Part shown: positions 1 to 64,000 of the stretch, piece after piece | How positions within the stretch are numbered: position 1 is the first letter of the stretch | How the letters are laid out: each line of letters opens with the position of its first letter | NCBI GenBank assembly: GCA_020891255.1 | Contig: BQFW01000001.1 | Location: 372,001 to 436,000 of the forward strand | DNA length: 64,000 nt | Direction: 5' to 3' | DNA from: Entomortierella parvispora E1425 | Taxonomy: Eukaryota; Fungi; Mortierellomycota | Notes under the pieces: generated by a model | Told to the model about the DNA's origin: nothing | Databases searched by the model: none | What the model saw: the letters and a program-made list of their open reading frames with translations, nothing else | Translations under genes and position numbers: made by a program

Positions 1-650
1 CGTCGTCCTTGAGTACCGCGATGAGGGAATGAATAGCTGGTTCCTGCAATGAAAACTGTTGGCCTAATACCTCTGCTGCGGAAATCCTCACTTGCCGGTC
101 GTCATCTTTGAGTGCAGCGATCAGGGACGTGATAGCTGACTCTGGTAATGAAGACTGCTTCCATAATGCCGATGCTGCAGAAGACTTGACGTTTTTATCT
201 TCATCCTTGAGTGCGGCGATGAGGGAATGAATTGCTGGTTCCAGGAATGAGGACTGCTTGTCTAATACCCTTGCTGCGGAAAACCGGACATCTTTATCAT
301 CATCCTTGAGTGCAGCGATGAGGGAATTGATAGCTGGTTCCGGGAATGAAAACTGTTTGCCTAACACCTCCTCTGCGGAAATCCTCACCTGCCGGTCGTC
401 ATCTTTGAGTGCAGCGATGAGGGAATTGATAGCTGGTCCCTGCAATAAAGACTGCTTGCCCGATGCCTCTACTGCTGAAGACCTGACTCGCCAATATTCA
501 TCCTTGAGTGCAGCGGTGAGGGAATGAATAGCTGGTTCCGGCAATGAAGACTGCTTGGCTATGCCGATACTGCAGAAGACTTGACGTTTTTATCGTCATC
601 CTCGAGTGCGGCGATGATGAGCTGCAACGCTGATTTCGACAGTAGGGAGC
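1..650 (-). repeat. 99-nt (33-aa) HEAT-repeat array of NLR1
   Basis: The motif tccttgagtgc or a close variant recurs near 6, 105, 204, 303, 402, 501 and 600. Units translate as KDDDKNVKSSAASALxKQSSLPExAIxSLIAAL. Confidence 0.93.
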
Positions 651-3600
651 GTGATCCTAAAGTATGTAAGAGTGAGGTTTTGCTCGAATGCGCTGAATTT
701 ATAGCTTCAACTAGGAGTGCCTCAGGGAACGACGGTCGACTGCCTAGCATGCTTCTACTGAAAATATTACGGCGCAAGCGTATCTCCAGGTGTAGCCATC
801 TTGCAAGCTCTGAGTCGTACGAAGCCACGACTGTCGGGTCCAATCGGGCCCGCGCTTCATGAAGGCAAGAGACTAGGATCTGCTGGTGGCGTCCTCCAAT
901 CAAATCCCGTGGCTCTCCTTGCAGAAGTTCAAAAAAATTGGCCAACGGGTCTCCAGCTAATAATCCTGCCACCATCGACCATACAATTTCATACTGAGGG
1001 TTGTATTTGTGATGGTGAACAAAGGCCGTCATCTCCCCCGTATCCATCATTCCAACTGAACATTGCTGAGGTTGAAAATGGCGCACTATCCATGTTGCCG
1101 CGAAATATTCTTGGAACGTCAGATGTAGGAAATGCCAGAGTCGTCGAGAATTGTAGTTTTTGAGATCCGCTGCCGAATCAGCCGTATGTAAAAACGACGT
1201 TTCTTTCATGTGCTCGACCAGGTGGGTAGGCGAAAGCTGTTGGCTAGCTGGTGTAGAGCTCTTCAGATCTTGAAAAGCAGAGCGCATGTCTTTTTCTTCG
1301 AACTCGATTTGGTGATGGTTGGTCATCCCTTTGAAGGCGAGATATCCAAGATGCTGCAGCTCAGTCGCCATCAGCTTGTCAATTTCCTCGGGTTCATAAC
1401 CATGGAGTTGTCGCTCAGTCAGCTCTATTCCACCATCAGTTTTTTTGAGCCGAAGTGCATCCTTGCACCAGAGTTTCCGCACCATTAGTTGATACAGCTG
1501 TGTCATGGTCACTGCCCCGCCATCTGTTGGGAGTGAATTCCAGCTGAAGCAGATCACGTCGAGCTGTACTGGGATGTTGGCGAGTCCTTGAATCAATGGC
1601 GTTTGTCGAATGAACTCCTGGACTGTCCTTGATGGCTCAGGATCGAGCACATTGACCACAAAATCCGTGACATTCTGTTGGCTGAATCCAACAGTTTCGA
1701 GCTCCAGATCAAGTGGTGGTAGTAGTTTGCTGTCCAAGCCAGAGGGTCTTGAGGTGATGATGACCTGTTGCCGCCCAAGTAACATCTTCAAGAAAGATCG
1801 GAAGGTGCTACTTTCGTTCCCTTCGGCCTCTGTGATAATCTCATCCAGACCGTCCAAGATGAAAAGAACCTTGCCCCTTTGAGCGCATGTCACAAGAGTG
1901 GTGGCGAGTGCCACTTGCTCTTGATTGAAGTCCTGAGAGACGAAAACCTTCTCGATAAATAGTCCTTCCAAGGTGCGGCTCTTGAGTCCCCTGAGATGAC
2001 GCAGCGGAATCCAGAGCACGACTTCGAAGAGATCCGTCCAGAGTCCATTCTGATGAGCATGAACGAGTTTCTTGCAAAGTGTCGATTTGCCAATGCCTGC
2101 TCGTCCTTGAACCAAGATCCTTTTAGGAACATCCTCCTTGCCATCCCGCAACTCGCGCTTGTTGAAGAGTTGTTCTAGAGGAATAAGCGACTGGGTGTCT
2201 GTGTTCCGTACCCTTTCGCCACTGGGCATCCGATGAAATACGGCCGCTTGCTCTTTGAGCTCCTGTTTCTCCTTCCGTCGATTTTCTGGTGCCTCCACAA
2301 TCGCGAGATTGACAAAGCATGTCCCCAGATCCAGCTCCTCGCCTGAAATTCTGAGGATATGCAGGTTGGGTGCGTGATAGTTCTTGAGGGCCGATTGAAT
2401 GTCACTCAAACTTGAGATTCGAGGGGCATCTGGTAGGTTCTCAACCTTTGCATGCCGACAGTTTCGATCCTGAACAGCTTTCAACAGTCTAGCCCTTGGC
2501 ACTGAATGCCTATCCGGATCCGTGAATTTGAGATTGATCCAAACTGGCGAATGTTGATCGGCAAAAGGTTCTAACTGTGTGTTCTTCCTTGTCATTTCTT
2601 CCAATAGCGTCCTGGCGGCTATATATGGAGCGAGAAAAAAAAACATTGGCATCAGGACTGAATATCTTTGATATGCTATTCCTGTTATTCCTTGACAGTC
2701 ATGGTGTATAGGGATCTCACCTTCAAACTGTATGACATTTCGGGATTCCACGATAGTGAGTACGTCAAAGATGACCTGATCAACCTCCTTCTGGCGATCC
2801 CAAAGTGAAGCATCCTTGTAGAGTGTTTCAATGAAGGCAATTGCCTCTCGCTGCATCTCCAGGCTCCATCGGTTATCAAGTGCAAACTGCCCAAGCAACT
2901 GGCAGATCCCCCATTGAAACATGAGTTCGTGTCGGCACGGTGTAGTGGTAACCAACGCCTTGAACTCCACTAGCCTTCCAGTATCGATATACGATTTGGC
3001 TTTACGAATGGCATGGTACCATGCGCTCTTGAACTTCAGGCACTCCTTGACTGTGAATGTTAGACTGCCATCGGCGCCTTTGATTGCATCATTCAAGACA
3101 GCCTTGAGATTGCCGATGCCAGCTTTTCCGGCATTGTAAAGTTTTTCCAGGCTTTCGAGCGTGTCCCTCAGGTCCGTTGGGTCAGGCACATTGGCCAGTC
3201 CTGCTCCAACATTCAATAAAAACCAGAATCGTCTGAATCCTGCATGCCAAATATCGTCATCATCAGGCACATTGAGCAGAGCCTGCGTGGCATAGTGAAC
3301 TTGAAATGTCAAGTAAGGGTGTTCGTTTGACTCGATCTCTCGAAGGAACTCCGTCAATGGTCCATGAAGGTTGACACGGTCGACATCTTTGATGTTGGCG
3401 TCCACCATCGCATCCAAAACACGCGAAACAGCAAGTAGCAGCGGATATCGATACTCTGGTGAGCGAGTAAGCTTGAGTCGCTTGAGCAGGCACCGAAGGA
3501 TACTCTCAAGGTCGTCCACGTTGAGGGTTCCTGGGGTGGCTCCTTGAATCGTAATTGCCAAGCCATTCAACGGATGCAACTGTAGAATCTCTGACTCGTT

Positions 3601-4564
3601 GACAGCGTCGATGAAAGTCGCGATGAGGAACTGAGAGTGCTCTTCACTGAGCACAGGGGCCAGTTGGACAACCTCAGCAACACTAGCCGCATCCTTCATA
3701 TTGTCCTTGGTAACTGCGTGGATGACATCGTCGACCATGGTCTCCAAGCGATCTTTCTCACCCGAATCATTCAAGGTGTCAAGTCGATACCTGAGATAAT
3801 CCTGAGAAAGATCGTTATTTTGAACTGACGGCTGCAAAAGTGCGAGACAGCAGGCGAGTTGCAGAGTAGTTTCCAGTTGCTCTCCTGGATCTGGCAGCCG
3901 ATGTAGGTTACGCTTGGGATTAACATTCGTACCAAAGAATGATGGAGATCCTAAGGCTGAACTTGCTCCATAACCGAGATGGCTGGTTGAGAGAGAGGAT
4001 GAGACGAATGGTGAGGCGTTGAGGTAGTGTTGACAGCTGCTGCGGCGGTAGTGGCAATAGAAGAGGGACTGGAGGCGTTGTTGTTTGTCAATGCTGAAGA
4101 GCTCCAGTGAGTGACTCCTCCTTGAGCGATTGCCGGAGAGAACCCTGGTCCTACCAAAGACGGTGCGATAACAGCAGGATGGAGCCTCATTCTCTCGTCG
4201 AGTTCTTGTCTAGTAGTTGTGCAATACCAAATGTTCAATGTAAGTAGAGTGCTTCCAAGATGCCGTTTCCTCAATGGGGAACAATAGTCAGCTACCTTAG
4301 GGCGGCAGCTCTCTTTCTGCACTTGTCTGCTTTTTCCTTCAGCAGTTCTCCTGAGAGATCCAGCACCACGGCAAGATTCAGGAATGCGGCAATCATCTCC
4401 TCCATATCCTTGGAATTGGTCCTCTTGACATCCACTTTGGCGAGGGTATTCTTTGCATTTTGATAATGCTTAATGACGTTGGGTTCGGAACCCATGGCTT
4501 TTCGAGCTTCCTCAGTGCTGGCTGTTGCCTGAGTTAAGGCCACTTGTGCAGTAAGATGCGGCAT
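1..4564 (-). pseudogene. NLR-like gene 1 (helical N-terminal exon - ARM-like domain - NACHT - HEAT repeats) with two 1-nt deletions; runs off the window start
   Basis: Exon 1 starts at ATG 4564; intron 4210-4295 (GT..AG). Frameshift near 3970 (AISV-AT-GASSALGSPSFF compared with the paralogues). Intron 2619-2720. Walker A QGRAGIGKST and Walker B LFILDGLDE. A deleted T at ~560 (GCA TTA GCC to GCA TAG) creates the stop at 559-561; HEAT repeats continue stop-free in another frame to position 1. Confidence 0.88.
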
Positions 4565-5129
4565 TATGGGCTATCTACAACGCAGAACGGGATCGGAGAC
4601 TACCTTCAGTTTAAGATCTTGGTATCGGAAAAGAGGATGATATGAACAAAGAGTGGAGGTGAAAGTGTGGGACAGAAACAAGGAGAGAGTTGTAGTTGCC
4701 TAACCCCGTCTCTCTTAAATAGCTCTGCGCTCGACTCGTAATGGTTGTGAGCATGCGGGCAGGCAGGGAGGATGAGGGCGAACACTTGTGCGACGCAACA
4801 GCCTCGACTCTGCTTCGTGCTTTGCCTTGGTACTCTGCTTTGCCTTGGTACTTTGCCCTTTGCCCACCCTCTGCTGCCTGCACATGATGTGTTGCAGTTC
4901 GACGCCGTTGGGGCTCACCTTTTATCAAGGGCGACCCTTGCAGCATACAAGTAGTGTTGCCAGCATACGCCAGAAAAAACGATGAGCAGAGACAGAACAG
5001 CTCATGGAGACACAAAGAAATGGAGGAATGGAATGGGATGGGTACATTTGGATGCAGAGAAGAAGACTGATTGGGAAGTGATTCCAAGTGGTTGGATCTC
5101 CTCCAGGCTGCTTGTCAACGGATGTTCGA

Positions 5130-7770
5130 TATCGTGTTGGCTCAAAGGACAATGCAGACAAGAGAGGCTGAGAACGACCTGTCCAGCGCTGTCAGCCTCC
5201 TCGTCGTCCCATTGCGGGCACGCGTCCAAAAGGCACCGACGCGATTGGGCCGTGACTGTCATGTCGTGACTGTGGCGAATACATATGCTGCACTCAGCGA
5301 GTCAGCACTCACACGGGTGCGGAACACTTTCCTCGTTCTCTCTGCTCTTGCATATAGTCCACACTCCGCACTGCTGCATCTCCATCTCTCTTTCAACAAA
5401 CAATTCAACAGGAGACACCCTGATACTGGCAGCGACAGACCATGGCTCGATGGAACAGTAATAATGCCGACATTGGACAAGACGGCTCGCTCATGAGTAC
5501 CGCATGCCCACGTCCATCCATCCTTCATTGTCGTGATGGCAGGACACGGCAGCATCCCTGACTGGACCATGAGATTGATTGCGGGCACACGAAAGTAATC
5601 TTAGTACCGTCAATCCCTATCGGGTGGTCGTGCTGCACGGTCCCTATTGATTGAACACGCTGCCAGGAGACAGTCGCTGCTGTCCATGACCGAGGACAAT
5701 GATCCATTGATGGAGTCTGAACCACAGTCGTAAGCAAACAGTCCTCAGGGACAGAGCACAGGAGGCAGTGCTGGCAGTGGATTGACAAGTCCTAACAGTA
5801 AATTGAGGCCGAGTGGCGCGAGTAGTCTGCTGGGCGCAGTGGATGCGCAGAGTGCCTCCTTGCCGTCGTTGTTGAAGGTCTCGTCGGATAGTTTCGAGCA
5901 GTGGTTGAGGCTGGCGACGGATAATGTATGTTGTCGGTGCTTGCTTTCTCTTTGAATGGCTGGACAAGACACCACGCATGCATGCACGGTTGACTGATCC
6001 TCTCCTTCCTGTGCTCCTCTTTTTCTTTGGATTAGAAAATCCATGCAAACAACAGCTGGCACTTTGCGCTGATCGATTACTTTCACGAAATGTCGTTCCT
6101 GCGTGAGGAAGACTTGATCAACTTTCAGAAAGGTAGGACAAGGGATATGACGAGATGCGTCCATTGACTTGACTCCACCATGAGTACTGACAAATATTTC
6201 TTCTCTTTGATAGCATCCTGTGCGCTGGATGGATGTGTCAAGATTTATACGTCTTGTGTTGATTCCATGGCTACCGTAACCACAAAACTCCTGGGAGAAC
6301 TTGCCACAAGCGCCAGTAAGGTTTTCATTCGCACATGCTCATGAGGGAAGCAAGTTTACTCTGTCCTTGTCGACTGATTATATTTCTATTTGTTTTGAAA
6401 CATGTCATTAGAGCGCGCCCCGAGGGAGAAGAAAATGCGGCTCAGGATGATGATCAGGATTAAGAGGATAATGACAAACCCGTCAAGAAGAAGGTATGAC
6501 CTGCCTGCCTTTTTGCATGATTCTATTGATCATCGGAGCAGGAGGCACAATCTGACAACCCCCCCCCCCCCCCTTTTTTTTTTCCTGTGAAAACAGCATT
6601 CATCCAGGAGTGGCAACACTCTGACCAGGGATTTCAGTCAGCTCACTCTTGAGAAATTCATAGTCGAGTCCTTAGTGAACCCCTTGTTCGAGAAGACCTC
6701 GGCAGATTCCGATGAGGGTGGTGCCAGAGGTTTGCTTTTTCACCACCTGAATGTGGACGCAGAGGGGAAGATCATTTTTGGCGCTGGTGATGCTAGAGAT
6801 AAAGGCAATGAGGACGACGACGACGACGATGACGAGGAAGACCAGCAGGAAGAACAAGAAGATGAGGTCGATACCGACTCACAAAGGCGCAAAAAGACAA
6901 AGAAGAACACCGACGTCGAGGCTGCCATGATTGATATCCAACGGTTGCAGTGTAAGACTCAGGAATATCATTGAGAATATCAAAAACAGTCGGATGAAAT
7001 TCATGGGTTCTCTAACGATTTTTTTTTCTCTTTGCCTTCGATATTCCCACAGCCAAATTCTTGCCGTCGTTGAACCAGATTTTTGAAAAGGATATTTGTC
7101 CGTCCTTGCGCGATTTCCAACTGACAGGATCATCAGAGATGGGCTTTTCGTTCCTGAGGCGGTTTCAAGGGGATGATGATGAAGCTGAAAACTCCAACCA
7201 GCGGGACGATGACGATGATGAATATGAGATTGGTATAAATCCTGGCAATGCCTTTGACGAGGACTTTGGAGGAGGCGACTTTAACGCATACGACGATGAT
7301 GGCGACGCTATGGAGGGTGTTGAGGGGCAGGAAGGGATCGACAGAGATGCACATGGGCAGCAGGGCCATGCCGAGGCGCCATTGGTGGTCGAGGATGCAT
7401 TCGGAGACTTGGATGAACAGATTGCAGCTCACCGTGCTGGTCCGGATCTGGACCTCATGATGGAGACCGATGTCATCATGGACAAGACCTCCACGGATAG
7501 GTACCAATATTTCGACGCGGCTCTCATGCGAAACTGGGCAGGACCCGAAATATTGGAAGCTGAGACGAATCCCCAAAGGTGAGATTCTTCTTACCGGACA
7601 TTTTTTTGGAAGTTCAGAGAACTGACTTTTTTCTCTTTTTTTTTTTTTTTCTCTCTCTCTCTCTCTGCAGAAAAACCTGTACCTTTGGCGAGGCACCAGG
7701 AGAAAAGAAAAACGTGGAGCCAAGACTGCGCTGGTCATTGATTTCTTGAACGCGGAGGAAATAGACGAGT
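5130..7770 (+). pseudogene. BRN1: Condensin I kleisin (CAP-H / barren / Cnd2) pseudogene, 3' truncated
   Basis: Spliced translation gives SFEQWLRLATDN|KIHANNSWHFALIDYFHEMSFLREEDLINFQK|ASCALDGCVKIYTSCVDSMAT, then VNPLFEKTSADSDEGGARGLLFHHL, ICPSLRDF and YFDAALMRNWAGPE, all recognisable Cnd2 motifs. Intron 5926-6035. In-frame TAA at 6461-6463 and an extra A after NWAGPE (~7549). The 5' boundary is approximate. Confidence 0.88.
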
Positions 7771-8143
7771 GGGCCCTAACAGAGGTACATTAAAGCTCGT
7801 CTTAGACTCAAACTGCAAACAAATAGACCTCGTGCAACAGTCAAATCAGACTGACCGTGCAGCGCCTTCACTTACAGCAAAGCCCCAAACAAATGGTCAA
7901 CAACAACCACTGCCACCACTGCCACCATTGCCACCACCACAAGCAACACTTCTCAACCTTTAGTATAAATAACCCAGACTTCACATCAATAAATAAACAT
8001 CATTCAATCTTCGTGTTCTTTCCTTGGCCTTTACTATTGCACAATCCTCTCTATTCATAGATAATAGATGCTCAAGTGAACAGCCATTTAATAGGAAAAA
8101 TAAAGAAACGAGATGTGGGCAGTTATAGTAGGGACCGTACTAC

Positions 8144-8467
8144 CTAGATGGACGTAATGCTCTGAGCGTTGCACGTCACATGAAAGTGACCTTGGTCAGC
8201 TATAACACCGTCATAAGCACTCTTTTCAGAGCAACAGTAGGATTTATCGCAGTTTTCATTCTCGATAATGATTGATTCACAATACTGCTTTTTGAGATCC
8301 CACTCTGAAAAACAATTAACACCCTCGGTTATTCTGCTCTGACATGTGGCTGCGACATCTGTAGATTCACCGAAAAAATAACAGTAATTTTGCTTAATGG
8401 GGTCGGCGGAGACATGTGTCGAAACGAAAAGACAGAAAACGAAGAAAGCCAAAAGATTGCGAGCCAT
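8144..8467 (-). CDS. Small secreted cysteine-rich protein, copy A (107 aa, 8 Cys in the mature region)
   Basis: Signal-peptide-like MARNLLAFFVFCLFVSTHVSA; Cys spacing shared with the 36450-36776 paralogue. Confidence 0.82.
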   Translation of the reverse strand: MARNLLAFFVFCLFVSTHVSADPIKQNYCYFFGESTDVAATCQSRITEGVNCFSEWDLKKQYCESIIIENENCDKSYCCSEKSAYDGVIADQGHFHVTCNAQSITSI

Positions 8468-8914
8468 TATGACAAAGGATGCGTGGTGTACGAAAAAAAG
8501 GAGTGTCAAGAAAATAGAATCCTATAGTATACAGTAAAAGATGATTGAGGATGAGATGAATAGATCATTTATGTTAATCGCTGTATTACAATGCAGTTGC
8601 GTCATTGCTGTTTGTAAATAACCGTATTATTTTGTTACCTTGAGGCTTCTTGTGAGGGCTCTTGTGACGATTCGTGTGGGGTTTCTGTTCTTTTGGCGAG
8701 TTGTATGGAGCTCTAGAGCTCTAGTGATGGAATGTATGAGGTTCTTGGAATAACTAGTTGTGTTGGTTCCTGAAAGTGGAGTGTAGTGAGTGCCTCAGTC
8801 GACGTCTTGAAAGTTGTTGGTTGATTGGGGGTGCGGGTTCCCCGAAGTCATACTCTTTTATACAAGAGGCGGTTCCTATGGTTTTTGCCTTTCCTATTGT
8901 GCAAGACCCCGAAT

Positions 8915-9135
8915 ACCCTTGACCTTTTGGTCTAATTTTCATCCCTTGACTTTTAGTCCAATTTTTTTGGTCCAATTATCATCCCCTGACTTTTTTCATC
9001 CCTTGACTCCCTTGACTTGCATGCCTTACTTTTTCCGTTTTTCCTATCCCTTGACCTTTTCTCATCCCATGTCCCTTGACTTTTTTCATTCCTTAGTTTT
9101 TCCTGTCCCTTGACCTTTTCTTCATCCCTTGATCT
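8915..9135 (+). repeat. Cluster of about 10 degenerate (T)nCATCCCTTGAC motifs
   Basis: Repeated atcccttgac/gtcccttgac motifs abut the TIR at 9152; duplicated at ~37220-37450. Confidence 0.75.
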
Positions 9136-9151
9136 TTTTCATCGCTTACAC

Positions 9152-9335
9152 TAGTGATTGTAACCGATTAAAATGACTTCCGGTCAAGCATTTTTTTGGT
9201 GCGTTTCGGTTAGTTTCTCATTTTTTTTTAGTTCATGGGCGGATTGACTGGTGGACAATCCCCTTGACCCTGCCAAACTAAAAAATGATAGCCATGGAAT
9301 CAGTTGACGGCCACCATGGTTAGCCAAGATGAGAA
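9152..9335 (+). mobile_element. Solo left end of a hAT-family element related to the 27653-34404 element
   Basis: Begins TAGTGATTGTAACCG like the full hAT and aligns with its first ~180 nt (ggccaccatggtta(a/g)ccaagatg). No matching right TIR was found. Confidence 0.75.
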
Positions 9336-10230
9336 GAGGGTCTCTTCTGTGGATTTGGTGCGAGTTTGAAATAATTACCAATAGCCAAAGAAGCAAACAA
9401 CCCCGGTTTATTTTCTTCCACCTCCAATTCACCGGCCTCTCCCACTTCCAAATCTCTCTCCTCCCTTACAAAGCACTCTCTTCCACTTCCATAGTACTCC
9501 CTTTTAAAGCAGTCTATTATGAAAATTTCTTGCTTTCTCTCTTTAATCCTGACCAAAAAAAAAAAAAAAAAAGGGTCGTATGTTAGTCCAGCTGAAAAGA
9601 GGGAATAACCAACAAAGTTCAACCGATTCAAAGATACTTACGGGCTTCCATGACATCTCCATGGCATTTCTTCTTGTTGGTTAGAGCCGGATGCGACTCA
9701 GGAACCAGGACCAAGGTGTTTTCATGATACCAGTCCTCAAACTCCGGACCCACAGAAGGCAAAGCTTTTGTGCATCCTTAAATGGAAATGTCCTTTGCAT
9801 GTTGCGCCTCCATTTCCCATTTCCCCATTTCCAACCGAGGATGCCATTATATATTAGCGTCGGTACAGTATACAGTACTCGTGGGGGAAGGTGTGTGTGT
9901 GTCCGGATTCCAACGAGGGGTATTATCGATGCAGGGACCACCAGGGACCGAGAAGGAGTGGGAAGGAAGGGTAGGAAAAGGGTGTCTGTGTACGTGTACG
10001 TGTACGTGCATCAATCCAAGTCACGTGTACATCTCAGTGACTCTTCCCCTGACAATCCATCTCTCACTCCATGCGAAAACCTGCTGCGTTCATCATCATC
10101 CCAATTTCCCAATCATGTCCGCCCATTCGCCCTTTCCAAGAGGCTGCATCAAAAGTCTCTACCTCTCTACCTCATAAACTGTCTCCCATTTGATGCTTCT
10201 GCACTCAGATGCGGCGAAAGATATGTTCAC

Positions 10231-10550
10231 CGCTACCTGCTCAATGATGTTTTGTCGTTAAGCAGCTGTGAGAACCACTACTGCTAATTGATTACTCTTG
10301 TTCCTTGGCCCTCTTCTTGCTTGATTTGAGGTAGCCGAGGTTGAATCAATCCTTTTGGCACTGTGTGCTTGGTGGCATGTTTTGCATACATATTTTGTGT
10401 TAACGCTACCTGCCTCAATGATGTTCTGTCATTAAGCAGCTGTGAGAACCACTACTGCTAATTGATTGCTCTTCTTCCTTGGCCCTCATCCCGGTATGAT
10501 TTGGTTAACCAAAGTTGAAATAATCCTGCGGCACTGTGCGCTTGTTGGCA
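10231..10550 (+). repeat. Two-copy tandem duplication, period 173 nt
   Basis: cgctacctgc...aagcagctgtgagaaccactactgctaattgatt...ggcactgtg starts at 10231 and at 10404. Confidence 0.88.
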
Positions 10551-11621
10551 CGAATTGTCTGCCTGTTTAGTTTGAGTCGTCGCCTCGTTTCTTACAATCA
10601 GATCTCAGCAGCCACAGTTGCTTGCGGACTGTAATTGTATTGTTTGCATGTTTGTATGAAGCAAGGACGAAGGGTGCCGCGGCCGCTAACAATGCGCTCC
10701 CTCTTGTCTCTGAAACACCATTTCGTGCCAGGTCCAAAGGTCACCAGGTTGCGGTCAGCACGGACAAATCGTCAGCATTTGCCAAATAAAACCTCCCCAG
10801 AGAGCGGCCAGTGCATCAAGCGACAGCCTCCACCGACGGCTGTTCGGGCGGGGACAAGGGCAAGGAGAAAAACGCCAGTGCTTCCAAGCCCCTCCGCTTC
10901 TCTTCCTGAGCCATCTCCCCTATCAAATATCTCCTCCAATATCGTCAAGACCGTGAGCGTGGGCCATGACAAGTTTCCGGCTACTCCATCCTCGTCTCCT
11001 GTTGGGCAGTCCAGTCAGTTTCAGCGACATGTAACTGCAGCTCATGCTGGTCCACCGGTAAGTAACTCTGCAACCCTTGAATCTGACCAGTGTGCCTCTC
11101 CTACACAAATTAAAAATGTTCATGATCTACGAGTCCTGCCAGCAGGATGCACGTAATGTAGTCTAGTATATCTTCATCCGTTCTATGTTGAACAAAGAAA
11201 AAAAAAAAGAAAAAAAAAAAAAAAGAAAAACAGAAATGAAATCCGACTTGGACCGTGCACAAGAGGGACAGATCAAAACAGCAGCGGGCCCAAAATGGGC
11301 GAAGCGCGTTTTCCCCCCTGGTTTGATTTTCTCCCCGCTTCTCATCGGTTCATGTCTCCATCTCCCCCAAGCTGGCCGTCCTTCATTCCTCCATCCCTCT
11401 TTCCAGCAGCCCTTCTTCTCTCCTCCGTGGACAGTCGCCCACATTCACACCATCTCATTCAGTCATTTGCTCGCTGCATCTCCGAATCACATGCCATGGC
11501 GCGTTTGACAGCACGTGTGAAGGCCATTTAGGTCCAAGACGATCTTCATTCACATACAAGGTCAACTTTTATTCGCGGCACAGTGGATATGATGTTCATC
11601 CATCATCAACTTGTAGAGTAG

Positions 11622-14025
11622 TTCCCTTTTTTTTTTGTTAAGAATTAAAGAGAGAAAACAATAATTTTAATAATAGAGTGCTTTGAAAGGGAGTAGAAGT
11701 GGAAGAGAGTGCTTTCGAAGTGGGAAGAGAGTGCTATGGAAGTGGAAAAGAAGATTAGAAAAGGTAAGTTTTGAAAGAAAAAGAAAATGGTTTGTGGAAA
11801 GGATAAAGTGAGTTGGCGTACCAAGTCCCCCGATGTTTGTTATAGATGCTGACGACAGCGTGCCATCACCACATCCCATCGGCATCATGGATTTGTGGAG
11901 GAAACAAAGAGCAGTACCAAGTCCCCGATGTTCGCTGACGACTCTGAGCCACCACCTCATCACATCGGCATCATGGATTACCGCCCACTATCCTAACTAC
12001 ACTAGGGCTAAACTAACTAGTCTAGAAGCGAAGGAAGGGGGACGGAAGAAAAGGAAGTTTTCTCTCTTGATTCTTGTTTCTTGGTTCTTGTTACTTGTTT
12101 CTTGTTTCTTGGATGGGGGCCCCAAACCAAAGAGGGCAGGGAGGCAACTGCGCTCGAGAGGCAGGCCAGGCGGTCTTGTGGGCCAAAGGTCAAGTCTGAA
12201 AGTGTTGCACGACCTTGAGGCCGAGGCAGGTTTTGAGGGCCGAGGTCAAGCCATGAGAAGGCAGATTACTTTGAGGCCGAGGCTTGAGCTTGAAAGGGCA
12301 GACAAGTTTGTAGCCAGAGCCTTGGAAGGGCAGGCAGGTTTGCGGCCAAAGACTTGGAAGGGCAGGAGAGGTGGGCCGGGAGTTCAAGGCCATTGGGACC
12401 GGGGCCAAGGAGGGCAGGACCGAAGCTGAAGAGCCGATGTCGTCGGGCCGGAGACACTTGTTGCTGGCCGAGGGGAGGATGGCAGCATTGTGGTGATGTG
12501 CTTTGTGTGCTTTGTGTGCTTTGTGTGTGTGGAAGGGGAGTGAAGAAGAAATGAAGGATGAGGAGCAAAAAAAAGAGGGGAATCATGGGGGGTATTTGTA
12601 TGAAAGTGGATTGTTCGGGTGCCTTCTATCTGCTATCACTTGTCGACTGCGGTCTCAGATGCGATAGCAAAAGTCGATTGGTCTGCCATGGGGAAGACAG
12701 TCCTTGCTATCTCTGCGGCTCCAAGAAAGATGTGATAGCGAGAGAGCGACATGGCGACACGAGGGAGGGAGGAAATCGATTGGTCCGCTGTGAGGGAAGG
12801 ACGGAAGATGGATAGGAGAACAACAGTCATGAAGGACGGAAAGAAGGCGATTGGTCCGCCATCGTCAAAGGGAGGAAAGATAAGCAAACAGACGCGTTGA
12901 TTTTGGATGAAAGGAGGAAATAAGGGCCATGGATGAAAGCCACACGGAAGACGACGCGTTTGTTTTCTTTTTTTTTCCTCAAATTTGAAAAAACCAAAAA
13001 AAAATTGGCTGAAATTCATCTTTCATGGCAAAATGTCGCGTCTGTTTTCACTTAACTTCTCTCATCGCGTCGCATGGGGACCAGTCGACTTCAGTTCCCT
13101 TGTCCTCCTCCACTTTCATACAAATACCTCCCAGGATTCCCCTCTTTTTTTTGCTCCTCATCCTTCATTTCTTCTTCACTCCCCTTCCACACACACACAC
13201 ACACACAAAGCACACAGAGCACACAAAGCACACCACCTCAATGCTGCCATCCTGCCCTTGGCCAGCAACAAGTGTCTCCGATCCAACGATATCGGTTCTT
13301 CAACTTCGGTCCTGCCCTCCTTGGCCCCGGTCCCAATGGTCCTGATCCCCCGGCCCACCTCTCCTGCCCTTTCAAGGCTCTGGCTGCTAATCTGCCTGCC
13401 CTTTCAAGCTCAAGCCTCGGCCTCAAAGTTGTCTGCCTAACTCATGGCTTGACCTCGGCCCTCAAGACCTGCCTCGGCCACAAGACCGCATGGTCTGCCT
13501 CTCAAACGCAGTTACCTCCCTGCCCTCTTTGGTCTTGGGCCCCCCATCCAAGAAACAAGAAACAAGAACCAAGAAACAAGAATCAAAAGAGAGAAAACTT
13601 CCTTTTCTTCCGTCCCCCTTCCTTCGCTTCTAGACTAGTTAGTTTTTAGCCCTAGTGTAGTTAGGATAGTGGGCGGTAATTCATGATGCCGATGTGATGA
13701 GGTGATGGCTCAGAGTCGTCAGCGAACATCGGGGACTTGGTACTGCTCTTTGTTTCTTCCACAAATCCTTGCTTCCCGATGGGATGTGGTGATGGCACGC
13801 AGTCGTCAGCATCTATAACAAACATCGGGGGACTTGGTACGCCAACTCACCTTATCCCTTCCACAAACCATTTTTTTTCTTCGAAACTTACCTTTTCTAA
13901 TCTTTTCCACTTCCAAAGCACTCTCCTCCCTTCCAAAGCACTCTCTTCCCTTCCATAGTACTCCCTTTCAAAGCACTCTATTAAAATTCTTGTTTCTCTC
14001 TTTAATTCTGGCCAAAAAAAAGGAC
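11622..14025. repeat. Large inverted repeat: arms ~11622-12610 and ~13108-14025, spacer about 500 nt
   Basis: For example, tcctaactacactagggctaaactaactagtctagaagcgaagg (~11991-12034) is the reverse complement of ~13621-13667. The (GT)n and (CA)n tracts mirror each other. Weaker mirrored homology extends to ~11250 and ~14470. Confidence 0.92.
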
Positions 14026-14636
14026 TTCCAAAAAAAAAGAAAAGAAAAAACTTCAAAAAAAAAAAGACAGTTGGTGATGAATAAACCTCCGATCCTTTGA
14101 CCCTCTACTAAAGTTGACCTCAGTTGTGGATGATCTTGTTTGAAAGGGAGTAAGTTAGCCAAGGCAACCATTGCGAAGTAGATCAGCTCTTTGGACCTCA
14201 GTAGTCTGCACAATTGTGCTGTTAAACGCGCCATGGCAAGAGAATCGAGAGATGCATCAAGTCAAGACTGAGAGACGGAGTGATGGAGTCAGTGCAAGGC
14301 AAATGTGCATGCATGCGCATGACTGAATGGAATGACGAAGACGGATGAAGGAATGTAGAGATGGAATGGAAGCATGGGGAGAATCAACACCAAAGTGGAC
14401 GCGCTGCGCCCAAAGATCAAAGAAAAGAGCCCACTTTTTTTTGTTTTCTTTGTCCTTCTAGCTCTTTGGACCTCTGGCCCTCATTTTTCTGGGCCAACGC
14501 ATCCGCCTGTCATTTCCATAGAGTGTGGTTCATCTTGCCTGTTCCCCCCTCTCTGATCCACTTCATCTATTGCCGATCGTTGTGCCAGTGGCCTGGTTTC
14601 CATTAGCTGCAAAGTCCGCCACCCAGATTCAAAGCT

Positions 14637-14760
14637 GCCTCAATGAATTGGTCCCTGGGGGGAAAAAAAAGAAGAGCAAAAATCGAGAGTGAGCTTTTTT
14701 TGCAAGCAGTGAACCGGCTCGGTGCACCGGTTCCTCCTTTTCGCTCGGTCCCAGTCCCTA
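14637..14760. mobile_element. Probable transposon terminus (…CCCAGTCCCTA) shared with ~34666-34816; truncates the NLR 3' fragment
   Basis: cctcaatgaattggtcc…ggtgcaccggttcct…cccagtcccta occurs at both sites. The homology ends exactly at the TAG that stops ORF 14758-15237. Confidence 0.5.
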
Positions 14761-15873
14761 GAATAGCTGGCTATCAAAGAGACGGTCCATTTCATCATCT
14801 GACAGATATGGCACTGCTTTGAACAATGAACGGCTGTAGTCTCCAAGAATTATGGTGGTGTAATGTCTAACGTTCGAATCGTCGTCCATGAGCAGGGCGA
14901 TTAAAAACCGCACAGATGATTCCTGCTTGGAAAAATGGTGATCCAATGTCGATACTACTGCAGAGCCAAGATTTTGACCTCCATTCTTCAGCGTGGCAAT
15001 GAGCGTGGCGATGAGTGTCTCGACGACTGACTCGGGCAACGGAGAATACTTGTGTAATACCAATGTTGCTGAATGCCTGATATTGACATTGGCGTCTGTA
15101 AGTGTGGCAAGGAGAGACTGGATGGCTGATTCCTGCAATGAAGGCTGTTCGAATAGTACCGATAAGACTGAGAGCCTGACGTCCCAACTGTGATGCCTGA
15201 GTGTTGCGATCAGAGATTGGACGGCTGATTTCTGCAATAGGGATTGCTTGATAATACCAGTGCTGCTGAAAATCTCTATCGCCCTTGAGTATAGTGAAAA
15301 GGTACTTGATGACTGTCTCCGATAACAAAAACTGGCTACCTAATGCCAGTTCTGCTGCAGACCCGACACTTTCATTGTCGTCCTTGAATGCATTAATGAG
15401 CGCTTGGGTGGCAGATTCTGACAATACAGAGCGAGTCCTTGTTCGAATGTGGAGAACCTAATTAATCGACTAGAAGAGTCTCAGGGAGGGACAGTCGGCA
15501 GCCTAGCATGCTTCTGCCGAAGTTGTTTTGACGCGTGTGCATCTCCAAGTGCAGCCACCGCATGAGCTCTGATTCCAGTGCCTCTCGGACTGGAGTTTCT
15601 AATCGTTCTCGAGCCTCTGTCAGACAAGATGCGACGACCTGTTGATGGCGTCCTCCAATCAGATCGCGCGGCTCTCCTTGTAAACGCCCAAAAAATGCGC
15701 TCAGCTGCTCTCCTTCCAGCAGAGCTGCCACCATGGACCACACAATCTCATATTGAGTGGTCATACCTTTGTCGGTGAACAAAGACGGTTAACACCTCCG
15801 TGGGCATCATCCCACCTAAGAAGTGTAGCCGTTGAGGTTGAAAATGGCGCACGATCCACGTGGCCGCAAAAAG
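14758..15873 (-). pseudogene. 3' fragment of an NLR-like gene (post-NACHT region and HEAT repeats) with several frameshifts
   Basis: FAATWIVRHF at ~15870-15840, QYEIVWSMVAALLEGE, RDLIGGRHQQ and HEAT units are spread over three ORFs (15462-15782, 14867-15424, 14758-15237). Confidence 0.88.
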
Positions 15874-16182
15874 TGATGGGGGCAGAGAGACAAAAGGGCC
15901 AGTGGTGAGACAGAGAGAGAAAAATAAACGTCAGGGGAAATGTAGGCCCTCCCCTCCTCCCCTTCGACAGTCAGTCAACGCAAGTGGATTTTTTTTTTGA
16001 CTGTCTCCATGTCGCTGACTTGGATGGGGGTGGGTTTGTGTGACATGGTGACTGTTTTCCTCAAGTTTTGTGCCACCACCATTATTCTTCCCCCTCCAAG
16101 GGACTCTATCTGTGTGTATCTTTCTTTATTGATCTCACGTGACTCCAAAGAAAAAATTGCTCTGCAATAAAGGGATCTCTCG

Positions 16183-17172
16183 ATGCATCTCTCAGATCTC
16201 CATCTTTCTTTTTCACGCGGCCGGACATTAATCATCCCCCGAAACTCGACTGATCCTGATCTAATGTCCGATGCCACCACCCAATCTTCCCCCGACATTG
16301 CCACCTTGGCAGCTGCGGTCCTATCTCTTACCCAGAAACTATCTGACCAAGATCGACTCCTCAAGGAGCTACAGGACCAAGCCACTGAGAGCGACATTCG
16401 TCCTGGACAAGTGGTCTACAAGAGTGACCGAGCAACCACTCTCTTACAATACCCGGAACTTCAGAATCAGTACCCAGCAATCACACAAAAACACTTCTTC
16501 AACACTGTCCTCCCTGCAGGACATAACCTCTTTGACTGGAACGACTATCACTACACCGATGGTATGGTCTACAAAGCACCACCAGTCTTGGAACATCAGG
16601 GCGTCACCCTCCCAGAGTTGGCTCGCAAACATGAGCAGGACCTGGCCAAGATTCAGGGACACATGGCCAACTCCACGAGATTGTTCGACACACTCGTCGA
16701 CGAAATTCTCACATATGAAATGGACGCAGACGAGCTCGCCAAGCACGTCATTTCATTTGTCAACACTGCCCGCATCTTGGTATCTAACGACGCCTCCAAG
16801 ATCAGCCTCATGCGGAAGGACATCTATCTCCGCCATCTGGAACTCCCAACTTCAGAGCCCCAGGAGAATGCTATCCTCACTCTGGAAGACCTCGCCAAAC
16901 GTAGAACGACTGTGGACCTCGTCAGCAAGACTTACACCAAGCCAAGCGTCAAGGAAAGCAAGAGACCCTTGCATAAGAAACCCGGGTTCAAGAAGAAGCA
17001 ACCCGAGGACTCAGACAAGAAATCTACCCACGAGAAGTCAAAGGAGTCAACAAATAGCCGTGACGGTGGCGGCAGGAACAACCGCCCTTACAAGGCCAGA
17101 AAGTCGAGCAACTACGACGACAACAAGTCTGCAGGAGACAAGGGAAACGGATCAGAGAAGGAGCGCCAGTAG
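16183..17172 (+). CDS. DIRS gag-like protein (start probably MSDATTQ)
   Basis: First ORF of the element, basic C-terminal tail, homologous to ORF 45189-45857. Confidence 0.8.
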   Translation: MHLSDLHLSFSRGRTLIIPRNSTDPDLMSDATTQSSPDIATLAAAVLSLTQKLSDQDRLLKELQDQATESDIRPGQVVYKSDRATTLLQYPELQNQYPAITQKHFFNTVLPAGHNLFDWNDYHYTDGMVYKAPPVLEHQGVTLPELARKHEQDLAKIQGHMANSTRLFDTLVDEILTYEMDADELAKHVISFVNTARILVSNDASKISLMRKDIYLRHLELPTSEPQENAILTLEDLAKRRTTVDLVSKTYTKPSVKESKRPLHKKPGFKKKQPEDSDKKSTHEKSKESTNSRDGGGRNNRPYKARKSSNYDDNKSAGDKGNGSEKERQ

Positions 17173-19035
17173 GAGCACGCCTTCTCCAATTCAAACGGGA
17201 ATGGGAGGAGATGACAGATTCAACTTGGGTCAACAACATTGTCAGCAAGGGGTACTCGATCGTCTTCAGCAAACCACCGCCAATGCGCCTCCCACCAATC
17301 CACGATCCCTACACCACACCAGCGGAGAAGGAGGAAATAAACAAAGAGATCGTTTCTTTATTACAAAAAAGGGCCATAGAAGAATGCTCAGGCTGGGGAT
17401 ATTACAGCCGTCTATTCACAATACCCAAGAAGACAGGGGGCCTCCGCCCTGTCCTCAACCTTCGACCTCTCAACCAACACCTGAAGGCCCCACATTTCAA
17501 GATGGAGACGCTCACTCACATCTGCCAAATGTTGCGGCCGAAGGATTGGTTGACATCAATCGACTTAAGCGACGCCTTCCTCCACGTCGCCGTACAGCCG
17601 AAAAAGTCGACGCTACCTACGCTTCCGATGGCACGGGAAGACATATCAGTTCAGGACCCTTCCATTCGGTCTCTCACTGTCCCCTTACGTCTTCACCAAG
17701 ATCATACGACCCATCCTGCAGTGGGCACGCAAACAGGGGATCCGCATTTCAGCATATTTAGACGACATATTAGTTGCCGCAACCAGCAGAGAAGAGTCAG
17801 AAAGACACACTCTCATGGTACGTCAGAAGCTGGAACGACTGGGATTCCTCATTCAGAACGAGAAATCAATGCTTACGCCTTTGCAACAGATCAATCACCT
17901 GGGATTTCACATAGACACCGTCCAAATGTCACTGTCAGTCCCGGGGAACAAGATCCGAGACCTGAGGAGAGAAGCCAACAAGATGCTGCAGGCAGCAGCA
18001 GTCCCGCTGAAGAGATTGGCGTCCTTCATAGGGAGAGCGATGTCCATGACAGTGGCCATCTTTCCAGCACGACTAAAGACGCGCCGACTCATCCAAGCTC
18101 AGAACTCAGCATTAGCAAGGAACTGCCCATGGACGGAGTCTGTCACACTGGACCACCAATCGAAAGAGGATCTTCAATGGTGGTGCAAAAACCTGTCGAC
18201 ATGGAATGGTCAGGGATTCCTCCCCCAGAGGTCAGAGATCGATGTATTCACGGATGCATCTCAGGACGCATGGGGGATAGTCTACGAGGACGAGGAGATC
18301 TCGAAGACATGGACACAGGAGGAGCAACCGTATCACATCAATTACAAGGAATTGAAGGTGATATGGCATCTGATACACCTGCCGGACATGCGCGGCAGGA
18401 CAATCCAGGTAATCTGCGACAATACGACGGCAATTGCGCAGATAAACAAGTTTGGAGGGACCAAATCAAAGCGATTGCTGGACCTAGCAACACAAATTTG
18501 GGACTATTGCATCAAGACGGGAACCCGACTCATGACAACGTACGTACCGTCTCAGTTCAATCCAGCCGACTCACCATCGAGACGCATGACAGCACAGTTG
18601 GAGTGGTCGATCAACAACTCGTTCTATCGACAGCTAGACTCGACCTGGGGGCATCACTCAGTCGATCTATTCGCCACGGCAAAGAACGCGAAGACTCAAC
18701 GCTACGTCTCCTGGATGCACGAGGAGACAGCGTGGAGACAGGATGCGTTCAGCTTCAGTTGGAAGGACCTGGGCCGAGTCTACATCTGCCCACCGTGGTC
18801 ACTCCTCAACCGAGTCCTGGAGAAGATCAGAACGGACAAGGTGCAGGCGACAGTGATCACACCACAGTGGCCTGCTATGATTTGGTACCCTACAATCCAG
18901 GCCATGTCAACACACAGCCCAATCCCAGTACCGAGGACAATGGTACAACCCGCACCAGGAAACAGCCCACAGCCACTGGAGCGGAACCCCATGTGGCAGT
19001 TAACAGCGTGGAGCGTCGACGGCAGCAAGCTGTGA
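17142..19035 (+). CDS. DIRS RT - RNase H - adenine-methyltransferase-like ORF, interrupted by one extra A at 17601-17605
   Basis: PVGARLLQFKREW…FTIPKKTGGLRPVLNLRPLN…IDLSDAFLH in frame 3. After removing one A it reads SRRYLRF…LPFGLSLSP…AYLDDIL, then FTDASQDAWG (RNase H) and DLFAT…DAF…YICPPW (MTase-like). Confidence 0.92.
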
Positions 19036-20081
19036 CCACAGGGGCCGACGCAGGAGTCATTCGCCGATTGTTTGACTCCAAATCCGCTCAGGAAAGGAAC
19101 AAGAGCACATCGAGTCAACGAACATTCACGCAATGGATGCAGGAGAGAGGTCGACCACTAGAGGATACCTCACCTACGGACTTGATGAACTTCCTGAACT
19201 ATGGAGTGGAGATTAGGGCTTGGAAGCCGCAAACGGCCCGAGCCTACTTGTCATCAGTACTCAAACTCTTCCCGAGGGACCGTCAGGAAGAGTGGCGAGC
19301 GGATGAAAATCTGTCAGATTTTCTAAAGGTCATTGGTGCACACACACTCAAGCGGCTACGTCACGACGACGCGGATACGACACCTATCTTCATCGAGATC
19401 CTCAAGAAGGGTGAGAACAAGGGCCTAAACATTAGGCACTTGACATCGAAGACATGCTTCTTGCTGGGACTGGTAGGACTCCTTCGACCGGACGACTTGG
19501 CTTGTATAGACACAAAGCAGTGCCGAATTCGAGATGGAGTGCTGGAATTGACCATCGTCTCTCCCAAGGAACGTCGAGATGGACAACGCATTATCAAGAC
19601 CGTCTTGATACATCCGCACACAGATCCAATCTTTTGCCCGGTAGAAGTGTATCAGGAGTACCGTAGGCGTACTGAGAAACACGACGAACATGCAAGGCAG
19701 CAACACCCCAAGCTGGACAAGGAGTTGTTGGAGGTTGAAATAATACCCCTAATCAGGGAGATCAGCTATGGCAAATCGCCTCTGGGAGCAGAGAGAATCT
19801 CCAAGTACCTTGCCGTCCTCCTGGATCTGATGCCCAGAGAGAAGGGGCAACCCCGCCCAAAGGTCAGGGCGCTGGGAGCTACGAACGCCCTCAAGAAAGG
19901 GGTTCCGTTGGAGGAAGTGACCGTTCAAGGGAACTGGTCATCGCCTACCATGGTGGAGAACTACTATCGAATTTCAAGGACCCTCGTTAGCAACTTCACC
20001 AACACTCTTCTTCCCCGACATCTGGATTCACAGATAGAGTCCCTTGGAGGGGGAAGAATAATGTCTAGCGTTGCCGAATGA
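19036..20081 (+). CDS. DIRS tyrosine recombinase domain (C-terminal part of a long overlapping ORF)
   Basis: LLRPDDL (first Arg), CPV, PKVRALG (second Arg), GNW and NYYR (Tyr). The frame is open upstream across the RT/RH region. Confidence 0.88.
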
Positions 20082-20132
20082 AATGAAGGCTAAAGCAACA
20101 TTTATTCGACACCGACAAGGGACTCTAGATGT
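20029..20132. repeat. DIRS internal complementary region (ICR)
   Basis: 20029-20063 is the reverse complement of the left terminus (16080-16114); 20062-20132 is the reverse complement of the right terminus (20260-20330). Confidence 0.95.
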
Positions 20133-20739
20133 CCCACCCGGCCCGCCCTAGGCATATCTTTGCGAGTAGATGGAGATCTGAGAGATGCATCGAGAGATCC
20201 CTTTATTGCAGAGCAATTTTTTCTTTGGAGTCACGTGAGATCAATAAAGAAAGATACACACATCTAGAGTCCCTTGTCGGTGTCGAATAAATGTTGCTTT
20301 AGCCTTCATTTCATTCGGCAACGCTAGACAGTTGCACGGTCCTCAAAATCGAGCTCCATGCAGAGAGAGCACCTCGCTGACTGAGTTCTGCTCGACGCGA
20401 ACGACCACAACGTGCAAAAGGCGGCGTCTCGGCGATGTTCTCGCTTTTCTTCCTCACTCTCACTCCCACGCACACCCATTCATTAGCGCAATCCCATCAA
20501 CTCAAGTCAAAAGTGCCGACAGTAATAGTAATGGGAGAATCCTTACCCCGAGCGCACCGACTCGGCGAGATCATGTTTGAGAAAGTCAGCGCGCACGCCG
20601 CTTTTTTTGGTTGCACAAACCCACCCTCCTCCATGTCAGCGACATCTCGCTGACTATATTTGAGCGGGGCTAGTCATCCTTAATTTTCCCGGTCCCTCTG
20701 ATTTGAGTCTGCGTCATGTCTTTCACGACCTTCCTCAGG

Positions 20740-20746
20740 TATAAAA
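20740..20746 (+). promoter_or_regulatory. TATA box of the small secreted protein gene
   Basis: TATAAAA, followed by a 5'-UTR intron (GTAAGG 20849, branch GCTAAT ~20910, CAG 20954) and ATG 20960. Confidence 0.6.
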
Positions 20747-20959
20747 GGGCCGCAGCCTACCCAGCATCTAATCAACACACATTTGACTTGCCTCGACTCC
20801 CATAAGACACACTACCATACTCAACTACACGTTCTTGACCAGATTCTTGTAAGGATACATGACGGCGCTATCGTGATTGCATTGCGTGGTAGCCTTCATT
20901 CATATTAGAGCTAATACTTCCTTTGTGTACTGCCTTCAATATCCCCCACCGCAGGAGCC

Positions 20960-21256
20960 ATGTTGTCACTTTTTCTGCTTGTCGTCATGTTTGTAGCCAG
21001 TGTTCAAGCCACAATGGTTACACTTTACACCACCAATAACGGCGTCCTTGGAGTTTTTACTGCTTGCGGTTGTAACAAATTGACGGATGCCCAAAAGGAC
21101 AAGGCTGCTTTTTATGTAGTTAATTATGAGGGGCAATGGGTGTACTGGGACACCAACGACGACTGTACAAAGCCTGCTTTCTATTCCAAATCCTCTGGTC
21201 AAGTGGATTACTGGAGTGGAAATAGCGAGTTGCAGTCCTTCTCCATTCAGTGCTAA
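20960..21256 (+). CDS. Small secreted protein (98 aa, 4 Cys), possibly beta/gamma-crystallin or killer-toxin-like fold
   Basis: Hydrophobic signal peptide MLSLFLLVVMFVASVQA; beta-rich mature part (VTLYT…C-G-C…C…LQSFSIQC); promoter and UTR intron upstream. Confidence 0.78.
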   Translation: MLSLFLLVVMFVASVQATMVTLYTTNNGVLGVFTACGCNKLTDAQKDKAAFYVVNYEGQWVYWDTNDDCTKPAFYSKSSGQVDYWSGNSELQSFSIQC

Positions 21257-23009
21257 GCTTTTGCATTGAAAAAGAAATGGTGTCATTTGGGCGGATATCA
21301 TCATGCACTGCCCCTGCTATTCCACCACTCCAAATCGACTCAAACAGCCTGCTCACAACACGACTCAAACCATCAGCCGAACGCCGTCACCCGAGACACA
21401 GCCCTCTTCAAGACCTCAGCAATGTCTATCCTCTCCTGGCGCATGATCCACAGAAGAATAAAAAAAAAAAACGATATGAACATCATCCCCGGACGAGACA
21501 CAAGATGTCGAACCCCGATACCATGCTTTCTATTTTCACCGTGCACGCGATAAGCGATGCCTGCCTCTAAGCAGATCATGGCCCCTGTCGTTTCTTCTTC
21601 ATAGAAGCCATCAAATCTAGGGTTTGCCCTGAATCTCAAGAGATCTAAACCGTATTGACTCACAATACTGAGCGCCATTGCCTGATTTGATGCCAAAGGT
21701 ATCTCTTCTAGAGGGGCATCTTCCTCTCGTAACCTTCTTCCAGACTGCCTTGTTTGACTTGTGTCTTTCACACAAACAACCAAAAAAAAGAAAAAAAAAA
21801 AGAACGTAGTTAATTCACATGCGACATGATGCAATGCAACCACCACCACCACCACCACCACCACCATCAGATTCTTCATTCTCGCATGATCCTGCATTCA
21901 TTTGTCATTCGATTCCATGACTCTTCCTCGCCGAGAGCTTTAGAGACAGAACTGGCACTTCATACAAGTATTGGGACGCAGCTTGTCAGCCAATTGATGG
22001 GCCACTGCTCAGGTGCACAGAATGTGTGCCTTTTTTTTTTGTCTGCTTCGTCCCAAATCCACACTCCACAAGGACCATGGTCCTTCTGCTACCATGATCC
22101 AAGGCTACATCACTCTCGCGCGCACTCACACACGAGAGCACAGCTCGCGCAATTAAGGTATTTGAAATGCAGCCACTGATGCCCCCTGCACGCCACTTTC
22201 CTTTTACCCCTACTTCTGCAGCACCACCAGGTCTTTACGAGCAGGAAACCATGTTGCCTGCCAAGCTTCTGACTCTGCTCGTCTTCATGGCGCCGTGCAA
22301 GCTAACTTTGTGAGGCACAGCCCTTGCAGGGCGTCTCTTTGCCCTTCAAGGTCCTCAAGACTCTGCCTCCCTGGCAAGCAGCATTGCTCTTTGGGAGAAA
22401 GCCCCTTCCCTTTGGTGACCTCATGACCGTTTCTTCCCCAGAGTGTCCAGGCTTACGCTGCAACCTCCCAAACAACAAGATTCACCTCTTTGCAAGCAAG
22501 TCTTGACTGCTCGGACCTCCCGACTTTTAAGACCAGCTGTGCCTTTGCAGATGACCTGCAGCAAGCACTCTCTAGAGCATGCTCGGCCATCTCAATCCCT
22601 GTGATAATCAACAGCGCCCTCCTCCATGGCCCCCCTCCTCGAGGGCACCCCCTGGCCTTGCTTCCTGGCCGTGCTTCCTGGCCGTGCTTCCTGGCCGTGC
22701 TCCCTGGCCCGATTCGCGTTTGGGTCAACAAGAAAAGCAGTCCCACATCGAAAGTGCAGCCCTTAAAATTGGCCCATGCGTCTGGCCGGACAAGATCACG
22801 AACGCGTCTGTTCACCTATCCATCCAAGGCACTGGGGAACAAGAGCGCGCCTTCCATCCAGTCGAGATCCTGATAAGGAACCACGGCTCCTTCCTTGCGA
22901 TGCTCTTTTGCCGCGATGAAAACGAGGATTGTCGACGCGTGACAACAAGAGGTTTCTCTCATCAGTTTTGCGGTCGTCCAACTATAGTTGGCCAGAAGAT
23001 CTTTGAACA

Positions 23010-24075
23010 GTAAAGTCTACTAGTAAAAAGTCATTTCTTTCACCTGGGACTCGTCTAGAACAATCGATCTAGCTCATGATATCCAATATCCACGTCTTTC
23101 TCTCAACTCGTCAATATGCGGCCGGTTCATAGATTCACTACATAGCTCGATCCACTTGCGGTTGTCAGTTTTTTTTTGACGAGTTGGGCAAAAAGAAAGG
23201 ACCCTCGATTTCATAACAAGGATCGATTCTCCTCAGTGAGGGGAGGACAACCCAATTGGTCCTAGGTGAAAGGGATGATTTTTACTAGTCGACATTGCTG
23301 TTCGAAATGTTTCGGCTGCCTGCTTGAGTATGTGAGTAGGATCTGAGGATCGATCGTTTCTTGACGAGTCGGGCAAAAATCGCAAATCGTTGGTGTTATG
23401 GTATGGATCGATGCTCCTCGACAAGGGGAACACAAAGCAGTTGGTGCCAGGTGAAGGGGGGTGACTTTTTACTAGTCCACATTGCTGTTCAAAGATCTGC
23501 TGGTCAATGAACCGACCGAACGCAGCATCTGCGATGGAAGAAGGAAATTCTTCGTTCAATCGCAAATGTTGCGATGAGTGACCCAGCGGATGGATCTATG
23601 GATTGTTGGTTTTTTGACGAGTTGGGCAAAAATCTTGAATCCTTAGTTTTACCACATGGACCGATGCTTCTCGACGAGAGGAACAAAACGCACTTGGTCC
23701 CACATCAAGGAGACAATATTTTACTAGTCGACATTTGAGGACCAAATGGCCTCCGCTTCGAACAGCAATGTTGACTAATGAAAGCTGGTATCCCATGCGC
23801 AAGACCCGGTGCTTTGCAATCCTCTTTCCAAGGAGCATCGACTCGTACCATGCAATGAAGGATTCGCGAGTTTTGTCCAACTCGTCAAAAAACCGACAAT
23901 CCACAGATCCATCAGTTCGTCACTGGGTCACTCAACGCAACATTTGCGATAGGAAGAAGAATTTCCTTCTTCCTATCGCAAGTGCTTCGTTTGGTCTGTG
24001 GGCATCATATCGCGACGCAACATTTACGACAGGAAGAAGATTTTCCTTCTTTCTATCGCAGATGCTTCGTTCGGC
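23010..24075. repeat. Complex of direct and inverted ~200-nt units with GCGATAGGAAGAAG hairpins
   Basis: TTTTGACGAGTTGGGCAAAAA…TTTTTACTAGTCGACATT units at ~23170, ~23357 and ~23608; an inverted copy at ~23750-23900; a 16-bp-stem hairpin at 23944-23981. Confidence 0.8.
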
Positions 24076-25775
24076 CATTCCGTTTGCGCCTGGGTACATT
24101 GAGGGAGCATGTGGGGGTGGAGAAGCGGTACAAAGGGAAAGCGACCAAAAAAAAAAAAAAAAAAAAAAGATACGCGGCCATCCACTTGTTCTTTCTCCCT
24201 TGTCTTGACCTCCTGAACTGTGACTCTGAGGCCTCCCACCGAAGATCCGCGAGCGTTTGGACTAAACTTTTGTATTGAACGTTCCGCATCGTTGACAACT
24301 TTACAACTCTGTGCCCTCACTACGGACTGTCTGCATCGCTATGATCCAAGTCGTTGGCCCTCTCTGATTATTTTTCGAAAGTCCATGCACCGAGGCAACT
24401 TGATGGACAACAAACAATAAGTTTATTAGGAATCTGCATTGGAGGCAATTCTGCTGGCACACCTTCCCCGCAGGAGCCCCCAAGTCTAAGGTGATCCCAA
24501 GAGTCATGTCTGTTATTCATGGATGGTCTCAAAGTTGTAGAAACCTGTCGCCTTGTCCAATGTAGGCGACGGCTATTATAATTTCGTGAGAGAGGAGAAA
24601 CAGTATATGCTATCAATATCATGTGTGTTTGGATAGACACCATATTATCAGCGGGGATTTGCTGAATCCAGTGCCTTCTGTTGAGCCGACTTGAAGGCCG
24701 ATGATGTAGCATCCTGCCAATCGAGAGCCAACTGTTGTTGCAGCTCGCATTACAGCAGGCAGGTCGTCGTTGGTCAAGATGGGTTCTTGGAGGTAAGGGT
24801 CTTTGGGGTGAAGAGGGGGTTCTTCAGGAACAAGGGGGTCTTTAGAGAGAGGAAGGGCATCTCCTGGGAGAAGATAGTTGGTGGGGTGAAGCACAGAATC
24901 TTCGGAAGGCATGGGGGCAGGCATGGGGGAGGCAATTGAGCTTTCGAGTTGGAGGGAAAGGGAGGGCAGGTACTGTACTTGGATTGGATCCTGGTGAAGT
25001 GGGGCACAAGGAGGTACACGCAGCACGACATCATGCTCTAGAACAAAACACCCGCGACTGAAAGCTTTCGAAGACCAACAATTGACCCAGACGCGCGGAC
25101 TATGAAAAATGTTCGAGGAATTCTTGTCCTCCCGAGAAAATATGGAGCACTGTTGTACCAATAGAGACAACGGTCCTGCGCCCAGAGATACCTGTTTCAC
25201 GGAGGATCCACGTGGCAACAATGGGCCCATAGCCCTGGACTGGAATCTCTGTTTAGGTCGTGCGAGATGCTGAGGGCGACTTGGTTAATGTAGGTTGCGC
25301 AGAGGAACTTGCCAAATGACAAACATGACAAACACGACAACATCGAGTGCACGCCTATTTTTTCTTTTAATCGCCCGACTCGAGGAGAAGTGAGACAATA
25401 ATGCCTCACAACGATCGACTGGGGCTTCGGCTCCCACGGCGGACCTTGAACAAAGATTTGAACTTAAACGAGGGCCTGGAAGTGGACATGAAGTAAGTGG
25501 GCTAGGAGGCTTGGGCAACTCCATGTGGTATTCGTGAGGACATACTTGCAACGGAAGGTGGGAATGGAGAGGAAGGCGAGGCCCCGGTCGAGTGACTGCG
25601 ATTCGCCACCAAATTGTACGTTTTTTTTTGGTGTGTGATCGTTGATTGCACTGCACTGCATTGCATTCCACTCCTCATTCACAAAAGCGCCTGCTGACAA
25701 TATATATTCTCGCTCCGTTGCGTTCTTCCACTTGATCCAAGCGTCCACTACTGTTGATCTACTCATTTAGCGTCA

Positions 25776-27325
25776 ATGTCAACAGATCCGTGGGTGTACA
25801 CAAGGGTCAGAAAGTTTGAGTTTCTTCCAACGGCGTCTTCTCTCGTGAAAAAAGACTACTTCGCCCGCATCTTCAAAAATCCACCCAACGTAGAAGAGTT
25901 AATGGCGAGGACGTGCCCAGGTGGTACTGACCTTTATACTTTTCGATCTGATTTCAGCACAGCACGCAATTTACTGTTCAAACGGCTAACAGGGCTTGTT
26001 CTTGATTCTCTAACTCTCTCACTGAATTAGAAACTGCAGCGGCACATTCACCCAATATCACCATGACCGATAGGTCTCTTGTCGGTCCCTTCCGTCTTTT
26101 ACAATTCTGGCCATCCAGCAAGAACTGTGAGAACATTTTTCGAGCTGCATTATTCCTTCGCAACAACCTACAGATGAGAACACGGCGGCTGGATATTATG
26201 ATCGCCTCTCCAATCAGCAGGGATGGCCAGTTGTTCAAGGAAATGGCAGCAGATTTAGCAAATTTCGAGCCAGGATTAAGAGGTGTTGCATCTGCGTCAC
26301 TTTACTCCCTCTATGAACGCATCGTCCTCGAGAGGAGAAATCTGGACGGCTTTCTTTCTCAGTCTGTCAGTGAAGAATGGACAGATACCCGCCTGTCTTG
26401 GCTGGCAAAGGAGTTGGTCAGTATCGACGACACTATCAATGTACGAAAAACATCCAAAGAGGTATCAGATTGCGCAAGGCAGCTCTACGAAGGAAGTGGG
26501 CCAATTGGGTTGTCAGAGAAAATCATGGTCAATGACATGGCAGGCTTGGGCCCGTCAAGCTCAGAGGTGACAGTCAAAGTTCGACATATCATGGAACGCC
26601 AGACTGCTGGAAAAAGTGTGCCAATTGGGAGGTCAGAAGCAGCAACCATGGCTAACCTCATGTCAGGGGTTGGATCGCCAAATGCAGCAGAATCCATGGC
26701 GACTCAACAAACCATGGGTCTCCAGCCCTCTGGAGGAATCTCAGTAGTTGACACGAAACAAGGATCTTCTGTCGCACTCCCCGACAATGCTGTGTCCGCG
26801 CCATCCTCGCCCAACAGATCATCCACAGATATCACTGATTCCGAAAACCATGCGATACAATGGACGCGGCAGCAGCTTGTCGCACCAATGCAGCCGCATG
26901 TGCATTCGCCGCTACAAGAGTCGTCACGAACGCTACAATTGTCAAATCAAGGCTCACCATCACCTTCTTATACCAAGCGCGCGTCTTCTCCTGCGCCTTC
27001 AGATACGACAGGGAATGATGACAGGAAGCGAATGGCATCCTCAGTCGACCAAGATATATGTCGTTTATATCGTAATCTGGACGATATTTTGGAAAAAGTA
27101 ACTAGAATGGAAATGATTCTGAAGTCTCTTCAGTTAGCCAATGGCCTTCACGATCACCTCATCGACCAAATCTCAGCCCTTGGTCGCCAGCTCTCAGTCC
27201 ATGATCGCCAGCTCTCAGTCCATGATCGCCAGCTCTCAGTCCATGATCGCCAGCTCGCAGTCCATGATCGCCAAATTGCGATACTATTCGACAGGAACCA
27301 AGCTGTTGATCACACGTCGATATGA
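25776..27325 (+). CDS. Uncharacterised protein U1 (480 aa after splicing), paralogue of 52610-53917
   Basis: Exons 25776-25923 and 26031-27325 (phase-1 intron). Shares FRLLQF…N.EN..RA.LFL..NL…AADLA..EP.L.GV…L.S.YER…ER.NL…WTDT..S.LAKELV with U2. Confidence 0.75.
27184..27273 (+). repeat. 21-nt coding repeat (RQLSVHD heptads) in U1
   Basis: tcgccagctctcagtccatga x4 plus a partial unit. Confidence 0.92.
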
Positions 27326-27947
27326 GATCCCACCCAGTTGACCCCGAAGCTCCACAGGTCTTTCCCGCTCTGCTGAGTGGGACAGCAGGACACCTTTTCA
27401 TAAAGCTTAGCGATGCTCATGAATGAATAACAGTGGGAGCACATGAATTAAATGATGGAAGCGACAGTGTCGAACTTTAACATTTATAGAGGTCGTTTGT
27501 GAGGTTGAATTCTTACAGGGGGTTGAAATACTGTAGACAAAAGGGGCCAATCTCAGTGGGGTTGAGAAAAGCCCGAAAACTTCAATTTACGGGTGTGGGG
27601 AGTGAGGACAGCCCTCAAACACAAATCTGACGCGGTCCAAGGGGGGTGAGACTAGTGATTGTAACCGGCGAAAATGTTCGCTGGTCAAGGATTTTTTTAG
27701 GCCGCTTTTTAGTTAGTCGCCTGTTTTTTTTAGTCCTCGGGCGAATTGACTGGCGGTGCATTTCTTTAACCGCGCCAAAAGCTTCGCCAAAGCATTAGCT
27801 GGCGGCCACCATGGTTAACCAAGATGGAAAAGAGGTGTAGGTATCATTTCTGTGTTGCAGCTTAGGGTATCATCAGTTCTTTCAGTGGTAACATCTTCGA
27901 TCAAGTGCGTTTTTTTTACTTTTATTGAAGATAGAGAAATAGAGAAA

Positions 27948-30616
27948 CTAAACGTTGAAGCCCTTGTCATTCGCAGACGAAATGCACTTTGATGCATAGT
28001 GAGAAAAGACGATGTCACTGACAGTATCAGACGTCAGACGAGTACGCTTGTCTGTAACTGTGTTGCCAGCAAAACTGAACATGCGCTCCGAAGCTACAGA
28101 GGTAGCAGGCATAGCAAGATACTTCCTTGCCAATTGTGCCATGAGTGGATACTCGTCTTTGTTTTCCCTCCACCAATGGAATGGATCAACAATTGCACGC
28201 TCTCTTGGTCGAGCGAAATACCTTGTGGCCTCATCTCTCGCCGTTACTGGAGTAGGGATCCGATCCTCATCCGTTTCAAGATACGCAAATACACTGTCCT
28301 TGTGACTAATAGCTTCGACAGGGTTCGAGGGAGCCGCCTCAGGAACTGGCTCCCGATCCGCCAGCCGCATACATTCTGCCCGAATCTTAGTCTTGATCAA
28401 CCCGACGCGGTCTTCATCGCGGATATACCAAAGGTTATGGAACGATGGGTGAAACGCAGATGCAACTATCACAGTATCTGTCAACTCGACCCTGTTCTCG
28501 AGCTCAATCACCAGATCATCGCGGAAGTCGGCCATAGGTCCGACCTCGATCTCCATGCCCCGTAGTTGTGCAGCAATTGACATTACCCAAGGAGCCATGG
28601 TCGCCAAAGTACCGTTCTCCGACGAGGAGAATATCTGCGTAGTCCGGAACATAGGCTTAAGAATCTCGATGAGTATGTCGATTCGACGCCATGACGCAGG
28701 GGCAGGGAGGCGTTCCCTGAGCTTGGCAGCAGCGACAGGGTCTGCCTCGTCGCCATCACTTAGCCTTTGAAGGACATCTTCCATGGACTTGAGTAGATGT
28801 CTTGCCCGCTCAAGCATCGTCAGGGTGCTGTTCCATCGGGTGACAACGTCCATCATCACAACCAACGCTCTCGAGGTTGGGTTGAGACGTTCTTGAGACC
28901 CTTGAAGCAACTGAGTCATTTTCGGGCTTGAGTGAAACAATTTGCACAACTTGTGGACACTGTCAACAAGGCTCCGGATGTCGTAGTGTTCGTCAACCTC
29001 CAGTGTGCTCTTGATTGCATTATGTACACTGTGGGCCAGGCATGGGATTCGAGGTAAAGACGACATGGCGCACGCATTCTCCACAGCCCTGGCGCTGTCA
29101 GTAGTAATCGAATTGATCATCAGATTAAGATCCCATTTGAAGATTATCTCCCCTATTCAGAGTCATGAAAAAGAACCAAAGTCAGGAAAAAGATCATCAT
29201 GTAGATTTCAAGGACAACGCACCATCAAATCATGGACTTACTAATTAGACCTGCCATCGCAAACGCAGTGTGCGGATAAGGTTGAGGAGCCATGTCCAAT
29301 GCACACTCATGTTGGTGAAAGTTGCTATCCAGCCACTGGAACGTGAAAGACATAAATGGCTTTCCAGCATCACTTGTCCAACTGTCAATGGTCATTGAAC
29401 CACTGATACAGCTCCGATCCAAGAGGGTTTTGAGACGTTCAGTCAACATCAATCGATGGTCCAGAAGGCCAGTCCTCGCAGTGCGGCCACAAGGAATCGT
29501 AAGAGATGAGTTGAAGAGACGGATAAAGGCTCTAAAATAGTCCGAGTCCAACACGCTGAAAGGTTGCATATCTGAGACCAGCCAGTTCAATGCGGAGGTG
29601 AGGATGACCTTGTTGCTTGGGATAGTTGACATTGAGTCACGGATAGACGTTTGTGTCATTGTCACATCCTCGCCATTCCTGTGTCCACCTTTGAGCTCGG
29701 TATAGACTGAGCGATGCGCCTTCTTGAAATGGTAATTAAGAGTGGAGGAGGAACTCTTTGGAGAAAAGACGCTATTGCAGTGGGGCTGCCCACAGATCAA
29801 CTTCCACTGCATTTGCCCGCCTATCTTCTTCTGTCCAGCCTTAAAATATAGCTTCCATACCCCTACAAAACAAAAAAAAAAACTAGCCCAGGAAGGTTTT
29901 AACAACTGCATCAAACAAATCAAACGTAAAGGCATACCAGGAGCTTCGGGGGGAGGATTGGGATCAGGGGGTAAGTCTCCAGTGGAGTCGTTGGATCGTT
30001 CTGGCCTCAGGATTGGAGGGAAAATAGGGCGCGACGGTTGAGGACTTAGTAATGGATGTAGTGCCTCACGGAACAAAAGGGTAGGCGTAAGGCTCCTTTC
30101 CCTTTCTTCAGAAGCAGAAAAGGCGTCTTGATCAAAATAGGCATCGTCGTCAACATCAGAATCAATGCTGAACGGGTCAATGGCTGACTCTTCTTCATTT
30201 TCATCATCAATTTCAGAATCTTCATCCTCATCTTCAGACTGACTTAGTCTTCGCTTCGGTAGTTGTTTACCAGAACCGCGGGAATTCTGGGATGCATCAT
30301 CCGTAACTACGGCCGGGGGAGAAGATGCAACTGCTGAAGCTTGAAGGACTGACGAAGAAGTCGATGCAACTGTTGAAGATCGCAGGGCCGATGAGCTGGG
30401 TGACACCGCCGAGGAGGAAGATGCAGCTGTTGAAGACCTCTGGGTTGACGAACTGGACGTACGGTTTGACGGTTGAAGGACTGACGAAGATGATGATGCA
30501 CCTATTGACGATCGCAGGGTTGGGGGTCGTCGTGTTGGCAGCACCGGCATGGGCACAGATTTACGAGGACGAACAACAGGCTTGGGGCGTTCCTTGACCC
30601 TCTTTTTGGGAGGCAT
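27948..30616 (-). CDS. hAT transposase (834 aa): BED zinc finger, RNase-H-like core, hATC dimerisation domain
   Basis: Exons 30616-29938, 29862-29242 and 29152-27948 join in frame (2505 nt). Motifs: VWKLYF…ICGQPHC…HFKKAH; TIDSWTS; ITTDSA; CLAHSVH; DVVTRWNST; WW…YP…LARKYLAMPATSVASERMFS. Confidence 0.93.
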
Positions 30617-31029
30617 GGTTTCTAGTGAATTTTTAAAAAAAAAAAGTGAAAAAAAATTAGCACGTGATTCATACGCGTCTGCATTTGACAACGAGTAAAA
30701 ACTAACCAGTGGTTGCAACACTTGGGAAGGCTGGAGATCAGGAAACCAATACACCAGACTCGGCTTTTATAACGAGAAGACAGTGAGCAACCAAAGGCTC
30801 AAAGGCTATACGGATATTGAGCAGGGGCACAGCATTGGTCCAGACCTGAGAGATACAGTGGTACCCCTGCTCACTCTGGAAGGAAGGGGATGGGGGGTTC
30901 ACCCAGCCAAGTATCAGGACCCGGACGATAACGTGTTTCCATTGCAAATGGAAAGGAAGTAAAGTAAAAACGTGGTCCCTGACAAACGAGCGGACAGGGA
31001 TGCAAGACAGCGACATAATGAATTCACGG

Positions 31030-31850
31030 TTTTCCAGGGTCATGACCCAGACCCCTGACGAGCAAGTGCTTGTTCCAATGAAAGGTGAGTAGATAGGGGG
31101 GCGAGAATGACTCATAATGAGAGTAACCAAGCCTGAATCCAGTGAAAGGTGAGTGGACAGGGAACCGGACAGAGACATAATGAACGAATCCACTTTTTTC
31201 CAGGGTCATGAGGAGCCAGGACATGCAAAAAAGGCGAGAGAACAAGGGAACCGGACAGAGACATAATGACATAATGAGATAATGAGGGAATCCACTTTTT
31301 TTCCGGGGACATGAGGAGCCAGGAAATGCAATGAAGGCGAGAGAACCAGGGAACTGGACAGAGACATTATGAGGGAATTCACTTTTTTTCCAGGGTCATG
31401 AGGAGCCAGGACATGCAAAGACGGCGAGAGAACAAGGGGACCGGACAGAGACATAATGAGATAATGAGGGAATGCCCTTTTTTTCCGGGGACATGAGGAG
31501 CCAGGAAATGCAATGAAGGCGAGAGAACCAGGGAACTGGACAGAGACATTATGAGGGAATTCACTTTTTTTCCAGGGTCATGAGGAGCCAGGACATGCAA
31601 AGACGGCGAGAGAACAAGGGGACCGGACAGAGACATAATGAGATAATGAGGGAATGCCCTTTTTTTCCGGGGTCATGAGGAGCCAGGAAATGCGATAAAG
31701 GCGAGAGAACCAGGGAACTGGACAGAGACATTATGAGGGAATTCACTTTTTTTCCAGGGTCATGAGGAGCCAGGACATGGAAAGAAGGCGAGAGAACAAG
31801 GGAACCGGACTGAGAAATAATCAGGGAATTCACTTTTTTTCCAGGGTCAT
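31030..31850 (+). repeat. Higher-order tandem array inside the hAT (alternating ~95 and ~87 nt monomers, ~182-nt dimer)
   Basis: ccagggtcatgaggagccaggacatg at ~31200, 31389, 31571 and 31752, alternating with ccgggg(a/t)catgaggagccaggaaatg at ~31302, 31484 and 31665. Confidence 0.92.
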
Positions 31851-32241
31851 TGAAGGACGAGAATGGTGAGGAGGAGGAATTCGCGCTGGCATTAAGGAGA
31901 AAATATTTGGGTCAGTGAAAGGTGTTCCGGGGAATGGTCAGGAATCAGGAAGAGGGTAAAGGAAGGAATCTGGGTTTTCACTTCCAGAAAAGCGGAGAAG
32001 CGGAGAAGCGGAGTGTACGACAAGGAAACTTGTATGGGACCCTGGATGGGACCCTGTCAGAACATGTGCAGGCGTTAAGGTGAGAAACCAGAACCAAGAC
32101 CACTACGTTTGTGGAGTTAGGACGCCGCAACAACGACAATCCAGCAAAAAGTGAGCGGAGACGATAACAAGGGTATATGAACGAGAGAAAGGCCTCATTA
32201 TCATCCCAATTGTCTTTTTTTTTTTTTTTTTTGGAGCAAGA

Positions 32242-32982
32242 GTGTTGTCACAGATCGACTCGATGCCCAGTCATTCTTTTTTCGAACGGCCTTCTCGAGG
32301 TCGATCCTCGACCCGCAGCCATAGTCAGTCCTCGTCCTCCTGCCGCTCATGGTCACAAGGGTCTTGGGAGTATCCATATTATCTTGGCCAGGGAGCGTCT
32401 CAATCTGAAGCGCCAAGATGCTGTCCTCCTGGCCCCCATGCTGATGGCAGTGATCCTCGAAGACGATCCATGTCCCACGATATTACTTGCTATCTAAGCG
32501 ACTACTTCAGCGAGGAATCATCTCCTTCATCCTCGCCTAGTAATCGATTGCTGAAATCTTCTCAACCGCGCCACGACTCTGTTGAACAGGAGAGTCCAAT
32601 GCATGGTCATCGCGTTCTTTCGCCTCTGTCTCCTGACTGCAAGTGGCTTCCTGAGCGATGCCGTTCCCCGTCACGTCCTTGTGCATTTCTTGGGTGTCGT
32701 TCCGCCGACAATGGTGATGGGCCCACATGTCCTGAGCGAGCTTACATCCGTGAGGGTTCATTGTCACCTTCTTCACTGGTCATGACTTGTTGTCTCCTTT
32801 GTTGCGAGCATGCTCTTCCTGCTACCATTGATGACGACGGTCCTGTTTCATCTCGGACTCGTGGTCGAGCAGTCTTTCGTTCCCCATCACCTCTGCATTC
32901 CTCAGATACTCCTACTTCCGCAGGCAACAAAAGATTACATTTTGCTCTCAAAGAGCTCGCAAAAAAAAGTAGATACACGTAG
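32242..32982 (+). CDS. Ser/Arg/Pro-rich ORF or exon carried inside the hAT element, function unknown
   Basis: 246-codon ORF preceded by a poly-T tract and AG, oriented divergently from the transposase; no domain recognised. Confidence 0.35.
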   Translation: MLSQIDSMPSHSFFERPSRGRSSTRSHSQSSSSCRSWSQGSWEYPYYLGQGASQSEAPRCCPPGPHADGSDPRRRSMSHDITCYLSDYFSEESSPSSSPSNRLLKSSQPRHDSVEQESPMHGHRVLSPLSPDCKWLPERCRSPSRPCAFLGCRSADNGDGPTCPERAYIREGSLSPSSLVMTCCLLCCEHALPATIDDDGPVSSRTRGRAVFRSPSPLHSSDTPTSAGNKRLHFALKELAKKSRYT

Positions 32983-35149
32983 ATCTTTATTGTCCAAGCT
33001 AGGTACTCTGTTTGCTTGCGAACGAGCTTTCAGCACTCATAACAATAAACAATGAACCCTTGTCCACAAACTATGTCATTTCGTTTCCATCACCAGTTGG
33101 TTGGAAACATCTTTTATTATATAATTTTCTTTTTTGTCATGAAGAAGTAAAGAGGATACCGCCCTGTCTTTTAAGTCTTTCAGGTAGGAGAGTGGCAAAC
33201 GCTCCATGCTCTGTGAGTTTTATTACTCACGATATTAGGTCAATGAGTCAAGACGGATCTACAACATAGGCGTCTGCGCATTGCCCTTTTAGCCGATCCA
33301 AACACAGCCGACCTCGGCTTTACTGGTCATTGGGTACCGCCTAAAGCGTCTACAACGTGTCCTTGGTACATGCCTGGAGTCGTGCAAGAATATCGTGCAC
33401 TCCCTTGCATTTCAAACAGAGACTACGCGATGCACGCGGTAGGAGGATAAGATAGTTGAACAAAAACATCCAAAAAAGAAGGGTGCCTAGGATCATCACG
33501 CGTAATCACATCTCAGTCTATTGTGGGCGTTTGGAGTGTGTTTCTTTGCTTTTACGTGTCGGTTGGTGACGCTGGTACAAGTGCGATGAGCCGAATGTGG
33601 CAACAGTTGCATATGGTAGTAGGGGAGGATATGACGTTAAAAATGAGAATGTGTCCAAGATATTGTTACGCGATATACAATCAGATCCCTGTCTACTCTT
33701 TAGATTTCTTTTCTTGTCTTTTTGCTTTTGGATGGTAGAAATGATGCAAACATAAAGTAGCAATGGAGGAGGAGACTGCGGTCGAAGATGCAATGGGGGC
33801 AAGACTCGCTTTGATCTCAAAAAAAAAAAAAAAAAAGAGGAGCAAAACACAATGGTGATTGGCACGCAGAACAAAAAAATAAAAGAACGGGCTACATCCG
33901 ATATTGAACCAAAAGCCTCTTCTTTCTTGAGCGTGCGCCCTCCCGCTCCTCCACTGGTGGACTGGGTATCCTTGCAAGTGGAGTCGTGGTTTCTAATAAG
34001 TATCACCCGGCGCCACCAATTTATCGACGCCACTAATTACTCTATCACGTGATGGATCTAAAAAAAAATCTCCAATGTCGGGCATGGGCAAAAAAAAGGA
34101 GGCATCCGGCCGCTCTTCGCTGCTAAAAGGTCTTCAGTCTCTCTCTGAGTTCCTATGCAACTTCTGCCGAAGCAACATGATCGATAAATGGACAGAAACC
34201 TTTCTGTATTCTAGTGATTGCACGTTTAACCCTCAGTTAAGTTTTCATTAACCATGGTTTTCGCTGCCTAAACAAGTGGTGAAAGTTAGCGACATGAAGA
34301 TCGTTTGCCTAACCTGAGAATTAGGTGGTCAAGTTTAGCTGGTGAAGGATGGCGAGTCCGACCAATTTAACTGCCTAAGAAAAATTAGCCGGTTACATTC
34401 ACTAGGTGAGACTGAGCGGAGATGAAAAGTTGTGCACCCAGTGACTGTGCGGTTCCCCACGGGGTGGTTAGAATTCTAGTCCTTTTTTTTCAGATATCTT
34501 CCTCAGTCCATTGTTTTGATTGAACGCAGCCTGAGCCTGAAATACACATCCAACCTCCCGTCTCTTTTCCTTCCAATCCCCCTCAGAGACCCCACTGCTG
34601 TTGGTGACATTGATTCCCCACGCTTCGCTTTGAAGTCTCTGGATTCTTTTTACGGCCCTTCTAGGCCTCAATGAATTGGTCCAGGGAAAAAAAAAATGAA
34701 GAAAAAAAATCGAGAGTGACAGCGTTTTTTGCAGCGAACTGGTTCGGTGCACCGGCTTTTTTCTTTTGAGAGACGCGGTGCACCGGTTCCTCTTTTTGGC
34801 CCAGTCCCAGTCCCTAGAGTCAGGGGAGAAAGAGATATAAGCAGACGGAAAGAGGGTCGTTCCTGGTGAAGGTAACCGAGGGTGGGACCTATGAGTGAGA
34901 ATCGGGTGAGGAGCGTACATGGGCAGGGCAACATCCGATGTCCGAATGGCCAGGGGCGTTGAGGCGACGGGGGAGATCATAGGTGCAGCCATGGCGCGGA
35001 GGGATATTGGTCTGGAGTTGAAGTTCTGGACCAATGGGCTTTAGAGTGGGCCCTTGACAGAGGTATTTGCATTGGGGAAGGCGCGTACCGGATGAAGCCT
35101 AGGTTCGTGACAAAAGTGAGCAAAACAAAAAAAAAAAAAAAAAAGAAAA

Positions 35150-36500
35150 AATGAGGGAGAGAATCTGAAGCGGGGCATGCCCAAACGTTTGCGTTTGACC
35201 AGGGGCGGTGTCCTGACGTGTGCCGTTCTTAATAGCGCAGAATTTTATTTTTTGACCTATATATCCCCACACTTTTCAAACTAGTGTGAGAGCAGAAAAA
35301 ATGGACAGGCAGGGGAAGGCCTTAAAGACAGGGGGATGGTGGGGAGGCGGGAAAGAATGAAATGGGAAACACCACAGCGACCAACCACGAGAAAAATTAT
35401 CCGACGCGACAACGTCATCCATGATCCTCCAACTCATCCAGCTCATGTGGGATATTTGGCAGATCAGAGTTGTCTGGAAGAGTTGGCACTGGCATACCGT
35501 CAAAGTCGGTTAGATTTTTGCCAACCAATTCCAGGAGAAGGGCCTGGACGTCCAACAGTGCCTTGTTAGCCGAGACACAGCAAACTCGTCAGTCTCATCG
35601 GCCGTAGTGGCTTCTCGTTCGCGAGGATCAAGGTCGAAGGCCAAATCGCACTGAAATGCGCGCCACAGTTCGCCAGGGTCTGTTGGATTGCAGTATGTGG
35701 GGATCATAAAGAATAGCCTCCGCAACTGATATCCTGTTTTGATGCGTGCGGCTGTTGACAGACATTGCTGCCACTCTTCATCGCTCTCGAGAAGTCCACG
35801 GGCGCGGCAGCATTCTTTGAAAGTGCTGTGAAGGACATCATCGAATGTTTTCAGATCGTCATATGACCTGGGACTCTCTACCGTAATCAAGAGCAACCGC
35901 AAGTAAAATAGCTCGCCGAAAGAAGGTTGTACAAAGATAAGTCTGCCAATAGCAAAACCTGTTTGCCTCGGCGTCCAGAACTTGCCGATCTTGTTGTGCA
36001 CATAGGCCCTCAGAAACTTGGGGTATGTCATCCGGGAGCTGTCTGGGTTCTTGCAACGGAAGCGCGTCAACGATCCTAGCATCTATAGCCCTGCCTGCAA
36101 CAAGCAGACTTCGTGCGACAGTCAAATCAAGCCGACCGTCTGTCGCCCCCTCCCACAACAAAGCGACCAATAAAAGGTCAACTACAGTACAACCATTAAC
36201 ACCGCTGACATTGATGCCACCACCACAACACCATGAACCCTCCACCCTCATATAAATACACCACACTTTCATACCAATAAACATTATTCATTACTCCCAC
36301 CTGCCTCCCCCTCTGTACCTATTACACGCATAGAGCTTGTCTTAGACTCAACCTCACTATTCACCGATAATAGATGCTTAAGTGAAAGGTCATTTAATGG
36401 GAAAAATAAAGAAACGAGATGTGGGCAGTTGTAGTAGGGACCGCACTGCCTAGAGGGACTTGATTCTCACAGCAGAGCACTTCGCCTGAAAGTGAGCTTG
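35150..36500. repeat. Direct duplication, partner at ~54185-55620 (Helitron relic plus SSP 3' end)
   Basis: gagaatctgaa…cccacacttttcaaactagtgtgagagcag…gaaacgagatgtgggcagtt is collinear at both sites. Confidence 0.9.
35510..36082 (-). mobile_element. Helitron RepHel fragment 1
   Basis: KFWTPRQTGFAIGRLIFVQPSFGELFYLRLLLITVESPRSYDDLKTFDDVLHSTFKECCRARGLLESDEEW…QLRRLF…CNPTDPGELW is the conserved region between the Rep and Pif1 helicase domains of Helitrons. Confidence 0.85.
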
Positions 36501-36776
36501 GTCAGCTATAGCACTGTCATAAGCACTCTTTTCAGTGCAACAGTAGGATGTGTCACAGCTTGCATTATCGGTAACGATTGTATCACAATATTGATTTGTG
36601 GTGACATCCCTCTCCGAAAAACAACTAATACCCTGGCTTATTCTACTCTCACATGTGCTACCGACGTCTGTAGATTCACCGAGAAAGTAACAGTAATTTT
36701 TCTCAGTGGCAGCGGCGGAGACATGCGTCGAAACGAAAAGACAGAAAACGAAGAAAGTCAAAAGATTGCGAGCCAT
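36450..36776 (-). CDS. Small secreted cysteine-rich protein, copy B (108 aa)
   Basis: Signal peptide differs from copy A at one residue; same 8-Cys scaffold. Confidence 0.82.
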   Translation of the reverse strand: MARNLLTFFVFCLFVSTHVSAAATEKNYCYFLGESTDVGSTCESRISQGISCFSERDVTTNQYCDTIVTDNASCDTSYCCTEKSAYDSAIADQAHFQAKCSAVRIKSL

Positions 36777-37458
36777 TATGACAAAGGATGAGTGGTGTAC
36801 GAAAAAAAGGAGTGCTAAGAAAATAGAATCCTATAGTATACAGTAAAAGATGATTGAGGATGAGATGAATAGATCATTTATGTTAATCGCTGTATTACAA
36901 TGCAGTTGCGTCATTGCTGTTTGTAAATAACCGTATTATTATGATGTTGTTACCTTGAGGCGTCTTGTGAGGGCTCTTGTGACGATTCGTGTGGGGTTTC
37001 TGTTCTTTTGGCGAGTTGTATGGAGTTCTAGTGATGGAATGTATGAGGTTCTTGGAATAACTAGTTGTGTTGGTTCCTGAAAGTGGAGTGTAGTGAGTGC
37101 CTCAGTCGACGTCTTGAAAGTTGTTGGTTGATTGGGGGTGCGGGTTCCCCGAAGTCATACTCTTTTATACAAGAAGCGGTTCCTGTGGTTTTTGCCTTTC
37201 CTGTTGTGCAAGATCCCGAATACCCTTGACTTTTTGGTCTAATTTTCATCCCTTGACTTTTAGTCCAATTTTTTTGGTCCAATTATCATCCCCTGACTTT
37301 TTTCATCCCTTGACTCCCTTGACTTTCATGCCTTACTTTTTCCGTTTTTCCTATCCCTTGACCTTTTCTCATCCCATGTCCCTTGATTTTTTTCATGCCT
37401 TAGTTTTTCCTGTCCCTTGACCTTTTCTTCATCCCTTGATCTTTTTCATCCCTTACAC

Positions 37459-37640
37459 TAGTGATTGTAACCGATTAAAATGACTTCCGGTCAAGCATTT
37501 TTTGGTGCGTTTTCGGTTAGTTTCTCATTTTTTTTTAGTTCATGGGCGGATTGACTGGTGGACAATCCCCTTGACCCTGCCAAACTAAAAAAATGATAAC
37601 CATGGAATCAGTTGACGGCCACCATGGTTAGCCAAGATGA
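37459..37640 (+). mobile_element. Solo hAT-family left end (duplicate of 9152)
   Basis: TAGTGATTGTAACCGATTAAAATG in the same context as 9152. Confidence 0.75.
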
Positions 37641-38549
37641 GAAGAGGGTCTCTTCTGTGGATTTGGAGCGAGTTTGAAATAATTACCAGTGGCTGTGCTG
37701 TGAAAAGGAGAGGAGGAGAAAAACAAAAAAGAGGACTACAAAACACCATAGAACTAAACAACCCCGGTTTATCCTTTTCCACTTCCAATGCACCCTCTTC
37801 CACTTCCAAATCACTCTCCTCCCTTCCAGAGCACTCTCTTCCACTTCCATAGCACCCCCTTTTAAAGCACTCTATTAAAATTTTTGTTTTCTCTCTTTAA
37901 TTCTGACCAAAAAAAATTAAGACTTCAAAAAAAAAAAAAGAACTAATGTACGAAGTTGGTAACGAATAAACATGAGATCCTTTGACCCTCTACTAAAGCT
38001 GACTGTATGAATGATCTTTTTTGAAAGGGACTAAGGCAGCTAAGGCAGCAATTGTGAAGGAGATCATCCCTCTTGGACCTCAGTAGTCTGCGCAAGTGCT
38101 GCCAAACGCGCCATGGTATGAGAATTGAGAGATGCATCGTGTCAATGACTGAGAGATGGAGCGATGGAGTGAGTGGAAGACAAATGTGCATGCATGTGCA
38201 TGAATGAATGGAATGCAGGAAGAAGGATGGAGAGATGGAATGGAGGCATGGGGAGAATGAACACCAAGGTGGTGAACGCGCTTCGCCCAAAGATCCGCGC
38301 TTCGCCCAAAGAGCAAAGAAAAGAGGAAAGAGCCCATTTTTCCATTTTTTTTTCTTTTGTCTTCTTTGTCCTTCTGGTCCTGTGGACCTCTGGCCCTCAT
38401 CCTTCTGAGTCAACATATCCATTTCTCATCTCCATTGAATCTGCTCCCTGTTCATCCTGCCTGCCCCCTCTGATATTGCGCATCGTTGTACCACTGGGCT
38501 GGTTTCCATTAGCTGTAAGGGCCAACAACTGCCATATGGATCCAAGGTG

Positions 38550-40645
38550 ATGATTCCGATCCTGGACAGCCTTGATCAGTGAGATATTCGTGCTGTAATG
38601 ACCAGACGAACTTGCTGACTTGTCATTAATGCAAAACGGCAGTTGCTGATGGGACGTTGAGTTCAGATGTGTGTTCAGTTTCCTCACTTCTTCCAGTAAT
38701 GACTTGGCCACTAAAACCGAAACAGAGAGACAAAAAACGCGTCAGGATCTTTACCTGTCGCATGTTTTGATTTTTACATGTGATATGGGGTTGGCATATT
38801 GTTCGTACATACCTTCAAAGTGCATGTCATTGTTGGATAACACGTTGATAAGCACGTCAAAGACGACCTGATCAATCTTTTCCTGCCGAATCCAAAGTCC
38901 ATTGTCCATATAGAGAGCTCCAAGGAAAGAAATTGCATCTTGCCTGGAGTTCAGGCTCCACTGGGTATGGACTGCAAACTGGCCAAGTAGCTGGCAGATT
39001 CCCCATTGAAATATGAACTTGTGTCGGCACGGCGTAGTTGTAACCAGCTCCTTGAATTGCACGAGTCGGCCAGTTTCAATATACCATTCTGCTGTTCGGA
39101 GGGCGCGGTACCAAGCACTCTTAAACTTCAGCCCTTCCTTCACTGTGAATGTAGAAGTCCCACCATCCTCGATTGTTCTCAGAATGCCTTTGAGGTTCCT
39201 GACGCCTGCTTTGCCAACGTCATAGAGTTTCTCCAAGCCTTCGAGTATGTCTTTGAGTTCCCTCGGGTCAGGTATTTTGGCCAATCCTGCGCCGCCTTTA
39301 AGCACCAGCCATAGTCGTCTGAATCCTGCATGCCAGATATCATCATCGTCAGACACATTGAGCAATGCCTGGGTAGCGTTGGCTTGGAATGCCAAATAAG
39401 GGTTATCACTCGACTCTGACCCTTGAAGAAGTTCTGACAATGGTCCATGAAGGTTGACGCGATCGACATCTCCGACATCGGCATCCACCATTGCGTCCAG
39501 AACCCGCGATGCTGCCAGCAGCAGGATATGGTATTGACGGTCCATAGAGTGGATAGATTGCAGTCGCCTGTGCAGGCACCGGAGAATGGTTACAAGGTCG
39601 TTTGGTTCCATGGATCCTGGCGCTGCTCCCTGAATCGCCTTAGCCAACCCATCCAGAGAATGCAAATGTAGAATCTCTGACTCATTCACGGTGTCGATGA
39701 GCGTTTTGATGAGAAATCGCGAATGATCTCAGTTGAGCACAGGAGCCAAATGGATAACCTCGGCGATTGCAGTAGCATTCTTCATAATGTCCTTTGCAAA
39801 TGACTGAATGACTTGAACGGACAAGCGTTCCAGGCGTTCTTTCTCCTCCGAGTCATTCAAGGTGTTGAGTCGCCACTTGAGCTCATCTGGCGGAAGCTTG
39901 TCGTCTTGAAGCGATGGTTGTAAAAGAGCAAGACAATAGGCGAGTTGTCGTGTGCTCCCCAACGACTCGCCCTTACTAGGCAATGGGAAAAAAGGGAACT
40001 CAGGAACCACATTCTCACTGAAGAATGATGGAGACCCCGAGTCCACAGTTCCCACCACAATTGAAACAGCTGCCTGAGAGGAGAGTGTGGGCAAGTACTG
40101 AGGAGCGGAGGCAGCGCTAGACATAGTTTCAGTGGAGGTGCTGCAAAAAGTGGCAGTAGAGGCAGAGTTGATTGTTGCTGCTGAGGAGCTCCGGTAGTTG
40201 ATTCCTGCTTGGGCGATCGCTGTAGAGAATCCTGCCCCCATAAGAGATGGCGCGATGGTGGCTGCATAAAACCTCATTCTCTCATCGCGTAATTGCCTGG
40301 CAGGAATACAAATCCATATGGTCAGTATACAGCGTGGCTTCTCGATGCTGACAAGAGACAAAACCCCTCAACATACCTCAAAGGATCTGCTTGCAGTCTA
40401 CACTTGGTAGCCTTTTCCTGAAATTGTTTTCCCGCATGATCAAGTGCCGCGGCGAGGTCTAGGAACACAACAATCATCTCCTCCAGATGGGTGGGGTCCG
40501 TTCTCATAACATCGACGTTGGTGAGGGCCTTCTTTGCAGCCCGATAGTGCTTCATGACCTCAAACTCAGAACCTCGAGCTTTTCGAACCCCTTCGGTGTT
40601 GGTTTTTGCTTGCATCAAAGCATCCTGTGCAGAAAGATAGGGCAT
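38550..40645 (-). pseudogene. NLR-like gene 2, 5' fragment (helical exon and ARM-like domain), with a nonsense codon and truncated before the NACHT
   Basis: ATG 40645; introns 40297-40376 and 38711-38812. In-frame TGA at 39729-39731 where NLR3 has Arg (APVLSRDHSRF). Homology stops after AVQDRN (~38550) at a repeat shared with 14090-14620. Confidence 0.88.
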
Positions 40646-41499
40646 ATCGAGCTTTCTACAAAACAGTTCGCAGGGTATAAAGTACAGCTTAGGAAACTGT
40701 TAGTTTAGAGTCTCGTTCAAGCTGTAGACTCTGGACGGTACCTTGGAGGGTGTTCCCGTCATCAACGAGTGTAGGTCTGGAAAGCAGTGAGAATGAGTAA
40801 AAGATTGTTCAGTACAAAGATCGAATGACGAGTCAGTAAAAGGAGGATGTGCAAAGGGAAGGCAGGAAAAAATCGTCGGGACCAACTTGTCAGGAAACAA
40901 AAGAGATGAGATGCCCGTCCCTCTTGCCCCAGAAATTCTCCAACCACGCCGCTCGGGTCGAATCGATTGTGAGCATCTGCGTAATGGACAAGTGAGATTG
41001 CTTGTGCGACGCGACAGGCCTCGTACTTAACCACCTGTTGTTGTGCAAACAAATAGACCTCGTGCAACAGTCAAATCAGACTGACCGTGCAGCGCCTTCA
41101 CTCACAGCAGAGCCACAAACAAAGGGTCAACTACAACCACTACCACCATTGCCACCATTGCCACCACCGCAACCTTTAGTATAAATACCTCGGACTTCAT
41201 ATCAGGGCATGGGAAGCAGCCATGCAGGAGGCCCGACTCACCTAGTTGGTGGCGCCAACTTTGACGAGGTGCAAAAGGGCGTGTCCTTGCGCGGTATCTC
41301 TCCAACACAAAGCATGCACTGTGATGGCTCTGTTAGGGTCATGTCTGGTCCGATACAAAGAGCATAAGGGAAAGGGAAAGTGCGGGAAGGAAAGCCGTGC
41401 AGTTGGAGGTGCAAGCATGTGGGTTGGTGGCAACGACCATCAGGGCGAAAAAAAGAAATCACGTGCATTCATCGATATGTGGCACACGCCCCCTGTTCC

Positions 41500-42100
41500 T
41501 GTCGTTCTCTCCCTTCTCTCTTCTCCCTTCTCTCTTCTCTCTTCATGTACCATGTCTTTCAACCAGCAGGATACTCGGATGATGGAGCAACTGACATGGA
41601 ACCAGAGGAACGAATGCCCGACAATCAGATGACTGCTCGCTCATGGCAGTGCATGCATGTTTGCTCCTTCATTCATGTGATTCTTGGATGAATGCACTCC
41701 TGGACTGGACCATGGGATGGAGCAATGTCACCAAAACGAACTCATTCTGAGGTCGGGCCCCTGCTGGTTGAACGCGCTTCAAAGAGATCATAGTCACCAT
41801 CCCTGTCTGTCGTTGTTTGTTGAAGGTCTCGTGGGTCGTAGCCAGCAGTTGTTGCGCGACGATGCATGTTGGTGCTTGCTTTTTATTTGAATTGTTGGAC
41901 GAGGTATCATACATGCATGTTCGCTGACTGATCTTTTGACTTCTCCTTTGTCCCTTCCTCTGCGTTTTAGAAAATTAACGCAAACAACAACTGGATCTTC
42001 GCGCTGATCTGTTAATTTCACGAGTAGCCCTTGCTGCGTGAGGGCGACTCGATCCACTTCGGAAGGGTAGAAGGGTAAGCAGACGACAGGACCCTTTGCC
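41500..42100 (+). pseudogene. BRN1: Second, more decayed condensin kleisin (CAP-H) relic
   Basis: After ttttag the sequence reads KINANNNWIFALI, then LLREGDSIHF with a frameshift and stops. Collinear with 5480-6140. Confidence 0.72.
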
Positions 42101-42649
42101 CTTATCCTACCTTCAGAACTTCTAAAGGAACGTGCGAAGAGCACTGGCAAGGGACCCTTTTGAGCAGTCTCAGGTGTTAGGCAGTCATTGCTGGATGTTT
42201 TATCTGATCGCCTTTTTTTTTTTTTTATTTTATTTTTTTTATCAAAATAACTGTAGATGGATCATGCTACCTATGCCAGTCAATTGGTTTCTAAGGAGGC
42301 GTATATCAGCTTCTCCAAGATGGTAAAGTAGGCGGACGTGACGAAGGTGAACGACACTATCTCCAAAGAGATGTTGGGGCAATAGTTGAAGCGTCAACCT
42401 GGTAGTCGCGATGATGGTGGGCGAAAGAAAAGTCTGGAGGAAAGTGATACACCGCGGAGGCAGGCAAGGAGAGTGAGGGGACAATGACAGTAGCGATGAT
42501 GATCGGAGGCGGAGACTATGTCCAGAAGGATCAACGGCCTGCAGAGATCATTGCTGGGACTGAGCAAGATGAATCCAGAGCAGACGTTGGAGGACATTTC
42601 TGGCCGTTTGTCTTGATCTGTCTATCACGAGATAGAAAAAAATACATTG

Positions 42650-42910
42650 CTCGAACTGATGGCCACTTTCGAACCTCAATTTATCTCTGTCCTCCGAATT
42701 TTCGTTCCTGCCTTGGCCATGGCGATAGACATGGATGCATCCTGGGTTCACCATTGGAGCCGTCCTCTTCCAGACCGATCCATTTAGAACATCGGAACAT
42801 CTAGGCCTGTCGCCTTCGCATCCCGTCAACTCGACCCGGCCAACAGCAACTACCCAGTCCGCGTGAGAGAATTAGTCCATGCCCCTCGCACTTGGCGATA
42901 CTCTCTCAAC
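42650..42910 (+). mobile_element. Ty3/gypsy RNase H relic
   Basis: DAS(fs)GFTIGAVLFQ…RPVAFASRQLDPANSNYPVRVRELVHA…TWRY matches the gypsy RNase H consensus. Confidence 0.72.
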
Positions 42911-43130
42911 TTGTTCCACTCGGACCCAGCCCAACCTTACTGTAGGAGTACAGTTTTCACTTTGGATACAATCGAGGTGAAAAGACATAGTGCCAGACGC
43001 GTGGGACTGAAGCTCTAAATCAAAAAATGAAAAGATAACATAGTTAATAGGCACATTTGTCCATTCGCATTGAAAACATCCTAAATTTAACATCGATACC
43101 AACAAAAGGGGCCGCGCTGGATAATAACAA

Positions 43131-43790
43131 GGCGGTGTGGCGCGCCCGGCCATGATATGCCCAAGGGGCATAACACATATGCCGGACGGCGCACCACGAT
43201 ACTGTACCTTTAACTGCCGGAAGTAGTTCCGGGCGCAGTTATAATGCAAGACCATCATGACATGCAGGAATGGCTACAGATACATCTGGCGCACCCAGCC
43301 ATGATATACCGAAAGGGTATGACACATATGCAGGACGGGGCACCACGATACTGTCTCTAACTGCCGGAAGTAGTTCCGGGCGCAGTTATAACCATCACGA
43401 CACGCAGGAATGGCCACAGAGATACATCCTGCCGAGAAGCATGGTGATCACACCTCTGCGTTTGCGTAGTGTAGATGTAGAAGAAAAACGGTGCCAATCG
43501 TCACTTCAAAGAGCATTACAAAGAGAAAAAAAAAATATAAAGGGACGCCCTGGACACTAACAGGGCGGTGTGGCGCGCCCGGCCATGATATACCCAAGGG
43601 GCATAACACATATGCCGGACGGCGCACCACGATACTCTACCTTTAACTGCCGGAAGTAGTTCCGGGCGCAGTTATAACGCAAGACCATCATGACCTGCAG
43701 GAATGGCTTAGAGATACATCTGGAGCGCCTGACCATTATATACCGAAAGGGTACCACAAATATGCAGGACGGACCCTCAGTGGCTCTGAT
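43131..43790 (+). repeat. Hairpin-rich tandem repeat (~145-150 nt monomers, 432-nt duplication)
   Basis: TAACTGCCGGAAGTAGTTCCGGGCGCAGTTA at ~43210, ~43358 and ~43644; ggcggtgtggcgcgcccggcc at 43131 and 43563. Confidence 0.85.
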
Positions 43791-44405
43791 TGCATCGTAC
43801 GTGTGGGTGATCCAATAGGTGCGGTGGATGTGGTGGTGAATATCACTACTGTATACAGACATATACAAAAATGTATCAATTAGCATCTTCACTCCACCAC
43901 ATCCTCGACCATGCAAGAGTAATTGAGATCAAAGAATAAAAACATACCTTGGGGCACATTCGCGATACGAGGAAGAGAGTCTTCGGTATACGGCCCTGAG
44001 GCTTCAATCAACTTACCAGCTGTCCTGATTACTGAAAGTCGAGCTCTTTGGTCCGTCCAATATAACGCCGCTCTGTCATTTGACTTCCATCGTTCAAATT
44101 TGTCCTGGCGTTCGTTTCGAAGGTCCCATGTCTGTACAACATATCTGGATGACCCACCCATATCGACGGTGACCCATCAGCCTCTCCGTGAGCCTCTCCG
44201 TGAGTTTGAAGGCCAAAAAAAAAGTTTCCGGGGATCTGTCCTCTGGGGTCTTGGCGGACCTGTACCAAGCACCTTCCTGCACCGTGAGATCGGACATGTC
44301 TAATTAGAAGTCAGAAAAAAGGGATTTGCTGTTGAAAATGGCACTGTTTGTTGAGAGTGTAGCGTGAACAATAATAACACATATTCAGGTAGACACGAGA
44401 TGAAA

Positions 44406-44735
44406 ACTAGCGCACGGTGCCAAATGAAGTTTTCAACTCTGGGTTGGTGCCGCATGCCACCGACATGGAGACGCCAAAGAAGAAAAACCAGTCAAAAGGG
44501 TAGGCGTGGTTTTTGGCTGAATGCGCCAGTGATAAAACATCACTGGGCACAGAGCGTTATACATCAAGAAGCCCACGGGCATGCCGACTAGCGCACGGTG
44601 CCAAAAGAAGGTTTCAACTCTGGGTTGGTGCCGCATGCCACTGAATGAGAGCCAAAGAAGAAAAACCAATCAAAAGGGTAGGCGTGGTTTTTGGCTGAAT
44701 GCGTCAGTGATAAAACATCACTGGGCACAGAGCGT
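44406..44735 (+). repeat. Two-copy direct repeat, period ~181 nt
   Basis: actagcgcacggtgccaaa…cagtgataaaacatcactgggcacagagcgt at 44406 and 44587. Confidence 0.9.
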
Positions 44736-45188
44736 CCGCACATGTCCAGCTTAATAAAAGCACTGAAAAAAAATCGTCATCCTTTGCCATCACACGACCA
44801 GTTAAATGTTGAAAGTAATGAGGACCCAGATCATAGAATCATAGTGGAGGAGAGCACTTGCCAGTAAAATGTTATGGCGGTGTGACGACGAATCGAGACA
44901 AACAGAGTGAGAGAGTGAGAGAAAGAAAAAAAAAAGTGTGGAGTTGAAGGATGAGAAGGATGAAGGCAAGGGTACAAAGAGAAGGGCAATGGAGAGAGTA
45001 AAGGTGAGGACACACACCTCTGCGTTTTGGTGCGCCACAACCTCCAAAACGCGACAATTCAGTGATCACGTGGCGGCGATGTCAACTGCATCCTGCGCGA
45101 CCTCTCGGATCCTGCGGGATGTTCCTGTTTTCCTCATCTTTTTTTTTTTCACATGCAGCTGGACCATTCCCCCGTTTTCGACTGATCA

Positions 45189-45857
45189 ATGTCCAACACC
45201 ATGGAATCCAACAATGATGACACCCTTACCATGGAGCAGATGGCAAAGATGCTCAAAGTTATGCAAAAGCGTGTGGCCGAACTTGAGGCAGCAGCCTCAG
45301 ACGCAGTCCCCAGGCCAAACAAGGTCGTCGTCAGGAACGGCAAAGATGTTCTCCTACATTACCCAGAATTGTTGGAGGAGTACCCTGTCATCGCCCAACC
45401 CAAGTTTTACGATACGATCCTTGAACCAGACGACCGTTTCATTCAGTGGAATGACTTTTACCTCACCGACGGCATGGCCTACAACCCTCCCCCTGTTCTC
45501 CAACATGCAAAAGTCAAGCTCCCAGACCCTTCCAGGAAGCATGAGAGTGATCTCATCAAGATTCAAGGATTCATCGCCTCTTCAACCCGATTCCTCGACA
45601 CTTTCGCGGATGAGATTGTGGACTCCGAGAATCGCACCACGAAACTGGGACAGCGCATTATCGACTTCCTCAGCACGATGCGTGTCTTGGCTAGCAACGA
45701 CGCCAGCAAGATCAGCAAGATGCGCAAGAAACTCTACACTGAAGCGCTTGGACGCCGGGAAGATGATGGTGAAATAGCGCACCATACCCATACCCTTGAC
45801 AATGGCATCCGCAAAACGTACCGCAAGTATACCAGGGACAACAGCGCCTGGACCTAG
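45189..45857 (+). mobile_element. Truncated DIRS gag relic (second, diverged family member)
   Basis: LLHYPEL…WND…TDGM.Y..PPVL.H…KHE.DL.KIQG…STR..DT..DEI…SNDASKIS.MRK aligns with ORF 16183-17172. Confidence 0.85.
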
Positions 45858-46692
45858 GACAAGGATGGAACCAGGAAGTCAACCTCTTAGTCAAGCGACG
45901 TACTCCGGATAAAAATGTGGATGTACCAGCAGCGGAGAAGAAGGGCATCATAATACGGAGACAGATTGCAAGTCTGAGCGCCCTAAGCCAAAGAAGCCGA
46001 TCATGGGATGCCCAGCAACGAGAGGATATGGAACACAGACACCCTGTCTTGGAATAGCTCTTCAATCAACGCAAGTTTGCGTGATGGCAAGGAAAACATT
46101 CCATGAAGGATCCTAGTGCACGGAGAATAGGCATTCGTAAATGGGCTCTGTGCAGAAAACCTTGCTCGTAGAGTGCAGTGAAGGTTGGACGACCACCAGT
46201 TGCTTGGCCCTCTCTGGCCTTTTGCGCTTGATGGCGTTTCTGACCCCCTAACCTATTTTCCCCGATGCCTTTTTTTTTTTTTTTTTACTATCTGATCAGT
46301 CAGTTTATCTATGAAAAGCATTCGTTGACAACTGAGGTGAAAAAAAGCTCGCACATCGATGCCCATCCCGCTGCCTTGATCTCAAGAAAGAGTATTCTAA
46401 AGCGCTATTAAAGCAGCAAAGGTTGGTATGGACCTTAGCGGTCGGCACTATTCCTCTCTATCATTCTAGTAGCCAAACAAGATTCAGCACTCCAGAGCCA
46501 AGTATCTCAAATAAAGCTTTTCTTGTCCAGAAGAAATTTATTGAAAATCTCCATTGGTGCAAGTGTTCCTGAACAATCTGCGGGAGCCACCTAGTCCTTG
46601 GCAATCTGAAGAAGCCTGCTGCCCACGAATGATCCGATTTGTGTGTGCCTGAGATCAATACTCAGTGTGCTTGAGACAGAACTGTAACGTCA

Positions 46693-49600
46693 TTAAGGAT
46701 ATGGGTAATTCAACACCATCTGTTGGACAGCCTTGAAGACTGATGATATTCTATCCTGATTGTTGCTACCATCTGAAGCAAGTTGGAGTTGCAGCTCGCC
46801 TTGCTCAGTGTAGAGACACAGTCCATTGTCACATGCCTGTAAAGATATAACATTACTGCAGCTGTAAGGAAACAAGTGGTGGTTAAAAAGACAAAATATC
46901 TCATCTTCTGATAGGATTGGGAGTAACCTGAACAGAGATGGGCTATGACATCCAAGAATCTCTGAAACATAGGATGCAACTTCATCTTCGTCTTCATTGA
47001 CCATGGCGACAAGGGAACGGATGGCTGTTGACGGGATCGAAGACTGCCTGTCTGAAGCTGATACCATTGCAGATCTGGCAAACATATCATGATTTTTGAG
47101 TGCAGAGATGAGGGACTGAACGGCTGATTCTGAAAGCGAAGGCTGGTCGCTTAATATAAATGCTGATGAATACCTGGCTTCCCAGTCGTCATCCTTAAGT
47201 CCAGCAATAAGGGCTTGGATAGCTGATTCCGGTAACGAAGGCTGCTTGCCAAGTGCCAATGCGACTGAAGTCCTGACATGTTCATTGTCATTTTTGAGAG
47301 TGGCGATGAGGAACTGGATGGTTGACTCCGGCAAAGAAGACTGTTTGCCTAATATTAATGCAGCTGAAGACCTGACTCTTTTATCGTCACCCTTGAGTGT
47401 TTCCATGAGGGATCGGGTGACTGACTCCGACAAAGATGACTGTTTTCCTAATGCCTCTGCTGCTGAAGACCTGACGTTTTTATCATCATCCTTGAGTGCG
47501 GTGACGAGGGCCTGGACAGCTGGTTCCAACAATGAAGAATGCCTGCCTAATGCCTGTACTACTGAAGACCTGACATCGCATTCATCATCCTTGAGTTTAG
47601 CGATAAGGGACTGAATGGCTGACTCCGACAAAGAATTATGGTTGCCTAATGCCTCTGCTGCTGAAGACCGGACTCTTTTATCATCATCTTTGAGTGTGGT
47701 GACGAGGGACTGTATAACTGATGATGACAATGAAGACTGCTTGCCTAACGCCGATGCTGCCGAAGACCTGACATTTTTATCATCGTCCTTGAGTGTGGCG
47801 ATGAGGGACTGAATGGCTGACTCCGACAAAGATGACTGGTTGCCTAATGTCTCTGCTGCTGAAGACCGGACTCTTTTATCATTATCTTTGAGTGCGGTGA
47901 CGAGGAACTGTATAACTGATGATGACAATGAAGACTGCTTGCCTAACGCCGATGCTGCTAAAGACCTGACGTTTTTATCTTTATCCTTGAGTGCTGCAAT
48001 GAGGGACTCGATCGATGATTTAGGGAGTGAAGACTGACCGCGTAATATCAATGCTGCTGAAGACCTGACATATTTCTTGTCGTCCTTGAATGAGGCAATG
48101 AGGGACCGTATGGCTGATTCCGGTAATGCAGACTGCTCGCACAAAATTGATACTGCTGAAGACCTGAAGATTATATCGTCATCCTTGAATTTGGATATGA
48201 GGAACTGGATAACTGACTCCGGTAATGAAGAACTATAATCACTTAATATCTCTTCTACTGCCTGTTGGACAGCTAGGTTGTCATCGCTGAGTGCGGTGAT
48301 GAGGGAATGGATAGCCGATTCCGGTAACGGAGACTCGAGGCCTAATTCCTCTACTGCTGAAGACCTAACGTATTCATCCTCATGGATATCCTCGAGTACG
48401 GAGATGAAGGACCGAATGACCGATTCTGACCTTATGGAGCGAAACCCTAAAGTGCGTATGAGCGAGATCTTGTTCCATTTACATCGCGTCGAACGTAATG
48501 CTTCAACTAGAAGCGCGTCAGGGAATGACAGTCGACTGCCCAGCAAGCTTGCGGCGTCTCCATCGTCTTCACGCACCTGTATTTCCAGGTGTAGCCACCG
48601 CACAAGCTCGGAGTCGTATGCAGCTACGACTGCTGAGTCCAATCGAGTCCGCGCCTCATTCAGGCAAGAAACCAATATTTGCTGATGGCGTCCTCCAATC
48701 AAATCACGCGGCTCTCCTTGCAAACGTTCGAAGAAACCAATCAATGGTTCTCCTTCCAATAGTCCTGCCACCATCAACCATACAATCTCATACTGAGGGT
48801 TGTATTTGTGGCGGTGAAGAAAGGCCGTCATTTCCTCTGTAGTCATCATTCCAGCGGCGGAACATGATTGCTGGGGTTGAAAATGACGGACGATCCACGT
48901 TGCTGCAAAAAATTCCTGGAAGGTCAGGTGCAGGAAATGCCAGGCTTGTCGAGTACTGCGGTTTTTGAGATCCAAATTCGAATCCGTTGTATGTAAAAAC
49001 GATGTTTCCTTCATGACTTCGGCGAGATGGGTAGGCGAAAGTTGTTGGCTATTTGTTGTAGAGTCCTTCAGATCTCGAAATGCAGAGCGTAGGTCTTTTT
49101 CTTCAAACTCGATCTGGTGCTGGTTGGTCATCCCTTTGAAGGCAAGATATCCAAGATGTTGCAGCTCAGTCGCCATCAACTCATCGATTTCCTCGGGCTC
49201 ATAATCGTGAATTTGTCGCTCTGTCAGCCCCAAGCCGCCAGCAGTCTTCTTGAGTCGAAGGGCATCCTTGCACCAAAGTTTCCGCACCATCACTTGATAG
49301 AGTTCTGTCATGGTGACTACCATGCCATCTTTTGGGAGTGAATCCCAGCTGTAACAGATCACGTCGAGCTGTACTGGAATATTAACAAGTCCTTGGATCA
49401 ATGGCGTTTGTCGAATGAACTCTTGGACTCTCTTCGCTGGCTCGGGATCCAGTACCTTCAATACAAAGTCCTTGACATCCTGGTGACTGAACCCCACAGT
49501 TTCCAGCTCCAGATCGATTGTCGATAATAATTTTCTGTCCAGGCCAGACGGCCGCGAAGTGATGATGACATGTTGTTGCCCGAGCAACATCTTTAGAAAT

Positions 49601-51996
49601 GGTCTGAAGGTATCGCTTTCATCCATGCCTGCGTCCGTGCGAATCTCATCCAGACCATCCAAGATGAACAGAACCTTTCCTTTCTGAGCGCAAATTGCAA
49701 GAGCTTTGGCCAGAGCCGCCTGTTCTTGGTGGAGGTCCTGAGCAATAAAGACTTTCTCGAGGAACAGTTTCTCTAAGCTGCGACTCTTGAGTCCTCTGAG
49801 GTTGCGTAGTGGAAGCCGCAATACGACGTCGAATAGATCTCGCCATAGTCCATTCTGGTGCGCATGAACAAGTTTCTTGCACAGTGTCGATTTGCCAATG
49901 CCTGCTCGTCCTTGGACCAAGATCCTGTCAGGAGTATCAGCCCTTCCATCGCGTAGTCTGCGCTTGTTGAAGAGCTGCTCCAATGGGATCAACGACTGGA
50001 TATCTGTGTCACGCACTCTTTCGGTGCTAGTTATCCGATGAAAAGTAGCTGCCAGCTTTTGAAGATTCTCTTTTTCTTTTTGTCGATGTTCTGGCGCTCC
50101 AACAATTGCGAGATTGACAAAGCATGACTCCAGATCCAGTTCGTCTCCTGAAACTCTGAGGATAGAAAGATCTGGTTCATGGTAGATCCTGAGAGCTGAA
50201 TGAATGTCGCCAAGATTTGGAATTGAAGCGGTGTCTTGTAAAGTCCTAATCTTTGCATGTCGAACGTATCGATCCTGAACAGCTTTTAATAGTCTTGCCG
50301 TTGGGCTGGAATCTAGATCTGTGAATTTGATACTGATCCAAATTGGCGAATGTTGGTCGGCAAACGCTTTTGACTGTGTATTCTGCGTTCTGATTTCTTC
50401 CAATAGCGTGTTGACGGCTATACAAAAACGAAAGAAAAAAAAAAAAGCAAGAGGTCAGGACCAAGATACTTTGGTAGGCTGCTAGTTGGTAATCATGGGT
50501 ATAGAAATGTCGCTTATAATTGACATACCTTCAAAGTGCGCATTGTTGTGGGATGTGACATTAGTGAGTATGTCAAAGATGACCTTGTCAACCTCTGTCT
50601 TCCGATCCCAAAGTGCAGTGTCCTTGTAGAGTGCTGCAATGAAGGCAATTGCCTCTTGCCGTACCTCAAAGCCCCATCGGCTATCAGTCACAAACTGTCC
50701 AAGCAGCTGGCAGATTCCCCACTGAAACATAAGATCGTGTCGGCACGGTGCGGTTGTTACCAGAGTCTTGAACTCTACTAGCCTTCCATTCTCAATATAT
50801 GACTCAGCCTTGCGAATAGCCCGGTACCAGGCGCTCCTGAACTTCAGACCCTCCTTCACGGTGAATGTTGGGGTATCATTTCCTTTGATTGCACTATCCA
50901 TGGTAGCCTTGAGATTCCCGATACCTGATTTGCCAGCTTTATAAAGTTTTTCTAGGCTTTCGAGTGTGTCCTTCAGCTCCTTCGGATCAGGCAGTTTGGC
51001 TAATCCTGCTCCAATATTCAATATAAGCCAGAATCGTCGAAATCCAGCGTGCCAAATATCGTCATCGTCAGAAATATTGAGCAGTGCCTGCGCGGCATAC
51101 TTGACTTGGAAAGTCAGGTATGGGTGATCACTTGACTCTGAGTCTCGAAGGAATTCTGTCAATGGTCCATGAAGGTTGATGCGGTCGATATTTCCGATAT
51201 GAGCATCCACCATCGCATCCAAAACTCGCGAGGTAGCAAGTAGCAGGGGATATCGATGCTCTGCTGAGCGATTGGGCTGGAGTCGTTTTTTCAGGCACCG
51301 CAGAATTGTCTCAAGGTCATCCGAGTTGATGGATCCTGGGATAGCTCCCCGAATCGCCTTAGCCAGCCCATCCAGTGCATCCAAATCCATCATCTCGGAC
51401 TTGTTCAGAGTGTCGATGAAGGTTTTGATGAGAAATCGCGAGTGGTCTCTACTGAGCACAGGAGCCAATTGGACAACCTCGGCCACAGCAGCTGAGTCCT
51501 TCCTGGTATCTTCAGAGAACAGTTCTAGGACATGAACAGCCATGGTCTCCAAGCGTGTCTTCTCGTTCGAGTTATTCAAGGTGTCGAGTCGCCACTTGAG
51601 TGCCTCTGCAGAGAGATCATCATCTTCAACTGACGGCTGCAGTAGTGCGAGGCAATAGGCGAGTTGGTGAATGGTTTGTAATGGCTCGTCAAGATGAGCA
51701 AGCGAGTAGGTGGCGGGTTCAGGTTTCACATTCTTGCTGAAGAACGATGGGGAGCCCAAGGTCGCATTAACCGCCCCAATCGAGATAGCTGACTGAGAGG
51801 AAGGATGCGATGGTTGTCGAGGAGCTAAGGCAGTGTCGTCATTTTTTGCAGCAGAAGTGGTGAAAAATGTCGAAGGAGCGGCGGTGCTGTTTGTCGACGA
51901 TAAAGAGCTCCAATATGTGACTCCTCCTTGAGCGATTGCCGGAGAGAACCCTGGTCCCATGAAAGATAGCGCCATAGTCGCAGCATGGATTCTCAT
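46693..51996 (-). CDS. NLR-like protein 3: ARM-like domain - NACHT - about 12 HEAT repeats (1730 aa); lacks the helical first exon of its paralogues
   Basis: Exons 51996-50529 and 50417-46693 join in frame (5193 nt). Motifs QGRAGIGKST, LFILDGLDE, WHFLHLTFQEFFAA and 33-aa repeats. Confidence 0.9.
47000..48190 (-). repeat. 99-nt HEAT-repeat array of NLR3 containing a recent 198-nt doublet duplication
   Basis: The unit pair …KNVRS.AASALGKQSSLSSSVIQ / …KRVRSSAAE.LGN..SLSESAIQ occurs twice (47615-47812 and 47813-48010). Confidence 0.93.
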
Positions 51997-52609
51997 CCTC
52001 TCGTCCCTTGCTTGCCTAATGGAAGTACAACTTTGCCTGTTTAGCACAGATATAGGAACTCACAAGCAGTACCTACCCAATTCTCATAAAAAAATATTAA
52101 AGAAAGAATAAACCTATTATCAGTCCGAGGTGAAAATTGGTGTTGACTGGGTGTGAAAATCTCATCAGAATTCTGTCTCACGCCCTTCCAACCCCGTTAG
52201 AATGGCCCCGAGCGCTGTTTCCTGTCATCTTCCGGAGTGAAAGATGCGGCTCCTGGCATTCTCAGTCCCCGTGCGCACTGAGTTACCGCTGAGTCTTCCT
52301 CCCCCGTTCTCTTTGGCGACTCGAAAATCTCTGTCTGCCTTTATAAATGCAAACTCGACTCCCATCATCTTGAAGACCCTTTCACCTTTGACAACAGAGG
52401 CAGATGTGGAGGGCATCTCCTTCTATGAACTCCACTTTGTAGTTGGACATGACTCGCGGGAAGTCAGGGAAAACAAATCGACCCACCCTTTGGTGGCGTG
52501 TGACTGACTTCCAAGTGAAACCGAACCACACGAATCGAGAAGTCTGGGCTCGAAATGCTGCATTCTTACATCTTCATTGCATCACCATCGCACATCTAAC
52601 TCCATTGCA

Positions 52610-53917
52610 ATGTCCGACAAAGTCCACCGCCCCATCAAAAAAGTACCCAGCTCTAGGAAGTTAGAGCTCAGTCACGATGCAACTCCCTTCGAAACGATGC
52701 ATTACTACGCCAAAGTCTTCAGAGACCCACCCAACGCGGACTTGATTTTGAAAGGGATTGATTCCGCTGGTACAGTGCGCACGGACTCTGTCCCCGGGGC
52801 AAGGAAGCACACATACCCATACTTACTCTATTGCCATCCTTGCTTGAATATGCTAGAGACGGGGGCTGCAACAAGAAAAGAAAGGGGCGTCTTCCGTCTG
52901 CTCCAGTTCAACATGACTTGCACAAATAGCGAGAATTTTTTGAGGGCGACTCTTTTCCTCCACAGTAACCTCCGTGATCGAGCTCGACCGGACGATGATC
53001 ACCATTTCTTTTCGTATGGAAAAGACGCCGACGGATTCAGGGGTTTGGCCGCGGATCTTGCTAGAGCCGAGCCAACGTTGAAGGGCGTCACAGGAGGGGC
53101 ACTCTTTTCCTTTTACGAACGCCTTATCATTGAGCGGAAGAATCTGTCCGACTTTGTATGCTCGTCCGGGAGTGCTCACGATATGTGGACAGACACCCAT
53201 ATGTCAGAACTGGCGAAAGAACTAGTCACCGTCGACAATCTGATCAGAGAGCGCGATTTTCGACTGACTGTCGACCTGGAAAGGTTCGCCACACAAAAAC
53301 GGGAAGGAGCACACCCGATGAAACCGTACACAGCATCTTCGAGTGTAAAGTCGTCATCGCCTACGCCAATAGCCATCCCAGTGAATATGGCCGATGGAGA
53401 CGTCGGCCAGGTGATTACTACTTCAAACTCGATCTATCCGAGGACTCGTTCCTCGTCAGTTGTCAAGGTGCCTTCACATCTTGCAAGATCAACCCCTGAC
53501 TCGCTTTTTTCAGACGCGGAAGAGCATGCGCCACTGCTATCACCTGGTAGAACTGACCAAATGGGTACGCCCCATGGATCTGATTTCCAAGTTCAATTGG
53601 ACATGGAGCAAGTTGATCAAGGGTCTTCATTTGCATCTACCGACCGCATTCCCGACCGCATTCCTTCCTTTAGTCCAAGCCCACCCAGAGAGCCACGAGG
53701 GACAAAACGGCCTGCTATACCAGCTGAAAATAATGTGCTACGGGATTGTGAACTTGAAGCTGCACTACCGAATATTGTCAGAGTTCTAGAATTGCTAGAT
53801 GAAATAAGGGAGAATATGGAAAGTCTCCAGCGATTCGCCTCTCCACGTAGCTTTCCATATCATACCACTTCCAAAGCAGCGCTACAAGATTCACTCCCAC
53901 TCCCACCAACACATTAA
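52610..53917 (+). CDS. Uncharacterised protein U2, paralogue of U1
   Basis: ATG 52610; stop-free 87-nt intron 52770-52856 at the same phase-1 position as in U1; shared N-terminal domain. Confidence 0.72.
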   Translation: MSDKVHRPIKKVPSSRKLELSHDATPFETMHYYAKVFRDPPNADLILKGIDSAGTVRTDSVPGARKHTYPYLLYCHPCLNMLETGAATRKERGVFRLLQFNMTCTNSENFLRATLFLHSNLRDRARPDDDHHFFSYGKDADGFRGLAADLARAEPTLKGVTGGALFSFYERLIIERKNLSDFVCSSGSAHDMWTDTHMSELAKELVTVDNLIRERDFRLTVDLERFATQKREGAHPMKPYTASSSVKSSSPTPIAIPVNMADGDVGQVITTSNSIYPRTRSSSVVKVPSHLARSTPDSLFSDAEEHAPLLSPGRTDQMGTPHGSDFQVQLDMEQVDQGSSFASTDRIPDRIPSFSPSPPREPRGTKRPAIPAENNVLRDCELEAALPNIVRVLELLDEIRENMESLQRFASPRSFPYHTTSKAALQDSLPLPPTH

Positions 53918-54559
53918 AGGATAATGATGGTAGATAGAGAGATTGCTTGCTGAATTGCCAACGGAGTTGCATTTATGAAGGTAAAAAAGAGATACAACCT
54001 ACGGGGGACCAGAAACTACTTGCTTGAAACAAATGACTAGGAGGTGAAAATATCACAGACCGCATCTGTTGTTCCCTGCTCACGGGGGAGAAGGGGCGTA
54101 AGACTGAGTTGTCGCGGCAATGTTCGTTCCCATAAACGATATTTTTCACACCCCGCCTGAGACCACGTTAGTTCAAAAAAAAATGAGCGAGAGAATCTGA
54201 AAGCGGGGCAAGCCCAAACGTTTGCGTTTGACAAGGAGCGGTGTCTTGACGTGTGCCGTTCTTAATAGCGCAGATGCTTTTATTTTTTGACCTATATATC
54301 CCCACACTTTTCAAACTAGTGTGAGAGCAGGAAAAATGGACAGGCGGGGGAAGGCCTTAAAGACAGGGGGATGGTGGGGAGCAAGGAAAGAATGAAATGG
54401 GAAATACCACAGCGACCAACCACGAGAAAAATTATCCGACGCGACAACGTCATCCATGATCTTCCAACTCATCCAGATCATGTGGGATAGTTGGCAGATC
54501 AGAGCTGTCTGGAAGAGTTGGCACCGGCATACCGTAAAAGTCGGTTAGATTTTTGCCAA

Positions 54560-55110
54560 CCAATTCCAGAAGAAGGGCCTGGATGTCCAACAGTGCCTTG
54601 TTGGCCGAGACACAGCAAACTCGTCCGTCTCTTCGGTCGTAGTGGCTTCTCGTTCGCGAGGATCAAGGTCCGAAGGCCAAATCGCGCTGAAATGTGCGCC
54701 ACAGTTCGCCAGGGTCTGTTGGATTGCAGTATCTGAGGATCATAACGAATAGCCTCCGCAACTGACACCCTGTTTTGATGCGTGCCGCTGTTGACAGACA
54801 TTGTTCCCGCTCTTCATCGCTCTCGAGAAGTCCAGAGGCGCGGCAGCATTCTTTGAAACTGTTGTGGAGAACACCATCGAATGTTTTCAGATCGTCATAG
54901 GACCTGGGACTCTCTACCGTGATCAAGAGCAACCGCAAGTAAAATATCTCGCCGAAAAAAAGTTGTACAAAGATAAGTCTACTAACAGCAAAACCTGTTT
55001 GCCTCGGTGTCCATAGCTTGCCGATCTTGTTCTACACATAGGCCCTCGGAAACTTGGGGCATGTCATCCGGGGGCTGTCTGGATTCTTGCAACGGAAGCG
55101 CGTCAACGAT
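54560..55110 (-). mobile_element. Helitron RepHel fragment 2
   Basis: RLLLITVESPRSYDDLKTFDGVLHNSFKECCRASGLLESDEE…QLRRLFVMILRYCNPTDPGELW. Confidence 0.85.
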
Positions 55111-55508
55111 CCTAGCATCTATAGCCCTGCCTGCAACAAGCAGACTTCGTGCGACAGTCAAATCAGGCCGACCGTCTGTCGCCCCCGCCCACAACAAAGC
55201 CACCAACAAAAGGTCAACTACAACCATTGACACCACTGCTACTGTTGCCACCACCACGACACCATGAACCCACCACCCTCATATAAATACACCACACTTT
55301 CATACCAATAAACATTATTCACTACTCCAACCTTGTCCCTGTCCTTGTCCTTGTCCTGGTCACTTGCCTCCCCCTCTGTACATATTACACGCATAGAGCT
55401 TATCTGAGACTCAACCTCAATATTCACCGATAATAGATACTTAAGTGAACGGCCATTTAATAGGAAAAATAAAGAAACGAGATGTGGGCAGTTATAGTAG
55501 GGGCCGTA

Positions 55509-55621
55509 CTACTTAGGTGGAGGTAATGTCTGAGCGTTGCACGTCACATGAAAGTGACCTTGGTCAACTATAGCACTGTCATAAGAACTCTTTTCAGAGC
55601 AACAGTAGGATGTATCGCAGT
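55509..55621 (-). pseudogene. Small secreted cysteine-rich protein, copy C: C-terminal remnant interrupted by an LTR
   Basis: CDTSYCCSEKSSYDSAIVDQGHFHVTCNAQ; homology to copies A and B ends at ~55621. Confidence 0.8.
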
Positions 55622-57255
55622 GTTTGACTGTTGATGGTGATGAACCAGCAGCGATGTCCAGTCCATAAGACTTGTAACAGGAATACGGTGACATCACGCG
55701 ATGTGTACCTACAAAAGCTAGAAACTTGATATATAATAAAACTCACTTCTTGTCTCCACTCCACCTTCGATACTCCTATTGCATGGTAGCAAAGGTTTTC
55801 GATCCACTGACCTCACTGACCCACTGACCCTCCGACACACTTGCACCCTGGACCCCCTCGTATCCCTCTTCGATCAACTCTCTCTCGACAATTCACCCAA
55901 CATGGACTCCGCGACACCGTCATTCAAATTCCCTCATCCAACACCGTTCAACGGCAAGCGCGACGGATTCTCTGTTCTCGGTTTTCTGAAACGCATGACC
56001 TTTTTCTTCGATGGCGCTGGAATTGCCGAACCTCGCAAGGTCGGGGTTACCCTTGCCTTTGCCGGCGATGAGGTTATCGGCTGGTGGGCACTCTTAAACA
56101 AGCCATCCGACACCTCATTCAAGGATTTCAGCGAGCTCCTTGCCACCGAGTTCAGCCCTGCGAAGTTTAAGGAGCACATTCTCGCCCTCACAATGCAATT
56201 GAAAATGACACTACCATTGAACATCTCCAACGTCATGGCCTATATTACAAAAGCCCGTGAATACCACCTGCTCCTCCAGTCTCACTACGACGACAACAAA
56301 GTTCTCAACGATACTATCCGTACTGCCTTGCTCAGTGGTGCACCTACTCAGCTTCGCCAGATGCTGGAAGTGGCCATTGTTAATGCAAGCAACGACACCA
56401 TAGATCTGCTCAGACTCTTCAAGGCCGCGGAGGAGTTCGGTCGTATCTTCCACACTGGAGACACATCACTCGGTGCCAAAGCACTGGCTGCTTCGGGATC
56501 CTCCGCTGGTATCACCGACCCCAACGCAATGGAAGTGGACAATATTCATATCCAACTCAACAATATCCACAAACAACTCGGCACCCTTCACCGCTCCTTA
56601 CAGAACCGCCCCACCAACGGTACTAACAACCCCTCTCGAGATCGCCCCGCGCCCCTGACCGCCGCAGACCGCGAGTACCTTGTGCACAACGGTGGCTGCT
56701 TCCGCTGCCGCGAATTGGGCCACATCGGTCCCAATTGCCCTAAGTACGGCAACGGCAGCCGAGGAATTAATCAAGTAACCGCGGGTGAATCCCCTGATTC
56801 GGGAAAAGCCTCCGGCAACTAGGGTCGGTCCGGACCCCAGTTGTCGAAACTGTAGCCAACAACCCTGAGCTAAGTACCTCAAATAAAACTTCACTTGATT
56901 CTACACCCCAGAAACATGACTCCAATCATGACAAGCGAACTCACACCCACGATGCTCTGGTTGTTCTATAGGACCGAAACCAAAACCAAACCAAAAAACC
57001 TGTTGCCTCGCCCGCTCCAGTTGCCCCGTCCGCTCCTCTACCTAGATCCTCCGATACAGATGAACCGGACCCTCTCGCTGTACCGCCGGCACCTAGCGTA
57101 CCTCTGTCCAAAAGTCAGTTGAAGAAGTTGAAGCGTCGTGCGATTCGCCTACACGAATTCACTGTCCAAAAGGCAGAGAGCCAACTGCTCACTTTCATCG
57201 GTTCTGTCAATGGCCACGCTGCCAGAATCCTGATTGATGGTGGTGCAGAAACAAA
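55621..57255 (+). mobile_element. Truncated Ty3/gypsy LTR retrotransposon: 5' LTR, PBS, gag and the start of pol
   Basis: TG…CA segment ending 55783, PBS TGGTAGCAAAG at 55784, gag with a CCHC knuckle, G GGA AAA slip site at 56801. The -1 frame has one TAG (56969) and reaches the protease motif ILIDGGAET at ~57230-57253, where homology ends. Confidence 0.88.
55902..56822 (+). CDS. Ty3/gypsy gag
   Basis: PTPFNGKRD…W; AMEVD; CFRCRELGHIGPNC. Confidence 0.88.
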   Translation: MDSATPSFKFPHPTPFNGKRDGFSVLGFLKRMTFFFDGAGIAEPRKVGVTLAFAGDEVIGWWALLNKPSDTSFKDFSELLATEFSPAKFKEHILALTMQLKMTLPLNISNVMAYITKAREYHLLLQSHYDDNKVLNDTIRTALLSGAPTQLRQMLEVAIVNASNDTIDLLRLFKAAEEFGRIFHTGDTSLGAKALAASGSSAGITDPNAMEVDNIHIQLNNIHKQLGTLHRSLQNRPTNGTNNPSRDRPAPLTAADREYLVHNGGCFRCRELGHIGPNCPKYGNGSRGINQVTAGESPDSGKASGN

Positions 57256-58465
57256 GAGGCGTATGAACATTTATGTTTGATACCAAAAGACTGAGCAAAG
57301 AAAATCTCATACTGCGCTTGCATGTTGGTATTGTCAACTTCACTTACTGGCACGACGCCTGTCGAGACGCATCTGCAGCAGCAGGGGTCTCTTTGGCACG
57401 GTTCTTAGGCACCTGGCGGGACAGATGGCGAGGAGGAGACTCAACACCTCTCTGAACTCCTGCTCCGTTGCTATTTAAAAGAAGAAAAGAGTAGAGACAT
57501 GTCGTTCCAAAAAGATGAGCGACCAGAAACCAAACAAAAAAGAGCGAGGTCAAAATGAAGTCATTTGCCAAAGCTTTGTCATGGTTGTTTTTATACTGAG
57601 GGCTGGCAGCGGCCACAGTTTCCTCCGAGGAAGGGGTCCGGCGGCGAATGGCGGGCACAGCATACGGTGCGGCAGCGCCAAAAGAGGCCAGAGAGAGCCC
57701 AGAAGAGGATGGTGTGAGTACCGCAGTCTATGTGCACCATCACCCTTTTTGCAGGGGGAAATAGACGCGAACCAAAAAAAAAAAAAAACAAGGCAGAGCA
57801 GAGAGAGAGTGTGTGTGTTATTTACCTGCGGGCATCCCGTCGATCGAAGATACTCTTGCGAAGGTTGTAGGGTGACATCTTTGTGCGTTCAGAAGGCAAA
57901 TGAAGACAATGAGACTGGAAGATGTCAAGAAGCTGAATAAGCATGAGCCATGGCAAGCGCGTTTTTGAGGCTGGCTGGCTGGTGGCAAATGCGACAAAAA
58001 TTCGGCAGTCACACTCGCGCCACCAACTTTTTCACCTGACGACTGGGGTTGAGTCTCTGTGGAGAGTGCAATAAAGGAGGACTGAGGAAGGAAGAAACAA
58101 AAGAGTGAACGAAAGAGGAGAAGGAAGGTTCTCATTTCCTTTTCCACGTCCCCTGTCTCAAAACGCTGCCCGAGTTCCACTATCCCACATTTATCTTTCA
58201 ATTGTCCCCCCTCAATTTTTACTGGCGATCAATCACCTAGCTGCAGATGGATTTGTCAATGTTACTGTAAAGATTACTACACAAATAAAGGAAAGGAGCA
58301 CAGTAGCCCAATAGCTACGAATGCAATACTATCGCAACCGTCAACATCGGGCTTCTGAGGGCCCCTGCTAATATTACAAAGTCCAAAAAAGTTAGGTTAG
58401 GATTAGGTCATGTGGGTTATTTTGCTGTTTGTCTGACTGCTGGCAGAGTAATATCTTACAGTTCT

Positions 58466-60992
58466 TCATTTCGGTTTTGTTGGTGTGTAGAATGTAGGCG
58501 GATGAGTCCAATGGTAGGAAGCACGAGGAGGGGTACCGGGTCTCAGATTTGAAGAGGTGCTTATCGATTCTGCTGCACCTGTGTCCATTGATTTCGCGCC
58601 TGTCATCACTGATCCTGCAAGTGGTGCCGTCACTCCTTCAAAGTTTTCCCCATGGCCCTTGGTACTTCTCCAAACTCCTTGTGTGTTCGCCAAACTGTGA
58701 GAAGGGGCTTGAGCATGAACAGAGGTACCAGGAGAATTCGCGGGAACTTGGGTACAACGCGAAGTGCTTGGTCTTCGTGGGTTGGAGACAAGACCTTGAA
58801 CTTTTCTTGCCAGGGAGAGGATATGTTCCTAGGAATAGAAAATATTACAGACGTTGTATAAGTGAATTTGAAACAACAATGAGCGGGAAGTAACCAGCTT
58901 GTGCTTACCCTGTACGCCAGGAGGCGCTCCATACCATCATCAAGTAAAAAACTGCCCAACTCGAACTCATTCGACGGGAGGTGCAAAGGAGGTTCGTTCG
59001 TTCCGCAACAGAGCATCACGTCTTCGAATGGATACAAGATATTCCAGGTCCCCTCCAGTCCTAGCATAGAGTGAGAAAAACCAAGGGTATATGAATGAGC
59101 AAAAAGAAAACTGACATTGCCCCAAAGCCAGCAGTATAAAGTCATCTCACCTATGACATCCTGATAGATAGTGCCACTGTTCATTGGAACTCTTCCGTTC
59201 ATAATAATGCTCTTATTGAGTCGCATATTTTTTTTCCTTTGAATGTCTGCTATCGAATCTGACGATCCCAGCCCTTTGTGTTCGTCGTTGCAGAGGGTAA
59301 ATGGCTCAAAGCGCTGCCCTGTTTTGATGGTTGCGATAAGTCTGAAATCGAGCTTGCGGCCAGATGCCCCTGCTCGTCCAGCCGCAGCCTTTGGGCCTAC
59401 AATAGTGCGGACCGCGACCTGGTCCGTCTGGGCTTCTCTGAGGACCGTTTCCCCACTACGAATTTCAGATAGCGGTCAGGGAAGATGCTTGAAAATTCAG
59501 GCAATCCATTAATAACATATTGTACTTACACTTCAACCTCCACGGACGTGGAAGCAAAGAGAACTTCCCATACCGCATACCAAACAAAGAGAGTGGATGA
59601 TTCCGTTCTCTTGGCACGACCAAACTTGTCCGGAACGCACCGTTTCACACTAAACGGGGAAATAATGAAATGCATTAGTTCAGTTTCCGAGGGGAACAAA
59701 TCTTGTGCTAACAACGAAATGACCTACAGGATCATCAGTATCTCGGCAACCATCATCTTTGTTGATCCCTCTTCAAATCGAGACATGTCTGTTCTGAGCT
59801 GGCGTTTAAGATCCTCTAGGCGTGCCTCTTCTGCATCATCTTGCACATCCACATAGACCTGGTAGAGCCTCATCTGGTCACGCACTGGTGGAAAAGTGAA
59901 ACTAACCCCTGCTCTGCATTTTTGAACAAGTTCGGTTCGCTGTGGGAATGAGCTGTGTAGCTCCAGATCAACAATACCGCTAACCGCGACACTATTGACA
60001 TCAATAGAGGAGAAATCAGATGAAATGAAAACAAGCGAAGTCTATTCCAACACAGCAACTTAGAGCTTACAAGACATCCTTTTGTTCCGCTGGTGTCATG
60101 GTTCCGAACGTGTCCAGACGAGTATAAACGAAGTCCCACAAAAAAGATTGTTGCGTGCTCAACTCTGGTTTTGGATCTGGTAGTTGAAACTTTTCACGAC
60201 GCGCCTATTGAATTGCACGCAAGGAGAAAAAAATGTTAGCTATGATACCTCAACACCCCAACAAGTACAGAGAAAGAGATGATGATGTACCGCATGGTAG
60301 AGCGCCCGAATAAGAGGATAGAATCCAGGCTCGGTGTCCTTCTCCACATCACGCAGTTCTCGAAAAACGTCACTGAGATTTTCTTCGTCTTGGAGACCTG
60401 TTCCATCATCGTCTATTTCATAGTCGTATTCATCGTGACTCATTTCACCTTCGAAGTCTTCACTTTCGCCATCGTCATCGCCTACTTCATTGGCGCCTCT
60501 TGTCTTTTTGTTTAAATTTGACCGAAGCTGGTAATGAGCGCTCCGTTTTTTCTCTGGCGGGGTTGGCAAGCCACATTCCTCTCTCGATACCGCTTCATTC
60601 TAGTAGCACAGGTAACGTGTATAGATAAGAATGATGAAAGAACAAAGCGCACTTTTTTGCAATGATAGACAACTTACCTGAATGGCCATGGGAAGCTCAT
60701 TTCTTGCCGCATCAACTAAACCTATCGTGGCTACCGACTTTCCTTTTTTAATAGACATTGACTGTCTCTGCTGAAACCAGAACATGCTAGCTCCAGATTT
60801 GTTCGTCTTCCAAGCGTTAAATCTCTCGATGACCGTAGTCTTCGTGTGATCTTTCAGTCTGGAGTTTTTGACGGCACATAAGAAGGCCTGATACGCGGGG
60901 CGTGAATCTGTATAGGAGAAATTTACCGCAAACGTCTCAATGGTGACAATACGTGCGGTATCCACCCATTTCCTGTGATCCAGAGCAGCCAT
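58466..60992 (-). CDS. Multi-exon gene of a Mucoromycota-type family with a candidate PD-(D/E)XK nuclease-like C-terminus
   Basis: ATG 60992 and a chain of GT-AG introns (for example 60600-60677). Exons give ESSTLFVWYAVWEVLF…GETVL…GRKLDF…NDEHK…QRKKNMRLNKSI…PTFYTP. Not every junction was verified. Confidence 0.62.
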
Positions 60993-61117
60993 GGTCCTAC
61001 TCAGTGGATAACAAAACACAGGTAATGTTAATTGTATCAACCTATTTATTCTGCGCAAAATTGAGAAAGTACAGATGTAAAGAGAACAGAGTACCGTGTA
61101 GACACCAGCTTCTTAGT

Positions 61118-61504
61118 TCCTCTATTCCAAGGACAGGTAAACCATGGCTTCTCCACCAGAGGTCCAGGCAGGGGCATTCCTTGTATTTACAAGGCGCAAG
61201 CAAGGTCCGGATCCAGTAGGGGGATCCAGAGAGCATAAAAAAACCTGCCCACCACACATCTGGCACCAGAAACAAAAGTCCAGCCAATTTAACGCAGCAT
61301 TCTCCTCTCCCTTATAGATAAAGACCTTTCAGTCCTCTATTCCAAGGACAGGTAAACCATGGCTTCTCCACCAGAGGTCCAGGCAGGGGCATTCCTTGTA
61401 TTTACAAGGCGCAAGCAAGGTCCGGATCCAGTAGGGGGATCCAGAGAGCATAAAAAAACCTGCCCACCACACATCTGGCACCAGAAACAAAAGTCCAGCC
61501 AATT
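61118..61504 (+). repeat. Perfect 172-bp direct repeats (61118-61289 and 61333-61504) with a 43-bp spacer
   Basis: tcctctattccaaggacagg…aaagtccagccaatt occurs twice. Confidence 0.92.
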
Positions 61505-62001
61505 CCACAAAACCTGACTCTGTTTCTTTCTCGCACCCTCCTCGACTTACCTTCGCGAAATAAGGTCGAACGGCTACTTGCTCCAATGGGTACCCGAGGT
61601 AAAGTTGAAAGAGTGCGGATTGACACGACTCGGTGAAGGCACTATCAAAGGAAGCGCTGGATGCATATGGATGGATGAGTCAGTAAATGAGGTCAACGTA
61701 ATAAAATCAGATGCCATGCAGAAGATTGATTGACTGCAGCGGAAAGAGGTCAAGATGCAGGGCGTTGTTCTCAGTCGGTGCAACGATGACAAGGGTCCAG
61801 AAAGAAATCTCAGCAATTGCCAGGAATGGTTTACATCGCTGCTTTTGACAAAACATCGTTTCTCTCGAAGCACATGAACAAGTAGAAATTGTCATTTTAC
61901 CTTTTGATGGGCACCAAACAACAGGTCTGGCGAAAATAGTGTGTAATGACGATATATTGCCGCAAGGCTTGGGTGATATCAATGTAATACAACGGTGAAA
62001 G

Positions 62002-62090
62002 AAATGATACAGAAGGTGAAGGAACGTAATGATACAGAAGGTAAAGGAATGTAATGATACAGAAGTTGGGATGATGATACAGAAGGTGGG
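62002..62090 (+). repeat. Short minisatellite, ATGATACAGAAG x4
   Basis: Units spaced about 24, 24 and 18 nt. Confidence 0.75.
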
Positions 62091-62211
62091 GTGATGATGC
62101 CGAAGGAAACAGCAGCATGTGCCCAAAATGACGCGCACAGCAGAAATCAATGTCGCGTCGATGGGTGGCTTAGAATTGGGCACTGTGGGGTTGATCTTGT
62201 GACTGCCAAAG

Positions 62212-62492
62212 CTATTTCCGTGGTCGAACAATGTGAAGACCTGAGGTTGTTGTTCGACGAGAACTGGACCCAGATATGTCCCCCGCCCTTGGTCCCACCC
62301 TGGTTTTCTCCATTCCTCTGTTTTCTCAAAGAAGATAAAGAGCAAGATAGAGCGCACAAAGTATTTTTATTCAGAATTTTCATTTAGGGGCTTTGAAGTT
62401 CGAACGAAAATAAAAGAAGATATACACATACTGTATCCAGTTCTCGTCGAACAACAACCTCAGGTCTTTACATTGTTCGACCACGGAAATAG
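62212..62492. mobile_element. MITE-like element, 281 bp, with 57-bp inverted arms
   Basis: 62212-62268 is the reverse complement of 62436-62492 with one mismatch; AAAG flanks both sides. Confidence 0.6.
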
Positions 62493-63068
62493 AAAGAAAA
62501 CAGGACCTTGCTCGCAAGCTTACTCCACGCCCCTGTTGATAATAGAAGGGTGCGATAAATAAAGTGGTCTATAATAAAATTCTAAAATAAATAATTCGAA
62601 GTATTAATATCGTTGAACAGGTATATACATGTACAGCAGGATAGCCGTCTTTTCCTGAATCATCGACAAATGATCCATGAACGAATTGCTGGTCCCCTGA
62701 CCTGTTTTATTATTTTTTTTGTTCTTACAGCATTGTGCCACAGTCTTTGGCCTGACAACGGCAACCATTGTATGCCATGGACAGCAAACTAGCGCCGATA
62801 TCATTTCCGCCATCAGTGGACGCTATGCCGATCTCCATCAACTCGCACACAGTATAACCACCGTATTATAAAAAAAAAAGAATCTGGGCTTAATCTCAGC
62901 CGATCGTAGCAAGAAGGCTACTCCACTGCTTACAGCACCATAAGGCTGCTTGTAGATACCTTATCTTAAGTGCGCATACATGGAACGAAGGTGTGAGTGA
63001 AGACAAGTGAAAACTCGTGGTGATGGTGAAGGAAATCATATTGTTGGATGCTAGATATGTACAGCGAC

Positions 63069-64000
63069 CTACCTTGAGCTACTCATGTCTGGGAACTTGA
63101 ATCTCTTCAGCGCAGTCTTGCCCACTCCACGGCCTTTAAGTCTCTTCCTAGAGTCTTCGTAGCTGTCAAACTTCCTCTTGCGTCGTTCCTCCATTATCAG
63201 ATCCGCTTTCTTTTCATCAACGCCTGTCATTCGTTACAGGTCTTTGCGTGTAGCACGGTTGATATCAAGAGCACCTGCTGTTGCGAACACGAATGCTCTG
63301 CCAGCAAACGGCCCAAAATGTTGATCCCAATTGGATCTGTCCACAATACCAGATAGAGGCGGAAGCTCAATATCCGGCTGATCTCCAGCGGTGAACAGCA
63401 TGAAGAAATCCTTGCTAGAAGCCGCCTTTTCTCTCTCCGTTTTGAAGTCGATCATAGTACCATCGGTTATTCGCTTGTATTGGTGGACTTCTGTGCGGAA
63501 CGGCTCTGTATCCAGCCTGATGAAACTATCGCCGAAAGGTGCTGAGGGTCCATTGACAATACAGTGCTCACCTTTGCGGAAATCTGGCGTCCCGTGTTCA
63601 CAGCGAAGGGCGGCGACTTGTCGTAGCTCATCGCTCGTAGACTTGGTATTGACATGATGGGAGGAGAAGGCCAGCTTTAGGTGATGGTTTGTAAATTCGA
63701 TATCACCATTCAAACGCGCCCCTCTGTGAACTGTTCCGATCGATGTGCGACTACCATCATCCAGCACCTTGGATTTGAAGCAGCGAAAGGCTGCAACGAA
63801 ATACTCGAACTGTTGCCAAAACTGAAACGCAGGCAGTGAGTCTGCATTCTGTTTTGACATTAGATCTCCATAGTCACAGAAACGCCATTTCAGAAGGAGA
63901 GGATCGGCACCTGTTCTTGGCGAACATGAAAAGAGCCACAACCAGATGTAAGGAGCGGTGAGGTATCCTCCCGTGCCGAGACCACGGGGTTGCACATATC
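63069..64000 (-). pseudogene. Crinkler-like gene 3' part (REase-fold candidate plus helix-hairpin-helix) with a premature TAA
   Basis: CIVNGPSAPFGDSF…EVHQYK…ERxKAAS.KDFF.LFT…GIVD..NW..HFGPFAGRAF. LDINRATRKDL-TAA(63234)-RMTGVDEKKADLIMEERRKRKF continues in frame to TAG 63069. Confidence 0.7.

Follow-up and report, generated by a model that had tools for sequence, protein, structure and literature searches.

Hypervariable positions in the HEAT repeats of NACHT receptors from Entomortierella parvispora and their likeness to alphaRep binders

The 99-nt tandem repeats at positions 1-650 of the window (the whole 64,000-nt stretch analysed, G000:C1:372001-436000, in a genome of 38.9 Mb and 20 contigs) probably make up the proximal end of a sensor-type domain at the C-terminus of an NLR-family STAND NTPase, a grade that applies to our explanation as a whole. 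Here termed NLR1, this array is one of at least 23 paralogous arrays in the genome, and its variable residues gather on one face of a helix at positions that are largely those varied in the artificial alphaRep binders. Judging from the codons, diversifying selection at these positions is likely in the young arrays only. The locus is thus genuine, yet unremarkable within a receptor family that has already been published.

Both arrays considered in the window, NLR1 and NLR3, are coded by the minus strand and on translation consist of 33-residue units of the form LPEsAIqSLIaALKDDDxxVRxSAAxALGxQSS. At NLR1, Tandem Repeats Finder detected a 99-nt period at window positions 1-617 (6.2 copies, 74% matches) together with an extra 297-nt higher-order period (82% matches). 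A partial HEAT unit at 1..49 (-), beyond which the array goes on to the left of the window, adjoins five complete in-frame units of 99 nt (33 aa) at 50..544 (-), whose signatures at unit positions 18, 19, 22, 26 and 30 are WRSEK, RQIEK, KDFRK, KNSSK and RQIEQ. All the variable residues that the sequence-only reading had listed for NLR1 (KN/S/S/K, WR/S/E/K, RQ/I/E/K, KD/F/R/K, KN/S/S/K and RQ/I/E/Q) were recovered in the minus-strand translation. The first canonical unit (..ALEDDDKNVKSSAVSA) lies at 545..643 (-) and is one base short in comparison with its sibling units, and degenerate capping repeats at 644..780 (-) separate the regular array from the NACHT-associated helical region; the NLR3 counterpart of 644..780 is coding. 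HEAT_2 matched the part of the array inside the window with E 8.7e-26 (2-574, minus strand). The array extends about 1.85 kb past the left edge of the window, to about G000:C1:370153, and totals about 24 units, 23 in frame and the first, broken one.

Upstream of the array, the main open frame of NLR1 at 559..3837 (-) holds ARM_5 (E 1.3e-49), an in-frame stretch annotated as an intron, the NACHT NTPase (PF05729, E 2e-16) and helical domains. N-terminal open frames follow at 3951..4564 (-), and the ORF at 4292-4564 opens with the same residues as the annotated protein P0003. The searches used the open frames as they stand, each one unspliced.

When the first NLR1 unit is aligned with three siblings, a 1-nt gap is seen between window positions 561 and 560, adjoining a T, which produces a TAG at 559-561 and places the rest of the array in another frame. 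Since the sequence stems from a 2018-era Nanopore/SMARTdenovo assembly that was polished by means of Nanopolish and Pilon (PMC8759367), a one-base error in a tandem array is plausible; the NLR1 copy in the assembly is either a recent pseudogene or carries a residual Nanopore error. The public model P0003 (1890 aa) splices out window 556-780, some 70 codons whose counterparts in the paralogues are coding, and its C-terminus is out of frame, the conserved C-terminal domain being intact in another frame. This supposed intron at 556-780 was rejected, being coding in the paralogues and ending exactly at the frame-break TAG. A second frame change, towards the end of the array, falls in 116 nt between two HEAT units at L034:3350-3467 (G000:C1:370349-370466, minus strand; coordinates of the NLR1 locus, L034, become window coordinates on subtracting 5001). 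Here the sequence may contain, at approximately L034:3361-3437, a genuine 77-nt GTGAGT...AG intron, whose removal would bring the array back into frame with 13 inserted residues; the paralogues examined have no intron at this position.

The second array belongs to NLR3, whose main open frame at 46693..50403 (-) encodes NACHT (PF05729, E 4.5e-21), helical domains, the HEAT array (HEAT_2, E 4.4e-86) and a C-terminal tail. The array itself occupies 46939..48327 (-); its 14 units share one frame and precede a tail of about 80 aa, and Tandem Repeats Finder found a 99-nt period at 47216-48231 (10.3 copies). An upstream open frame at 50482..52047 (-) carries ARM_5 (E 1.2e-51), and the short gap between the two frames is presumably an intron. 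The residues earlier listed for NLR3, namely KY, KN, KR, CD, EH, WE and MF at positions 18-19 and S/L/E/Q/F at position 26, are likewise all present. The tail of about 80 aa (..LSEDEIFCLFNHHLF..CLYTEQGELQLQ..), at window 46693-46938 (-), is conserved and has an equivalent in NLR1; for NLR3 it was modelled with low confidence as three short strands and a helix, and it falls outside the Pfam families.

NLR3 was identified as EMPS_00101 of Entomortierella parvispora when its NACHT half was used in a word-based protein search (100% identity over the searched residues 1-640), with EMPS_00113 as a paralogue at 91% and more than 100 relatives in Mortierella, Linnemannia, Dissophora, Gryganskiella, Podila and Haplosporangium. 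Several paralogues are annotated merely as "bilin biosynthesis protein" or as hypothetical. Compared with that of EMPS_00101, the array of EMPS_00113 has an additional unit of 31 residues and lacks one codon in another unit, and the two arrays also differ in a two-unit block that looks converted. Directly upstream of its array, EMPS_00113 (L036, G000:C1:469-471 kb) is frameshifted and contains stops.

Both genes fit the NLR architecture. The NACHT P-loop NTPase of NLR/STAND proteins is evident from the Walker A motif GRAGIGKST in the translations of NLR1 and NLR3, and in both the HEAT repeats lie C-terminal to NACHT, as in the N-NACHT/HEAT class. For the helical domain after NACHT the matches are weak, NLRC4_HD2 at E 0.0013 and NOD2_WH at E 0.004, both below the Pfam cut-offs. 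Genes of E. parvispora have been assigned to N-NACHT by Bonometti et al. 2025 (PMC12258605), and NLR3 lies within the published gene set of the species through its identity to EMPS_00101. The NLR1 receptor runs from an N-terminal helical/ARM_5 region through NACHT to about 24 HEAT units of 33 aa.

It can be seen from structure and sequence searches alike that the repeats are alphaRep-like HEAT units, as had been proposed. Of 21 PDB sequence matches at E <= 1e-5 (phmmer; E 3e-62 to 6e-6), 20 are alphaRep constructs or a fusion with alphaRep-like repeats and the remaining one is a natural HEAT protein, while Foldseek aligned alphaRep-7 and bGFP-A (4zv6_A, 4xl5_C) at TM 0.80, rmsd 3.6-4.0 A and 38% identity. 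The alphaRep proteins (Urvoas 2010; Guellouz 2013), derived from PBS-type HEAT-like repeats such as Mth187, share the helix-turn-helix unit with the NLR arrays. They differ from them in a unit of 31 rather than 33 residues, the inter-unit loop being two residues longer in the NLR arrays according to HMMER alignments, and in being artificial binders, whereas the NLR arrays are natural and fused to a NACHT NTPase.

The genome-wide extent of this repeat was assessed by a DNA search that returned 99 matching stretches in about 25 places. From these, 20 regions were extracted and searched in all six frames with a profile built from NLR3 units, giving 426 gap-free units in 23 arrays, among which 383 score at least 20 bits; the unit set excludes four arrays on contig 13, those on contig 15 and in the tail of contig 7, and that at 284-290 kb of contig 6. 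Across the 383 units of the 23 arrays, entropy is highest at position 18 (3.48 bits), followed by 19 (3.43), 33 (3.12), 26 (2.79) and 22 (2.53); it is moderate at 30 (2.31) and low at 23 (1.42). Residues L28, L9, L13, A24 and R21 are nearly fixed, positions 12, 17, 29 and 31 vary too, and the five-residue signature takes 326 distinct forms in the 383 units. The loop position 33, absent from the earlier note, varies as much as the helix sites.

The positions varied in alphaRep are 18, 19, 22, 23, 26 and 30, which form a concave binding face (Guellouz et al. 2013, PMC3754942), and the earlier statement that alphaRep is randomised at such positions was right (PMC3754942). The proposed coincidence stands for five of the six, namely 18, 19, 22, 26 and 30, and fails at 23, which is a conserved Ser in 288/383 units with an omega of 0.3-0.45. 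Of the five sites with the highest entropy, four are among those varied in alphaRep (hypergeometric P about 0.002), and in a codon model of the young arrays the five highest omega values fall at exactly the five noted sites (P about 2.5e-5). The side-chain mix of alphaRep at each position was, for its part, taken from "a collection of natural alphaRep-like motifs" (PMC3754942). Because the alphaRep positions copied natural repeat variability, the match is partly circular and lends no independent support to a recognition surface; the parallel is neat, yet largely expected.

With AlphaFold2 the NLR3 array was modelled as a regular solenoid whose repeats have a pLDDT of about 85, and the helices H202-211 and H217-228 correspond to unit positions 3-12 (helix A) and 18-29 (helix B). 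At 100 degrees per residue, positions 18, 19, 22, 26, 29 and 30 fall inside a 120-degree arc, with V20, R21, A24, A27 and L28 opposite. For helix B the variability moment comes to 0.37, which only 9 of 10,000 permutations reached; the variable sites are thus not scattered but lie on one face, in agreement with the surface proposed in the earlier reading. Each unit is a helix-turn-helix in which helix A and the buried side of helix B (V20, R21, A24, A27, L28) build an alphaRep-like solenoid, and positions 18, 19, 22, 26 and 29/30 form a stripe on one helix B face, with a combination that differs in nearly every unit. By homology with alphaRep crystal structures and from the helix periodicity, this stripe is predicted to line the concave surface.

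Turnover of units is most evident in NLR1 and its nearest relatives. Over the unit set, nearest neighbours come from the same array in 158 cases, where 20.5 would be expected, with 22/23 in NLR1 and 26/27 in L033. NLR1 is made of a few recurring unit types (RQIEK, EDFKK, WRFEK and others) in irregular order, and the recurrence of these types accounts for its 198- and 297-nt higher-order periods. Mean within-array nucleotide identity is 0.77-0.84 in six young arrays on contig 1 (L031-L034, L037 and L039, NLR1 being L034), 0.58-0.65 in the old arrays and 0.68 in NLR3, where 10/13 units pair with colinear units of EMPS_00113. The claim of concerted repeat shuffling accordingly holds for NLR1 and its nearest relatives, by the 22/23 own-array neighbours and the recurring types, but not for NLR3, at 68% identity and colinear with its paralogue, nor for most of the family. 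Exchange between paralogues had no strong evidence, except among L031/L032/L033/L037/L039. Arrays change by duplication and loss of whole units or of blocks of two to three units.

For repeats of high internal conservation (HIC) two thresholds are in use, a Psim >= 0.7 (Ament-Velasquez 2026) and an identity >= 85% (Dyrka 2014). NLR1 has a Psim of 0.77, against 0.78-0.81 for five other contig-1 arrays, 0.69 for NLR3 and 0.60-0.71 for the old arrays; pairwise amino-acid identity has a mean of 0.66 and a maximum of 0.71, with no array at 85%. The positive selection at a few surface repeat positions that is associated with HIC-type repeats was found for the young arrays and not for the old ones, by home-made tests that do not model recombination.

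Estimates of selection depended on which units were compared. Parsimony counting on a tree of all 383 units gave omega 0.95-1.09 at positions 18, 19, 22 and 26 and 0.68 at 30, none of the five sites being significantly above 1, with scaffold sites at 0.1-0.6; the old arrays (contigs 2, 6, 7 and 13) gave 0.8 at the five sites. The six young arrays gave 1.85 at the five sites against the synonymous rate of all codons and about 1.1 against that of the same codons. The single-step synonymous rate is equal in both codon classes (0.0356 vs 0.0354), and multi-nucleotide codon changes number 83 in the 5 codons of the five sites versus 88 in 28 codons, more than five times denser per codon. Trees of 99-nt units are weak, and inter-repeat recombination, which is certain, inflates such tests; all omega tests here ignore it.

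Pairwise Nei-Gojobori counting over all within-array pairs (omega 1.2-1.3 at 18 and 19) was set aside as saturated (dS 0.77). Choosing nearest pairs by total identity is biased against differences at the test sites, and a tree-free held-out design was used instead, in which independent nearest pairs were chosen from half of the scaffold codons and dS was taken from the other half. This design gave omega 1.5-2.3 at the five sites, with a bootstrap interval excluding 1 in 6/6 settings; a variant with local dS only gave 2.32 [1.64-3.51] and 1.28 [0.92-1.82].

A home-made GY94-type likelihood model on a fixed tree was fitted as well. For the six young arrays it yielded omega 4.2 with a shared synonymous rate and 2.45 with a free rate (p 5e-8); for NLR1 alone 2.25 (p 2e-5) and 1.54 (p 0.29), respectively; and for NLR3 with EMPS_00113 2.73 (p 7e-9) and 3.67 (p 8e-4). 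In the young arrays sites 18, 19, 22, 26 and 30 are each significant after Bonferroni correction, with site 23 at omega 0.45. The absolute values are probably inflated, since the scaffold omega is 0.89 in this model against about 0.57-0.61 by counting. Diversifying selection as earlier proposed is likely for the young arrays and recently diverged unit pairs (held-out 1.5-2.3; likelihood 2.45-4.2), and is not supported for the old arrays or in pooled counting, where omega is at most about 1; omega is not below 1 everywhere, as it exceeds 1 at the five sites in the young arrays. In these arrays, NLR1 included, amino-acid replacement on the stripe outpaces synonymous change.

Several other explanations of this pattern can be weighed. 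We consider it unlikely that relaxed constraint is all there is, i.e. that the five sites are the solvent-exposed, structurally free ones found in any PBS-type HEAT repeat and drift neutrally in a birth-and-death family with many decaying copies, with neither adaptive diversification nor a specific ligand surface. An omega of about 1.0 over all units, below 1 in the old arrays and about 1.1 against the dS of the same codons would be expected of such drift, and a scaffold omega of 0.5-0.6 together with the frame breaks in NLR1 and EMPS_00113 fits a partial decay of the family, to which the decayed remnants at 14830-15424 and 38751-40361 can be added; the designers of alphaRep, moreover, saw the same positions vary in unrelated natural repeats. 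Neutral drift is nevertheless at odds with the held-out pairs, whose intervals lie above 1, with likelihood ratio tests that reject omega = 1 in the young arrays even with the free rate, and with multi-nucleotide changes over five times denser at the five sites while single-step synonymous rates are equal. A related but quite improbable explanation holds that the array is a general scaffold or autoinhibitory domain, which keeps NACHT closed or recruits a constant partner, and that its variation is tolerated and unused. No ligand is known for any fungal NACHT-HEAT protein, and the "bilin biosynthesis protein" or hypothetical annotations of several paralogues are in keeping with a general role; the variation is however focused on the face that binds the target in alphaRep complexes, this face changes faster than synonymous sites in the young arrays, and the WD40, ANK and TPR repeats of other fungal NLRs behave alike and determine specificity in HET-E/D/R (PMC4986451).

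That the differences among units, or their order, come from a mis-assembled Nanopore consensus over a long tandem array is hardly credible. The Nanopore/SMARTdenovo origin of the assembly (PMC8759367), the poor polishing of tandem arrays by short reads and the one-base gap beside a T at 560/561 speak for such an artefact, but the unit differences are mostly substitutions in defined codons rather than indels, the pattern recurs in 23 separate arrays, homologous NACHT-HEAT proteins exist in other genera of Mortierellaceae and coverage is 409x (PMC8759367). Our preferred explanation remains that of a sensor-type domain in an NLR, in which the stripe would bind a ligand and binding would switch the NACHT module, by analogy with other NLRs.

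The wider surroundings of the two genes hold further NLR-related and mobile sequences. What is left of a decayed HEAT array, five units interrupted by a frame change, lies at 14830-15424 (-), and at 15532-15813 a 282-nt stretch is 60% identical to NLR1 773-1054. An NLR N-terminal fragment at 38751-40361 (-; ARM_5, E 1.2e-39) has neither NACHT nor HEAT after it; beside it lies a dispersed repeat at 36352-37322 that recurs at 8046-9015 with 84-98% identity. A hAT-family transposase occupies 27948-30754 (-), with Dimer_Tnp_hAT at E 5e-20 in ORF 27948-29120 and a 509-aa ORF directly upstream. At 16183-20081 (+), in a region whose AT skew is strong (0.18-0.21), a 956-aa open frame has no Pfam match at E 1e-3; this may be a DIRS-like retroelement, going by a reverse-transcriptase-like motif near its start and a C-terminal part that looks recombinase-like by eye. 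Non-coding tandem arrays are found at 31158-31850 (87/182-nt period, 94% matches) and 61118-61504 (perfect 215-nt unit, 1.8 copies), and a pair of dispersed copies at 35243-35934 and 54278-54970, 19 kb apart, is 92-96% identical.

Fungal N-NACHT/HEAT NLRs have been described and 26 were counted in E. parvispora (Bonometti et al. 2025, PMC12258605); they share species, architecture and gene set with NLR1 and NLR3, of which the ARM_5 N-terminal region lies outside the canonical effector domains of that study. PMC12258605 classifies domains and counts genes; a term search of its main text gave nothing on which repeat positions vary, on selection or on conservation among the repeats of one array. 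A close parallel is Pa_6_7270 of Podospora anserina, a sesB-like / N-NACHT / 33-aa HEAT protein with high internal conservation and 3-12 units among strains (PMC4986451 Table 4; PMC13449251), to which the present genes are alike in the 33-aa HEAT units, a putatively NAIP-like NACHT, some degree of internal repeat conservation and the change in repeat number. They differ in the N-terminal domain and in forming about 25 paralogues rather than a single gene, and the Pa_6_7270 polymorphism is between isolates, whereas our comparison covers paralogues and units of one genome, where the one-unit indel between the recent paralogues EMPS_00101 and EMPS_00113 serves as a proxy for repeat number. Internal conservation is also lower in E. 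parvispora (Psim 0.77 in NLR1 and 0.69 in NLR3) in relation to the 85% criterion of Dyrka.

Positive selection at surface positions, with concerted evolution, has been described for the WD40, ANK and TPR repeats of Podospora (Dyrka 2014, Ament-Velasquez 2026; PMC4986451, PMC13449251). The HNWD/HET-E, ANK and TPR NLRs of Podospora follow the same logic, in that units on a conserved scaffold are shuffled and a small number of surface positions are hypervariable, with omega above 1 at these positions; HNWD/HET-E proteins however form a beta-propeller, as opposed to the alpha-solenoid of HEAT in E. parvispora, and homogenisation is much weaker in the E. parvispora arrays (77-84% nucleotide identity in young, 58-65% in old). 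Mortierellomycota NLRs have been proposed as shared with Mycoavidus endobacteria, with the architecture NACHT-PPR-WD40 (Ciach et al. 2024, PMC11291939), unlike the NACHT-HEAT of NLR1 and NLR3. One genome scan with the NACHT part of NLR3, sensitive to close relatives only and so of little weight for a bacterial origin, found no bacterial or archaeal relative. A comparison of variable positions in NLR HEAT repeats with those of alphaRep was not found in the literature.

Overall, the gain is incremental, as the gene family, its species count and internally conserved fungal NLR HEAT repeats are already published. What is added is an extension of a known pattern of Dikarya WD40, ANK and TPR NLRs (fixed scaffold, few fast surface positions, unit turnover) to HEAT solenoids and early-diverging fungi, with a site-by-site map that is directly comparable with a well-characterised engineered binder scaffold. 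As a tentative and rather doubtful proposal, the NACHT-HEAT receptors of Mortierellaceae could be nature's own version of an alphaRep library, one that diversifies by itself, with about 25 arrays per genome, and might sense microbial partners or antagonists such as the Mycoavidus endobacteria of this host. One concave surface would then be explored by unit duplication and by accelerated replacement at five to eight positions. Were this true, the natural signatures could serve as a source of pre-selected surfaces for binders, and in an early-diverging fungus HEAT would be added to WD40, ANK, TPR and LRR among the evolvable scaffolds of immune sensors.

Follow-up and report, generated by a model that had tools for sequence, protein, structure and literature searches.

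Two related genes for small, cysteine-rich proteins in Entomortierella parvispora have nearly identical upstream DNA and signal peptides, while their mature proteins differ at 43% of residues. Which process could have made one part of a gene so much more divergent than the DNA beside it? A first-pass annotation of the window, as we call the whole 64-kb stretch of DNA analysed here, had proposed an arms race, with diversifying selection pulling recent duplicates apart. We show here that the silent sites, the flanks further downstream, relatives in other genomes and a third, broken copy of the gene together point elsewhere.

The window is eukaryotic, and an EF-1alpha sequence that matches exactly assigns the genome to E. 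parvispora (Mortierellomycota). All three copies of the gene are on the minus strand. Gene A (8144-8467, or 8147-8467 without the stop codon) is a single-exon reading frame of 107 amino acids whose translation matches the family profile with an E-value of 9e-40. Its predicted signal peptide, MARNLLAFFVFCLFVSTHVSA (8405-8467), has a charged n-region, a 13-residue hydrophobic core and the residues V-S-A immediately before the mature part, and cleavage is predicted after this VSA. The translated mature protein (8147-8404) has 86 amino acids and eight cysteines. Gene B (36450-36776, or 36453-36776 without the stop codon) is also intact, with 108 amino acids and eight cysteines, and is preceded by its own promoter, 5'UTR and putative intron (36777-37688). 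Their N-terminal signal sequences suggest that both proteins are secreted. Copy C (55131-55624) is a 5'-truncated pseudogene without promoter, signal peptide or N-terminal half, whose coding remnant comprises the last 34 codons (55521-55624). A fourth remnant, on the plus strand (41044-41204), has lost its coding part and consists of a 3'-flank segment only, 85% identical to A 7814-7988.

A six-frame search of the whole genome with the protein and with the family profile found A, B and C as the only copies. A weak match on contig 9 (E-value of 0.04) was dropped as a further copy, as the family profile did not recover it. We also considered whether copy C retains a diverged N-terminal half, since a profile match begins at position 24 and the stretch 'FLAFVGTH' is present; this DNA lies in or adjoins a transposon with more than 40 copies, and the idea was rejected. 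The same fate befell the reading of the C-terminal 'TLPPPK' of copy C as ancestral, suggested by the end 'TVPPPGP' of a metagenomic relative (D, below). In the nucleotide alignment, this tail follows from a 1-nt deletion that is private to C when compared with A, B, D and the Umbelopsis relative U.

We compared A and B segment by segment. Identity is high in the far upstream DNA (A 9161-9380; 212 of 220 positions), across an array of short motifs (A 8880-9160; 274 of 281), in the TATA box and first 5'UTR exon (228 of 232), over the putative 5'UTR intron (119 of 119 aligned positions), in the second 5'UTR exon (50 of 53) and in the signal peptide (61 of 63 nt). For the whole upstream stretch this amounts to 883 identical positions out of 905, with segments at 96-100% over some 913 nt. 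The young block thus defined pairs A 8405-9380 with B 36714-37688 on the minus strand, at 96-100% identity and a Jukes-Cantor (JC) distance of about 0.025. The last differing position within it is 8417, and the old block starts to differ at 8403, so that the step is sharp and A-B differences begin at the first mature codon, which is the predicted cleavage junction. In the mature part, 207 of 258 nucleotides and 49 of 87 residues are shared, with all eight cysteines fixed.

Downstream of the stop codon, an island of 82 nt in the 3'UTR (8062-8143), which includes a conserved T-rich, ATTAAA-like stretch, is 90% identical between A and B (74 of 82 positions) and about 94% between A and C. Beyond it, the next roughly 250 nt (7813-8061) are 64% identical between A and B (159 of 248), while B and C are about 90% identical there. 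This far 3' flank has diverged further than the mature coding part: JC distances between A and B are 0.025 over the block of about 970 nt, 0.23 in the mature part and 0.49 in the far 3' flank. The pattern is a young 5' block beside an old 3' block and not a divergent island between conserved flanks. The hand counts of the first-pass annotation hold up well, namely the 49 shared residues and eight fixed cysteines, the single difference among 21 signal-peptide residues and the eight or so differences just past the stop, and its near-identical upstream stretch of about 650 nt proved to be longer. Its picture of two conserved flanks stands for the 5' side but fails on the 3' side beyond the 82-nt island. 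The young block has just two full copies in the whole genome, and for this reason we discarded the possibility that it is a transposon.

If the duplicates were as young as the upstream block, about 2.5% diverged, silent sites of the mature part should be young as well. They are not. The Nei-Gojobori method (NG86) gave dS 0.258, dN 0.223 and omega 0.86 for the mature parts of A and B, YN00 gave dS 0.288 and dN 0.219, and maximum likelihood gave dS 0.235 and dN 0.229. Omega thus ranged from 0.76 to 0.98 across the three methods, and bootstrapping over codons placed it between 0.41 and 1.99, with dS between 0.12 and 0.47. Synonymous differences number 11 at 50 sites in the mature part against 22 at 905 sites (0.024) upstream (Fisher's exact test, p=2.2e-7), a roughly tenfold excess over the flanks. 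A count that needs no substitution model agrees, as 8 of the 49 unchanged mature residues are encoded by different codons, compared with 1 of 20 in the signal peptide. Four-fold degenerate sites, of which 1 of 12 differs between A and B, are too few to be of use. A tenfold age difference between silent sites and the adjoining DNA cannot come from selection on amino acids, and the segments must therefore differ in age. Synonymous and non-synonymous sites of the mature part have diverged alike (dS 0.24-0.29, dN about 0.22), an outcome that the first-pass annotation had itself set against its proposal, and diversifying selection is not supported as the cause of the inverted pattern.

With omega at about 0.5-1.2 in all pairs of the family, the mature part evolves fast, as the first-pass annotation had proposed. 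dN did not significantly exceed dS, either between A and B (omega 0.86) or in the other pairs (0.47-1.19). The A-B value and its wide interval are compatible with positive selection or with its absence, and an omega near 1 despite eight invariant cysteines may leave room for individual sites above 1. All selection estimates are pairwise, as four sequences with DNA are too few for site models. The signal-peptide region is conserved in four genomes, with omega of 0.2-0.5 and 81-89% nucleotide identity between genomes, which points to purifying selection.

Relatives in other genomes provided a control. Searches of large protein collections found only four, all named 'hypothetical': U, from Umbelopsis sp. 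AD052 (locus L007); D, a metagenome protein whose true start is at residue 32 (loci L005/L006); a six-cysteine protein with two copies in Basidiobolus meristosporus (loci L008/L009); and a six-cysteine metagenome protein. A literature search by the accessions of these relatives found no paper. D and U come from different genomes and have diverged about as far as A and B, with mature parts 78% identical, dS 0.23-0.28 and omega 0.9-1.2. Their flanks are 72% identical in the motif array, 79% in the first 5'UTR exon, 81% in both the intron and the second exon and 70% in the 3' flank. The inverted conservation pattern is thus absent from this pair of homologues, which are unable to convert each other, and because the D-U flanks have diverged as much as the coding part, flank identity of 96-100% is peculiar to copies that share a nucleus. 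The Basidiobolus pair has the ordinary, opposite pattern. Its coding sequences differ at 4 of 303 nt, with four synonymous and no non-synonymous changes, and its flanks are about 8-10% diverged.

These controls bear directly on the arms-race interpretation. A near-identical signal peptide and flanks beside a mature protein with a fixed cysteine scaffold, a divergence that starts exactly at the predicted cleavage site and omega estimates of 0.86-0.98, which are high for a structured protein, would all be expected from it. It does not account for the tenfold silent divergence or the old far 3' flank, nor for a D-U pair without the pattern, a Basidiobolus pair without a single amino acid change and an omega interval that reaches down to 0.41. 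We therefore consider it very unlikely that A and B are recent duplicates driven apart in this way.

The upstream block has a layout of its own. The core promoter and 5'UTR of A (minus strand, 8468-8862), an arrangement also found at L005/L006 and L007, begin with the TATA box TATAAAAG (8855-8862). A probable first 5'UTR exon extends down to 8639, followed by a putative intron that begins with GTAAC and ends with TATAG (8522-8638) and by a presumed second exon (8468-8521). The TATA box, the ATG-free first exon and the ATG-containing putative intron of the form GTAA...TAG are common to all four loci, which supports a 5'UTR intron in A and B as a likely prediction. Further upstream is an array of the motif TCAAGGGA (8915-9267 in A, with seven exact copies at 8942-9132; 37222-37575 in B; both minus strand), together with the variants TCAAGGGT, TCAGGGGA and TCAAGGGG. 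A and B each have seven exact copies and several variants, all in gene orientation. The whole window contains 15 exact copies, against 3.75 expected, and 14 of them are in these two promoters, as are 8 of 13 triple clusters genome-wide, compared with none for the reversed motif as a control. Copies of CAAGGGA are found at corresponding positions in L006 (~280-450) and L007 (~9520-9630), where the surroundings can barely be aligned. An array 80-400 nt upstream of the TATA box is thus kept in three genomes, making it a candidate cis-regulatory module.

Could such a promoter be old in both genes and have been held identical by very strong purifying selection on regulatory sequence? The conservation of its layout across genomes, with TATA box, CAAGGGA array and 5'UTR intron, would be consistent with this. 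The same segments are just 43-81% identical between genomes, however, and the putative intron of about 117 nt, at 100% between A and B, is at 70-81% between genomes. It is implausible that an intron would be constrained at every base, and we regard the idea that A and B are uniformly old as highly improbable.

Copy C, which the first-pass annotation had suspected of being a mosaic because it has QGHFHVTCNAQ in common with A but CDTSYCC and SAI in common with B, provides an independent line of evidence. Of the informative sites between the 5' end of C, which corresponds to A 8256, and roughly A 8062, 24 join C with A and 5 join it with B. Downstream of that point to the end of homology, the numbers are 8 and 57, respectively, and the two segments differ significantly (Fisher's exact test, p=4.7e-11), so the suspicion was well founded. 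B and C continue to be alike, at 90%, for a further 1.4 kb downstream. Three pairings therefore follow one another in adjoining segments: A with B upstream, then A with C over the 3' coding part, then B with C downstream. Nothing other than recombination or conversion among paralogues gives such discordance, and sequence has thus been exchanged among the copies.

The genealogies along copy C also argue against targeted hypermutation of the mature-coding segment in recent duplicates, which would raise dS and dN jointly. A mutator mechanism of this kind was once proposed for conopeptides, and it would fit both the similar dS and dN of the mature part and the sharp 5' boundary. Mutation alone does not produce discordant genealogies, though, and the diverged zone runs about 250 nt into non-coding 3' DNA, while D and U show equal divergence in coding sequence and flanks. 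We give this explanation hardly any credence.

The genomic setting would favour such exchange. A, B and C are within a segmentally duplicated stretch, A and B being 28 kb apart in the same orientation, and this stretch contains a hAT transposase and a DIRS element; duplicated, transposon-rich DNA of this kind is prone to ectopic exchange. The stretch also includes three NLR-type paralogues with an ARM_5 N-terminal part (559-4212, 38751-40661 and 46693-52047). A NACHT domain was detected in two of them, the gene at 38751-40661 being an ARM_5-only fragment, and two of the three have HEAT-type repeats. Each copy or remnant of the secreted-protein gene is within 2-4 kb of one of these NLR-type genes.

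Several repeats surround the copies. Copy C ends about 45 nt from a young transposon that begins at about 55670 (55670-57000+) and has more than 40 genome copies at 97% identity; it adjoins the truncated end of C, and its 347-aa reading frame (55779-56822) has no Pfam match. A repeat of about 120 nt, with copies 82-88% identical, occurs at 9442-9562, 11627-11750, 13902-14021 and 37795-37916. It bounds the duplicated A/B unit on its upstream side, has two more copies nearby, one of them inverted, and may have mediated the duplications. Elsewhere in the window, two direct repeats of 172 nt (61118-61289 and 61333-61504) are 100% identical and 43 nt apart, and tandem arrays with units of about 90-190 nt and 80-92% identity are found at 31136-31850 and 43106-43772.

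Differing segment ages, exchange of sequence among copies and flank conservation specific to paralogues are thus shown at this locus. We think it likely that A and B are old paralogues and that ectopic gene conversion or unequal recombination has recently made their 5' blocks alike, conversion being the molecular mechanism that the sequences suggest. A and B would be old paralogues of a tandem region, with a coding dS of about 0.26 that matches a pair from two separate genomes. A block of about 970 nt, comprising the array promoter, TATA box, 5'UTR with its putative intron and signal peptide, would then have been copied between them. A and B might instead stem from a recent duplication of the whole gene, after which the 3' part of one copy was overwritten from a third, C-like copy. 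The tract would end between 8417 and 8404, where identity collapses at the junction of signal and mature parts. One reason for this position could be that the conserved signal peptide offers homology through which a tract can run, which the mature part would not. Alternatively, the boundary could be set by selection against conversions that erase the difference between A and B. On average, the mature part would be nearly neutral, with its cysteine scaffold and about 16 positions fixed.

That the tract stops at the cleavage site and that a 90% island brackets the mature part on its 3' side could mean that selection keeps A and B different. Selection that rejects conversion into the mature domain would be a form of the idea put forward in the first-pass annotation.

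What the mature protein does is a separate matter. Pfam searches with A and B returned nothing at E<=10, a sequence search of the PDB with the family profile gave only noise (E-value of 0.3), and a search of the ESM Atlas by features gave no usable match. Together with the four hypothetical relatives, these results uphold the first-pass description of an undescribed family of small, secreted, cysteine-rich proteins. The cysteine spacing is C-x12-C-x9-C-x10/11-C-x9-C-x4-CC-x19-C, with a single CC pair, and 16 positions are invariant across six sequences, six of them cysteines. In the Basidiobolus member and in one metagenome member, precisely the second and sixth cysteines are missing. As these two are present or absent together, they may pair as the fourth disulfide of the eight-cysteine members. 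The mature proteins are acidic, with a net charge of -5 to -7, which speaks against cationic membrane-active or antimicrobial peptides.

With six mature sequences as input, AlphaFold2 gave a best model (pLDDT 82.4, pTM 0.72) that should be read with caution, as the remaining four scored 36-57; an earlier model from three sequences that included the signal peptide had a pLDDT of 39.5. The best model, the one confident model of five, predicts strands at residues 5-12, 25-33, 42-44, 54-58 and 77-81, a long helix at 61-73 and a four-residue helix at 21-24. Searching the ESM Atlas by shape gave TM-scores of 0.42-0.51 to generic ACT/NIL/EF-G-like domains, and Foldseek found no match in the PDB at E<=0.001. 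In an exhaustive fold search the top match was the KP6 alpha toxin (1kp6_A; 64 aligned residues, rmsd 3.2), with a VIA-align Z of 3.4 that is below the tool's meaningful level and tied with generic split beta-alpha-beta folds. Most likely, though we say so tentatively, the protein acts outside the cell in interference or interaction, as killer toxins and effectors do.

The similarity of the E. parvispora and Umbelopsis loci extends beyond the coding sequence. Both 8150-8900 and 36489-37202 of the window align with L007 9646-10318, and the gene, 5'UTR and putative intron share about 70% DNA identity. In the non-coding parts, A and U have 67-71% identity over the TATA box, 5'UTR and intron; for the 82 nt at the start of the 3' flank it is 57%. 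These values are not far below those of D and U (70-81%). dS in the mature part between Mortierellomycota and Mucoromycota is 0.46-0.82. Silent sites and introns are expected to be saturated between fungal phyla. Given this expectation, the moderate dS and the non-coding identity of about 70% make a transfer between soil fungi reasonable. L007 is a true Umbelopsis contig, in which the transporter encoded next to the gene is 99% identical to its U. vinacea counterpart. The 9.6 kb of this contig beside the gene matched nothing in the E. parvispora genome at DNA level, in a search with the tool that did recover the gene, 5'UTR and intron at 70%. These alignments suggest horizontal transfer of the gene between an Umbelopsis-like fungus and Entomortierella. 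GC content is 41-44% at the A and B loci, 48-52% in the host and 43.6% at the Umbelopsis locus, a difference too weak to support transfer by itself. The patchy distribution of the family is weak evidence as well, because small genes are often left unannotated.

The upstream neighbour of the Umbelopsis gene (L007 6323-8086) has 32-44% protein identity to the DIRS element at 18415-20012 of the window. The family thus lies near DIRS-type elements in Entomortierella and Umbelopsis alike.

Taken together, the locus could represent a whole gene cassette, from CAAGGGA-array promoter and 5'UTR with intron to signal peptide and coding sequence, transferred horizontally between an Umbelopsis-like fungus (Mucoromycota) and Entomortierella, encoding an interference protein with a new fold, in which selection stops conversion at the cleavage site. 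This full combination we regard as speculative and rather unlikely. If true, conversion would keep a shared cassette for expression and secretion while selection preserves two different mature proteins. For the interpretation of similar loci, conserved flanks beside a divergent mature peptide in paralogues are not by themselves evidence of an arms race, and silent-site divergence and a between-genome control are needed before that inference is drawn. The analysis also defines a very small family of secreted, cysteine-rich proteins that has no name so far, from the early-diverging fungi Entomortierella, Umbelopsis and Basidiobolus, together with a conserved promoter motif array and a putative 5'UTR intron. 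The locus also raises a testable case of gene transfer from fungus to fungus across phyla. Unless transfer or toxin activity is confirmed, current understanding is unchanged.

How does the family compare with known systems? The KP6 fold is arranged as beta1-H-beta2-beta3-H-beta4, with two antiparallel helices on one face of a four-stranded sheet, and KP6-like fungal effectors exist beside the KP6 alpha toxin of Ustilago maydis virus P6 (bioRxiv 10.1101/2024.10.14.618152). Like these, the family protein is small and fungal, and it is predicted to be secreted and to fold into an alpha/beta sandwich with several disulfides. Unlike KP6, it has one long helix in the model instead of two antiparallel ones, it is acidic and there is no sequence similarity between them. 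A Z of 3.4 and no Foldseek match at E<=0.001 amount to no clear structural similarity to KP6 alpha or Zt-KP6-1, and with one long helix in the model we do not class the protein as KP6-like. Hydrophobins and CFEM proteins are also small and secreted with eight cysteines, as in A and B. Hydrophobins have two CC pairs where A and B have one, and membership in either group was dismissed on this single CC pair and on the Pfam result.

Closer parallels are found in the way the gene parts evolve. Ectopic gene conversion and concerted evolution of gene parts have been described for many tandem and dispersed paralogues. A and B resemble these cases in that a near-identical tract abuts old divergence, dS outside the tract greatly exceeds divergence inside it, a third copy has discordant segments and the copies are in the same orientation on one chromosome, in a duplicated, transposon-rich region. 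They differ in the extent of the tract, which takes in the regulatory sequence and secretion signal and ends at the cleavage site, so that two distinct mature proteins share a single expression cassette. Genes for conotoxins and snake-venom PLA2 combine a conserved signal peptide and UTRs with a hypervariable mature toxin, and A and B share with them the conserved signal and non-coding parts, the fast mature part and the fixed cysteine framework. In A and B, however, omega is not above 1 (0.86, with an interval of 0.41-1.99), no intron separates the signal and mature parts, and the contrast, which is absent between genomes, is explained by the different ages of the segments.

Follow-up and report, generated by a model that had tools for sequence, protein, structure and literature searches.

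Across gag and pol of a clade of fungal DIRS1-like retrotransposons, the reading frame of the tyrosine recombinase (YR) is kept free of stop codons by selection, and what is maintained seems to be the absence of stops, not the protein sequence that the frame would encode. In 12 independent intact relatives (pol 42–69% identical) of an element from the soil fungus Entomortierella parvispora, a single YR-frame ORF of 1213–1314 codons spans both genes, and not one stop was observed in that frame over gag and pol, against the roughly 236 expected from synonymous shuffles. The best explanation is probably a clade with a fixed layout, in which a YR ORF of about 1250 codons extends from just past the gag AUG to the internal complementary region (ICR) and would be reached by leaky scanning, with pol being expressed through a −1 slip. 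The 13 lineages referred to below are these 12 relatives plus the copy in the window (the whole stretch of 64,000 nucleotides that was analysed), which carries one indel.

The element and its frameshifted copy

The element is a complete DIRS1-like retrotransposon of 4251 bp, comprising inverted terminal repeats (ITRs), ICR, gag, a pol with reverse transcriptase, RNase H and methyltransferase domains (RT/RH/MT), and a Cre-like YR (Table 1). Its ITRs (16097–16205 versus 20168–20276) are 109 nt long and 98% complementary, and the gag AUG lies within the left one. The left terminus (16080–16114) is 100% complementary to the left part of the ICR (lICR, 20029–20063), as is the right part (rICR, 20062–20132) to the right terminus (20260–20330), a two-part layout also found in lineages L002, L005, L010, and L031. 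The copy thus has the ITRs, the two-part ICR with a short circular junction, the pol domains, and the YR catalytic residues that characterize DIRS1-like elements. At least seven near-identical annotated copies are present in E. parvispora, and with 0–1 amino-acid differences among most of them, the family is very young. Sister loci annotated in this fungus include EMPS_00095, EMPS_03831, EMPS_03846, EMPS_04113, EMPS_06778, EMPS_09735, and EMPS_09902. Probably, then, a recently active DIRS1-like family of this fungus is represented here by a copy that is disabled, or possibly mis-assembled, through one extra base in the RT.

Table 1. Positions of the element, its parts, and the related gag remnant (window coordinates)
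Feature	Position	Strand	Basis or remark
Complete DIRS1-like retrotransposon	16080–20330	+	Termini complementary to internal ICR; ITRs; gag, RT/RH/MT, and YR all found
Left terminus: left extension 16080–16096 and left ITR 16097–16205	16080–16205	+	
gag ORF, 329 aa, coordinate frame 1	16183–17172	+	ORF list; relatives' gag matched
Upstream YR-frame ORF piece, frame 2 (gag+1)	16271–17605	+	AUG 88 nt after gag AUG; stop-free
gag/pol overlap, all three frames open	17064–17172	+	Stop map
Candidate gag-pol −1 frameshift heptamer, G_GGA_AAC, read in the gag register	17142–17148	+	Common to relatives
pol N-terminal piece (pol-N; RT fingers to motif A, DLSDAF), frame 0	17211–17605	+	Weak Pfam RVT_1; relatives
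A5 run	17601–17605	+	Context gccg-aaaaa-gtcg; extra base here or immediately beside shifts pol and YR frame
YR-frame extension over pol-C, frame 0 (pol−1)	17607–18983	+	Open, not conserved, predicted disordered
pol C-terminal piece (pol-C; rest of RT, RNase H, Dam-like methyltransferase), frame 1	17608–19035	+	Pfam, homologues
Tyrosine recombinase proper (N-terminal helical and catalytic domains)	18984–20081	+	Conservation, catalytic residues, Foldseek
ICR: lICR 20029–20063 and rICR 20062–20132	20029–20132	+	2-nt overlap
Right ITR 20168–20276 and right terminus/extension 20260–20330	20168–20330	+	
Remnant of gag from a second, L002-like DIRS family, truncated and decayed	44911–45899	+	gag frame 45189–45899

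The gag of the window copy is 28–39% identical (tblastn) to those of L001/L002, L005–L007, and L057; a Pfam search with it returned no match, and by exact look-up the sequence is not on record. The pol-N piece is 46–78% identical to its counterparts in relatives, and pol-C has 242 homologues, the best of which is 83% identical. Pfam matches of pol-C comprise Dam, RT_RNaseH, and DNA_pol_viral_C, with RVT_1, RT_RNaseH, and Dam all falling under the gathering score in the window pieces, while the pol homologues carry PF00078 and PF05869. No further domains came out of the domain search, which found neither a protease nor a DDE integrase in the element. Conservation of the YR begins at EPxLV..E.KR, some 50 nt ahead of the pol stop, and the YR ORF terminates within the ICR. 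R170, K197, R297, W320, and Y330 are invariant in the 13 YR sequences; HxxR lacks a conserved His, which has likewise been noted for MciDIRS1 (PMC3266345). By sequence only, matches of the YR are weak (Pfam Phage_integrase, PDB Cre), and the AlphaFold model of the C-terminal YR adopts the Cre fold, with a Foldseek match to Cre (E 9e-8, probability 1.0).

On the + strand of the copy as found, the ORF list holds four ORFs: 16183–17172, 16271–17761 (496 aa, frame 2), 17211–20081 (956 aa, frame 0), and 17815–19035 (frame 1, which is open from 17569). The second had been taken to end at 17605 in the first-pass annotation; it actually continues to the stop at 17759–17761. RT homology follows frame 0 until the A run and frame 1 from 17608, the RT of this copy being split by the frameshift, and the protein P0122 matches frame 2 over 17138–17551 and then frame 0 from 17604. 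In all relatives, pol-N and pol-C form a single frame, the window having one nucleotide more. The spacing from the DAFLHV motif to YLRF is 85 nt in the window versus 84 nt in nine relatives, so the extra base that the first-pass annotation had singled out is real relative to the family. It moves pol from frame 0 to 1 and the YR from frame 2 to 0, and the earlier arithmetic is right in that deletion of one A rejoins both frames, giving 607 codons of pol and 1269 codons of the YR frame; P0001, P0004, and P0005 are pol proteins of relatives with 607 aa. The extra base thereby probably breaks both long products of the window copy, pol and the YR frame. All analyses used the unchanged pieces, those flanking the frameshift being treated separately throughout.

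Stop depletion in the recombinase frame

The 12 lineages and the window copy group together as a single clade in the pol tree (SH-aLRT 98) and have a common layout, in which gag is in frame g, pol in g−1, and YR in g+1; one lineage that first appeared exceptional, L022, has the same frame layout with one indel near 1092–1129. The YR frame begins beside the gag AUG and covers about 91% of gag in the window element. The shuffles behind the figure of about 236 preserve protein sequence and codon usage. Over the gag portion alone, about 45 YR-frame stops are expected in the 12 lineages and none was observed, whereas stop counts in the third frame are as expected. Hence the end-to-end reading of the YR frame over gag and pol, which had been proposed from the window copy, holds in its relatives, none of those examined having stops over gag, and codon usage is no explanation. 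The window copy behaves alike: synonymous-codon shuffles predict 5.6, 2.7, and 9.2 YR-frame stops over gag, pol-N, and pol-C, respectively (17.5 overall), versus 0 observed, and its third frame contains 12, 6, and 22 stops over the same pieces, as expected.

Outside the clade, YR-frame stops over gag are as frequent as expected in sister and distant lineages, with no depletion, and lineages at about 37–39% pol identity, a distance shared by the Parasitella protein P0087, have a YR ORF that opens only at the pol start. With these controls, there is virtually no room left for the view that base composition or codon usage on a T-poor, purine-rich strand produced the open frame incidentally. The composition itself, with only 19.6% T in the element and a positive AT skew, would be in keeping with it, but codon-preserving shuffles do not reproduce the open frame, the third frame is normal, and sister gags carry their expected stops; chance or codon usage as its cause is rejected by the synonymous and the codon-order shuffles together with the sister-clade control. 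A search for long YR-frame proteins returned only four matches, few being on record since gene prediction generally reports gag and pol in their place.

Elsewhere in the window, the gag remnant listed in Table 1 is 43% identical to the gag of the element and 53% to that of L002 over 45189–45899, with gag-frame stops at 45855 and 45888, and neither pol nor YR was found near it (44911–45899). Its +1 frame is indeed open, as had been noted for this diverged paralogue, over 44911–45777 against 3.1 stops expected (P = 0.017); the paralogue is, however, truncated and decayed.

Proposed translation of the overlap and the nature of the extension

In the proposed scheme, full-length RNA would be translated in three ways. 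Initiation at the first AUG would yield Gag; ribosomes slipping by −1 where gag and pol overlap, at G_GGA_AAC or U_UUU_C, would yield Gag-Pol; and leaky scanning to the next AUG, 4–109 nt downstream in the +1 frame, would produce a long, disordered, and sequence-unconstrained leader, carrying ribosomes across gag and pol to the C-terminal Cre-like recombinase. The 5′ layout is that expected of leaky scanning, the first AUG being in weak context and the next AUG being that of the second ORF. All 13 lineages have the YR-frame AUG at this short distance past that of gag, and a single out-of-frame AUG intervenes, in L015, where it opens just two codons. A pyrimidine occupies position −3 of the gag AUG in 10 of the 13, and a purine that of the first YR-frame AUG, also in 10/13. 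L002 and L004 have a further YR-frame AUG in good context upstream of the gag AUG, and they fit simple leaky scanning less well. As for pol, its first ATG is located well within the RT homology in many relatives. L002, L005, and L031 also carry G_GGA_AAC where gag and pol overlap, while the sites of other lineages are of the N_NNU_UUU_C type or U_UUU_C (seven lineages), G_GGU_UUU (L023), or UCU UUU UCU (L010). Downstream RNA structure is not significant (fold of 17142–17240, z = −0.86), and a possible GAGAAGG/CCUUCUC stem 6 nt past the heptamer is absent from the minimum-energy fold. Taken further, the scheme would have this whole clade of Mortierellomycota elements use all three reading frames over about 2.7 kb, with the recombinase as the tail of a polypeptide of about 140 kDa whose first 900 or so residues are unconstrained, the ORF being preserved solely as a track for ribosomes; this is a serious but tentative proposition, on which belief and doubt come close to balancing, with doubt slightly ahead.

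If the approximately 900 codons instead coded for a functional recombinase domain at the N-terminus, overprinted across the two upstream genes and preserved by purifying selection on its protein sequence, the strong protection of the frame from stops would follow, and a composition-dependent role of a disordered, basic, S/T/P-rich region is conceivable. This is unlikely on the sequence comparisons. Amino-acid identity in the YR frame across lineages is 14.3% versus a null of 13.2% over gag and 26.1% versus 23.2% over pol, that is, within 0.01–0.05 of the synonymous-shuffle null, and the non-coding third frame has the same small excess. None of the sliding 30-codon windows over the extension has excess conservation, its N-termini are unrelated among lineages, sharing a basic, S/T/P/R-rich composition, and a Pfam search of it gave no match. 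Two AlphaFold runs with family alignments likewise returned no structure: the piece at 16271–17605 has a pLDDT of 41 and no secondary structure, and the extension over pol-C a pLDDT of about 30 for model residues 1–466. In favour of an overprinted domain, synonymous positions show modestly higher conservation in gag and pol than in the YR domain, even in contexts unable to form a stop. Identity at four-fold sites reaches 0.39 in gag and 0.35 in pol, compared with 0.27 in the YR domain (six independent pairs, p = 0.002–0.004), although over all pairs these sites are nearly saturated and the effect is not frame-specific. These values point somewhat to an extra constraint on four-fold sites of gag and pol, of unspecified kind. 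Of the selected dual coding over about 2.7 kb suggested in the first-pass annotation, the protection of the frame is supported and a second functional protein sequence is not; nor does the N-terminal extension of about 900 aa behave as a conserved protein.

Equally doubtful is entry into the YR frame at another point, by a +1 shift from gag, a −1 shift from pol, or reinitiation at the pol stop, in which case the open frame might, for example, spare ribosomes that start at the second AUG early termination and the genomic RNA nonsense-mediated decay. YR is gag+1 and pol−1 in nearly all lineages, including those without overlap over gag; several have ATGA or TAATG-like stop/start overlaps at the pol stop; and in distant lineages the YR ORF opens near the end of gag, where a 5′ AUG is impossible as entry. 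Yet such entry needs no open frame from the 5′ end, and the frame opens a few codons from an AUG beside the gag AUG in all lineages of the clade. In 8/13 lineages, a YR-frame AUG occurs no more than about 40 nt from the pol stop, so termination-reinitiation could operate in those eight. Three lineages (window, L011, and L012) have no AUG near the conserved YR start; in the window, the roughly 590 nt preceding the conserved N-terminus of the YR contain none, and L011 and L012 are similar. A conserved reinitiation start codon at the YR domain was rejected, given its occurrence in only eight lineages and its position inside a conserved YR motif. Less probable still, by a clear step, is that the extra A is programmed, a +1 slip on A_AAA_A giving full-length pol while non-shifted ribosomes run from the RT N-terminus into the YR frame. 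The gene models EMPS_03831 and EMPS_00095, on different contigs, read across the A run exactly like the window, although EMPS_00095 is identical to the window translation and may be the window's own copy; only these two models cross the run, the remaining annotated E. parvispora copies being uninformative on its state. The youth of the family and the family-like P-K-S-R-R-Y-L-R-F that a slip would restore also agree with programming. Against this, no relative needs a shift, and an inactivating mutation that is shared and spread in trans, or a repeated context-specific assembly error, is simpler. The A5 context is not known to resemble any +1 frameshift site.

Relation to known overlapping genes

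There is no settled account of how one RNA serves DIRS elements for translating both the recombinase and pol, and the pol/YR overlap has been on record, without explanation, since DIRS-1 was first sequenced. The present clade separates being open for translation from coding for function, in that the frame is open in 13 lineages while its amino acids drift, and it points to a testable scheme of adjacent AUGs plus a −1 slip. If the scheme is true, the overlap would be among the longest same-strand overlaps known, and a 3′ gene would be expressed by a distinct route, without splicing, IRES, or subgenomic RNA. A caution for annotation also follows: the ‘hypothetical proteins’ of 789–826 aa in E. 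parvispora are mostly leader, with a spurious intron, and gag and pol are hidden by them.

Compared with retroviruses and LTR retrotransposons that use −1 gag-pol frameshifting, the clade similarly has pol in the −1 frame of gag, a short overlap, an X_XXY_YYZ heptamer (G_GGA_AAC), and, in many relatives, a pol without its own start codon; it differs in that downstream structure is not significant and several lineages have only U_UUU_C, the site being a candidate. Leaky-scanning overlaps are familiar from RNA viruses, such as the movement protein of luteoviruses within the coat protein gene, and in tetraviruses the capsid gene lies within the replicase gene, a near-complete gene overlap; overprinted viral products are typically disordered and compositionally biased. 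As in these viruses, the mRNA has a second AUG that closely follows a weak first one and opens an ORF in the +1 frame. In the viruses, however, the overprinted sequence is itself functional, whereas here it is unconserved and the conserved domain lies beyond the overlap, which, at about 2.7 kb over two genes and in two relative frames, is unusually long.

Among DIRS elements, Dictyostelium discoideum DIRS-1 has three overlapping ORFs and one 4.5-kb mRNA, and the mode of translation of its ORF II and ORF III is not established (PMC3950715, PMC7192593). It resembles the window element in having one full-length sense RNA with a promoter in the left repeat, and in its order of gag (ORF I), YR (ORF II), and RT/RH/MT (ORF III), with ORF II overlapping ORF III; in contrast, no whole-element ORF has been described for it. 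Closer still are the fungal DIRS1-like elements with long ORF overlap, RoDIRS1, MciDIRS1, PblDIRS1, and AmDIRS1/2 (Piednoel et al. 2011, PMC3266345). Like the element in the window, they measure about 4.3 kb, carry ITRs plus extensions on the left and right, and have a two-part ICR as well as gag, RT/RH/MT, and a YR with its catalytic domain in the non-overlapping 3′ end; MciDIRS1 also matches the DLSDAF and xCPV motif variants of the window element. A long same-strand pol/YR overlap is recorded in all five (PMC3266345), so that the YR/RT overlap treated as known in the first-pass annotation is indeed already published. No YR ORF overlapping gag was found described in the literature searched, a scope outside which Goodwin/Poulter 2001 and 2005 and Repbase lay; hence, only the extension over gag looks new, and it may already be described. 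Compared by description, the five fungal elements have only the pol/YR overlap on record, whereas the YR frame of the window element also runs over most of gag.

Element anatomy and the extra base in the A run

The window carries a complete DIRS1-like retrotransposon, hosted by the soil fungus Entomortierella parvispora (Mortierellomycota), the parts of which are listed in the table together with other features. Sequence matches of its tyrosine recombinase (YR) to Pfam Phage_integrase and to PDB Cre are weak; all 13 family members share the catalytic R, K, R, W and Y, and the AlphaFold model of the YR part (pLDDT 70-94) matches Cre with E 9e-8 and probability 1.0. Parts of two NLR-like genes of the window match the upstream flank of the element (15001-15872) at 65-71% identity, and the element is therefore placed in or beside an NLR-like paralogue.

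Features of the window (ITR, inverted terminal repeat; ICR, internal complementary region; RT, reverse transcriptase; MT, methyltransferase)
Feature	Position	Strand	Remarks
DIRS1-like retrotransposon, complete	16080-20330	+	ITRs, ICR, gag, pol, YR
ITRs	16097-16205 and 20168-20276		98% complementary
ICR, half 1	20029-20063		100% complementary to left end 16080-16114
ICR, half 2	20062-20132		100% complementary to right end 20260-20330
gag	16183-17172	+
RT homology, first part	17211 to A5 run 17601-17605	+	coordinate frame 0
RT homology, second part, RNase H and Dam-like MT	17608 to stop at 19035	+	frame 1
Tyrosine recombinase	last ~350 codons of frame-0 ORF ending 20081	+
Truncated gag remnant	45189-45899		different family resembling L002; gag-frame stops 45855, 45888
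ORF with hAT-family C-terminal dimerisation domain	27948-29120	-	E 5e-20; DNA-transposon remnant or gene
Clustered NLR-like genes or fragments (ARM_5, NACHT)	559-3837, 38751-39689, 46693-50403, 50482-52047	-	long array of HEAT-like repeats in 46693-50403
Further member of the NLR-like cluster	14758-15872

Two long ORFs are present in the unaltered copy, one of 496 aa in frame 2 (16271-17761) and one of 956 aa in frame 0 (17211-20081). The first-pass annotation had proposed that the A run holds one base in excess, the removal of which joins pol (RT, RNase H and MT) into 607 codons and the recombinase frame, which is +1 of gag and -1 of pol, into 1269. Relative to the family this is borne out: the spacing between the RT motifs DAFLHV and YLRF is 85 nt in the window vs 84 nt in nine relatives, in which the RT is read in one frame across this interval, so that one extra base must lie at or next to the run. 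Both pol and the recombinase frame are displaced by it, from frame 0 to 1 and from frame 2 to 0, respectively, and P0122, a YR-frame protein of a metagenomic relative, matches window frame 2 to 17551 and then frame 0 from 17604. The arithmetic of both lengths is correct, and relatives have pol proteins of 607 aa (P0001, P0004 and P0005) and YR-frame ORFs of 1213-1314 codons; the first ORF, proposed as 16271-17605, keeps its start, but it runs on to 17761. As the frames read, full-length pol and the full recombinase-frame product are beyond the reach of the unaltered copy, and the predicted 956-aa product is a chimera of the RT N-terminus, the recombinase-frame extension (~900 codons over gag and pol, 5' of the conserved YR part) and the recombinase. 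The pieces on both sides of the frameshift were analysed separately, unaltered, in every test.

The extra base may be an inactivating mutation common to copies that are mobilised in trans, or a context-specific assembly error recurring in each copy, with a programmed +1 slip being the least likely explanation. EMPS_00095, EMPS_03831 and five further loci, annotated as 'hypothetical proteins', match the window frame-0 translation exactly or almost exactly, and most E. parvispora copies are separated by 0-1 residue differences in about 800 residues, which indicates a very young family. Only the models of EMPS_03831 and EMPS_00095 are informative, as the remaining annotated copies begin downstream of the run; both, on different contigs, cross it just like the window, although EMPS_00095 is identical to the window translation and may be its own copy. 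The GenBank models of these copies are 789-826 aa long, with 72 nt spliced out at window 17817-17888, and the unconstrained leader in the recombinase frame makes up most of them; at these loci, gag and pol are apparently unannotated. Among the metagenome loci (L-numbers), the contigs of L027, L030 and L008 are 99.9% identical and differ by indels; those of L027 fuse pol to the recombinase frame and those of L030 break it, implying frameshifted variants in other families too, or assembly errors. At about 1092-1129 of L022, the gag and recombinase frames shift by one together, a second single-indel case in an otherwise intact clade member.

Stop depletion and its phylogenetic range

The recombinase frame of the window has no stops over 16265-17605 (frame 2) and none over 17064-20078 (frame 0), and the third, non-coding frame has 12 over gag, 6 over pol-N and 22 over pol-C (pol before and after the A run). 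Synonymous-codon shuffles, which keep the protein sequence and codon usage, give expectations of 5.6, 2.7 and 9.2 recombinase-frame stops for these pieces, and zero was reached in no shuffle for gag or pol-C. The recombinase frame is open beyond chance.

A pol search returned homologues of decreasing identity, the closest at 83%, and metagenome contigs scanned with the pol alignment yielded 80 loci, several of which were inspected for DIRS ITRs and ICRs. Twelve lineages with mutual nucleotide identity of 73% or less (L002, L004, L005, L010-L015, L020, L023 and L031) have a common layout: relative to gag, pol is in frame -1 and the recombinase in frame +1 (-1 relative to pol), and a single recombinase-frame ORF extends over all three. 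Identity to the window copy is 42-69% in pol-C and 22-39% in gag, where a gag match is detectable at all. Summed over these lineages, 0 recombinase-frame stops are found vs 236 expected from synonymous shuffles, about 45 of them over gag, and third-frame counts are at expectation. Gag codon usage as the sole cause of the open frame, an alternative raised in the first-pass annotation, thus fails, since the shuffles expect stops and none is seen; nor are there stops over gag in any of the 12 diverged relatives.

In a quick maximum-likelihood pol tree, the window and the 12 lineages form one clade (SH-aLRT 98), within which 5'-truncated contigs are likewise open up to the contig edge. Three clade members, L033, L022 and L026, seem to depart from this pattern, with decay documented for L033 (1 stop over gag vs 6.8 expected) and for L022 (clade layout with the one indel). 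In the same relative frame over gag, the sister clade has stops near expectation (L036, 6 vs 6.3; L039, 7 vs 7.1), and distant lineages have 5 vs 6.7 (L049), 18 vs 23.6 (L070) and 13 vs 16.2 (L075); in all of these, the recombinase ORF begins no earlier than the vicinity of the pol start. On this tree, the recombinase-frame extension over gag is clade-specific.

The gag remnant of the window is 53% identical to L002 gag over residues 1-246, and no pol or recombinase was found near it. Its +1 frame, claimed earlier to be open as well, is indeed so over 44911-45777 (3.1 stops expected, P = 0.017; weak evidence by itself), which fits a relic of the clade-wide feature. In the L002 (387) and L004 (78) families, the recombinase frame is open and contains an AUG 5' of the gag start, which in L002 falls within the left ITR; the remnant has the same arrangement (44911-45189) and shares with L002 the motif WTIPPFSTDQCPTP.

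Constraint on the extension and its putative expression

Of the dual coding proposed for the overlap, the overlap itself and a frame selected to stay open hold up, but selection on the encoded protein does not. Amino-acid identity in the recombinase frame, taken over all lineage pairs, is 14.3% for gag and 26.1% for pol, vs 13.2% and 23.2% under a null of independent synonymous shuffles, and the untranslated third frame has an equally small excess. Six independent nearest-neighbour pairs give the same pattern, none of the 30-codon windows along the extension deviates from it, and the N-termini are unrelated among lineages. The extension is rich in S/T/P/R with few hydrophobic residues, has no Pfam matches, and gives pLDDT of about 30-40 without secondary structure for both halves in AlphaFold with family alignments, whereas the recombinase part folds confidently. 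By these measures there is no sign of selection on the extension as protein, and an additional 900-aa domain on the recombinase is unsupported. Recombinase-frame conservation starts ~50-60 nt 5' of the pol stop, at EPxLV..E.KR. For six independent pairs, identity at four-fold degenerate sites is 0.39 in gag and 0.35 in pol, vs 0.27 in the part of the recombinase domain outside the overlap (p = 0.002-0.004), and the excess persists in contexts unable to create a stop. Judging from these sites in the 13-lineage codon alignments (12 relatives and the window copy), gag and pol synonymous positions are under some additional constraint, which is not confined to the recombinase frame; candidate causes are RNA structure, packaging signals or composition.

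The simplest expression scheme probably comprises three routes: Gag would be made from the first AUG, Gag-Pol through a -1 frameshift, and a ~1250-residue polypeptide, of which the C-terminal recombinase alone is conserved, by leaky scanning to the next AUG. All 13 lineages have a recombinase-frame AUG 4-109 nt 3' of the gag AUG, with a 2-codon one in L015 as the sole non-gag-frame AUG in between, and the frame opens a few codons before its own first AUG. Position -3 is a pyrimidine at the gag AUG and a purine at the first recombinase-frame AUG, each in 10/13 lineages. The gag/pol overlap contains the canonical -1 slippery heptamer G_GGA_AAC in the window (17142-17148), L002 (1345), L005 (1300) and L031 (1054), and other slippery sites elsewhere, namely G_GGU_UUU (L023), U_UUU_C at an equivalent place (seven lineages) and UCU UUU UCU (L010). 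A GAGAAGG/CCUUCUC stem is possible 6 nt 3' of the window site, although the fold is not significant, and the first pol AUG is well within RT homology in many relatives. Alternatively, the recombinase could be made by frameshifting into its frame or by reinitiation at the pol stop, which has an AUG within about 40 nt in 8/13 lineages; however, both leave the need for a frame open from the 5' end unexplained. The window, L011 and L012 are without an AUG for hundreds of nucleotides 5' of the conserved recombinase N-terminus, and translation of at least part of the extension would therefore be needed for a complete recombinase.

Comparison with known DIRS elements

In the literature searched, with older subscription papers and Repbase outside its scope, no description was found of a recombinase ORF extending over gag as well, or of an overlap free of sequence constraint. 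On the stop counts, the recombinase-frame overlap is real and selected. Considerable overlap of the pol and YR regions, with the catalytic domain in the non-overlapping 3' end, has been described as possible (Piednoel et al. 2011; PMC3266345), and a 'long ORF overlap' is given there for 5/5 annotated fungal elements. Further DIRS literature speaks of overlaps 'primarily of ORF2 and ORF3', and Dictyostelium DIRS-1 has three overlapping ORFs, with the start of ORF II near the end of ORF I.
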